A DNA stretch of 33,073 nucleotides. Source: Planctomycetia bacterium. GTDB lineage: Bacteria > Planctomycetota > Planctomycetia > Pirellulales > UBA1268. Under the pieces are notes generated by a model that had not been told where the DNA came from, made no database searches, and saw only the letters and a list, made by a program, of their open reading frames with translations. Below are positions 1-33,073 of the stretch, piece after piece; position 1 is the stretch's first letter, and each line of letters opens with the position of its first letter. A program made the translations under genes and the position numbers. Where the stretch lies: positions 1 through 33,073 of the forward strand of contig JBAWVV010000003.1 of NCBI GenBank assembly GCA_037147115.1. The letters are read 5' to 3'.

Positions 1-722
1 GCCATCGCCCGATGAGCGTCGTGGAGCGGGTCGAACGATCCCGGAAAGATCGCCTCCCGTCCGGGGGGGCCGGGAAACAGCCCGCCGTCCGGCCCGGCCA
101 AACGAACCCTTCCCGAGGTGACGGCGAGGATCGCCTGCCAGGCCTCCGGAGCCGGCGCCCGATCAACGACCATCCCTTCCCCGGGGTGGAGGAGAGGGGC
201 GAGGCGCTCCTCCGCCAAAGACGACGAGCCGACGACGGCCTCGATCCTTGAGAGGATGACTGCGGCGGCGATCGTCTCCTCCTCGCTCCGCGACCGCGCC
301 CCCTTGGCGAGGCCGAGGGTGGCGACGGAGGTCTCGCCGAGCGTCTGCACCGCCACCACGATCCGGTGGTCTCCCCGCTTGGGGACGGTCGTCGCCAGAC
401 TAGCGCTGCAGGCGACTCCCACCGCGGCGCCGATCCCGGCGCCGTGCTGCCGGCAGCGTTCCCAGGCTGCCATCGCCAGGCGACGCGCGGCGCGTGAGGA
501 ACAGTACGACTCCTGCGGCCCGCCGAGGAGGGCATCGGTTGCCTGGCGCGCAGAAGGGACAATCGCCTCGAGAACGACCGCACTCGCGCCCGGGAGCGCG
601 ACGAGCGCCGGGATCGCCGCCGATCCGCCGCCGGCGGTGATCATCACGATACGCAGGCCCCGGGCTTGCAGCGCGGTGAGCAGTGAAGCGTTGTCGGCAG
701 GAGGGGGATTGGATGGTGCCAT
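1..722 (-). CDS. CinA-like N-terminal domain plus HxGH nucleotidyltransferase (NMN/NaMN adenylyltransferase-like); runs off the left window edge
   Basis: Not in the ORF track; translated by hand from ATG at 722: MAPSNPPPADNASLLTALQARGLRIVMITAGGGSAAIPALVALPGASAVVLEAIVP...ACSASLATTVPKRGDHRIVVAVQ...LAKGARSRSEEE...IFPGSFDPLHDAHRAMA. FPGSFDPLHxxH is the cytidylyltransferase-like motif. Confidence 0.8.
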   Translation of the reverse strand, partial: MAPSNPPPADNASLLTALQARGLRIVMITAGGGSAAIPALVALPGASAVVLEAIVPSARQATDALLGGPQESYCSSRAARRLAMAAWERCRQHGAGIGAAVGVACSASLATTVPKRGDHRIVVAVQTLGETSVATLGLAKGARSRSEEETIAAAVILSRIEAVVGSSSLAEERLAPLLHPGEGMVVDRAPAPEAWQAILAVTSGRVRLAGPDGGLFPGPPGREAIFPGSFDPLHDAHRAM

Positions 723-925
723 GGGCTCAAACGGGGAGCGGCCTTGACCTCTCCGGGGGCGGGGAAAGCGTCGGGAACCGGGGAAGGAAAGCAAAGTTTG
801 TCGGGCACGGAGGGCGCTTTTGTCGACGCAGATTCCGCCCCTTCACCCGGTCCTAGGCCTTCCCTGGCATCACTCCAGCCCGATGGCTCGGGCTGTCGAT
901 GGTGACTTTCGGGGGGATCAAAAGC

Positions 926-1681
926 ATGAAGATGATACCGCAGGGGCGATGGTTGACTGCGAGCACCGGCGCATGGGTCGCGGCTTGGGCCTTGATGGCG
1001 AGCTCGGCAACAGCCCAACCGCCGGAGGCTCCCGCCGCGAAGCCTCGCGCCTCCGATGGCTGGAAGCCGAAGACCCGGCAAGGGGCGGCGACCGACGACG
1101 CTGCCAAGCCGGAAGCCGAGGCTGCCGCGGCGAGAATCGCGCCCGCGCCGGCCTCGCCCAAGTCCGACGCGTTCAAGTCCGACGCGCCCAAGTCCGACGC
1201 GGAGAAGGGGGCCAAGGCCTCGCCGGCGACAAAGCCTGATCCCGCCTCGAAGCCGGCCAACGCAGCGAAGGGCACTTCCCGGCCAGAGCGGCGCGCGGTC
1301 ACGACCGGATTGGGGGATCGGTCGCTCGCTGCGGAAAAGGCCGCGATCGATGGGGTGACGACGAAGACCTCGATCGACGAAATCCTCGCCCGCACCCTCC
1401 CGCTGCGGAGTGATCGCGCCGGCGACTGGTTGGCGGGCTCCGAGCCGCTCCATCAATGCGGCGAGCCGCGTTGGATCGAGCCGTGCATCCCGCTGCCGCC
1501 GTGCCATCCCAGCCATCCGCCCCACCCCTACGACCTCGTCGGCGTGGCGGGCGATCCGACCTGTGGACCGATCTATCGCGGGCCCTGCTGCCCGCGCACC
1601 GGCACCCACGACGACGGCCCGCACCCGCAATTCCACCGGGTCAGCGACCGGCTCTTCGACGCCTTCTACAAGACGAAGTGA
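926..1681 (+). CDS. Secreted hypothetical protein with Ala/Pro/Lys-rich linker and Cys/His/Pro-rich C-terminal domain
   Basis: ORF 899..1681; likely start ATG 926 giving a signal-peptide-like N-terminus (…WVAAWALMASSATA-Q); low-complexity middle; C-terminal ~77 aa with 6 Cys and 7 His. Confidence 0.7.
   Translation: MKMIPQGRWLTASTGAWVAAWALMASSATAQPPEAPAAKPRASDGWKPKTRQGAATDDAAKPEAEAAAARIAPAPASPKSDAFKSDAPKSDAEKGAKASPATKPDPASKPANAAKGTSRPERRAVTTGLGDRSLAAEKAAIDGVTTKTSIDEILARTLPLRSDRAGDWLAGSEPLHQCGEPRWIEPCIPLPPCHPSHPPHPYDLVGVAGDPTCGPIYRGPCCPRTGTHDDGPHPQFHRVSDRLFDAFYKTK
1159..1201 (+). repeat. 15-bp-period in-frame tandem repeat (core caagtccgacgcg x3; PKSDA/FKSDA/PKSDA)
   Basis: caagtccgacgcg at 1159, 1174 and 1189. 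Confidence 0.9.
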
Positions 1682-1836
1682 TCGGCAAACGGACCTTGGT
1701 CGATTGCCGGATGATCGGCGATTCCCGGCGGCGGAAGGCTTGTTCCGTCCCCTCGCTGGGGCCACACTGGTCCCTCCGGGATCGGCGGCCCTGAGGGGTG
1801 TTTGCCGCATCCCGCTTCGCCACGAGGAGGGACGTG

Positions 1837-2922
1837 ATGCGGGCCGCGATCATCGGCATCGGCGCGATCGCGCGGATGCATGCTAAGGCGCTAGCGGACA
1901 TCGACGGCATCGAGCTTGTCGCTGGGTGCTGCCGCACCGAGGCGAAGGGGGGCGCGTTCGCGGAGGAGTTCGGCTGTCGGTGGTACGCCGATGCCGCCAC
2001 GATGCTGCGCCGCGAGAAGCCTGACTTCGTCACGATCGCCACCCCTTCCGGTGCCCATCTGGAGGGCGTGAAGGCCGCAGCGCGGCGCGGGGTCCATGTG
2101 ATCTGCGAGAAGCCGCTCGAAATCACGCTCCGGCGGATCGACGCCATGCGGGCGATCGCCGCCCAGGCGGGGATCACGCTGGGCGCGATCTTCCCGCAGC
2201 GATTCAACCCGGTTGTCCAGACCGTCCGCGCGGCGGCGGCGGCCGGTCGCTTCGGCCGCCTGGCGCTTGTCGCCGCGTACGTGCCGTGGTGGCGTGATGA
2301 TGCCTATTACGGCGTCGGGCGCTGGCAGGGAACCGCCGCGCTCGATGGCGGCGGCGCCCTCATGAACCAATCGATCCACGGCGTCGACGCCCTCCAGTGG
2401 ATCGCCGGCGCGACAATGCCGGGGCTCGCCCCCGGTGAAAACCCGGTGGAGAGCGTTGTGGCACTGACGGCGATCCGGGCCCACGACCCCGCCCGGCTCG
2501 AGGTCGAGGACAGCTGCGTGGCCGTGCTCCGGTTCCGTGACGGCGCGCTCGGGCAGATCCTCGCCACCACGGCGATGTTCCCCGGCCAGCTGCGTCGGAT
2601 CCTCGTCGGCGGCCGCGACGGCACCGCTGAGATTCTCGAGGAGCAGCTGACGGATTGGCGATTCCGCGCGCCTGCGCCGGACGACGACGCCACCCGCTCC
2701 CGATTCGGGGCGGGGAGCAGCACCAGCGGCGGGGCGGCCGATCCGATGGCGATCAACTACGCCTGCCACACCCGCAACTTCGAGGCCTTCGTGACCGCCC
2801 TCCGCGCAGGGCGCCGGCCCGAACTCGATGCCCTCGAGGGGCGGAAGGCCGTGGCGATCGTCGCCGCCTGCTACAAATCGGCCCGCACCGGACGGCCGGT
2901 GAAGATCGAGGATCCCTCCTGA
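1837..2922 (+). CDS. Gfo/Idh/MocA family oxidoreductase
   Basis: AIIGIGAIA Rossmann start, IATPSGAH, HVICEKPL, DGGGALMNQSIHGVD; RBS aggagg at 1825-1830 before ATG 1837. Confidence 0.93.
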   Translation: MRAAIIGIGAIARMHAKALADIDGIELVAGCCRTEAKGGAFAEEFGCRWYADAATMLRREKPDFVTIATPSGAHLEGVKAAARRGVHVICEKPLEITLRRIDAMRAIAAQAGITLGAIFPQRFNPVVQTVRAAAAAGRFGRLALVAAYVPWWRDDAYYGVGRWQGTAALDGGGALMNQSIHGVDALQWIAGATMPGLAPGENPVESVVALTAIRAHDPARLEVEDSCVAVLRFRDGALGQILATTAMFPGQLRRILVGGRDGTAEILEEQLTDWRFRAPAPDDDATRSRFGAGSSTSGGAADPMAINYACHTRNFEAFVTALRAGRRPELDALEGRKAVAIVAACYKSARTGRPVKIEDPS

Positions 2923-2935
2923 CTCCGGAGCCGCG

Positions 2936-3763
2936 ATGCGCTACGCCATCTGTAACGAGACGTTTGTCGACTGGCCGCTGGAGCGGGCTTGTGCCGAAGC
3001 TGCTGCCGCGGGCTACACCGGCCTCGAGGTCGCGCCGTTCACGCTCGCGAACCTCGTCACCGAGCTTTCGACGCGGGAACGGGCGACGATCCGGGATACG
3101 ATCCGGGCCGCGGGGCTGGAGTGCCTCGGCCTCCATTGGCTCCTGGCCAAGACCGAGGGATTTCATGCAACGCACGCCGACGCCTCGGTGCGTCGGGCCA
3201 CGACGGCCTACCTCGGCGAGCTGGCGCGGCTGTGCCGCGATCTCGACGGCCGCGTCCTCGTCTTCGGCTCGCCGCAGCAGCGCAGCCTCCTCCCCGGCAC
3301 GACGCCGCAGGAAGCCATCGACCGGCTCCAGGGGGTATTTTCTGACCTCGTGAGGGTGCTCGAGGAGACCGGCACGGTGGTGGCCCTCGAGCCGCTCGCA
3401 CCGAGCGAAACCGATGTTCTCAACACCGCCGCCGAGACCTGCCGGCTCATCGAGCGAATCGGCTCGCCGCACGTCCGCCTCCATCTCGACGTCAAGGCGA
3501 TGTCGAGCGAAGTCGAGCCTATTCCCGCGATCATCCGGGCTTCGGCCCGCCACCTCGAGCACTTTCATGCCAACGACGCCAACCTCCGCGGCCCGGGCTT
3601 CGGCGCGGTCGACTTCGGTCCGATCTTCGCGGCCCTCCGCGGCGCGAGCTACCCCGGCTGGGTGAGCGTCGAGGTCTTCGATTATGCTCCCGGTCCCGAG
3701 CGCACCGCCCGGGAGAGCATCGCCTACATGCGGGGGGTCGGGGCCGGGCTCGATGCGGCGTAG
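2936..3763 (+). CDS. Sugar phosphate isomerase/epimerase, D-tagatose/psicose 3-epimerase-like TIM barrel
   Basis: GYTGLEVAPF, VFGSPQQR, ALEPL, LHLDVKAM, HFHAND…RGPG, WVSVEVF (metal ligands E/D/H/E). Confidence 0.9.
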   Translation: MRYAICNETFVDWPLERACAEAAAAGYTGLEVAPFTLANLVTELSTRERATIRDTIRAAGLECLGLHWLLAKTEGFHATHADASVRRATTAYLGELARLCRDLDGRVLVFGSPQQRSLLPGTTPQEAIDRLQGVFSDLVRVLEETGTVVALEPLAPSETDVLNTAAETCRLIERIGSPHVRLHLDVKAMSSEVEPIPAIIRASARHLEHFHANDANLRGPGFGAVDFGPIFAALRGASYPGWVSVEVFDYAPGPERTARESIAYMRGVGAGLDAA

Positions 3764-3829
3764 GCCCCCGGCTCGCCGACGGGCCCGATTCCATCGTTCC
3801 TTCGCCCCTCATTCCCGGGATCCCCTGCC

Positions 3830-5236
3830 ATGGCCGACCTGCCCCACTTCGAGTCGAAGGGGACCGCGATTCCCAACGACGGCCAGCCGTGGTGGACCGG
3901 GATGACCCGCTATCACTGGTTCGTCCTCGTGGTGGCGGCGCTGGGATGGCTGTTTGACTGCCTCGATCAGCAGCTCTTCAATCTCGCCCGCAAGCCGGCG
4001 ATGGAAACGCTCCTGGCCACCGGCGGTGCGGCAGCCGATCCGAAGGACGTCGCTTACTATGGCGGCCTTGCCACCTGCATCTTCCTCCTCGGCTGGGCCA
4101 CCGGCGGTCTGATCTTCGGCGTCGTCGGCGATCGCTATGGCCGCGCCAAAACGATGATGATCACGATCGTCATCTACTCGCTGTGCACCGGACTGTCCGC
4201 GCTCTCGACCGGGTTTTGGGACTTCGCCTTTTATCGATTCATCACCGGGCTGGGGGTGGGCGGGGAGTTTGCCGTCGGCGTGGCCCTGGTTGCCGAGGTG
4301 ATGCCCGACCGGGCTCGGCCACACGCCCTCGGCCTTCTTCAGGCGCTCTCCGCGGTGGGGAACTTCCTCGCCGCGTCGATCGGCATCGGGCTGGGAGAAC
4401 TGCAGATCCTCGCCCACTCGAGCAAGCTCGCCGGCTGGGAGCCGTGGCGGTGGAAGTTTGTCATCGGGGCGCTGCCGGCGGTGCTCGCGCTGGTCATTCG
4501 CTCCAGGCTGAAGGAACCGGAGCGCTGGCAGGCGATGAAGGCCCAGGCGGAGAGCACGGGCACGGCCCTGGGGGGCTATGGTGCCCTGTTTGCCGATCCG
4601 CGCTGGCGAAAGAACGCGATCGTCGGCATGCTCCTGGCCTGCTCGGGGGTGATCGGCCTGTGGGGGATCGCCTTCTTCTCGCTCGATCTCGTGCGCAGTG
4701 TGTTCCAAAAGCAGTTCATCGCCGAGGGGCTCGAGGGGGCGGCGCTGGCCGGAAAGCTCGGCAAGTATGTCGGGCTCTCGTCGATGATGATCCAGGTGGG
4801 AGCGTTTGCCTCGATGATGCTGGCGGCACGGGTCTGCCAGCGGATCGGCCGCAAGCCCTTCTTCGCCCTGGCACTGGTTGCCGCGATGCTCTCCACGGCG
4901 ATGGTCTTCAGGTTTCTCTCGAAGCCCTCCGACATCTGGTGGATGCTGCCGATCATGGGCTTCTGCCAACTGTCGCTGTTCGCCGGCTACGCGATCTATC
5001 TGCCGGAGCTGTTCCCGACTCGGCTGCGGAGCACCGGCACGAGCTTTTGCTACAACGTTGGCCGGTTCATTGCCGCCGGGGGGCCGTTCCTTCTCGGCCA
5101 GCTGACCTCGGGCGTGTTTGCCGGATCCCCTGAGCCGATGCGGCCGGCCGGGATCGTCATGTGCAGCGTTTTCCTGCTCGGGCTCGCGGTCCTCCCCTTC
5201 GCCCCGGAAACCAACGGCAAGCCACTGCCGGAATGA
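3830..5236 (+). CDS. MFS transporter
   Basis: About 12 hydrophobic segments; GVVGDRYGRAK (MFS motif A), RFITGLGVGGEF, YLPELFPTRLRSTG…YNVGR. Confidence 0.95.
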   Translation: MADLPHFESKGTAIPNDGQPWWTGMTRYHWFVLVVAALGWLFDCLDQQLFNLARKPAMETLLATGGAAADPKDVAYYGGLATCIFLLGWATGGLIFGVVGDRYGRAKTMMITIVIYSLCTGLSALSTGFWDFAFYRFITGLGVGGEFAVGVALVAEVMPDRARPHALGLLQALSAVGNFLAASIGIGLGELQILAHSSKLAGWEPWRWKFVIGALPAVLALVIRSRLKEPERWQAMKAQAESTGTALGGYGALFADPRWRKNAIVGMLLACSGVIGLWGIAFFSLDLVRSVFQKQFIAEGLEGAALAGKLGKYVGLSSMMIQVGAFASMMLAARVCQRIGRKPFFALALVAAMLSTAMVFRFLSKPSDIWWMLPIMGFCQLSLFAGYAIYLPELFPTRLRSTGTSFCYNVGRFIAAGGPFLLGQLTSGVFAGSPEPMRPAGIVMCSVFLLGLAVLPFAPETNGKPLPE

Positions 5237-5362
5237 TCGCTGGTCGGGGGAGATTTCGCCCTGAACCACGGTGGCCGGAGGGCCGTAGGGGGTGGGCCAT
5301 TCACCCCGCGTGGCGTGGCCTCCGTCCCGACGGGTCGGTTGGCTGTCGCGAGCGGCCTGGTC

Positions 5363-5395
5363 TGCTAAATTGGTTTTGGACCGCGCCGCGGTCCA
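5363..5395 (+). promoter_or_regulatory. Putative extended -10 (TGcTAAATT) followed by a perfect palindrome tggaccgcg-c-cgcggtcca, a possible 5' mRNA hairpin
   Basis: TAAATT at 5366-5371 in GC-rich context; inverted repeat 5377-5395 starts ~6 nt later. Confidence 0.4.
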
Positions 5396-5432
5396 CTGTC
5401 CCCCCGATTCCCCGTACTGGAGAAGCAGGAAG

Positions 5433-6290
5433 ATGCGTTGGGAAGGTCGTCGGCAGAGTGAGAACGTCGAGGATCGGCGCGGGATTGGAGCCCCGGCCAT
5501 GGTTGGCGGGGGCCTGTTTGCGCTCCTCCTCATGGTCGGCCTGATGTTTCTCGGGGTCGATCCCCAGCAGGCAATGGGCATTTCGCGTGGCCTCACCCCG
5601 GCACCGCAGCCACGGGCCCAGGCGCAAAAGCAACCGGCCAACGACGCCGGGTCCCGCTTCATCAAGACCATCCTCGCCGAGAACGAGGATGTATGGGCCA
5701 AGCTCTTCCCGCCGAACTTCGAGGGGCGCTACGTCCCCGCCAAGCTCGTCATGTTTACCGGTCAGGTGCAAAGCGGGTGCGGGATGGCGAGCGCTTCATC
5801 GGGGCCCTTCTACTGCCCGATGGACAAGAAGGTCTACATCGATCTCGCCTTCTATGACGAGCTGAAGCGGAAGTTCGGCGCCCCGGGTGAGTTTGCCCAG
5901 GCCTACGTCATCGCCCACGAGATCGGTCACCACATCCAAAACCAACTCGGCATCAGCAACAAGGTGCAGGCGATGCGGTCGCGGCTGTCGGAACGCGACT
6001 ACAACAAACTCTCGGTGCGGATGGAGCTCCAGGCCGACTTCCTCGCCGGTGTCTGGGCCCATCACGAGGCCCGCTATGCGGGGATCCTCGACGAACAGGA
6101 CATCCTCGATGCCGTCAATGCCGCGGCCGCGATCGGCGACGATAAGATTCAAAAGCAGGCCCAGGGGTATGTCGTTCCGGACGCCTTCACCCACGGCACG
6201 AGCCAACAGCGGCAGAGCTGGTTCCTCTATGGCCTGAAGACCGGCGATCCGAAGCTCATGGACCGGGCCTTCGAAGCCGACGAGCCATGA
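5433..6290 (+). CDS. ypfJ: Neutral zinc metallopeptidase (YpfJ family)
   Basis: MRWEGRRQSENVEDRRG N-terminus, one TM segment, SGCG…GPFYCP.D.KVYIDL, YVIAHEIGHH (HExxH), ELQADFLAG, FTHGTS.QR. Confidence 0.93.
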   Translation: MRWEGRRQSENVEDRRGIGAPAMVGGGLFALLLMVGLMFLGVDPQQAMGISRGLTPAPQPRAQAQKQPANDAGSRFIKTILAENEDVWAKLFPPNFEGRYVPAKLVMFTGQVQSGCGMASASSGPFYCPMDKKVYIDLAFYDELKRKFGAPGEFAQAYVIAHEIGHHIQNQLGISNKVQAMRSRLSERDYNKLSVRMELQADFLAGVWAHHEARYAGILDEQDILDAVNAAAAIGDDKIQKQAQGYVVPDAFTHGTSQQRQSWFLYGLKTGDPKLMDRAFEADEP

Positions 6291-6385
6291 GCTGGTTTTG
6301 AAGGGCTCCACGCCCGGCCATCGGGCGCCCGGAAGTGGCTGTTCAGCGTCAGTTGCGAAACGTTGCGGAAACGATCGGTCGTTCC

Positions 6386-7912
6386 ATGAACATCCTCCTT
6401 ACCGGCGCCACGGGTTACGTGGGGAGCTGTCTCCTTGGGGCTCTCCTCGAGCGTGGGCATGAGGTTCGCTGTCTCGTCCGCAAGGCGGGCAAGCTCGATG
6501 AGATCCTCGATCGCCTCGACGTCGGAGCAGCGGCGGGCACCCCGGCCGCATCGCTCCGGTCGCGCGTCAGCGTCGTCGTCGGCGATGCTTCCGACCCGGC
6601 GGCACTTGCCGAGGCCTGCGTGGGGGTCGAGGTCGCTTACTGGCTCGTCCATTCGATGGACCAGGGAGTCGATTTCGAACGCGCCGACCGGCTCGCCGCG
6701 GAGCGTTTTGCCGAGGCGGCGCGGGGGGCCGGGGTGTCGCGGATCGTCTACCTCGGCGGCCTGGGGGCCGAGGACGACCGGCTTTCGGCCCATCTCCGCA
6801 GCCGGCACGAAGTCGGGGCGATCCTCCGGGGAACGGGAGTCGAGGTGGTAGAGCTCCGGGCCTCGATCGTGATCGGGGCGGGGAGCTTCTCCTTCGACCT
6901 CGTGCGGACCCTCGTCGAGCGGCTACCGGTGATGATCTGCCCGGCGTGGCTCGCCACCCCCACTCAGCCGATCGCTGTCGACGACGTCGTCGCTTACCTC
7001 GTGGCTGCGGCCGACCTCCCCACCGGTCCGGTGGGGGAGGGGTCGAGGATCTACGGCATCGGTGGACCGGACCGAGTGTCGTACGGCGACATCATGCGGG
7101 AGTATGCCCGGCAGCGCGGGCTCCGCCGTCTTCTGATTCCGGTGCCGGTGCTAACCCCCCGGCTTTCGAGCCTCTGGCTGGCGCTCGTCGCACCGCGTTA
7201 TTCGAAGGTCGGTCGGAAGCTGATCGACGGGCTGAAAAACCCGACCGTCGTCACCGATCGGACCGCCCTCGACGATTTTCCGATCCGGCCGAGGTCGCTG
7301 GCGGTGGCGGTGCGCGACGCGATGGCCCGGGAGGACGCCGTTTTCGAGGGGCGGCGGTGGGCCGACATCGCCGATGCCGAGGAACTGCCACGCCGGTATG
7401 GCGGCCACTTCGAGGGGCCACGGCTCGTCGATCATCGCTATGCCACCGTCGATGTCGCGCCCGAGCGGGCTTTTGCCGCCATCGAGCGGATCGGTGGCTC
7501 ACACGGCTGGTACGGGCACGAGTGGCTCTGGCAGCTGCGCGGCTGGATCGACCGGATTCTGGGGGGCCCGGGAATGGGGCGCGGGCGCCGCGATCCCGAC
7601 CACCTCGTCGCCGGGGATGTCCTCGACTGTTGGCGGGTGGAGGCGTGCGATCCACCGCGCCGGATCCGGCTCGTGGCCGAGATGCGGCTCCCCGGCCGCG
7701 GCTGGCTGGAATATGAGGTGGTGCGCCGGGATCCGGGCCCCACCGACGGGGGCATGGTGACGATCCACCAGACGGCCGTGTTCGACCCGCGCGGCCTCGG
7801 CGGCTTGGCCTACTGGTATGCCATCTGGCCGCTTCATGAGCTCATCTTCGGGGGGATGCTGGCCGGTATTGTGGCCCGGGCCAACACCCCAGCGGGGAGG
7901 GCCGATCGATGA
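6386..7912 (+). CDS. Atypical SDR/NAD(P)-binding protein with C-terminal DUF2867-like domain (YbjT-like)
   Basis: ILLTGATGYVG, IVYLGGLG, HLRSRHEVG, ELRASIVIGAGS.SF, IGGSHGWY…LW.LRGWID, AEMRLPGRGWLEY, F.PRGLGGLAYWY. Confidence 0.9.
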   Translation: MNILLTGATGYVGSCLLGALLERGHEVRCLVRKAGKLDEILDRLDVGAAAGTPAASLRSRVSVVVGDASDPAALAEACVGVEVAYWLVHSMDQGVDFERADRLAAERFAEAARGAGVSRIVYLGGLGAEDDRLSAHLRSRHEVGAILRGTGVEVVELRASIVIGAGSFSFDLVRTLVERLPVMICPAWLATPTQPIAVDDVVAYLVAAADLPTGPVGEGSRIYGIGGPDRVSYGDIMREYARQRGLRRLLIPVPVLTPRLSSLWLALVAPRYSKVGRKLIDGLKNPTVVTDRTALDDFPIRPRSLAVAVRDAMAREDAVFEGRRWADIADAEELPRRYGGHFEGPRLVDHRYATVDVAPERAFAAIERIGGSHGWYGHEWLWQLRGWIDRILGGPGMGRGRRDPDHLVAGDVLDCWRVEACDPPRRIRLVAEMRLPGRGWLEYEVVRRDPGPTDGGMVTIHQTAVFDPRGLGGLAYWYAIWPLHELIFGGMLAGIVARANTPAGRADR

Positions 7913-7942
7913 GTCTTGGGGGAGTCTTGGGGGAGTCCTGGG
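7911..7942 (+). repeat. 11-bp tandem repeat gagtcttgggg (~3 copies) starting within the upstream stop codon
   Basis: gagtcttgggg gagtcttgggg gagtcctggg. Confidence 0.85.
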
Positions 7943-8178
7943 CCGCGTCCCCGGCCAATGTCCCCAGCCGTCGCAGTCGCGCTGGGGAGATCGTCTGAAG
8001 TCCCTTGATTTGGGGAAGTCCCCCGGTAGGGCGGCTGGACTTTTGCCTGCCTGGGACCGATCCTTACGGAGCTTTGGCAGGTAGGCTAGCGCCCCCGACG
8101 GTCGCGAAGGCCGTCCATATCCAAGCCGAACGAGCGCGAGACGAGGAGCCGGGCAGCCCCCGGCCTGCGATCCGATCC

Positions 8179-10143
8179 ATGCCGCTCACGCTCATCGCTT
8201 CCGCCGCTTCGGCCCTCCGCATCTGGCTTCGATCGGTCGCGCCGACGCGCGAGGCGATCGTCACGGCGGGCTGCCTCGCCCTCGTCTTCGGGATGACCTA
8301 CCTGGCAGCGTACCTCACCCGCAGCGAGCTCCTCCTCCGGGGGAGCGACGCAGCGACGATCGTCCGCACGATCGGCTGGGTCGTGCTTGTGAAGCTGGTT
8401 GTCTTCTACACCCGCGGCATCTGCCACCGGTCGCTCCGCACGATCCGCTTCGAGGACTTGAGCATCCTTGTCCGGGCCACCACCACGTGCCTGCTGGTTC
8501 TCGTGGCGGCCAATTACTACTTGACGACGCTGCGGCTGGGCTGGATCCAGATTCCCCGGACCGTCCTCCTCCTCGATTGGGCCTTCACCCTCCTCGCCGT
8601 CGGTGGCCTCCAGGCGGCGGCGCGGAGCATCTACGAAGAGTTGATGCCGGCCGATCCGGTTGGCCATCAGCGCAATGCTCTCTTCATCGATGGCTCACCG
8701 CAAGGGGTGTTGATCGCCGCTCAGCTGATGTCGGCGAAGCGGGGCGGGTATTTCGTGTCGGGTCTGCTCGATGACGATCCCACCCGACATGGCTCCCAAA
8801 CGGCCGTGGCCAGAGTGATTGGCGGCATTGACCATGTCGCCGCCTGCGCCCAGCGGTTGCGTGTGACCGATGTCGTCGTCCGCTCTGGGAGTGTGTTCGG
8901 CCACCGGCTGCGGCAGATCTGCGAGGCCTGCACCGCGATCGGTGTGCGCGTGGTGATCGCCGAGCCGGGCGGCGAGAAGGCCGACGCTGAGGTCCGCGTG
9001 CGCGGCTTAGAACTGCGCGACCTCGTCACCCACCCCGATCCGACGGCGTCCGCGCACGGCCCTACGCTCGCCTCCTGGGTGCATGACGAGACGGTCATGG
9101 TCACCGGCGCCGGTGGATCGATCGGTGCCGAGATCTGCCGGCTCCTCGTGAAGCTCCGTCCGGCGCGGATCCTGCTGGTCGACCGGTCGGAATCCAGCCT
9201 TTTCGAGATCCATGGGGAGTTGCAGGAACGCTCCGCCGCGCCCGGGGAAGGGGAGATCGGCCTCGTTCCCTGCCTCGTCGACATCCACGACACGGATCGG
9301 CTGGAGGATGTTTTTCAGAGCCACCGGCCGGGGATCGTCATCCACGCCGCCGGCCACAAGCACGTGCCGATGCTCCAGGGGCACCCCGTGGAGGCGATCG
9401 AGAACAACATCCTCGCCACCGCGGCGCTCGCCGACCTCGCCGAGGCCCACGGCGTGAAGACGTTTGTCGCGCTCTCGACCGACAAGGCCGTCAACCCGAC
9501 GGGCGTGATGGGGGCTTCGAAGCTGATCGCGGAGCGGTTCCTCCAGTCGCTCGGCGAGGGCGCAACGACGAAGTTCGTGGTTGTGCGATTCGGGAACGTC
9601 ATCGGCTCCAGCGGGACTGCCGTGCCGATCTTTACCCGCCAACTCCTCCGCCGTCAGCCGATCACCGTCACCCATCCCGACGTGGCCCGGCGATTCCTGA
9701 CGGCGTCCGATGCCGCCCGTCTCTCACTGGAGGCCGGGGCGTTGGCTGGGGGGAGCGGGACGTTCGTCCTCGACATGGGCGAGCCGGTCAAGATCGTCGA
9801 AATCATCAAGAGCTTGGCGTTCGTGATGCGCGTGCCGAGGGAGGATGTCGAGATCCGCTTCGATCGCCTCCGCGACGGGGAGAAGCTCGCCGAGGAGCTG
9901 TTTTTCGACGACGAGATCAGGCATTCGGTTGGGGGTGGTCTTGTGTTCCAAGTCTCCCGTCCCAGCCGCCCGCTGGCCGAGGTCCGGCAGTGGCTCGGCG
10001 ATCTCAAGGCCGCGATCCTCGCCGATGGCCCCGATGCCGCCCGCGGGGTGCTGATGGAGATCGTGGCGCTGGAAGGCACGGCGTCTCCGGTGGGGACTGC
10101 GCCGCTGCGTGAGGATGACGATCCGCGGGAGTCGAGGTCGTGA
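8179..10143 (+). CDS. Membrane-bound nucleoside-diphosphate sugar 4,6-dehydratase (PglF/WbpM/CapD family), copy 1
   Basis: Four N-terminal TM segments, GLLDDDP, VTGAGGSIGAEICR, HAAGHKHVPM, STDKAVNPTGVMGASK, VRFGNV, GEKLAEEL; start ATG 8179 chosen over upstream TTG 8005. Confidence 0.92.
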   Translation: MPLTLIASAASALRIWLRSVAPTREAIVTAGCLALVFGMTYLAAYLTRSELLLRGSDAATIVRTIGWVVLVKLVVFYTRGICHRSLRTIRFEDLSILVRATTTCLLVLVAANYYLTTLRLGWIQIPRTVLLLDWAFTLLAVGGLQAAARSIYEELMPADPVGHQRNALFIDGSPQGVLIAAQLMSAKRGGYFVSGLLDDDPTRHGSQTAVARVIGGIDHVAACAQRLRVTDVVVRSGSVFGHRLRQICEACTAIGVRVVIAEPGGEKADAEVRVRGLELRDLVTHPDPTASAHGPTLASWVHDETVMVTGAGGSIGAEICRLLVKLRPARILLVDRSESSLFEIHGELQERSAAPGEGEIGLVPCLVDIHDTDRLEDVFQSHRPGIVIHAAGHKHVPMLQGHPVEAIENNILATAALADLAEAHGVKTFVALSTDKAVNPTGVMGASKLIAERFLQSLGEGATTKFVVVRFGNVIGSSGTAVPIFTRQLLRRQPITVTHPDVARRFLTASDAARLSLEAGALAGGSGTFVLDMGEPVKIVEIIKSLAFVMRVPREDVEIRFDRLRDGEKLAEELFFDDEIRHSVGGGLVFQVSRPSRPLAEVRQWLGDLKAAILADGPDAARGVLMEIVALEGTASPVGTAPLREDDDPRESRS

Positions 10144-11285
10144 ACCCACCGCCGGCGCCGGAACGACTGTTTCCCACGCTCGACTCACTCGAGTCGATCC
10201 TCTGGCCAGGCCTGGCCCTCGTGGTGTTCGTCGTCACGGCCGTGCTCGTCGATGTGATGATCCTGGTCGCGACGCGGTTGCGGCTGGTCGATGTGCCGAG
10301 TAACCGTAGCGCCCACTCCCTTCCCACGGCCCGGGGCGGGGGGATGCCGCTGGTGCTGAGCTGTTGCCTGGCCTCGACGGCGGTCTGTTTCCGCTGGCCG
10401 GTGTATGCCTTCCCGGTGGCCCTGGGCGTCATCCTTCCCAGTCTCATCATCGCCATCGTCGGCTTCTGGGACGACATCCGTCCGCTCCGGGCCCTCCTCC
10501 GGCTCGTCGTGCAGATCGGCGCGGCGGTGGGAATCGTGGCCGTGCTCGGCCCGGTGCGTGGGCTGCATCTGCCGGGGCTGCCTTTTATCGATTTCGGCTG
10601 GCTGGCCTGGCCGTTGAGCGTTGTGTGGATCGTGGGGTTCATCAACGCCTTCAACTTCATGGATGGGTCGGATGGCATGGCGGCGCTTGCGGCGGTGGCC
10701 GTGGCGATCGGGTTCGTCGGTATCTCGTACTCCGACGGCGACTTCCCGGTCGTTTTGCTGTCGTCCTTCGTCGGCGCCGCCGCCGCCGGATTCCTCGTCT
10801 TCAATTGGCCCCCGGCCCGGGTGTTCATGGGGGACGTCGGGAGTGCGTTCCTGGGAACCTTCTTTGCCGCCCTGACCCTGTTTGACGTGACCGGATCGAC
10901 GGAACTGACCTTCATGCCGCTGGCGATGGCGGCCTGGCCCTACATCTACGATCCGTTCCTGACGGTGATCCGGCGGGTGTGGGGCGGTCACAACCCGCTC
11001 GTGCCCCATCGCGAGTTCCTCTTTCACCGCCTGGTTCGCTCGGGGATCAGCCATGCTGCCGTCGCGGTGATCTATGCCCTGCTGGCCGCGGCGGGGGCGG
11101 TCGCCGGCTGGATGATGCTCGAGCCATCCGTGCCGACCGACGTTCGGCGTTGCCTGCCGTTGACCGTCGTCTTCCTGGCGGCGGTGCTGACGGCGTGGAC
11201 CGAATGGCGGTTCCGTCGCTTTTGCCCCGCGGCGCGGGCGGCGAAGGTCGCCCCGACCCCAACGGTCGCTGGGTCGGCGGCCTGA
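10140..11285 (+). CDS. MraY/WecA-family (WbpL-like) undecaprenyl-phosphate HexNAc-1-phosphate transferase
   Basis: D.PSNRSAHSLPTARGGG, GFWDD, NAFNFMDGSDG, FNWPPARVFMGDVGS; GTGA overlap with the upstream stop. Confidence 0.92.
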   Translation: MNPPPAPERLFPTLDSLESILWPGLALVVFVVTAVLVDVMILVATRLRLVDVPSNRSAHSLPTARGGGMPLVLSCCLASTAVCFRWPVYAFPVALGVILPSLIIAIVGFWDDIRPLRALLRLVVQIGAAVGIVAVLGPVRGLHLPGLPFIDFGWLAWPLSVVWIVGFINAFNFMDGSDGMAALAAVAVAIGFVGISYSDGDFPVVLLSSFVGAAAAGFLVFNWPPARVFMGDVGSAFLGTFFAALTLFDVTGSTELTFMPLAMAAWPYIYDPFLTVIRRVWGGHNPLVPHREFLFHRLVRSGISHAAVAVIYALLAAAGAVAGWMMLEPSVPTDVRRCLPLTVVFLAAVLTAWTEWRFRRFCPAARAAKVAPTPTVAGSAA

Positions 11286-11304
11286 TCGATGCGGCGGCTG
11301 ATCC

Positions 11305-12243
11305 TCACAGGCTGTCGGCGGGCCTCTGCGGGCAGCAGCGGCACGCCTCCTCGGACTCCAGTTGGATCGTCGTGTGGGCGATGCCGAAGCGGGCGCGGAG
11401 ATCGTCCGACGCCGTGGCGAGCACCTGCTCGTGTCCATCCTGTTGGGGAACGACGAGGTGGACCGTCAGCGAGATCTCCGAGGTGCTCGCATTCCAGACG
11501 TGGAGATCGTGGACTTCGCTCACCCCCGGGATCGCGGCAAGGAGGTCGGTGATGGCGGCCGGCTCGATTCCCCGCGGCACGGCGTCGAGGGCGAGATCGA
11601 TGCTTTCGCGGAGCAGTCCCCAGGTGCCGGCGAGGATTGCCAGCGTGATCGCGATCCCCACCAGCGGATCGATCCAATTGATCCCGGTGAACGCGATCAC
11701 GATCCCCGCCACGACCACCCCGGCCGAGACGGCGGCATCGGCCGCCATGTGGAGGAAGGCCCCGCGGACGTTGGCGTCGGTGTGCGAACCGCGGAGGAAG
11801 AGGAGCGCCGTCAGCGTGTTGATCACGACACCGGCCGCGGCCACGATCCCCACCCATGGCCCCGCCACGGAGACCGGATCACGGAGGCGGTGGATCGCCT
11901 CCCAGAGGATGCCGCCGCAGGCAACGATCAGGAGCAAGGCGTTGGCCAGGGCGGCATAGATCGTCGACCGGCGGAAGCCCCAGGTGTAGCGGTTGGTCGG
12001 TGGGCGGCGGGCGAGGCGGGAGGCGCCCCACGCCAGGAGGAGGCCGACCACGTCGCCGGCATTGTGACCGGCATCGGCCACCAGCGCCAGCGATCCCCCC
12101 CACAGTCCGGCGGCGATCTCGACGAGCACAAAAGCCGCATTCAGACCGACGCCGATGGCCATCGCCCGGTCGAGCCGCTCCGGTGAGAAGTGCCGGTGGC
12201 CGCCGTGGCCTGTTCCGTCGCGGTGGTCGTGATCGCAGGGCAT
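11305..12243 (-). CDS. czcD: Cation diffusion facilitator (Zn/Co/Cd efflux, CzcD/ZitB-like)
   Basis: His-rich N-terminus MPCDHDHRDGTGHGGHRH, SLALVADAGHNAGD, YTWGFRR, NVRGAFLHMAAD, VHDLHVW, HTTIQLE; start 12243 (alternative 12270). Confidence 0.92.
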   Translation of the reverse strand: MPCDHDHRDGTGHGGHRHFSPERLDRAMAIGVGLNAAFVLVEIAAGLWGGSLALVADAGHNAGDVVGLLLAWGASRLARRPPTNRYTWGFRRSTIYAALANALLLIVACGGILWEAIHRLRDPVSVAGPWVGIVAAAGVVINTLTALLFLRGSHTDANVRGAFLHMAADAAVSAGVVVAGIVIAFTGINWIDPLVGIAITLAILAGTWGLLRESIDLALDAVPRGIEPAAITDLLAAIPGVSEVHDLHVWNASTSEISLTVHLVVPQQDGHEQVLATASDDLRARFGIAHTTIQLESEEACRCCPQRPADSL

Positions 12244-12371
12244 CGTGGCAACAGTTGTGAGGCGCGGCATGTGTTACAACTTCCGCGGGGCGGAGAGGAT
12301 CATACGCTTCCCGACGGCTCGTGGCAGCAGCCCGCCGTGCGTGGGACAACATCGTGGGTAGGAGTCAGACA

Positions 12372-13499
12372 ATGACAACGCAACCGCTGCGCGTCGCGGT
12401 CGTCGGCAGGACGGGACGGGGCGACTGGGGGCACGCGATCGACGAACTGTGGACCGCGGTCGAGGGGACGGAGCTCGTCGCCGTGGCCGACGAATCGGCC
12501 GACGGCCTCGCTCAGGCCGTCGAGCGGCTCGGCCGCGCTGCCGGGAGCCCCCCGTCGGGATTCCGCGACTGGCGCGCGATGCTCGCGGAGGTGAAGCCGG
12601 AGATCGTCTCGCTTTGCATGCGCCACATCGACTGCCATGCGGAGATGGCGATCGCCGCCGCGGAGGCGGGAGTGCAGGGGATCTTTCTGGAGAAGCCCTT
12701 CGTGCGCACCGCTGCCGAGGCCGACGCGGTCATCGCCGCCTGCCGTGCCTCGGGAACGAAGCTCGCCCTAGCGATGGTCAACCGCCACAGCCCCACCTAC
12801 GCGGTCGTCCGCGATCTCGTCGAGGATGGCCGTATCGGCCGGCTCCTCGAGCTCCGGGGCCGCGGCAAGGAGGATGCGCGCGGCGGCGGCGAGGATCTGT
12901 GGGTGCTCGGATGCCACGTCCTCGACATGATGGCCGACCTCGGCGGGGCCCCCCGCTGGTGCCAGGCCACGATCACGCGCGACGGCAGGCCGATCACGCC
13001 AGCGGATGCCACGGAAGGCCCCGAGGGGCTCGGGGCGATCGCCGGCGATGCCGTCGAGGCGATGTACGGGCTGGCCGACGGACCGGTCGGGTTCTTCGCC
13101 AGCGTCCGCGAGGCCGGGCTGAAGCAGCCCAACTTCTCCCTCACCCTCGTCGGCACGAAGGGAGCGATCCACATCCGCCCCGACAACCTTCCCCACGCGT
13201 ATCTCCGCGAGGCGCCGCTGTGGCGCGTCGACAAGGAGGTTCCCTGGCTGCCGATCGGCCCCGAGGGGATCGGCGCCGGACTCCCCGTCGAGGAAGTCGA
13301 TCGGACCGCCGAGCGCCTGTCGTGGGCGCGGCGGGCCTCCGCCGATCTCGTCGCGGCGATCGTCGAGGACCGGGAGCCGACGGCGGGAATGTTCGCCGGC
13401 CAGACAACGGTGGAGATGACAGCCGCGGCGTTTGCGTCGGGGCTCTCCGGCGAGCGCATCGTCTGGCCGATGATCCCCCGCGGCAACCCGTTCTCCTGA
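12372..13499 (+). CDS. Gfo/Idh/MocA family oxidoreductase
   Basis: VAVVGRTGRGDWGH, IFLEKPF, RGRGKEDARGGGEDLWVLGCH; RBS aggag at 12360 before ATG 12372. Confidence 0.9.
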   Translation: MTTQPLRVAVVGRTGRGDWGHAIDELWTAVEGTELVAVADESADGLAQAVERLGRAAGSPPSGFRDWRAMLAEVKPEIVSLCMRHIDCHAEMAIAAAEAGVQGIFLEKPFVRTAAEADAVIAACRASGTKLALAMVNRHSPTYAVVRDLVEDGRIGRLLELRGRGKEDARGGGEDLWVLGCHVLDMMADLGGAPRWCQATITRDGRPITPADATEGPEGLGAIAGDAVEAMYGLADGPVGFFASVREAGLKQPNFSLTLVGTKGAIHIRPDNLPHAYLREAPLWRVDKEVPWLPIGPEGIGAGLPVEEVDRTAERLSWARRASADLVAAIVEDREPTAGMFAGQTTVEMTAAAFASGLSGERIVWPMIPRGNPFS

Positions 13500-13514
13500 C
13501 CCGTTCTCCTGACC
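13486..13514 (+). repeat. 13-bp tandem duplication (acccgttctcctg x2) spanning a stop codon
   Basis: acccgttctcctg acccgttctcctg acc. Confidence 0.85.
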
Positions 13515-13558
13515 AGGCGGATCGTCCCGTCCAACCTTACCTCCCCGAGACGAAAGCT

Positions 13559-14458
13559 ATGCGCGCGCGATTCCCCGTCGTCATCCCTTTTCTCCTGGCC
13601 GCGATGTTCACCATCGGGTCCGACGGCGCGTCGGCCGTCGACGCGGATCGTGACATCCGCCTCTGGCCGGAAGGGGTGCCGGGGGATCGGGTGCCGGAGG
13701 AACCGGCCGAGAAGGTGGAGCGGGGGAAGGACGACATCCAGCGCCGGTCATTCGTCTCCGATCCCCGCCTCATCCTCCATCCTCTACCGCCACGCGACGA
13801 TGGGCCCCGTCCGGCGGTGATCATCCTCCCCGGTGGGGGATACAACATCCTTGCCGATGACCATGAGGGGGGGGAGATCGGCCGGTTCCTGAATGGGCAT
13901 GGCATCGTCGCCCTCACCCTCCTCTACCGGGTTCCCACCGGTGCCTTCGCGAATCCCGACGCCGGGCCGGTGATGGATGCCCAGAAGAGCGTTTCGGTGG
14001 TCCGCGGGCGGGCCCTCGAACTGGGGATCGATCCGGACCGCATCGGGCTGATGGGTTTTTCCGCGGGGGGCCACACGGCGCTGGTGGCTGCCACCACGAA
14101 GGCGTCGTTCCCGGGGGCCGACGCCGCCCCGTCAGCGCGTCCTGATGCCACGATCCTTGTCTACCCGTGGCGCGTGCTTGGCAATGAAGGCAAGGGGCTG
14201 TGGCCGGGGGTCGAGATCGACGCCGCCACCTCCCCGATGTTCATCGCCCAGACCGCCGACGACACCGCTTCGCCGGCAAAGGGGGCGGTGGCGCTGTTTG
14301 CCGCGCTGCTCGACGCGAAAGTGCCGGCCGAACTGCACGTCTACGAGCGCGGGGGGCATGGCTACGGCCTGCGGCGCCGTGAGCAGTCTCCGGGCACCGC
14401 CGACTGGCCGGCGCGTCTGGTCGATTGGCTCGGCGGCCGCGGATTCACGCGGCCGTGA
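13559..14458 (+). CDS. Secreted alpha/beta hydrolase (carbohydrate esterase-like)
   Basis: Signal-like MRARFPVVIPFLLAAMF…; ILPGGGY, GLMGFSAGGH (GxSxG), QTADD, ELHVYERGGHGYG. Only the 3' part of ORF 12449..14458 looks coding. Confidence 0.9.
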   Translation: MRARFPVVIPFLLAAMFTIGSDGASAVDADRDIRLWPEGVPGDRVPEEPAEKVERGKDDIQRRSFVSDPRLILHPLPPRDDGPRPAVIILPGGGYNILADDHEGGEIGRFLNGHGIVALTLLYRVPTGAFANPDAGPVMDAQKSVSVVRGRALELGIDPDRIGLMGFSAGGHTALVAATTKASFPGADAAPSARPDATILVYPWRVLGNEGKGLWPGVEIDAATSPMFIAQTADDTASPAKGAVALFAALLDAKVPAELHVYERGGHGYGLRRREQSPGTADWPARLVDWLGGRGFTRP

Positions 14459-14480
14459 CGGCGGCGTTGAACGCGCTTGG

Positions 14481-14517
14481 AAAACAGCGACACCCCGTCC
14501 GAAGAGACGGGGTGTCG
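14481..14517 (-). terminator. Rho-independent terminator for the small lipoprotein gene, possibly bidirectional
   Basis: 12-bp perfect stem cgacaccccgtc/gacggggtgtcg (14488-14517), UUCG-containing loop on the minus strand, followed by CUGUUUU; lies between convergent genes. Confidence 0.8.
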
Positions 14518-14567
14518 GAGAAAGTCGTCGGTGCCGAGGATCCAAACTTGGACGTGGCAACCTGCGG

Positions 14568-14828
14568 TCAGTTGCAGCAGCCGTCGGCCGGGACCGGGGT
14601 GGCAGCCTTGAGAGCGGCTGCTTCCTTGGAGAGTTTGAACTCTGGTCCGGCCGGGAAGTATTGGATGTCGTCCTGGAGGTAGTAGGCGCTGGGGAGCGTC
14701 TGCCCACCAATGTCGACCTGACAACCCGTCAGCCCGACGCTGGCCAGGGCCAAGCCCCCCAGCAGGGCCGCGCGGACGTCGAGCCGGGTCGTGGTCCGGG
14801 TCCGCCGGTCCGCAGTCGATGATCTCAT
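14568..14828 (-). CDS. Small lipoprotein (86 aa) of unknown function
   Basis: Arg-rich n-region, hydrophobic stretch, lipobox LTG-C, then QVDIGGQTLPSAYYLQDDIQYFPAGPEFKLSKEAAA; has its own terminator; resembles a conserved planctomycete family from memory. Confidence 0.82.
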   Translation of the reverse strand: MRSSTADRRTRTTTRLDVRAALLGGLALASVGLTGCQVDIGGQTLPSAYYLQDDIQYFPAGPEFKLSKEAAALKAATPVPADGCCN

Positions 14829-14920
14829 GGTTCTCGCCCCTGCATCGGTGCTTTGTTCCGCGTCACGGTTCGCTGTCGGGCCAGGCCCGGCAGGGTCGAT
14901 CCGCCGCCGACCGCAGTGGT

Positions 14921-14947
14921 ATCGGCCGACAGAACCGGCAAACTTTG
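14921..14947 (-). promoter_or_regulatory. Putative sigma28 (FliA/WhiG)-like promoter CAAAGTTTGCC-N10-GCCGAT
   Basis: Matches the wza upstream motif at 16 of 17 positions with the same spacer; similar to TAAAGTTT-N11-GCCGATAA. Confidence 0.6.
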
Positions 14948-15023
14948 ACAAACCGTTGCGATCGTTCGAAACGGCGCCAGCGGAGCCCCCCGGCTGCCCG
15001 ACGTTTCCCAGACTACCGGTCAG
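14925..15023. repeat. Degenerate 9-bp-period array
   Basis: CG dinucleotides at 14927, 14936, 14954, 14963, 14972, 14981, 14999 and 15017 (8 of 11 in-phase slots); units such as accggcaaa, accgttgcg, aacggcgcc, accggtcag. Confidence 0.55.
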
Positions 15024-15058
15024 TCGAAGGTCTGACGGCGGGCTGGGATTCCTCGTCA

Positions 15059-15077
15059 CCGACCCGACTCGGGTCGG
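15059..15077. promoter_or_regulatory. Perfect 9-1-9 palindrome, a possible operator or hairpin
   Basis: ccgacccga-c-tcgggtcgg, 20 nt upstream of a TACAAC -10-like hexamer (15097-15102). Confidence 0.4.
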
Positions 15078-15109
15078 CGGGCACGTGGGGAAGGTGTACA
15101 ACTGGCGGC

Positions 15110-18100
15110 ATGTGGCGCGTTGTTCCCTGGCAGTCGCTGTTCCGCCGATCGGCCGCGATCCTCGCGGTGACGGGCCTGTTGAGCCTGGGGGTGGCCCGGG
15201 CCCAGATCGTGCCCCGCGGGGCCCAGACCGTGCCGACGATCGCCTTTGATGCCGCGCTTGCAGCGCTGGCCAACGGCGACTTTAGCGTGGCCCTGGAAAC
15301 GGCCGGCCGGGATTACGGGGCGGGGGTCCGCGCCGGGAATCAGCGCTGGATCGACTCGATCGCCTCCGCCACCGCGATCGGTGAATCGCAGTACGAACTC
15401 GGCAACTGGCGGGATTCCGTCGCCGCTTACGAGGAGGCGATCGGCCTCGGCACAGCGCATGCCGAGTGGTTGCTGGCGGTCCAGTTTCCGACCCAAGGAC
15501 CGCAGCCTTCACCGCGCCCGCGCGTGGCCACCTGGGGGCGGAGCGCGCGGGGCACCAAGCCGGCAACGTTTCCCGACACGATGACGATCCGGCAGACGGC
15601 GGCCGATCCCCAAAAAGTGCTCCAGCAGGGGGGAGTGCTCGCGGCCCCGGTCAATGTTCCGATCCGTCCTCATGAGATCATGCGGGCCCTCGTGATCGCG
15701 ATCTACCGTCGGGCCGTGATCCTCGGGCCGCTTGCCGGCGAGGGGAATGCGATCGAGGGGTTGAACAACGCCCTTGCGAAGCGCCCGGCACCCCCGAACC
15801 ACTGGTCGCAGTCGTGGATCGACGTGGCACTGGGAACCGCGGCATGGTCGCAGGGCCGGCTCGATCAGGCGGTGCCGCTGCTCGAACGCGGCGTGGCCCT
15901 GGGCGGCAAACTCGATCACCCGTTGACCGCCTGGGGCCTGCTCGTGCTCGGACGGATCGCGCTGGCCCGCGACGATTCCATCGGCGCGGCGCGGTGGTTC
16001 GAGGAGGCGACCTACGCGGCGGCCGAGTTCGGCGATGCCCGTGCGCTCGAGGAGGGATTCCGGATGGCGTTCGCCGCTCACCAGGCTGCCGGCACGCCGG
16101 GGGTGCCGGCAACGGTCCACGGGGGCTGCGAGTGGGCCCGCGGTGGATTGCCCGCGCTGCGGACCACCCTCCTGGCGCACGAAGCGGAGGCGTTGGCTGC
16201 CGCTGGCAATCTTCAGGGGGCGCGGGCCCGGCTCGGAGAGGTCGACGCCAGGTTTCTCCGCACGGATGCCGGCCAGGGGACGCCGGGCGCCGTCGTCGCG
16301 CATGCCGCGGCCCTGACGGCGTACGGCGCCGGCGATCCGACCACGGGGGATGCCGAGATGGAGCGCGCCCTGACCATGGCCCGCCCCCGTTCCCCGCGCC
16401 TCTTCCAGACCGGCCGGCTCGTAGAGATGGTGATGGCCGGGGCGACGACGATCTCCGACCGGCAGGCAGACGTGCTCTTTGCGCGGCTCCTCGGCGACCC
16501 GCCGCCGCGGGAGCTTGTCATCGATCCTCTGGCCACGCTCGCGGCGATGACGACGCCCCGCCCCGAGGCCCACGAAGCGTGGATGTTGGTCGCGGCGCGC
16601 CGTGGCAGCGATCCGGCCCTGGCCGCCGCGGAGGCCTCGGCCCGGGCCCGGTGGCTCGACACGCAGCCGGTCGGGGGGCGACGGCTGGGGCTCGAGCGTC
16701 TCCTCGGCCCCGATCCGTCCGGGCTGGGGCCTGACGCCGTCGCCGGCCGGACGGGACTCTTCAGACGCCATCCGGAACTGGCCCGACTCGTCGACGAGGA
16801 TGCCCGCCTGCGGACGGCGCTGACTGCCGCGCTCCTTGCCTCCGCCGGCGGGAATGGTGGCGGCGACGCCGGTCCGCCGCGCCGGGCCGGTCCGCCGGGA
16901 GAGCTGAGGGATTGGGAATCGTTCGCGCAGGGCTCGGCCCGACGCGGGGTCTTGATCGATCAGCTCGCTGCCGGCCGGGAGCCGATCGGGCTCGAGTTTC
17001 CCCCACTCCTCCCCCCGGCCGATGTCCGTGGAAGGTTGGCGCCGGGCGAACTGCTCCTCTCCTTTCATTGGGGCGCGTCGGGGCTGTGGGGGGCGCTGGA
17101 GTCTCGCGACCGCGTCGCCCTGTGGCAGGTCCGGCAACCGGCGGCCCTGGCCCGGGAGCTAACCCACCTAGCGAAGGCCCTGTGTCTGTTCGACCCCCAC
17201 GTGCCGGTGGGGACTGATCGGATCATCGCTTCCGACTGGCGGGCCGCGATGGTCACCGTCGAACGACTCCTCTTCGAGCAGTCGAAGGTCACCCTCTCGG
17301 ATGGGATCGACGAGCTCGTGATCGTGCCCGACGGAGCGCTGTGGTATCTGCCGTTCGAACTCCTCCCGACCGGTTCCGCCGGCGAGCCCGCCGACGGCGA
17401 TGCGGCGACCGTCGAGCCGCCGCCGCTCCTGCGAGACGTCTGCCGTATCCGCTACGCCCCCACCCGCAGTCTGGCCGTCGCTGGCAGGCCACCGGCGCCG
17501 TTGGAACCGCCGGCCGGGCGTGGGCCCGTCGGCATCCATGCCGGCCGGGCCGTTCGCGGGGAACGGCCGGAGGCGATCGGGGAGGCGGTCGACCGCCTCA
17601 CGCAGGCCCTCGAACGCGCCGTCGTCCTCCCGGCCCAGCCACTCCAGCAGCATGGTGTCGTCGTCTCGCCGTTGCTCCCGGCTTCGTTGTGCGAGACGCT
17701 CGTGGTCCTCGACGAGATCAATGTTGCCGGTGAGGGGGCGGTGGGCTTGCGCGGCCTGTTCGGTCGTCCGCCCGACCGTGGAGCCAAGTCGGGGATGACG
17801 TTCAACGATTGGCTCGCTTCGCCGCACAAACGTCCCCCACTGGTCATCCTGCCGGGGGTCCAGTCGGCGATGGCCTCGGGGCTCACCAAGCTGCAGTCCC
17901 GGCCGGGGGAAGAGCTGTTCATCGCCGCCACCGACGTGCTGGCCGCCGGCGCCCGCACGGCGCTGGTCAGTCGCTGGCGGATGGGGGGAAAGTCGACCAC
18001 CGATCTCGTGGCCGAGCTCGTCCGCGATAGCGACGATCCGACGGCGATCCCGGCGGCAAGTTGGCGGCGGGCGGTCGATCTGGTCTCCGCTGAGGAGCCC

Positions 18101-18310
18101 GATCCGGCGTTCGAGGGGCGGATCCGGGGGGTTGGCCAGACGGTACTGACCGACATGCGTCACCCGTTGTTCTGGGCCGGCTACATGCTCATCGACGGCG
18201 GGATCAGCGCCCCGGTCGAAGCGGCCGCGGTGAAGGGCATCGGCGGCCGTCCGGCCGCGTTGCCGGCGGCAGGCAAGCGCGATCCGGCGGCCGTCCGGGG
18301 GGCGAAGTGA
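15110..18310 (+). CDS. Large secreted helical/TPR-like protein with a degenerate C-terminal CHAT (caspase-like) domain
   Basis: Signal peptide …AAILAVTGLLSLGVARA-Q from ATG 15110; CHAT hallmarks DELVIVPDGALWYLPFELL, GARTALVSRW, HPLFWAGYMLI. Confidence 0.85.
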   Translation: MWRVVPWQSLFRRSAAILAVTGLLSLGVARAQIVPRGAQTVPTIAFDAALAALANGDFSVALETAGRDYGAGVRAGNQRWIDSIASATAIGESQYELGNWRDSVAAYEEAIGLGTAHAEWLLAVQFPTQGPQPSPRPRVATWGRSARGTKPATFPDTMTIRQTAADPQKVLQQGGVLAAPVNVPIRPHEIMRALVIAIYRRAVILGPLAGEGNAIEGLNNALAKRPAPPNHWSQSWIDVALGTAAWSQGRLDQAVPLLERGVALGGKLDHPLTAWGLLVLGRIALARDDSIGAARWFEEATYAAAEFGDARALEEGFRMAFAAHQAAGTPGVPATVHGGCEWARGGLPALRTTLLAHEAEALAAAGNLQGARARLGEVDARFLRTDAGQGTPGAVVAHAAALTAYGAGDPTTGDAEMERALTMARPRSPRLFQTGRLVEMVMAGATTISDRQADVLFARLLGDPPPRELVIDPLATLAAMTTPRPEAHEAWMLVAARRGSDPALAAAEASARARWLDTQPVGGRRLGLERLLGPDPSGLGPDAVAGRTGLFRRHPELARLVDEDARLRTALTAALLASAGGNGGGDAGPPRRAGPPGELRDWESFAQGSARRGVLIDQLAAGREPIGLEFPPLLPPADVRGRLAPGELLLSFHWGASGLWGALESRDRVALWQVRQPAALARELTHLAKALCLFDPHVPVGTDRIIASDWRAAMVTVERLLFEQSKVTLSDGIDELVIVPDGALWYLPFELLPTGSAGEPADGDAATVEPPPLLRDVCRIRYAPTRSLAVAGRPPAPLEPPAGRGPVGIHAGRAVRGERPEAIGEAVDRLTQALERAVVLPAQPLQQHGVVVSPLLPASLCETLVVLDEINVAGEGAVGLRGLFGRPPDRGAKSGMTFNDWLASPHKRPPLVILPGVQSAMASGLTKLQSRPGEELFIAATDVLAAGARTALVSRWRMGGKSTTDLVAELVRDSDDPTAIPAASWRRAVDLVSAEEPDPAFEGRIRGVGQTVLTDMRHPLFWAGYMLIDGGISAPVEAAAVKGIGGRPAALPAAGKRDPAAVRGAK

Positions 18311-19212
18311 TGCCCCTTCCGCTGGCTGCCGACATCGCCTCGGTCGGAGGGGCGTCGAACGCTTTCCCTCCGGAGCAACTGTTGCTCCTCGCCGCCACCA
18401 CCTTCATCGCCGCAGCGGTCAACGCCGTGGCGGGGGGGGGCACGATCCTCACCTTCCCGGTCGTGGCGGCGATCCTCCCTGATGGCCCGGCCGGACTCGT
18501 CGCCGCCAACGCGACCAGCACCCTCGGCCTCTGGCCCGGCGCGATCGCCGCCGCCTGGGCGGGGCGTGCCGAGTGGGATTGCCAGCCGCGCTTGACCAGC
18601 TTGACCAGCTTGACCAGCTTGACCCGCTGGCTTCTGCCGGCGAGTGTCGGCGGGGCGATCGTCGGCGCCGCGCTGCTGCTGGCGCTGCCCTCGGCTTGGT
18701 TCGGCCGGCTCGTCCCCTGGCTCATCCTGAGTGCGGCGGTGTTGTTCACGCTCCAGCCGCACCTCGCCGCCCGCCTCGCCGCTGGCGACCAGGGGTCCAC
18801 CCCCAACGGCGAGCCGACCCGCGGGGTGTTTTTCCTCGCCTGGGGACTCCAGTTCTTGGTGGCTGTCTATGGCGGGTATTTCGGCGCCGGGATCGGCATC
18901 CTCATGCTCGCCGTCCTGGGGTGCCTCGGGGTGGGGGACATCCACCGGCTCAACGCCGTCAAGAATCTCCTTGCGACGGCGGTCAACGGCACCACGGCAG
19001 TCGTGTTCGCCTCCGCTTCGATCCTCCCGACCAGCGTCGGGGGGAGGGGCGGCATCGTCTCCTGGCCGCTGGCCCTGATGATGGCGCTGGCGTCGATCTC
19101 CGGCGCGGTGGTTGGCGTGCGATTGATGCGGCGGATGCCGGCGCCGGTGGTGCGCCGGATCGTGGCCCTCATCGGTTTCGGCCTGGCAGGCTATTATTTC
19201 CTCCGAGGCTGA
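18310..19212 (+). CDS. TauE/SafE (TSUP) family transporter
   Basis: NAVAGGGTILTFP, ANATST, YGGYFGAGIGILMLA, LNAVKN; overlaps the upstream stop. Confidence 0.92.
   Translation: MPLPLAADIASVGGASNAFPPEQLLLLAATTFIAAAVNAVAGGGTILTFPVVAAILPDGPAGLVAANATSTLGLWPGAIAAAWAGRAEWDCQPRLTSLTSLTSLTRWLLPASVGGAIVGAALLLALPSAWFGRLVPWLILSAAVLFTLQPHLAARLAAGDQGSTPNGEPTRGVFFLAWGLQFLVAVYGGYFGAGIGILMLAVLGCLGVGDIHRLNAVKNLLATAVNGTTAVVFASASILPTSVGGRGGIVSWPLALMMALASISGAVVGVRLMRRMPAPVVRRIVALIGFGLAGYYFLRG
18591..18624 (+). repeat. 9-bp in-frame tandem repeat cttgaccag x~3.8 (LTS LTS LTS LT)
   Basis: cttgaccag cttgaccag cttgaccag cttgacc. Confidence 0.92.
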
Positions 19213-19237
19213 TGTCCCAGGTCTTGCCAGGCGGTCG

Positions 19238-20113
19238 ATGCTCGTCGAAGCGGATCAACTCACGAAGCGGTATGGCCCGTTCACGGCGCTCGAGGGCTGC
19301 TCGTTGGCCGTCCGTCAGGGGGAGGTGTTCGGCCTCCTCGGCCCCAACGGCGCGGGGAAGACGACCTTCCTCCGCCTCCTTCTCGGCTTCATTCATCCCA
19401 CCTCCGGCACGGCCCGGGTGGCAGGGCACGACTGCGTTCTTGATTCGCTCGCCGTCAGGGCTGCGACCACCTATCTCCCTGGGGAGGCCCGCCTCTTTCG
19501 CCGGATGACGGGCCATCTGGTCCTCGATTTCTTCTCACAATTGCGCCGCGAATGTCGCCGTGACGAGGCCACACGCATTGCCCGGCGCCTCGATCTTGAC
19601 TGTTCGCGCCAGGTCGCGCGGATGAGCACGGGCATGCGGCAGAAACTCGCCCTGGCCGTCGTCCTCGCTACCGAGGCGACCCTCGTGATCCTCGACGAGC
19701 CGACGGCGAACCTCGACCCGACGGCCCGGGCGGTCGTCCTCGATCTCGTCCGCGAGGCGCAGGCGGCCGGTCGGACGGTGATGTTCTCTTCGCACGTCCT
19801 TTCCGAGGTCGAGGCAACCTGTGACCGCGTCGTGATCCTCCGGGCAGGGCGGGTCGTCCACGAGCAGTCGGTCGCGCAGCTCCGTCGCCATCATCGCATC
19901 ACCGCCCGGCTCGAGGGGGATTTTGGAGAGGTGCCGGCGGAACTCCGCGAGCATGTCACCGTTACCCGCGACCGCGACGGCAGGATCGTCCTCGAGACAG
20001 CCGATTCGTTGCGGCCGCTCCTCGGCTGGCTCTCGACGCTTCCTCTCGGTGAGATCCGGGTCGACCCTGTCGGGCTCGATGCCGTCTATGACCGTTTTCA
20101 TCGCCATGGGTGA
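19238..20113 (+). CDS. ABC exporter ATP-binding protein
   Basis: Walker A GPNGAGKTT, signature MSTGMRQK, Walker B VILDEP, FSSH switch. Confidence 0.95.
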   Translation: MLVEADQLTKRYGPFTALEGCSLAVRQGEVFGLLGPNGAGKTTFLRLLLGFIHPTSGTARVAGHDCVLDSLAVRAATTYLPGEARLFRRMTGHLVLDFFSQLRRECRRDEATRIARRLDLDCSRQVARMSTGMRQKLALAVVLATEATLVILDEPTANLDPTARAVVLDLVREAQAAGRTVMFSSHVLSEVEATCDRVVILRAGRVVHEQSVAQLRRHHRITARLEGDFGEVPAELREHVTVTRDRDGRIVLETADSLRPLLGWLSTLPLGEIRVDPVGLDAVYDRFHRHG

Positions 20114-20948
20114 CCGCGTGTGGAATACCGCCATCTGGCGCAAAACCTGGGGTGACCAGCGCGGGCTCGTGCTGGCGTTTGCGGCGCTTTGGGGCGTGTT
20201 CCCCTGGCTGTTCCTTTGGCTGTCGGCGCAGATTCCGATGCTGGCATTCCAGGACGTGCTCCTTCAGGCGATCCCGAAGGACTGGCAGCGGCTCTCCGGG
20301 GTGCCATTCTCCGACGTTGCGACCCACGCCGGCCGGGTGGCACTGGCCTTCGTCGATCCGGTCGTCGTGCTCGCGGCGACGGTCTGGGGGATCACCCGGG
20401 GGAGCGATGCCGTGTCGGGGCAGCTCGAACGGGGCACGATGGAGTTGCTCCTCGCGCAGCCGGTGCGGCGCCGGGCCCTGTGGGTGACACAGGCGCTGGC
20501 GACGACCGCGGCGGCGGCCTGCCTGTGCGGCGTGCTGGCCCTCTCGGTGTGCGCTGCTGTGGCCTACGGCCCGTGGGCCGGCAAGGTCGAGCCGGGTCGA
20601 TTCCTCCTCCCGGTCGCCAATGTCTTCGGCCTGATGGTCTGCCTGGCCGGGATCTCCGCCTGCGTGTCGGCGGCCGACAGCTATCGCTGGCGGACGATCG
20701 GCGTGATGTCCGGTTTTTACGTCTTCTCCCTCTTGGCGAAGCTCGTCGGCCGAATGAGCGGGGCGTTCGGCTGGGTCGGCTACCTCTCCTTTCTGAATGC
20801 CTACGAACCGCAGCGGCTGGTCGGGGACGCCGCGGCGAGCTGGACGAATCTCCTCGTCTATGACGGCATCCTCCTCGGCGTCGGGGGCGTGGCGTACGTC
20901 ATCGGCGGCGTGATCTTCTGCCGTCGCGACCTCCCCGCCCCCCTGTGA
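20106..20948 (+). CDS. ABC-2 type exporter permease
   Basis: Six TM segments, VSGQLERGTMELLLAQPVRR, C-terminal FCRRDLPAPL; start ATG 20106 or GTG 20118. Confidence 0.9.
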   Translation: MGDRVWNTAIWRKTWGDQRGLVLAFAALWGVFPWLFLWLSAQIPMLAFQDVLLQAIPKDWQRLSGVPFSDVATHAGRVALAFVDPVVVLAATVWGITRGSDAVSGQLERGTMELLLAQPVRRRALWVTQALATTAAAACLCGVLALSVCAAVAYGPWAGKVEPGRFLLPVANVFGLMVCLAGISACVSAADSYRWRTIGVMSGFYVFSLLAKLVGRMSGAFGWVGYLSFLNAYEPQRLVGDAAASWTNLLVYDGILLGVGGVAYVIGGVIFCRRDLPAPL

Positions 20949-21083
20949 TGCGCCGGCAGCGCCCGCCGCCGTTTTCCCCGTCCGCCGATCCGTCTGGCCC
21001 CAAGGGTGGGGCCCGTCGCATACTGAGGGGACAGGGGATGCCGATCTGTCCGGCCCCCATGGCCCCCTCGAGGATACGACTCG

Positions 21084-22892
21084 ATGAACGTTCTCCCGCG
21101 TGCCAGCCGTTTCCTGCCGCCGTCGTCGCAGCGTTCGGATCGCCACCGTCGCGGCCGGTGGTTCCTGGCTGCGGCATCGATCCTGCTGGACCCAGCGGCG
21201 TGCCTCCCGCTCCACGCCGATGAACCGGCCGTGGAGAGTGCCTCGGCCGCGGCGGCGGGGCAGGAGGATCTCGATGCGGCTGTCGATGCCAAGCTGGCGG
21301 CCCGGTCCCTCGATGATTTCGAGCGGGTCCTCGGGCTGGTCCGAGCCGCCCTCCGGAAAGGGCTCGAGGAGTCTTCGCGGGGGTTCGCCAACGACCTCTA
21401 CACCGGCACGCTGGTCGATCGGGCGTCGATGCTCACCGAGGCACTGTTCGACGGCGCCCCGGGGGCCCAGCAGCAATGGGAGCGGATGCGGGCTTACGCG
21501 CTGCGCGATCTCGGGGAGGTGGTGCAGCGCGACGACACGCTCGCTGCGGCGCACGTGATGATCGCCCGCCTCGAGGCGCTCCCCGGGGGGGATCGGCAGC
21601 GGGCCGTGAGCTCTGCCCGCCGCGCGGTCGACCTCAGCGGCGACGACCCGCTGCAGACGGCCCAGGCCCACGTTGTGCTGGGGAATCTCGCCGAGGATGA
21701 TCTGCCGGCTCGCCGTGCCGACTACGACAAAGCGGTCGAACTCGCCCCCCGGGATGCCGATGTCCGACGGACGCGTGGTCTGTTCCTGATGATGGAGGGA
21801 GATCAGGACGGTGCCCTGGCGGACTTCGACGTGGCGATCGAGGAGGATCCGGACGATGTCCGGATCCGTGAGATGCGCGGCCTGTCGCTGCTCATGGCGC
21901 AGCGGACCGACGACGCCCTCAAGAACTTCGACGACGCCCTCGAACTTGCCCCCGACTCCGCCGACATCCTCTTCCAACGCGGGCGGGTGTTTGCGTCGCA
22001 GGGAAACCTCGAGCGTGCGATGGCCGATCTCGATCGGGCGATCGCCACGGTCCCCGATGCGGACGAGCCCCGCGTCCTCCGGGCCCGGTTGCACCAGCAG
22101 GCTGGCAGCACTGACGACGCCCTCGCCGACATCGCGCACGTGCTCGCCCGCGACCCCGACCACCGCTCGGCCCTCGAGCTTCGCGCCCTGCTCGCAGCTG
22201 ACCGGGGGGATTATCCGTCGGCGATCGCCGACTTCCGTCGACTCGTCCGCCAGAGCCCCAACGACGCCGTCGTCGTCGGCCAACTCGGCTTCCTCTACCT
22301 CGCAGCCAAGGAACCAAGAGAGGCGATTCGCCGCTTCAATCGAGCCTTGGAGATCGATCCAGAGCAGTTTCTCGCCCGGCGCGGACGCGGGGATGCCGAA
22401 ATCTCCATCGGCGATCACGCCGCAGCGCTCGCCGACCTCGAAAAGGCCATGGAACTGCAACCGGACAACGACACGGTCCTCAACAATCTCGCTTGGGTGC
22501 TCGCCACGAGTCCGGACGATGCGGTCCGGGACGGCAAGCGGGCCATTGGGATTGCCGTGAAAGCCTGCGAATTGACCGAATGGAAGCAGCCGCACGTGAT
22601 CAGCACGCTGGCTGCGGCCCACGCCGAATCGGGGGATTTTGACGAGGCAAAGAAATACAGCCGGCAGGCCGTTGACGGGAGTGACGAGTCGTCTGAGGTC
22701 CGCGACCAGCTGAAGAGCGAACTGGCAAGCTACGAGGCGGGGAATCCGTGGCGCGAGCGGCAGTCGATGGAAGAAGGGGAAGGGCGCGGGGAGGGGGGAA
22801 GTCGCGGGCCGGAGAAAGATCCGCCGGCGAAACCGGAGCCGACGGACCCTGGCCCGAAGCCCGGCGCGCGTCGCCCCTTCGACGACGACTGA
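21084..22892 (+). CDS. Exported tetratricopeptide repeat protein
   Basis: Signal-like N-terminus ending PLHA-D; many TPRs (ALADFDVAIEEDP, AMADLDRAIATVP, ALADLEKAMELQP); NNLAWVLATSPDDAVRDG…TLAAAHAESGDF cap. Confidence 0.92.
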   Translation: MNVLPRASRFLPPSSQRSDRHRRGRWFLAAASILLDPAACLPLHADEPAVESASAAAAGQEDLDAAVDAKLAARSLDDFERVLGLVRAALRKGLEESSRGFANDLYTGTLVDRASMLTEALFDGAPGAQQQWERMRAYALRDLGEVVQRDDTLAAAHVMIARLEALPGGDRQRAVSSARRAVDLSGDDPLQTAQAHVVLGNLAEDDLPARRADYDKAVELAPRDADVRRTRGLFLMMEGDQDGALADFDVAIEEDPDDVRIREMRGLSLLMAQRTDDALKNFDDALELAPDSADILFQRGRVFASQGNLERAMADLDRAIATVPDADEPRVLRARLHQQAGSTDDALADIAHVLARDPDHRSALELRALLAADRGDYPSAIADFRRLVRQSPNDAVVVGQLGFLYLAAKEPREAIRRFNRALEIDPEQFLARRGRGDAEISIGDHAAALADLEKAMELQPDNDTVLNNLAWVLATSPDDAVRDGKRAIGIAVKACELTEWKQPHVISTLAAAHAESGDFDEAKKYSRQAVDGSDESSEVRDQLKSELASYEAGNPWRERQSMEEGEGRGEGGSRGPEKDPPAKPEPTDPGPKPGARRPFDDD

Positions 22893-22902
22893 CCCCGGTT
22901 GC

Positions 22903-23634
22903 TCAACGCCCCGGCTCCGTTGAGCCGGGCGACCGGCGGGGGGACGATTTCGCCAGCCGTTCGAGCGATTCCAGCCGGAGCGAGGCCGCCCGAGCGGCAT
23001 GGATGTTGCCGGCCCGCTGCCAGGCGCGGATCGTCAGGCCCTGGGCCAGGATCGCCACATCGTAGCGGTGATCGACCTCGGCACGCGTCGCCACGCCCGC
23101 GGCTGCGTTGGCGAGGTCGGACGCCCGCCCCGGATCGATGGCTCGCAGCGGGATCTCGAGGAGCGAGCGGTATTCGACGGCCAGGGCGTCGAAGTCGAAC
23201 TCGGCCGACGCGACCCGCACCGACCGCCCGACGACGAGGGGGCTGCCCGCGGAGATGGCCAGTTTCCTGGCCTCCTCGAGGATCACCCACTTCACCGCCG
23301 GGTCGGATTCACCGGCCGCCTCTGCCATCAGTGCTTCGGCCAGCAGGAGTGTGGCGGAGGAGGTCCGCACCCGCGCCGCCGGATTCCCGTAGCGCTGTCG
23401 AAACTCCGACCGGGCATCGACAAGGGCTCGCTGCGACGGGACGGCCCCACTTGCTTGCGACGGAGCCAGCGTTTGCATCCGTGGCCGCTCCGGGCGCGGC
23501 TCGTTCTTCCCGTCTTCGATCGAAGGCGGGTCGGCCCGGGCGCCGGGCCGACTGGAGGCATCTGGGGAGGGCAGCCACACGGTCATGCCGAGCATGGCAA
23601 GCGCGAACCGCCAGAAGGCGCAGGAGCGTTTCAA
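22903..23634 (-). CDS. Hypothetical exported alpha-helical protein
   Basis: TTG start overlaps the upstream stop (TTGA, suggests coupling); hydrophobic N-terminus; helical region LLLAEALMAEA…DPAVKWVILEEARKLA..AG…FDFDAL. Confidence 0.65.
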   Translation of the reverse strand: MKRSCAFWRFALAMLGMTVWLPSPDASSRPGARADPPSIEDGKNEPRPERPRMQTLAPSQASGAVPSQRALVDARSEFRQRYGNPAARVRTSSATLLLAEALMAEAAGESDPAVKWVILEEARKLAISAGSPLVVGRSVRVASAEFDFDALAVEYRSLLEIPLRAIDPGRASDLANAAAGVATRAEVDHRYDVAILAQGLTIRAWQRAGNIHAARAASLRLESLERLAKSSPRRSPGSTEPGR

Positions 23635-24047
23635 CGATTGCCGGGATAGAAATGGGAGGTGTTTTGGAACGTCGCACTGTGGCCGGTGGACCGGATCGTG
23701 TTGTACATCTGACCGCTGTTACCACCACCGCGTTGGATCGAGCGGACCTGCCCCTGCACACCGTTGAGTTGCCTTCCGAGGCTCACCTGCTGCTGGACCT
23801 GGGAGGCTTGAAGTTGCTGCGGCCGAACGAGATTTTGCAGCGCCCCGAGCGTGCCGCCGGTGTTGGGATTGTCCCCCTGGAAACCGAGCGCGGTGTAGGG
23901 GCTCAAGCCCCTCCGGCCGGTGTAATCGGAGAACGGCATCCGACCCTGTTGGGCCGCGGCGGTCGAAGCGAACGTGCCGACCAGAAGCAGCGCCGTCACG
24001 GGCAACGCGATCCGCCAGGCCATCGAGAACGTCTTGCGGTGGGGCAT
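23631..24047 (-). CDS. Small secreted Gln/Gly/Asn-rich protein
   Basis: RBS GGAGA 8 nt before ATG 24047; signal peptide ending STAAA-Q; motifs LSPY..L, LVRPQQ, TGHSATFQNTSHFY. Confidence 0.8.
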   Translation of the reverse strand: MPHRKTFSMAWRIALPVTALLLVGTFASTAAAQQGRMPFSDYTGRRGLSPYTALGFQGDNPNTGGTLGALQNLVRPQQLQASQVQQQVSLGRQLNGVQGQVRSIQRGGGNSGQMYNTIRSTGHSATFQNTSHFYPGNR

Positions 24048-24090
24048 GGAAGCAATCTCCGGGCAAGGGGGGATTTGGTCGGCTGAATCT

Positions 24091-24118
24091 ATTCTACGCC
24101 TGGCAGCGACGATTGCAC
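24091..24118 (-). promoter_or_regulatory. Putative sigma70-type promoter (GTGCAA-N16-TAGAAT) for the 24047 gene
   Basis: Minus-strand TAGAAT 44 nt upstream of the start codon in the wza-24047 intergenic gap. Confidence 0.4.
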
Positions 24119-24153
24119 GGTCTCGGGAGCGAGGCTCGGCGGAAAGGGGCATT

Positions 24154-25548
24154 TCAGCGAGGGAACTCGGCGTGGGGAACAGCCACCTTCGTGTCGATCC
24201 CCCAGCGTTCAGCAAGTTCGGCTCCGCGGAAGGCGAGGATCGTGTCCATGACCGTCCGCACGGCCAGTTTCGCCGCCGGCTTGTCATGGATCCAGGCGGC
24301 GAAGGCCTCACCATGGGTGGCGTAGGTGTCACGCAGCCAGATGGGGGCCTCGGTCAGCAACCAGGCCCGGAAGAGCAGCCAGTTGGGGTTTTCCTCGCCA
24401 TACACCTCGCGGGCAACCCAGCAGATACCACCGCCGAAGTTGGAACCACGCTGGAACGTGTAGACCGTCTGGGCACCGAGGAGCGTTGACCCCATGATCT
24501 GCTCGAACGGCGCGGTGACCTTCTCGATGATGTTGTTGAAGGCGATCCACGGATCCTGGGCGATGAACAGGCGGTCGCCAGGGAGGAGTTGGTAGTTGGT
24601 CGCCGTGGCGCCCCCCCTCATGATCGCGTCGATGTCGACCGGCAGAACCTGATCACAGCCGATCCCTGACGGGGCCGGCCGGGCGATCCAGATCTCCTTG
24701 CTGGAGAGCTTTGAGAGCCCGTTGATCTGAGCGATGGCGTCGAGCACGGTCTCGTTGCCGGTGACGGGAAACTTGGCGACATTGTCCCCCTGCCCCGCTC
24801 CCTCCGTGATCACATAATAGACCTTCGAGTTGTAGCTAAAGACGTCAACGCTCACGAGCGGCGCGTCGAGGAACTTGTCGAGTTGGGCCTCGATCACCTC
24901 CTTCGCCTCCGCGAGCGTCAACCCGGTAACGTAGACGCTCCCGTAGGTGCCGAGATTGACCGTGCCGTCCGGGCCGACAAGATGCTCTCCGGTCACCTGC
25001 TGCTGCCCCGCGGCCTGGGCGAGCGTGAGCGAGACCTGCGGCTCCCGCAGCACGCGCTTGAGGTGACGAAAAACGGCATCCTGGGCCTCGTCGAGCGATT
25101 TGCCACCGACGGCAACCTTCCCGTAGGAGGGGCCGAGGTCGAGGAGGCCGCCCGGTTCAACGACATAGATCCCGTTGATCGGTTGTTCGAGGAGGGTTCC
25201 CTCGACGATCACCTGGAGCGAATCGAACGACTGGATCCGGAACGGCGGCTTCGGCACGATCCGCAGCGCGTCGATGAGGAGGATGTCCGGCGGTTCGATG
25301 ACGTAGGGAGGGAGCGACACCTTCGCCAGTTCCTTCGCGGGCATCTTGGCAGGATCGCCATCGCAATTGGCAGCGAGGGTGGCCTCGTGGGACGCCGTCC
25401 GCTGGGGGCGGCCGTAGATGTTGCAGCCAACGCTCGTCAGGAGCAGCAGGGCCGCCACGAGGAGGCGCACCACACCCGTCAGGTCGGAGAGGGTGGGCTG
25501 CAGGCATCCCGCGGCGATGGGGACTTTTTGGTGGCGATTTCGGGGCAT
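24154..25548 (-). CDS. wza: Polysaccharide export lipoprotein (Wza/OPX family) with an additional C-terminal Cys-initiated domain
   Basis: RBS AAGGAG 6 nt before ATG; lipobox SVG-C; PYVIEPPDIL; two Poly_export-like repeats (VEPGGLLDLGPSYGKVAVGGKSL; VGPDGTVNLGTYGSVYVTGLTL); SLBB GNETVLDAIA; NYQLLPGDRLFI; amphipathic helix; then GGGICWVAREVYG domain. Confidence 0.9.
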   Translation of the reverse strand: MPRNRHQKVPIAAGCLQPTLSDLTGVVRLLVAALLLLTSVGCNIYGRPQRTASHEATLAANCDGDPAKMPAKELAKVSLPPYVIEPPDILLIDALRIVPKPPFRIQSFDSLQVIVEGTLLEQPINGIYVVEPGGLLDLGPSYGKVAVGGKSLDEAQDAVFRHLKRVLREPQVSLTLAQAAGQQQVTGEHLVGPDGTVNLGTYGSVYVTGLTLAEAKEVIEAQLDKFLDAPLVSVDVFSYNSKVYYVITEGAGQGDNVAKFPVTGNETVLDAIAQINGLSKLSSKEIWIARPAPSGIGCDQVLPVDIDAIMRGGATATNYQLLPGDRLFIAQDPWIAFNNIIEKVTAPFEQIMGSTLLGAQTVYTFQRGSNFGGGICWVAREVYGEENPNWLLFRAWLLTEAPIWLRDTYATHGEAFAAWIHDKPAAKLAVRTVMDTILAFRGAELAERWGIDTKVAVPHAEFPR

Positions 25549-25564
25549 GCCTCACTCCTTGCCG

Positions 25565-25652
25565 GCCGTTCACTTCGGCGTCATCGGAATCATCGGCACC
25601 CTGGCATGGCAGACTTTGCCGATTTTGCCGGTTTTGCCGCCTGTGCCGGATC
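25565..25652. repeat. Two oppositely oriented 9-bp-period arrays flanking the putative wza promoter
   Basis: Left arm ttcggcgtc atcggaatc atcggcacc (CG at 25567/76/85/94); right arm ttgccgatt ttgccggtt ttgccgcct gtgccggat (CG at 25620/29/38/47). Confidence 0.75.
25592..25618 (-). promoter_or_regulatory. Putative sigma28 (FliA/WhiG)-like promoter CAAAGTCTGCC-N10-GCCGAT for wza
   Basis: 44 nt upstream of the wza ATG; near-identical copy at 14921-14947. Confidence 0.6.
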
Positions 25653-25806
25653 GTGGCGGGGCCGGCGTCCCGGCCGAAAAGACGGCGACAGGCCTCCCCT
25701 TCCGCTCCGGCCCGTCCCGTTCATTGTTTCCCGGCTGAAATCCCCCTACCTTTTGGAGTCGCGGCAGGGTTCGCCCCGCCGGATGCCGCAGCCTCCCTGG
25801 CTTCCC

Positions 25807-27816
25807 ATGACGTCCGCCTCCGCCCATCCCCGCTCCCCTGCCCCACTCCGTCCTCGCGGCGGGGGGCTGCGCGCGGGCATTCTCGGTCTTCGCGCGGGAA
25901 CGGCGTCGATGCTGCTGGTGCACATCGGGCTGTTTTTCGCCGTCTGGTTCGCCTCCTTCCTGACCCGTTGGGACTTCCAGCCCGATGCCCCGATGGTGGC
26001 GATGTTTCGTGCCACGGTCGTCTGGGTCGTCGTCGTGAAGACGATCGTGTTCCTCCTCCACGATCAGTTCCGCTGGCGGTTCGGCAGGCTGTCGTTCGCC
26101 GATCTCGGCCGGCTCGCCTTCACCACGACCCTGGCCACCCTGACGCTGGTCGCGGTCGACGTCGTCCGGGAGGCCGTCGGTGTGCTCCCCGGGCTCGGCC
26201 AGAGGCTCCCCCGAAGCGTGATGGTGATCGATTGGGCGGCGACGATGCTCCTCATCGGCGGCCTCCGTGCGCTGCCGCGGACGATCCGCGAGGTGTTCAG
26301 ACCATGGATCACCAGCGGCGACGTCCGTTCAGCTCTGATCGTCGGCGCCACGGAGACCGGCGAGCTCCTCGCGCGGAATCTCGCGGCCCACCACGCGCCG
26401 TCGTACATCGTCGTCGGCTTCCTCGACGACAACGTCCTTCTCGGCGGTTCGAGGATCGCCGGGCTCCGCGTGCTCGGCCGCGTCGATGACGCGAGGAAGG
26501 TGCTGCGGCAGCGCCCGGTCGACGAGATCCTCGTCACGGCCGGGGAGCTCCCGAGGTCGGTGTTCCGCCGGCTCCTGAGCGATGCCGCCGAGTTCGGCGC
26601 GAACGTGAAGGTGATCCCATCGATGGGCGAACTGCTCGCCTCGGGAGGGGCCGTCGCCTCCCCGAACGTCCTGCGGCCGGTCGAGATCCGCGATCTCCTC
26701 CGCCGGGAACCGGTCGTTCTCGACGACTCGGCGATCGAGGGAATCGTCCGCGACCGCGTGGTCCTCGTCACCGGAGGAGGCGGGTCGATCGGGTCGGAGA
26801 TCTGCCGACAGGTGCTCCGTTACCGTCCGCGCCGGCTCGTCGTCGTCGAGCGTGCCGAGAACGCTCTGTTCGACGCTGAGAACGGCCTGGTGTCGCTGCG
26901 GACGGGGGTGCCGATGGCGTTCGTTCTTGCCGACATCCTCGACGAATCGCGGATCAGGAATGTCTTCGACACCGAGCGGCCCGAAGTGGTGTTCCACGCG
27001 GCGGCCCACAAGCATGTCGCGATGCTCGAGCAGAACCCCGGGGAAGCGGTCACGAACAACTGTTTCGGCACCCGGTTGCTCGTGCGTCTGGCCGAGGAAT
27101 ACGCCGTCGGGCGTTTCGTTGCCATCTCCACCGACAAGGCGGTGAAGCCGTCGAGCGTGATGGGATGCTCGAAACTCCTCGCCGAGCGGTATGTCCAGGC
27201 GTTCGCGGCCACGGCACGGACGACGTTCGTCGTCGTCCGTTTCGGCAACGTCCTCGGGAGCAACGGCAGCGTGGTGCCGAAGTTTCAGGAGCAGATCCTC
27301 CGGGGGGGCCCGGTGACCGTCACCGATCCTGACGTCGAGCGGTTTTTCATGACGATTCCCGAGGCCGCGCAACTCGTGATCCAGGCCACCGCAATCGGGA
27401 AGGGGGGAGAGATCTTCCTCCTCGACATGGGGCCCGCGGTGAAGATCGTCGACCTCGCCCGCGACATGATCTCCCTTTCCGGCTGCGACGAGGAGGAAAT
27501 CGGAATCGAGTTCACCGGACTTCAGCCGGGAGAGAAGCTCGCCGAGGAGCTGATCTCCGCGGAGGAGCAGAGGGTGCAGACATGGCATCCCAAGGTATGC
27601 TGTGTCATCGGACCAAAGGCGGTCCTGGAGGAGATTGAAGACCAGTTCGACCGGCTCCACGCGCTTCCCGGCGAACCCCCGGACGTGATCCGTGAATCCC
27701 TCCAGCGGATCGTCCCCGAATACCGGCCAGCGATGCCGCCCCGGGGCACCGTCGGGGCAGTTCCCGGCGACCGATTTTCCGCAGCCATCACAGAAAGGCC
27801 TGCCCGTGGCGGCTGA
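25807..27816 (+). CDS. Membrane-bound UDP-GlcNAc 4,6-dehydratase (PglF/WbpM/CapD family), copy 2
   Basis: N-terminal TM segments, LIVGA, VGFLDD, IRDLLRRE, TGGGGSIGSEICRQ, HAAAHKHV, STDKAVKPSSVMGCSK, RFGNVLGSNGSVVP, RFFMTIPEA, PGEKLAEEL; start ATG 25807 (alternative 25783). Confidence 0.94.
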   Translation: MTSASAHPRSPAPLRPRGGGLRAGILGLRAGTASMLLVHIGLFFAVWFASFLTRWDFQPDAPMVAMFRATVVWVVVVKTIVFLLHDQFRWRFGRLSFADLGRLAFTTTLATLTLVAVDVVREAVGVLPGLGQRLPRSVMVIDWAATMLLIGGLRALPRTIREVFRPWITSGDVRSALIVGATETGELLARNLAAHHAPSYIVVGFLDDNVLLGGSRIAGLRVLGRVDDARKVLRQRPVDEILVTAGELPRSVFRRLLSDAAEFGANVKVIPSMGELLASGGAVASPNVLRPVEIRDLLRREPVVLDDSAIEGIVRDRVVLVTGGGGSIGSEICRQVLRYRPRRLVVVERAENALFDAENGLVSLRTGVPMAFVLADILDESRIRNVFDTERPEVVFHAAAHKHVAMLEQNPGEAVTNNCFGTRLLVRLAEEYAVGRFVAISTDKAVKPSSVMGCSKLLAERYVQAFAATARTTFVVVRFGNVLGSNGSVVPKFQEQILRGGPVTVTDPDVERFFMTIPEAAQLVIQATAIGKGGEIFLLDMGPAVKIVDLARDMISLSGCDEEEIGIEFTGLQPGEKLAEELISAEEQRVQTWHPKVCCVIGPKAVLEEIEDQFDRLHALPGEPPDVIRESLQRIVPEYRPAMPPRGTVGAVPGDRFSAAITERPARGG

Positions 27817-29011
27817 AGGTCCGGTTCGAGTCCCGTTCGTGCGTCCGGCCCTTCCGGCGGCGGAGGAGATCCAGCCGCATCTCGAGGCGATCTGCCGGTC
27901 GGGCCGGTTGACGAAGGGCCCGTACCTCGAGCGTCTCGAGGCCGCGGCGGCGGCGCATCTCGGCGTCCGGCATGCCATCGGTGTCAGCAGTTGCACGACC
28001 GGCCTGATGCTTGTCTACCGGGCGCTGGCGGAGCTCAAGGTGACGGGGTGCCGGGCCGCGGCCAAGGTCGACTGTGCCACGGCGACGGTGCTGTCGGGTG
28101 GCGACGAAGCCGGCGGCGAGGTCGTGATGCCGAGCTTCACGTTCCTGGCGGCGCCGGCGGCGGTCGTTTGGAATGGCCTCCGCCCGGTGTTCGTCGATGT
28201 CGATCCGGCGTCGACCAACGCCCGGCCGGAGGCGGTGGCGGCGGCGATCACGCCCAGAACGGTAGCAATCTCGGCCTGCCACAATTTCGGCAATCCCTGT
28301 GACGTTGCCGGGCTCCGTCAGGTTGCCACGAAACACGGCTTGCCGCTGGTCATCGACGCCGCCCATGGGTTCGGAGCGTTTCAGGCGGGGAGGCCCCTCG
28401 GGGGCGGGGCAACGGCGCAGGTCTTCAGCCTCTCCCCGACCAAACTCCTCGTCGCCGGTGAAGGGGGGATCGTGGCCACCGACTGCGATTGTCTGGCCAC
28501 GCTGATCCGGGTGGGGCGCGAATACGGCAACGATGGCTCCTACAACGCCCAGTTCTCGGGCTGCAACGGTCGCATGCCAGAGATGTGTGCCGCTACGGCG
28601 TGGTTGGGGCTCGGCCGGCTGGACGAGGTGGCGGCCCACAGGCGGATGGTTGCCGCGGCTTACACGGCGGCGCTCGGTGGGATCGCCGGCATCGGATTGA
28701 TTGTGGTCGGTCCCGGCGATGTCTCGAGCCACAAGGATTTCTCCATCACCATCGATCCCGATCGGTTCGGTGCCACGCGGGACGACCTCTGCCGAGCGCT
28801 GGCCGGTCGCGGAATCGAGACGCGCACGTATTACGATCCCCCCTGTCACCGTCAGGTGGCATTCCGGCGGTTCCACGACGGGCGGGCCGACTTGCCCGTC
28901 ACCGACAGTCTCTCGGCGCGGAGTCTGTCGCTCCCTATCGGACCGCATGTCGATGCGGCGGTGATCGGCGAGGTCTGTGGGATGATCGCTGCCTGCCAAC
29001 GGCGCGACTGA
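27806..29011 (+). CDS. DegT/DnrJ/EryC1/StrS PLP-dependent sugar aminotransferase
   Basis: VSSCTTGL, VVMPSFTF, PVFVDVD, VIDAAH.FG, FSLSPTK (PLP Lys), GEGGIV, ETRTYY, LSLPI; GTG 27806 overlaps the upstream stop region. Confidence 0.93.
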   Translation: MAAEGPVRVPFVRPALPAAEEIQPHLEAICRSGRLTKGPYLERLEAAAAAHLGVRHAIGVSSCTTGLMLVYRALAELKVTGCRAAAKVDCATATVLSGGDEAGGEVVMPSFTFLAAPAAVVWNGLRPVFVDVDPASTNARPEAVAAAITPRTVAISACHNFGNPCDVAGLRQVATKHGLPLVIDAAHGFGAFQAGRPLGGGATAQVFSLSPTKLLVAGEGGIVATDCDCLATLIRVGREYGNDGSYNAQFSGCNGRMPEMCAATAWLGLGRLDEVAAHRRMVAAAYTAALGGIAGIGLIVVGPGDVSSHKDFSITIDPDRFGATRDDLCRALAGRGIETRTYYDPPCHRQVAFRRFHDGRADLPVTDSLSARSLSLPIGPHVDAAVIGEVCGMIAACQRRD

Positions 29012-29083
29012 CGGCCGGGGGCCTCGGGACCATCGGCCCCCGGGGGGCCGACCACTACCAACGGATCAGGGAGAAACGGAGCG

Positions 29084-29761
29084 TTGTTGAACTCTTCGCC
29101 GGCGACGGTCGGTGAGCGGCCCGCCGGGCCTCGGGGGCTCTATGCGCGCTTCGTCAAGCGGGGTATCGACACCGTCATCGCCGCCGCGCTCCTCGCGCTG
29201 CTGTTGCCGGTGTTGTTGGGGACATGGGCGGCGGTCGTGGCGGTGCTCGGATACCCGGCTTTCTACTCTGACAGGCGGGCCGGACGGGGTGGAGTGCCGA
29301 TCGTGATCGGGAAGTTCCGTTCGATGTCCGAGGGGGTCGGCCGGGACGGTCAATTGCTCGCCGACGCGGAACGGTTGGGGGCATTCGGCCGCTTTCTCCG
29401 GCGAACGAGCCTCGATGAGCTGCCCCAATTGGTGAGTGTCCTGACCGGCGACATGAGCCTGATCGGCCCAAGACCGCTCCCGCTGCGCTACGTCGGCCGG
29501 TATGATTCTCGACAATGCCGCCGTCTCGAGGTTTGTCCCGGATTGACGGGGCTGGCCCAGGTTTGGGGCCGGAATGGCCTTGATTGGCCGGCCCGGCTCG
29601 AACTCGACGTCCGATACGTCGAAATGCTCTCCCGCTGGTACGCTCCGTTGGTGGATATCGGCATCTTCGTTGCCACCTTCGGGGTCGTTGCCTGGCAGGG
29701 GCTGACAGGACGGGGAATCTCGGGGGCAGGGTCGGTGACGATGAAGGAGTTCGAAGCATGA
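29084..29761 (+). CDS. Bacterial sugar transferase (PglC-like monotopic phosphoglycosyl transferase)
   Basis: KRGID, KFRSM, GRFLRRTSLDELPQL..VL.GDMSLIGPRP, PGLTGLAQV.GRN, RLELDVRYV; TTG start at 29084 or 29087. Confidence 0.93.
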   Translation: MLNSSPATVGERPAGPRGLYARFVKRGIDTVIAAALLALLLPVLLGTWAAVVAVLGYPAFYSDRRAGRGGVPIVIGKFRSMSEGVGRDGQLLADAERLGAFGRFLRRTSLDELPQLVSVLTGDMSLIGPRPLPLRYVGRYDSRQCRRLEVCPGLTGLAQVWGRNGLDWPARLELDVRYVEMLSRWYAPLVDIGIFVATFGVVAWQGLTGRGISGAGSVTMKEFEA

Positions 29762-30048
29762 CGTCCATCGACGGCGCGACGCGCGACATCGCCGCCGAAG
29801 TGCGCGAAGCGATCCTGGCGGTCTACCGGGATACCGCCCGCCCGCCGCGCGAGACGCCCGGCTCAGCCCTCCTCGGCCGCGACCTCGGCCTCGATTCGCT
29901 CGATCTGGCCCAGGTCATCGTGCTCCTCGAGCGTTCGCTCGGTGTCGATCCCTTCCGCGATGCGAGGGGCTCTGCCCCTCACGCGCCGATCCGCACGGTC
30001 GATCACATCGTCGCGCTCTATGCGGCCACCCTCGCGGCGCGTTCCTAG
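29758..30048 (+). CDS. Acyl carrier protein
   Basis: 96 aa; DLGLDSLDLAQVIVLLE (phosphopantetheine Ser) …IRTV; RBS aaggag and ATGA overlap with the PglC-like stop. Confidence 0.9.
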   Translation: MTSIDGATRDIAAEVREAILAVYRDTARPPRETPGSALLGRDLGLDSLDLAQVIVLLERSLGVDPFRDARGSAPHAPIRTVDHIVALYAATLAARS

Positions 30049-30107
30049 CCTCGATCTCCATTTCAAACTCATCGTGCCTTCGTCCACCCCGAGCCCCAGC
30101 CACGATC

Positions 30108-31508
30108 ATGCCATCCTCCGTCTCCCCGCCACGCTCTGCCCAAGCCCAGGCTCCTGACGTCGCCGACGTCGCCGCGCCGGCACGACTGGCTGCCGCCATC
30201 GAGTCGGTCGCTGCCGCCGACCCCGACCGCGTGGCCATCGTCACGGCTGCGGGGCTCGGGCCAGACCGGCGGCAAGCGGTGTCGTACGGCATGCTCGCCA
30301 CGTTTGTCGCCGCCATGGAACGCCGTCTCGCGGAGGCCCATCCCATCGGCGTGATCGCCCGCTCGGGCGAGATCGCCGCGCTGGTTGCCATCGTCGCGGC
30401 CTGCGGAAGGCAGCGTGTCCCGCTTGCCCTGGTGGCCGAGGACTCGCGGGACCTCGTCGGCGAGCTGCGCGATTGGAGTGTCTGCGGGGACGATCTGGCC
30501 GTCCCCTCGCCACCCGCCCAGGGACGCTCACGCCGCGAACACGACTCCTCCTCACCACAGGTCGTCGTGGCGACCTCCGGGACGAGCGGCCCGCCGAAAC
30601 TCGTCGAGCATTCCTGGGACTCGCTCCTCGCCGCGGCGCGGCTCGCGGAGCAGTGGCATGGGCGCGGCTGGATCCTCGTCTACGACGGCACTCGCTGGGC
30701 CGGGACCCAGGTCTGGCTGCAGGCGATCCTCACCGGTGGACGTCTGATCGTGCCGGCCTCACGCGATCCAGACTGCGTCGCCCGGGCAGCCGCCGACGAG
30801 GATGTCTCGATCCTCCCTGCCACGCCGACGCTCCTGCGGCGCGTGATCGCTTCCGCCGATTCCGACGCCGTCGGCAGGATGAAGCTCGATCGGATCACCC
30901 TCGGTGGCGAGGCCGCCGACGGCCAGCTGCTCGAGCAGGCCCGGGCCCTCTTCCCGACGGCGCGGGTGACGCATGTCTACGCCACCACCGAGCTGGGCGA
31001 GGTGTTCCGCGTGAGTGACGGTTTGCCCGGCTTTCCTGCCGAGTGGCTCGGCCGGGCCCTGCCGGGAGGGGCAAAATTGTCGACCCGTCGCGATGGCGAG
31101 CTTCTCGTCCAACTCTCGCGCGACACCGCCGAGGTGGCGACCGGCGATCTCGTCGAGCGCCGTGGCGAGCGGTACGAATTCTCCGGCCGACGCAGCGACA
31201 CGATCTTCGTCGGCGGGGCCAAGGTCTTTCCTCGCAGGGTCGAGGACGTTCTCCGCGCCGTGCCCGGTGTCGCTGACGCGCGGGCCTACGGCCTCCCCAG
31301 CGCGATCACTGGGGAGATCGTCGCCGCGCAGATCGTTGCCGTCGATCCCCTCCCCGAGGGTGTCACGCCGGAGAATCTCCGGGCCGCGGCGCTGGCGGCG
31401 TGCCGTTCGGCCCTCGAGGCACACAGCGTCCCTCGTGTGCTCGACTTCACCCGGAAGCTGTTCACGAATCCATCGGGCAAGGTGCCGCGAAGGCCGGTTG
31501 GCCGATGA
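30108..31508 (+). CDS. AMP-binding (ANL superfamily) acyl-AMP/ACP or acyl-CoA ligase
   Basis: ATSGTSGPPK, ITLGGE, VYATTE, TGDLV, GRRSD.I.VGG.KV.P..VE, PSGKV. Confidence 0.9.
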   Translation: MPSSVSPPRSAQAQAPDVADVAAPARLAAAIESVAAADPDRVAIVTAAGLGPDRRQAVSYGMLATFVAAMERRLAEAHPIGVIARSGEIAALVAIVAACGRQRVPLALVAEDSRDLVGELRDWSVCGDDLAVPSPPAQGRSRREHDSSSPQVVVATSGTSGPPKLVEHSWDSLLAAARLAEQWHGRGWILVYDGTRWAGTQVWLQAILTGGRLIVPASRDPDCVARAAADEDVSILPATPTLLRRVIASADSDAVGRMKLDRITLGGEAADGQLLEQARALFPTARVTHVYATTELGEVFRVSDGLPGFPAEWLGRALPGGAKLSTRRDGELLVQLSRDTAEVATGDLVERRGERYEFSGRRSDTIFVGGAKVFPRRVEDVLRAVPGVADARAYGLPSAITGEIVAAQIVAVDPLPEGVTPENLRAAALAACRSALEAHSVPRVLDFTRKLFTNPSGKVPRRPVGR

Positions 31509-32329
31509 ACGGGCCTCGATCGGGGCCGGTCAGCAACCGGGGCCGAGCCACGGTCGAATCCGACACGCCCTCCGCTGCGGTGTGTGAGGTCACGACGATC
31601 GTGTCGGGGGGATCCCGTGGGCTGGGGTTGGCCGTGGCCCAGCGGCTGCTCCAGCGCGGTGACCGGGTGGCGACCTTCTCTCGCTCCGGTTCGGCACCGC
31701 TGGTGGCATTGGCAGCGAAGCATCCCGGCCGGGTGCACCACGAGCAACTCGATGCGGCTGACTCCGACGCCGTGCGCCGGTTTGTGGGGAACACCGTCGA
31801 GCGATTCGGCCGGGTCGATCATTGTGTTGCCAATGCGGCGGTGGCGGCGGAAGGGATCCTCGCCACGATGGCCGATGCCGACATCGACGCCATGCTGACG
31901 GTGAATCTTCGTGGGGCGATCGTCCTGGTGCGCGAGTGTGTCAGGCAGTTCCTCGCCCAGCCGCGTTCCCTTCCCGATGCCGGAGCGGGATCGATCGTCA
32001 TGGTGTCGAGCGTGGTCGCGGCCAGGGGCAGCCCGGGGTTGGCCGTGTATGCCGCGACGAAGGCCGGTTTGGAAGGGTTTGCTCGTTGCCTCGCCAGGGA
32101 AGTGGGGCCGCGGGGCATCCGCGTCAACGCCGTTGCTCCCGGCTTCCTCGCCACCGACCTGTCGGCGACGCTCTCGCCCAGCGACCGGGAACGCATCGTC
32201 CGCAGGACACCCCTAGGACGGCTCGGCGACACGGCCGACATCGTCGGGGTGATCGACTTTCTCACCGGTCCCGGCGCGGCGTTTGTCACCGGCCAGACGC
32301 TCACGATCGATGGCGGAGGCGCGACGTGA
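31505..32329 (+). CDS. SDR oxidoreductase (FabG/3-oxoacyl-ACP reductase-like)
   Basis: SGGSRGLG, VANAA, VSS, YAATK, IRVNAVAPG, TPLGRLG, FVTGQTLTIDGG; ATGA overlap with the ligase stop. Confidence 0.92.
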   Translation: MNGPRSGPVSNRGRATVESDTPSAAVCEVTTIVSGGSRGLGLAVAQRLLQRGDRVATFSRSGSAPLVALAAKHPGRVHHEQLDAADSDAVRRFVGNTVERFGRVDHCVANAAVAAEGILATMADADIDAMLTVNLRGAIVLVRECVRQFLAQPRSLPDAGAGSIVMVSSVVAARGSPGLAVYAATKAGLEGFARCLAREVGPRGIRVNAVAPGFLATDLSATLSPSDRERIVRRTPLGRLGDTADIVGVIDFLTGPGAAFVTGQTLTIDGGGAT

Positions 32330-32412
32330 GCCGCTGCGCCGCGGTGGGGTAGAATGAGGGCCGAGTTGTCCCCTTTCCCGGTTTGTCTGGATCCGCTCCC
32401 GGGAGTCTGCCG

Positions 32413-33073
32413 GTGCCGAATCGACGTTTCCCTCTCTGGCCGGAGTGCCACCGAATCCTGATCGTCGGGGCGGGTGGCTTCGGACGCGAGGTCCGCTGCT
32501 GGATCCGCGATGCCTGGCCGGAGGGCGGGGCTGTGTTCACAGGTTTTCTCGATGCGGATGCGTCTCGCGGTGGAGCCCACGGCCCGGTTGTCGGCGATCC
32601 GGCCTCCTATCAGCCGATGTCCGGCGACGGCCTCCTGCTGGGGATCGGGATCCCCGGGGTTCGGAGGCGATTGGCCGAGACGCTCGCCGCGCTCGGAGGG
32701 CGGTTCCTGACGCTCGTCCACCCCACGGCCGTCGTCGCGCCCTCGGCGGTCATTGGGGAGGGAGCGATCGTCTGCCCGCATGGCATCGTCAGCGCCGATG
32801 CCGCGCTCGGTCGGTGTGTGCTCGTCAATTACCACGCGTCGGTGGCGCATGATGCGGCGGTCGGCGATTACGGCGTGCTCGCCCCGTATGCCACGCTCGG
32901 TGGGTTCGCCCGGGTCGGTGCGGACGTGTTTCTCGGTCTTCACGCCTCGGTCGGTCCTGGGCGGCAGGTCGGCGATCGGAGCAAGGTCAGCGCCAATTCA
33001 TGCGCGCTGGCCGACGTTCCCGCCGACACGCTCGTCTACGGTGTGCCGGGGCGGCACGGGCCGCTCCTTTCCT
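32413..33073 (+). CDS. Sugar N/O-acyltransferase, hexapeptide (LbH) PglD/PerB/VioB/NeuD family; nearly complete at the window edge
   Basis: Not in the ORF track; translated by hand from GTG 32413 (RBS gggag at 32401): MPNRRFPLWPECHRILIVGAGGFGREV…GFLD…LGIGIPGVRRRL…FLTLVHPTAVVAPSAVIGEGAIVCP…VAHDAAVGD…VYGVPG. Confidence 0.9.
   Translation, partial: MPNRRFPLWPECHRILIVGAGGFGREVRCWIRDAWPEGGAVFTGFLDADASRGGAHGPVVGDPASYQPMSGDGLLLGIGIPGVRRRLAETLAALGGRFLTLVHPTAVVAPSAVIGEGAIVCPHGIVSADAALGRCVLVNYHASVAHDAAVGDYGVLAPYATLGGFARVGADVFLGLHASVGPGRQVGDRSKVSANSCALADVPADTLVYGVPGRHGPLLS

Follow-up and report, generated by a model that had tools for sequence, protein, structure and literature searches.

The window analysed here, a stretch of 33,073 nucleotides from an uncultured lake planctomycete of the order Pirellulales (assembly GCA_037147115.1, contig JBAWVV010000003.1), carries two copies of a bipartite sequence on its minus strand, one upstream of a gene for a small lipoprotein and the other upstream of a gene for a Wza-like polysaccharide exporter, and raises the question of what reads them. 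To our knowledge, hardly anything is known of the promoters or the alternative sigma factors of Planctomycetota. No paper on sigma-28 promoters or transcription start maps in this phylum was found in a literature search, and a paper on planctomycete genetic tools refers to fliA, where it deals with the gene, as no more than a presumed regulator of flagella and the cell cycle (PMC11958385). Judged from sequence, both copies are probably promoters read by RNA polymerase with the organism's single FliA/WhiG (sigma-28) factor, a reading to which we assign a probability of roughly 0.75. The features needed for the argument are the following.

14921..14947, minus strand: predicted sigma-28-type promoter of the lipoprotein gene; −35 box CAAAGTTT at 14947-14940, 13-nt spacer, −10 box GCCGAT at 14926-14921 with A as the next base (14920)
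14909..14914, minus strand: predicted start site of the lipoprotein transcript, from fliC open-complex geometry
14568..14828, minus strand: gene for an 86-aa lipoprotein with lipobox LTGC, from its translation
14488..14517, minus strand: terminator-like hairpin of 13 pairs, 9 of them G-C, with a T-rich tail, closing the monocistronic lipoprotein unit
25612..25638, minus strand: three tandem 9-nt units, GGCAAAACC, GGCAAAATC and GGCAAAGTC, running into the wza −35 box
25592..25618, minus strand: predicted sigma-28-type promoter of the Wza-like gene; −35 box CAAAGTCT at 25618-25611, 13-nt spacer, −10 box GCCGAT at 25597-25592 with G as the next base
25580..25585, minus strand: predicted start site of the wza transcript, likewise from fliC open-complex geometry
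25549..25591, minus strand: short wza mRNA leader, conserved in the family, with consensus GATTCCGATGACGCCGATTTTACCGG and then AAGGAG before the ATG
24154..25548, minus strand: gene for the 464-aa Wza-like polysaccharide export lipoprotein (OPX family), assigned by PF02563

The first copy, CAAAGTTTGCC-N10-GCCGAT, lies at 14947-14921 upstream of the 86-aa lipoprotein ORF, and the second, CAAAGTCTGCC-N10-GCCGAT, at 25618-25592 upstream of the Wza-like gene. Both were found on the minus strand exactly where the preliminary description had placed them, identical at 16 of the 17 specified positions and with 10-nt spacers of equal length that are unrelated; the likeness between the two sites is confined to the boxes. 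The end of the first site is 92 nt from ATG 14828 and that of the second 43 nt from ATG 25548; the 93 and 44 nt given earlier merely reflect another way of counting. Both sites fall between genes, in the sense orientation. A scan of the window allowing up to two mismatches returned these two copies only, the mean number of matches in 100 dinucleotide-preserving shuffles of the window was 0.00, and the strict motif occurs twice in the whole 5,067,751-base (5.07-Mb) assembly, both times on one contig. Long plus-strand ORFs also run over the two sites; these are upstream extensions of genes with likely starts further on, at about 15110 for a TPR-CHAT gene and about 25783 for a CapD-like gene.

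Neither of the two genes is flagellar. The 86-aa lipoprotein is present in all 61 Pirellulales genomes searched, has no match in Pfam or NCBIfam, and in the protein Atlas is accompanied only by hypothetical proteins of Planctomycetota, without a family. The Wza-like protein matches Poly_export (PF02563) with 72.8 bits (cut-off 28) and has a signal peptide ending in SVGC, as expected of an OPX protein. Because it matches the NCBIfam polysaccharide export models only below their cut-offs (best 66.3 bits, where 180 is required), it is best regarded as a distant member of that family, and it carries an extra C-terminal domain that also occurs in very large proteins. Rfam gave no matches at the gathering threshold in the window or at the locus of the TolC-like protein described below.

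The orthologous upstream regions were searched for AA[AG][GC][TC]NN-N12/13-GNCGAT in sense orientation. This pattern precedes the lipoprotein gene in 40 of 50 loci (24/30 in the window's family and 16/20 in other families) and the gene for the Wza-like exporter in 22 of 30, while reversed and antisense controls gave 0/99 each; the motif is kept across genus, family and order, in favour of the earlier promoter proposal. Sites lie anywhere from 10 to 237 nt before the ATG, yet the boxes are always 12-13 nt apart. Among 21 unique wza promoter sequences the boxes are conserved at 0.92 and 0.90 and the spacer at 0.56. Loci without a match to the pattern number 7 of 19 for flagellin, 8 of 30 for wza and 10 of 50 for the lipoprotein; at several of the last a near-match can be seen by eye. 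Taken together, the form of the element in Pirellulales is (C/T)AAAGTYT, 12-13 variable bases and GNCGATA. Additional conserved bases flank the boxes, CGGTT on the 5' side of the lipoprotein −35 box and AATCG at the same side of the wza −35 box, and in anchored sequences the downstream flank of the wza site is conserved at 0.75, with CCGAT repeated in the leader. The extra conserved flanking bases suggest that a regulator may also act at these sites.

A weight matrix trained on the lipoprotein, wza and flagellin sites only was run over the genome, with the reversed genome as control. At 22 bits or more there were 3 hits against 0, at 20 or more 5 against 1, and at 16 or more 20 against 13, so that hits below about 20 bits are indistinguishable from the control. 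The lipoprotein site ranks first with 30.3 bits, being itself one of the training sites, and the wza site second with 26.1 bits. The third hit is located 199 nt upstream of a gene for a TolC-like outer-membrane lipoprotein (OEP, PF02321); this site is kept in 27 of 29 loci with 0 in the controls, and recurs in two flagellated families. The count of 29 leaves out L252 because the N-terminus of the protein is absent from that locus. The fourth hit, 108 nt upstream of a gene for an 82-aa protein without a family in Pfam, NCBIfam or the protein Atlas, is kept in 27 of 30 loci, again with 0 in the controls. All four of these best hits lie between genes and point in the sense direction towards a conserved gene, which bears out what had been anticipated of a genome-wide scan, and the regulon in this genome appears tiny, since only about four promoters stand out. 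The fifth hit (C34, 20.3 bits) is inside a long coding frame and was treated as chance, as was the single CTAAAG-type hit (C21), which is apparently in coding sequence. A candidate site before the FlgM-like gene (C175:5971-6000, 16.1 bits) falls in the noise range and was discounted, and at L075, the one other fliA locus of the family that was examined, nothing reached 13 bits. In genome G054 an unrelated 27-nt repeat family swamps the search for CTAAAG-type sites, and the counts there are uninformative.

Set beside the consensus for E. coli sigma-28, TAAAGTTT-n11-GCCGATAA (PMC2859248), both boxes are close. The −35 box CAAAGTTT agrees with TAAAGTTT at 7 of 8 positions and CAAAGTCT at 6 of 8, and the extended −10 elements corresponding to GCCGATAA are GCCGATA at the first site and GCCGATG at the second, with GNCGATA(A/C) at orthologous sites. 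Two differences are noted. The first −35 base at both window sites is C where the consensus has T, and in the E. coli aer promoter, as described in PMC2859248, the corresponding change from T to C lowered activity from 223 to 23 units, or about tenfold. Both window sites have a spacer of 13 bp and not the 11 bp of the enteric promoters, in agreement with the excess of 2 nt remarked on previously; the account in PMC12784957 holds that spacer length is not conserved among sigma-28 promoters. In the relatives of this organism each of the 12 matching flagellin promoters has a 12-bp spacer, the FliN-like genes have one of 12 or 13 bp, and since these flagellar promoters are also long-spaced, the longer spacer is a trait of the order and not peculiar to the two window genes.

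The genome encodes one protein above the cut-off of the FliA/WhiG model TIGR02479 (261 bits against 189.6, C175:6142-6807), and a match above the cut-off is found in 60 of the 61 genomes of the order. A FlgM-like gene is present in 58 of the 61 and directly follows fliA in the window's family; the FlgM-like protein scores 32.4 bits against TIGR03824 (E 1.2e-7), below the cut-off of 40.75. Genes of the flagellar export gate, FlhA, FliF, FliP/FliO (FliOP) and FliR, are also present in the genome. The remainder of a flagellum was searched for without success. The complete flagellar set was not found in this genome (89.9% complete), where neither flagellin nor FliMN_C genes were seen; Flagellin_N matched in 0 of 37 genomes of the family, against 18 of 24 in other families, and FliMN_C and Flg_bb_rod, representing C-ring and rod/hook, had no match in the 4 family genomes searched, compared with 3 and 5 in a flagellated control. 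Filament, rod and hook, and C-ring of the flagellum have apparently been lost in the window's family. In flagellated relatives, ccTAAAG[TC]-N14-GNCGAT is found 170-315 nt upstream of the flagellin genes in 12 of 19 loci, and AAAGTTT-N12/13-GYCGAT directly upstream of FliMN_C (PF01052, FliN-like) genes in three genomes from three families. The occurrence of the motif type before flagellin and FliN-like genes ties it to sigma-28. The earlier proposal that a FliA/WhiG-family sigma factor drives envelope genes thereby gains support from the conservation of the sites at orthologues, from the presence of fliA and from the motif at the relatives' flagellar genes; the Wza-like exporter, the small lipoprotein and the TolC-like OEP are envelope genes.

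A different order-wide alternative sigma factor, of the ECF type or another group 3 type, could instead read these promoters, with the likeness to sigma-28 promoters having arisen by convergence. The −35 half varies among the proposed targets (AAAGTTT, CAAGTTT and [AGC]AACTTT), and the last of these forms recalls the AAC core of ECF-type promoters. Such an AAC-type box, [AGC]AAC[TC]TT, is present at the 82-aa gene and at some sites upstream of fliA. The spacer exceeds that of classical sigma-28 promoters by 1-2 nt, and 10 weaker TIGR02479 matches in the genome represent several other sigma-70-family genes. Against this, GCCGATA is nearly identical to the extended −10 of sigma-28 promoters, the motif type is shared with textbook sigma-28 targets, the flagellin and FliN-like genes of the relatives, and FliA is the sole factor of the FliA/WhiG class in the genome, with a spread through 60 of 61 genomes that parallels that of the promoters. 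We consider a reader other than FliA unlikely.

That the two boxes are operator half-sites for a DNA-binding regulator of envelope genes, and not promoter elements, would account for the conserved flanks CGGTT and AATCG and for the repeated CCGAT in the wza leader, but is very improbable on several grounds: the boxes are neither direct nor inverted repeats of one another, they are always in sense orientation relative to the gene (0/99 in the antisense control), their distance to the ATG varies while their mutual spacing holds at 12-13 nt, and as a pair they match the two boxes of a known promoter class. Nor was any other promoter detected in these intergenic regions, where a search for sigma-70-like promoters over 14400-15200 and 22700-26000 found none. 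A chance resemblance or a shared repeat element, which the restriction of the strict motif to two copies on one contig might suggest, is already refuted by the conservation data, each site being separately conserved upstream of its own orthologue in dozens of genomes, with a shuffle expectation of 0.00 and similarity that stops at the two boxes.

If both sites are sigma-28 promoters, region 4 of the sigma factor would read (C/T)AAAGTYT and region 2 the extended −10 GNCGATA. The −10 element occupies positions −15 to −8 in the open complex of the P. aeruginosa fliC promoter with sigma-28 (PMC12784957), and with the same geometry transcription should start about 10 nt past the T of GCCGAT, on the minus strand close to 14911 and 25582. 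The lipoprotein mRNA would then be monocistronic and end at the hairpin 14517-14488, and the mRNA of the Wza-like exporter would carry a short conserved leader. Among public RNA runs, one lake metatranscriptome contained 45% of the sampled words and another 10%, both consisting of assembled contigs from related strains that cover the region piecewise and carry no information on starts, ends or strand. In flagellated Pirellulales, one type of promoter would serve flagellin, FliN-like and these envelope genes. In the window's family, where the flagellar structures are lost and fliA, the FlgM-like gene and the export-gate genes are kept, we infer that the sigma-28 switch survives to control a small set of envelope genes, comprising the Wza-like exporter, the universal small lipoprotein, the TolC-like outer-membrane protein and the 82-aa protein, presumably under control of the FlgM-like protein.

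The closest parallel is found in Chlamydia, which belongs to the same PVC superphylum as the planctomycetes and also keeps orphan flagellar export genes: as the window's family apparently does, it lacks flagella and keeps sigma-28 for a very small, non-flagellar regulon. In Chlamydia trachomatis this regulon, as determined by ChIP-seq, is reported to consist of hctB and tsp only, and Tsp acts in the periplasm (PMC12282069). The planctomycete, in contrast, is free-living in lakes, has a FlgM-like partner, and would direct the factor to an exporter, lipoproteins and a TolC-like protein; its predicted regulon is conserved alongside true flagellar targets in flagellated sister families. Streptomyces WhiG, which serves sporulation genes in a non-motile host, likewise illustrates a FliA/WhiG factor on a non-flagellar programme, and is held by RsiG with c-di-GMP (PMC12871210), unlike the planctomycete factor, whose candidate partner resembles FlgM and whose genome retains relic export-gate genes. 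The late (class 3) flagellar promoters that sigma-28 (FliA) reads in E. coli, Salmonella and Pseudomonas share the two boxes, the extended −10 being GCCGATA and the −35 AAAGTTT, and the systems are also alike in having a cognate FliA, an adjoining gene for a putative FlgM-like anti-sigma factor and, in the relatives, flagellin genes with this motif type. They differ in the spacer (13 bp in the window and 12 at the relatives' flagellins, against 11), in the C as first −35 base, and in that the planctomycete sites precede envelope genes in a family without detectable flagellin, rod/hook or C-ring genes.

The comparison offers an order-wide promoter model, (C/T)AAAGTYT-N12/13-GNCGATA, with a short list of conserved target genes, a candidate explanation for the persistence of fliA, FlgM-like and export-gate genes in a family without flagellar structural genes, and, in a free-living organism, a counterpart of the small sigma-28 regulon that serves non-flagellar genes in Chlamydia. 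Planctomycete genetics could gain a regulated part in this promoter. Three proteins specific to Planctomycetota, the 86-aa lipoprotein, the 82-aa protein and the extended TolC-like protein, merit study because they are universal in the order and, on the proposed reading, co-regulated. A more speculative extension, which we consider rather doubtful, is that sigma-28, the FlgM-like protein and the relic export gate (FliF, FliOP, FliR and FlhA) have been kept as one working unit, in which export of the FlgM-like protein would free sigma-28 for construction of the outer envelope through the Wza-like exporter, the TolC-like channel and the small lipoprotein, perhaps in the newly budded cell, so that a flagellar checkpoint would have been turned into a checkpoint of envelope biogenesis.

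Two minor observations concern the surroundings of the sites. The hairpin at 14488..14517 is also positioned just past the stop (14458) of a plus-strand hydrolase gene. The tandem 9-nt units upstream of wza are kept within the genus, and may act as an upstream element or bind a regulator.

Both copies of the motif claimed in the preliminary description, which had read them as a candidate sigma28-type regulon, are present in the window with exactly the sequences and coordinates given there. The relevant features are:

14947-14921, minus strand: site 1, CAAAGTTTGCC-N10-GCCGAT, from sequence reading
14828-14568, minus strand: small lipoprotein ORF of 86 aa with lipobox LTGC, from translation; site 1 is directed at it
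14517-14488, minus strand: terminator-like hairpin of 13 pairs, 3' of the lipoprotein ORF
25618-25592, minus strand: site 2, CAAAGTCTGCC-N10-GCCGAT, from sequence reading
25548-24154, minus strand: Poly_export (Wza-like) lipoprotein gene, 464 aa

These sites are the sole matches in the window with up to two mismatches permitted (expected 0.00, 100 shuffles), and the sole strict matches in the whole assembly, a 5.07-Mb metagenome-assembled genome of 856 contigs, with 67% G+C and 89.9% completeness, of which the window is the entire contig C3. The likeness between the two sites ends at the edges of both boxes. Two plus-strand genes 650 nt apart, one encoding a hydrolase (stop at 14458) and the other a TPR-CHAT protein, flank site 1; site 2 is in a gap of about 230 nt between the wza-like gene and a diverging CapD/WbpM-like gene. 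Close relatives of the Wza-like protein come from lakes and other freshwater sources, and the organism is taken to be an uncultured freshwater member of the Pirellulales. A sigma-70-like promoter was sought in both regions, and none was found in either.

Judged by its distribution, the lipoprotein ORF is a real gene, because a homologue is present in 61/61 genomes of the order, in nearly all as a single copy. Beyond the order, the gene was found in just one other family of the class, in 4/4 of its genomes (4 of the 80 other genomes of the phylum that were searched). The divergent TPR-CHAT gene (15110-18310, plus strand) encodes a secreted caspase-like protein of 1066 aa with a signal peptide, and its likely start is at 15110. 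Its open frame runs 290 nt 5' of this start, across the site 1 promoter, and could mislead automatic gene callers.

Conservation was assessed with the pattern AA[AG][GC][TC]NN-N12/13-GNCGAT, in sense orientation, upstream of orthologues of both genes. For the lipoprotein, the pattern is present at 24/30 loci from family f1, the window's own family, and at 16 of 20 loci that represent 20 other families; wza has it at 22 of 30 loci. The same sequences, reversed or antisense, gave 0/99 each (flagellin loci counted in), and several of the pattern-negative loci have a near-match by eye. The conservation that the preliminary description had called for is thus seen upstream of both genes. In the extra-order family, a similar GAAGANN-N12-GTCGATA can be recognized by eye upstream of the lipoprotein gene, and the pattern proper matched in one of four cases. 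Among 21 unique wza promoters, conservation is 0.92 in the -35 block and 0.90 in the -10 block, compared with 0.56 in the spacer. The start codon is 41-113 nt away for wza and 10-237 nt away for the lipoprotein, where the box spacing is constant at 12 or 13. On these comparative grounds, fixed boxes combined with a variable spacer and start distance are the signature of a two-box promoter, and resemble neither an RNA element nor a symmetric operator.

The motif boxes resemble the sigma-28 consensus, TAAAGTTT-n11-GCCGATAA (PMC2859248), and the decisive comparative evidence on which sigma factor is involved comes from flagellated relatives. Flagellin genes occur in 18 of the 24 other families of the order, and ccTAAAG[TC]-N14-GNCGAT is found at 12/19 flagellin loci, 170-315 nt upstream and with a spacing of 12 bp every time. 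In five good genomes, AAAGTYT-N12-14-GYCGAT was found 35 times and its backward-read counterpart 8 times. Neighbouring genes were checked for 30 of the 35 matches: three stand immediately before FliMN_C (PF01052) genes, in three genomes from three families, two are upstream of orthologous lipoprotein genes of the TolC-like OEP family, and two precede the small lipoprotein. Since the motif stands at flagellin and FliMN_C genes, genuine late flagellar genes of the order share both the motif and the 12-13 bp spacer, which lifts the earlier caveat that the spacer was 2 nt too long. The sigma28-type reading is therefore supported by orthologue conservation and by the flagellar genes of relatives. 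Based on sequence comparison, the window promoters form a variant, specific to this lineage, of an established promoter class; they would resemble class 3 flagellar promoters in their working, but depart from the 11-bp spacer that the enteric consensus prescribes, as does the order as a whole (12-13 bp).

In four flagellated families (loci L069, L071, L079 and L080), a weaker site of this type recurs 566-727 nt 5' of the fliA match. Its -35 box is CAAC[TC]TT or similar, followed by 12 nt and then GCCGATAA, and it is possibly an autoregulated promoter located within the gene that comes before. In G054, a flagellated relative with a 4.8-Mb genome, contig C1 carries about 80 copies of a 27-nt unit, CTAAAGCCTTCACCGAAAAGCGGCGAT, on both strands (e.g., 5238-5264 and 19761-19787), often in pairs separated by 300-450 nt. 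The unit has the look of a dispersed repeat or miniature mobile element, and its resemblance to a flagellin-type promoter was dismissed as an accidental pattern match.

The window's own genome contains one FliA/WhiG-class sigma gene (261 bits, cut-off 189.6), a class found above the cut-off in 60/61 genomes. Directly 3' of fliA is a small FlgM-like gene, a putative anti-sigma-28 gene that scores 32.4 bits against a FlgM-model cut-off of 40.75; it is present in 58 of 61 genomes and adjoins fliA throughout the family. Flagellin_N was found in 0/37 family f1 genomes, own genome included, versus 18/24 other families. In four family f1 genomes, one of them a 5-contig assembly, FliMN_C and Flg_bb_rod gave no matches, versus 3 and 5, respectively, in the same flagellated control; FliP and FliF are present in all four. 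FlhA is present in all 61 genomes of the order, and its gene adjoins fliA in the own genome, compared with a gap of about 3.4 kb in G054. The relic flagellar genes are arranged as follows:

Contig C9:1506-5825: fliF, a fliO-fliP fusion-like ORF and fliR, consecutive
Contig C175:5467-8500: flhA, fliA, the FlgM-like gene and a Fur-family gene, consecutive

Family f1 thus appears to be without a flagellum; genes missing from metagenome bins can never prove this, but the count over 37 genomes is consistent. From the gene counts, the family keeps the FliA and FlgM-like switch and an inner-membrane export gate, while the filament, rod/hook and C-ring are missing.

We propose, with a probability of about 0.75, that the window promoters are served by RNA polymerase carrying the FliA homologue. 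In the Pseudomonas aeruginosa fliC open complex, the -10 element is at -15 to -8 (PMC12784957), and by analogy we predict minus-strand starts near 14911 and 25582, at most 2 nt from the positions guessed in the preliminary description. That a different sigma factor, likewise universal in the order, reads the motif is unlikely given the late flagellar genes of the relatives. The -35 half is variable among targets, and its first base at the window sites is C, which makes a sigma-28 promoter about tenfold weaker in Escherichia coli (PMC2859248). With the FliA homologue as the initiating factor, its activity would probably be restrained by the FlgM-like protein, which, more speculatively, might leave the cytoplasm via the relic export gate. 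In enteric bacteria, FlgM exits through the flagellar apparatus. In flagellated relatives, expression of the envelope genes would coincide with that of late flagellar genes, which would suit a daughter-cell programme in these budding bacteria; Planctopirus fliA is assumed to be cell-cycle regulated (PMC11958385). Selection on the switch in the window's family would then be maintained by the regulon's envelope part.

A weight matrix trained on 58 unique sites of the lipoprotein, wza and flagellin genes was used to scan the own genome, with the reversed genome as control. At thresholds of at least 22, 20 and 16 bits there are 3, 5 and 20 matches versus 0, 1 and 13 in the reversed genome, and the distributions merge below about 20 bits. 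Ranks 1 and 2 are the window sites, both part of the training set, and are followed by:

C79:12021-12049, minus strand: rank 3, outside the training set, 199 nt 5' of an OEP-family lipoprotein gene
C13:1150-1178, plus strand: rank 4, 108 nt 5' of an 82-aa gene matching no known family

The rank 3 gene is an orthologue of the two motif-bearing OEP genes in flagellated genomes, and its site is conserved at 27/29 loci of the window's family (relaxed pattern; controls 0). The rank 4 gene is present in 56/61 genomes, and its site, with the -35 box [AGC]AAC[TC]TT, is kept at 27 of 30 loci (controls 0). Rank 5 is inside coding sequence and was set aside as probable chance. The four credible sites all fall between genes and point in the sense direction, the genome-wide placement expected of the regulon first suggested.

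The target set is unusual, conserved and non-flagellar, in a family that has seemingly lost the flagellum. The closest biological situation is that of Chlamydia trachomatis, where ChIP-seq places sigma-28 on just two non-flagellar late promoters, hctB and tsp (PMC12282069); that of Streptomyces WhiG is also similar. For Planctomycetota, neither sigma-28 promoters nor start-site maps were the subject of any paper found in a literature mostly without subscription journals.

The OEP leader, about 200 nt from promoter to start codon (C79, ~11822-12020, minus strand), is strongly conserved across the family (L237-L266) and contains long complementary segments, in which an inner hairpin is enclosed by an outer helix of about 15 pairs. 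This suggests a structured regulatory RNA; the leader has no match in Rfam.

The polysaccharide genes of the window comprise two Polysacc_synt_2 genes, one Glycos_transf_4 gene, one DegT aminotransferase gene and wza, and only wza carries the motif. In the own genome, as in 11 relatives representing several genera of the family, the lipoprotein gene and wza share a contig at a separation of about 9.5-10.8 kb, so that their promoters enclose a block of conserved spacing. In the window, this block (14568-25548) holds the TPR-CHAT gene, a TauE gene, an ABC transporter and a TPR gene. At 25612-25638 on the minus strand, three 9-nt units arranged in tandem, GGCAAAACC, GGCAAAATC and GGCAAAGTC, lead into the wza -35 box and are retained within the genus; AATCG is often found 5' of the -35 box in this promoter type in other families. 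The C-terminal ~75 residues of the Wza-like protein (within residues ~365-445; window 24154-24460) share 67-71% identity with part of very large ORFs (~1500-1650 aa) found in many relatives, and with a fragment at C442:3227-3448 of the own genome. By sequence comparison, this segment is a shared domain absent from ordinary Wza proteins.

Follow-up and report, generated by a model that had tools for sequence, protein, structure and literature searches.

The polysaccharide exporter Wza of E. coli, a Class 1 OPX protein, ends with the Wza_C helix (residues 326-359 of 2J58), and in the part of PMC9603273 available to us none of the three OPX classes carries a terminal domain of the kind described here. 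Another helical outer-membrane pore, according to the accessible part of PMC8954989, is T7 gp14, which belongs to the podovirus ejection proteins. On secreted and envelope proteins, C-terminal and behind Gly-rich linkers, lies CFI-box-CTERM (NF041770.1, 69 positions), an uncharacterised domain that opens with Cys-aromatic-aliphatic-Ala-x-x-Ala/Val-Tyr-Gly. Secretins carry S-domains or pilotin-binding tails, short helical modules that form the very C-terminus of these outer-membrane channel proteins, and Hint domains, as in inteins and hedgehog proteins, have a typical size of roughly 130-150 aa and begin with a Cys directly after the junction. PEP-CTERM and MYXO-CTERM signals combine a terminal transmembrane helix with an Arg-rich end.

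The gene analysed here lies in a window of 33,073 nucleotides (the whole stretch of DNA examined), and its features are collected in Table 1. Translation of 24157-25548 on the minus strand yielded a 464-aa protein, which extends about 96 residues past the point where Wza ends, as Wza is delimited in the available part of PMC9603273. Judged from its sequence, the product is an exporter of the Wza/OPX type and a putative lipoprotein with a lipobox-like stretch. The Pfam family Poly_export (PF02563) matched it in two stretches with 72.8 bits against a cut-off of 28, and phmmer aligned residues 185-331 to residues 95-231 of 2J58, in the D1-D2 region of Wza (E 7.9e-9), and matched seven more Wza/OPX chains; the Wza-type models of NCBIfam gave weak matches, every one under its cut-off. 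The protein shares with Class 1 OPX proteins the Poly_export domain and the D1-D2 alignment, and probably the lipoprotein nature. AlphaFold2 predicted a helix at residues 24-37 of the signal region, and G41 and C42 of the lipobox-like stretch are invariant among 67 aligned homologues. A helical segment is predicted at the place that Wza_C takes in E. coli Wza (helices 333-352 and 360-368, both with low pLDDT), where a weak second phmmer stretch aligned residues 315-346 to 308-339 of 2J58 (i-Evalue 480); no Pfam match to Wza_C was reported for the 464-aa protein. The full-length AlphaFold2 model was poor (pLDDT 58), probably because the 67 rows of the alignment are 68-98% identical. A further likeness to Class 1 is the genomic link to glycan synthesis: the gene divergently adjoins a sugar-nucleotide/glycan biosynthesis cluster, its neighbours encoding Polysacc_synt_2, a DegT aminotransferase, Bac_transf and an AMP-binding enzyme. 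The host is a freshwater planctomycete. A metatranscriptome library (X16) contains a related contig over 24179-24425, which is not proof of transcription, just as the positions it leaves uncovered prove nothing.

Table 1. Features of the exporter gene and its terminal module, in window positions
Feature	Position	Strand	Remarks
Whole ORF	24154..25548	-	464 aa + stop; OPX/Wza-type polysaccharide exporter, putative lipoprotein, with added C-terminal module (ORF list and translation)
N-terminal signal region	25423..25548	-	Ends in lipobox-like ...LLLLTSVGC (Cys42); read from sequence
Best Poly_export (PF02563) stretch	24841..25005	-	Residues 182-236; second stretch upstream (Pfam)
Helical segment(s), residues 333-368	24445..24552	-	Predicted; at the place of the E. 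coli Wza_C outer-membrane-spanning helix
Linker SNFGGGI, residues 369-375	24424..24444	-	Length varies between strains (one-codon in-frame insertions at 24431-24433, runs X4 and X5)
Cys376 codon	24421..24423	-	First residue of the module, invariant family-wide
Four-helix 'CWVAREVYG' module	24202..24423	-	Residues 376-449; conserved core 376-435, last helix to about 449
C-terminal end, residues 450-464	24157..24201	-	Polar, poorly conserved, predicted unstructured; pLDDT about 50, no secondary structure

A Wza-type exporter to which a further C-terminal domain is attached had been proposed in a preliminary description made from the DNA letters, and the PF02563 and 2J58 matches, together with a tail family of 1,143 members, bear this out. 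The strings quoted there were found in the translation (...DPWIAFNNIIEKVTAPFEQIMGSTLLGAQTVYTFQRGSNFGGGI, then CWVAREVYGEENPNWLLFRAWLLTEAPIWLRDTYATHGEAFAAWIHDKPAAKLAVRTVMD...), and the Cys codon it had placed at 24423-24421 does encode Cys376, from which the protein extends over 89 aa to its end. A 98-aa tail query retrieved 1,143 proteins at E<=1e-3, counted as clusters at 50% identity, and 719 at E<=1e-10 (phmmer, 1.84 billion representatives). The module core, about 68-74 aa long, follows the consensus CWVAREVYG...NP.W..FR.W....AP.W....Y...G..FA........K...R..MD, and across 261 sequences 60 positions are ungapped and C1, W2, A4, R5, G9, W15, Y34 and G38 all reach a frequency of 1.0. The preliminary description had allowed for the Cys behind the Gly linker being unconserved; it was present in 146 of 146 informative representatives and in every one of the 261 sequences, and scanning viral contigs for the WVAREVYG motif with or without the Cys codon returned the identical set of at least 120 stretches. 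The surroundings of the core vary more widely, homologues having linkers of the FGFNPN.. kind or rich in Gly/Met, and residues 450-464 showing conservation in the tail alignment only among close relatives. The family is rich in aromatic residues (a median of 11-12 W/F/Y per 62 residues, 9 in the planctomycete tail). The net charge varies, with a median of +6 among viral copies against -2 for the planctomycete tail, and this speaks against lipid binding by simple electrostatics. The tail matched no family in Pfam, NCBIfam or PHROGs, and no Pfam family even at E<=10, and a full-text search of the published literature found no mention of the module.

The AlphaFold2 model of the tail consists of four helices (tail residues 11-17, 23-33, 37-54 and 58-83) and no strands, with pLDDT 83.9, pTM 0.72 and a pLDDT above 90 for most of residues 11-80. 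Searched with this model, the PDB gave no Foldseek match (best E 6.6), VIA-align over 48,161 chains did not rise above Z 3.8, a noise level where helical domains are compared, and a sequence profile search of the PDB stopped at about E 0.5. Structure matches in BFVD were limited to two proteins, both carrying the same domain, and in the protein atlas the nearest clusters, at 0.87 and under the trusted range, were viral (Uroviricota) and planctomycete 'hypothetical proteins', which makes them no more than a lead. The secretin S-domain is an analogy only, since no sequence or fold relation to the tail was found; S-domains are not known to have an invariant Cys, and the carriers matched secretin-associated domains only weakly: STN scored 17.7 bits, under its cut-off, and a single one of the 115 representatives matched Secretin_N (E 5.9e-4). 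Taken together with the profile comparison below, the module very probably represents a large, so far undescribed family, folding autonomously and all-helical, which is a remote sister of the CFI-box domains and not a Hint domain.

The likeness to CFI-box-CTERM had been suggested by the preliminary description, and it stood as remote homology while membership in the NCBI family did not. Comparison by hhalign of 146 tail-type with 117 CFI-type domains gave a probability of 95.9% (E 5.3e-9) over 60 columns starting from Cys1, whereas none of 30 column-shuffled controls exceeded 17.2% and a reversed one stayed at 0.2%. A tail-only profile retrieved proteins of the CFIATAAYG type from other planctomycete genomes (E 2.9e-8 to 7.8e-4), and the CWVAREVYG box behind GGGI is comparable with 121 CFIATAAYG tails. 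NF041770 itself, with a cut-off of 40 bits, gave no match to the tail at E<=1, and its scan of the own genome misses the tail, true CFI tails scoring 104.6-113.2 bits as positive controls. Both types have a similar length, the same start and the same C-terminal position behind Gly-rich linkers on secreted or envelope proteins. They differ in that a hydrophobic segment and an Arg cluster follow the domain in 72 of 113 CFI-type tails but in 0 of 261 of the tail type, and in that the tail-type domain is Trp-rich (median 5 Trp against 1 in CFI-type domains) and its carriers are mainly viral. On profile evidence, then, the tail module is a remote homologue of the CFI-box-CTERM domain without the transmembrane/Arg anchor.

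Since the module is elsewhere mostly viral and the source assembly is fragmented into 856 contigs, a chimeric assembly or a gene-calling artefact, in which a Wza gene was joined to an unrelated (phage) fragment, had to be weighed, and the preliminary description had raised a chimera at about 24440. The tail domain is present, however, in 16 of 16 genomes of the same genus, most with a frame of about 466 aa, and PF02563 and the tail occur together in 112 of 120 homologues among the matches listed, from several sources (ENA, JGI, NCBI, Logan). Contigs of independent runs from different studies bridge the junction at 24440, namely X1 (record 2, 24276-24900), X4 (records 8/9, 24346-24563) and X5 (records 15/16, 24376-24490), and they differ there solely by substitutions and, in the Gly linker at 24431-24433, by in-frame insertions of a single codon. 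Related genomes, database homologues and junction-spanning contigs refute the chimera, to which we assign virtually no probability.

A survey of the carriers, which the preliminary description had proposed, found phage virion proteins to be common and the module to lie nearly always at the extreme C-terminus. DNA motif scans located the at least 120 stretches on viral contigs mentioned above, and gp25 of Puniceispirillum phage HMO-2011, whose gene stands in a structural block, carries the module. The PHROG family phrog_4287, a 'DNA ejection protein', was matched by 10 of 84 viral carriers, with single matches to tail or virion families, and the Pfam family T7_gp14 by 1 of 115 representatives, a match to the carrier as a whole; some carriers therefore belong to the podovirus ejection proteins, while the tail itself has no PHROG match and the planctomycete carrier is cellular and not viral. 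No recognisable family was found for 74 of the 84 viral carriers and 111 of the 115 representatives, and no PHROG match for ten further carriers including HMO-2011 gp25, so that a 'pore protein' theme rests on a minority. Among planctomycetes, the module occurs in 21 of 24 genomes of its own family; it was found in 0 of 16 other families of the same order, and 200 genomes from the rest of the phylum gave only six weak matches, five of them CFI-type proteins. There are only 1-3 matches per planctomycete genome, and within this one family the module has been recruited onto two envelope proteins: one is the Wza-type exporter, the other a VWA/TPR protein about 1,550 aa long. In a domain tree of 290 sequences and 62 columns, 157 of 284 inner branches remained open and the Wza-type rows did not form one clade (6 changes); the tree is too poorly resolved to show which way the module was transferred.

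Position within the carriers is strict, the distance from Cys to the protein end being at most 100 aa in 142 of 146 representatives and in 115 of 115 complete viral carriers; some proteins (P0126, P0131, P0156 and P0019) have an internal copy with several hundred residues after it. The 25 positions before the Cys contain 25-26% Gly, and these upstream segments are flexible, Gly/Ala-rich and often hydrophobic in a 'glycine-zipper-like' manner: a small-xxx-small-xxx-small pattern was found in 108 of 143 and 93 of 114 linkers, and a hydrophobic 17-mer within 40 aa upstream of the module in 63 of 143 and 78 of 114. Planctomycete linkers are Gly/Met-rich, of low complexity and without hydrophobic character, so that not every copy adjoins a membrane segment. 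None of the 146 representatives and none of the 115 viral carriers has a hydrophobic segment with an Arg cluster after the module. The residue before the Cys is variable (F, L, M, A, G and others). An Lgt-type lipobox at the internal Cys was ruled out, this residue being mostly F, L or M instead of G, A or S.

As an explanation of the whole, we lean somewhat towards an exporter that carries an undescribed, CFI-related terminal module with a non-enzymatic accessory role. More tentatively, and with less than even confidence, this terminal accessory domain might use its Cys to fix or lock the pore end in the envelope. The module would then sit adjacent to membrane-inserting or pore-forming segments, where an aromatic-rich surface (9-12 W/F/Y per 62 residues) and the single Cys thiol could hold the pore end, the Cys acting through an inter-subunit or partner disulfide or another covalent modification. 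A Wza octamer would probably have a crown of eight copies around its channel mouth; such an outer-face location depends on the Wza_C-like helix, for which there is no Pfam match and only a low-confidence AlphaFold2 prediction. It is rather doubtful that the module is a pore-end device shared by phage DNA-ejection pores and planctomycete Wza and acquired from phages, in which the Cys would undergo a covalent step (disulfide lock, lipidation or self-cleavage) at pore insertion.

A processing site, too, would be expected to show an invariant Cys as first residue after a flexible linker, and the preliminary description had drawn the analogy with Hint domains: the thiol would attack the preceding bond in an N-S acyl shift, so that the tail is cut off or the new end conjugated and the channel matured. 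As at intein N-junctions, residue -1 is variable; in carrier P0177 a Hint domain precedes the module and stops 5 residues short of the Cys, and one of the BFVD matches bears the name 'intramolecular chaperone auto-processing domain containing protein', so known self-cleaving units can be neighbours of the module. That a separate, real Hint domain is present in P0177 suggests, though, that the module itself lacks this chemistry, and the analogy gave way on several further counts: four predicted helices in about 70 aa against a beta-rich fold, no Pfam match at E<=10, be it to Hint or to another family, no structural match to autoproteolytic folds by PDB Foldseek or VIA-align, and no invariant His, Thr or Asn as partner (H37 is only 52% conserved). 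With the four internal copies, followed by hundreds of residues, also against it, we consider autoprocessing improbable. Hardly better placed is a C-terminal sorting or secretion tag, which a dedicated machinery would read and perhaps take off at the Cys in the manner of PEP-CTERM/exosortase, MYXO-CTERM or the T9SS C-terminal domain. The homology to the NCBI-named CFI-box-CTERM and the strict C-terminal position behind Gly-rich linkers would suit such a tag, as would the hydrophobic segment and Arg cluster of the 72 CFI-type tails, one of which weakly matches MYXO-CTERM on that part (TIGR03382, E 0.011). None of the tail-type carriers, however, has a hydrophobic segment after the module, no sorting-signal model of NCBIfam matched the tail, 1-3 matches per genome compare poorly with the many substrates usual for sorting systems, and the phage virion proteins on which the module abounds are assembled in the cytoplasm. 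We also hold it unlikely that the module binds glycan or cell wall, holding the exported polymer or tethering the pore to peptidoglycan or LPS and, on phages, gripping the host envelope. Its wealth of aromatics, the action of every nameable carrier at the envelope and the adjoining polysaccharide cluster speak for binding of this kind, but no sequence or fold likeness to known carbohydrate- or peptidoglycan-binding domains emerged from Pfam, the PDB profile search, Foldseek or VIA, most of the conserved aromatics may just be core residues of a small helical domain, and the invariant Cys would be left unexplained.

A family of more than 1,000 clusters at 50% identity, with an absolutely conserved first Cys, has yet no entry in Pfam, NCBIfam or PHROGs, and its link to the CFI-box places both families in a common frame and widens the superfamily to phage virion proteins. 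For phage biology, the recurrent terminal module marks structural and ejection proteins that otherwise escape annotation. For polysaccharide export, the fusion gives Wza an architecture that none of the three OPX classes in the available part of PMC9603273 covers, and a tail exposed at the surface would decorate the channel mouth with eight copies. With the invariant Cys, mutagenesis and mass spectrometry offer a direct test of the question. Were the pore-end reading true, it would reveal a new post-translational maturation of helical outer-membrane pores and give the uncharacterised CFI-box superfamily its first function.

The exporter that carries the CWVAREVYG domain matched Poly_export in Pfam (PF02563; 72.8 bits against a cut-off of 28), and the Wza-type exporter models of NCBIfam matched it below threshold only. 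In phmmer searches of PDB sequences it aligned with E. coli Wza (2J58, E 7.9e-9; residues 185-331 to Wza 95-231) and with seven further OPX chains. Its N-terminus, a hydrophobic stretch ending in TSVGC, with G41 and C42 invariant across 67 homologues, fits a lipoprotein. Beyond residue 332 the chain continues with DPWIAFNNIIEKVTAPFEQIMGSTLLGAQTVYTFQRGSNFGGGI, followed by CWVAREVYG and the rest of the tail up to residue 464; the tail sequence and Cys codon given in the preliminary description agree exactly with our translation. Since the four genes upstream on the opposite strand encode a Polysacc_synt_2 protein (CapD/WbpM-like), a DegT aminotransferase, a Bac_transf protein and an AMP-binding enzyme, we assign the exporter gene to a glycan export locus. 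The remaining frames over the exporter are spurious ORFs, usual in G+C-rich DNA, and the very long antisense frames that oppose real genes in the window, also typical of such DNA, were left out as genes.

Coordinates of the exporter, its surroundings and module-bearing loci elsewhere
Feature	Position	Strand	Remarks
Wza-like exporter ORF	24154-25548	-	464 aa; sole long ORF over the finding with family support
Cys376 codon	24423-24421	-	First residue of the module
One-codon insertions	24431-24433		Just upstream of the Cys codon; borne by contigs of related strains (runs X4 and X5)
Junction contig, run X1	24276-24900		
Junction contig, run X4	24346-24563		
Junction contig, run X5	24376-24490		
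ORF directly downstream of exporter	23634-24047	-	138 aa; signal-like N-terminus, Gln/Gly/Asn-rich body; no Pfam family
Following ORF	22906-23634	-	243 aa; no Pfam family
TPR-CHAT protein	14819-18307	+	1,163 aa; TPR repeats and C-terminal CHAT (caspase-like) domain
TPR gene	21084-22892		
Antisense frame, example	19962-23000	-	1,012 aa; faces the TPR gene
Second module copy, same genome (G000)	C442:3227-3457; L001:1489-1794	-	Gly/Met-rich linker ahead; cut by contig end
Tandem viral ORFs	L170:2088-2714; L170:2766-3410	+	209 and 215 aa, each module-terminated; linkers Pro-rich, not Gly-rich
CFI-box-CTERM carrier, Citrifermentans bremense R1	L052:4992-6911	+	MXAN_6640-family HExxH putative metalloprotease domain (NF045524, E 9.8e-61); hydrophobic/Arg end weakly matches the MYXO-CTERM model (E 0.011)

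The fusion of exporter and tail is genuine. When the tail's best database homologues within the length window were taken (120 proteins), 112 had PF02563, and the eight that lacked it include two Wza fragments truncated at the N-terminus. In whole-genome scans all 16 of 16 same-genus genomes had the domain, as did 21 of 24 same-family genomes, and most showed a single match, in a frame of about 466 aa. Contigs from sequencing runs of different studies bridge the junction, and the sole structural differences across it are in-frame insertions of one codon inside the Gly linker, as expected of a coding flexible linker. These homologues, related genomes and independent contigs therefore reject a chimeric assembly at about 24440, the artefact that the preliminary description had considered, and an exporter with an additional Cys-headed C-terminal domain stands.

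The window's genome holds two copies of this module, one of them the Wza tail; the second has its orthologue at the C-terminal end of large proteins (about 1,550 aa) that occur in relatives, and of which the representatives P0151 and P0126 bear a VWA_3 domain and TPR. In 2 of these relatives (G209 and G219), two module copies lie about 650 aa apart within a single open frame. Among further carriers in planctomycetes are P0138, a PEGA protein that matches STN weakly, and proteins without a family. The module was found in none of 16 other families of the order, and 200 other sampled genomes of the phylum gave six weak matches to the tail-type profile, five of them actually CFI-type proteins, so that its distribution across the phylum is narrow.

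A phmmer search with the 98-aa tail, covering 1.84 billion representatives, returned 1,143 proteins at E<=1e-3, of which 719 had E<=1e-10; the tail is a promiscuous domain. An N-terminal Cys was present in 146 of the 150 matches listed, the other four being fragments that start within the domain. Across 261 tail-type sequences the alignment is gap-free over 60 positions, with C1, W2, A4, R5, G9, W15, Y34 and G38 at a frequency of 1.0 and V3, V7, F18, R19, W21, A42, K52 and M59 at >=0.97. The Cys lies within 100 aa of the end in 142 of 146 representatives; in all 115 complete viral carriers it is 63-95 aa from the end. Internal copies with further protein behind them occur in the four exceptions (P0126, P0130, P0131, P0156) and in P0019; those of P0019, P0126, P0131 and P0156 have a short motif in common behind them (GGHFQVS or similar), with several hundred residues to follow, which means that a strictly terminal position does not hold for these planctomycete proteins. 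Gly makes up 25-26% and Ala 15-19% of the 25 residues preceding the Cys. Residue -1 varies (chiefly F, L, M, A or G), which rules out an Lgt-type lipobox at this position. The tail had no match in Pfam (E<=10), NCBIfam (E<=1) or PHROGs (E<=0.01).

The motif abounds in viral sequence: the back-translated CWVAREVYG pattern hit at least 120 stretches in IMG/VR, and among the matches listed every complete ORF has the domain at its end; the pattern without its Cys codon gave the identical 120 stretches, with no new locus and no Cys-less variant among them. A cultured carrier is gp25 (706 aa) of Puniceispirillum phage HMO-2011, encoded between tail-fibre genes and three large unnamed genes of the structural block. 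Of 84 viral carriers, 10 matched phrog_4287 ('DNA ejection protein'), six gave single matches to tail, virion or unnamed PHROG families, and the remainder had no PHROG match; Pfam named one, as C19orf12-like, a glycine-zipper membrane family. Among 115 representatives, Pfam named four (T7_gp14, Secretin_N, DAP_epimerase and DUF3879, one apiece); according to PMC8954989, T7 gp14 is an ejection protein and builds a helical pore in the outer membrane of the host.

AlphaFold2 modelled the tail from a 27-row alignment (pLDDT 83.9, pTM 0.72) with predicted helices at residues 11-17, 23-33, 37-54 and 58-83, the Cys directly preceding helix 1, and no strands. PDB sequence and structure searches found no solved structure like this fold, and the only real matches in BFVD were two proteins of uncultured phages, which share the domain at 48% identity. 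The module is a separately folding, helical, terminal unit with an invariant leading Cys, joined by flexible linkers to envelope or virion proteins.

The resemblance to CFI-box-CTERM domains, pointed out in the preliminary description, proved to be remote homology. Aligning tail-type (146) with CFI-type (117) domains in hhalign gave a probability of 95.9% (E 5.3e-9) over 60 columns from Cys1, against at most 17.2% for 30 column-shuffled CFI alignments (29 of them <=2.4%) and 0.2% for the reversed alignment. An HMM built from tail-type sequences alone retrieved CFI-type proteins from other planctomycete genomes (E 2.9e-8 to 7.8e-4), and these results together establish the homology. The back-translated CFIATAAYG motif itself hit at least 120 stretches in genome contigs of many bacterial phyla and some archaea, where, among the matches listed, it stands at the start of a C-terminal region, about 70 aa long and preceded by Gly-rich linkers; these tails score 104.6-113.2 bits with NF041770.1 (CFI_box_CTERM), a model that the tail did not reach at all in NCBIfam (E<=1) or in the scan of its own genome. 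Usually (72 of 113 complete tails) the CFI-type region is followed by a hydrophobic stretch and clustered Arg residues, whereas this ending was found on none of the 261 tail-type carriers. The most fitting description of the tail type is a sister family of the CFI box, distinct from it.

In E. coli Wza, according to PMC9603273, the protein ends in the outer-membrane-spanning Wza_C helix (aa 326-359 of 2J58), the defining feature of Class 1 OPX proteins. Pfam reported no Wza_C for exporter or tail; residues 333-368 are helical in a low-confidence prediction, and phmmer weakly aligned 315-346 with 2J58 308-339 (i-Evalue 480). If 333-368 is the Wza_C equivalent, the tail would lie outside the cell, as had been suggested. 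The carriers that have names appear to be envelope-channel proteins (Wza, gp14-like/ejection, secretin-N-like), a Gly/Ala-rich hydrophobic segment lies just upstream of the module in 78 of 114 viral carriers and 63 of 143 representatives, and CFI-box domains sit just ahead of a membrane anchor. On these grounds we favour a juxtamembrane accessory that would fix or lock the end of a membrane-inserted oligomer, and its Cys might form a covalent link. Arguments against such a role are that most carriers defy annotation, that planctomycete linkers are not hydrophobic, and that the net charge of the module is not conserved.

Other roles must be weighed against a juxtamembrane accessory. Self-processing at the Cys, which the preliminary description had connected with Hint domains, finds an invariant residue at the right place and one suggestive neighbour: the phage structural protein P0177 (1,177 aa; phrog_358, DUF4815) also carries a Hint domain, whose last model position falls five residues ahead of the module Cys at 1106. 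This Hint domain spans about 786-1100, including a Hom_end-associated part, and no other representative scanned with Pfam (9 + 115) proved to be Hint-linked. The four-helix, strand-free prediction contradicts a Hint-like module, and the tail matched no Hint family in Pfam; we judge self-processing improbable. A sorting tag would suit the terminal position, but the hydrophobic/Arg ending is missing, and it seems improbable too. A glycan-binding module, which would suit the glycan export locus, is likewise unlikely.

Full-text literature searches found no paper mentioning CFI-box-CTERM, CFI-box, CFIATAAYG or CWVAREVYG. The tail is of interest because it is abundant, has an invariant Cys and occurs in phages as well as in a bacterial exporter, and it belongs, as a new form, with the known though uncharacterised CFI-box kind.
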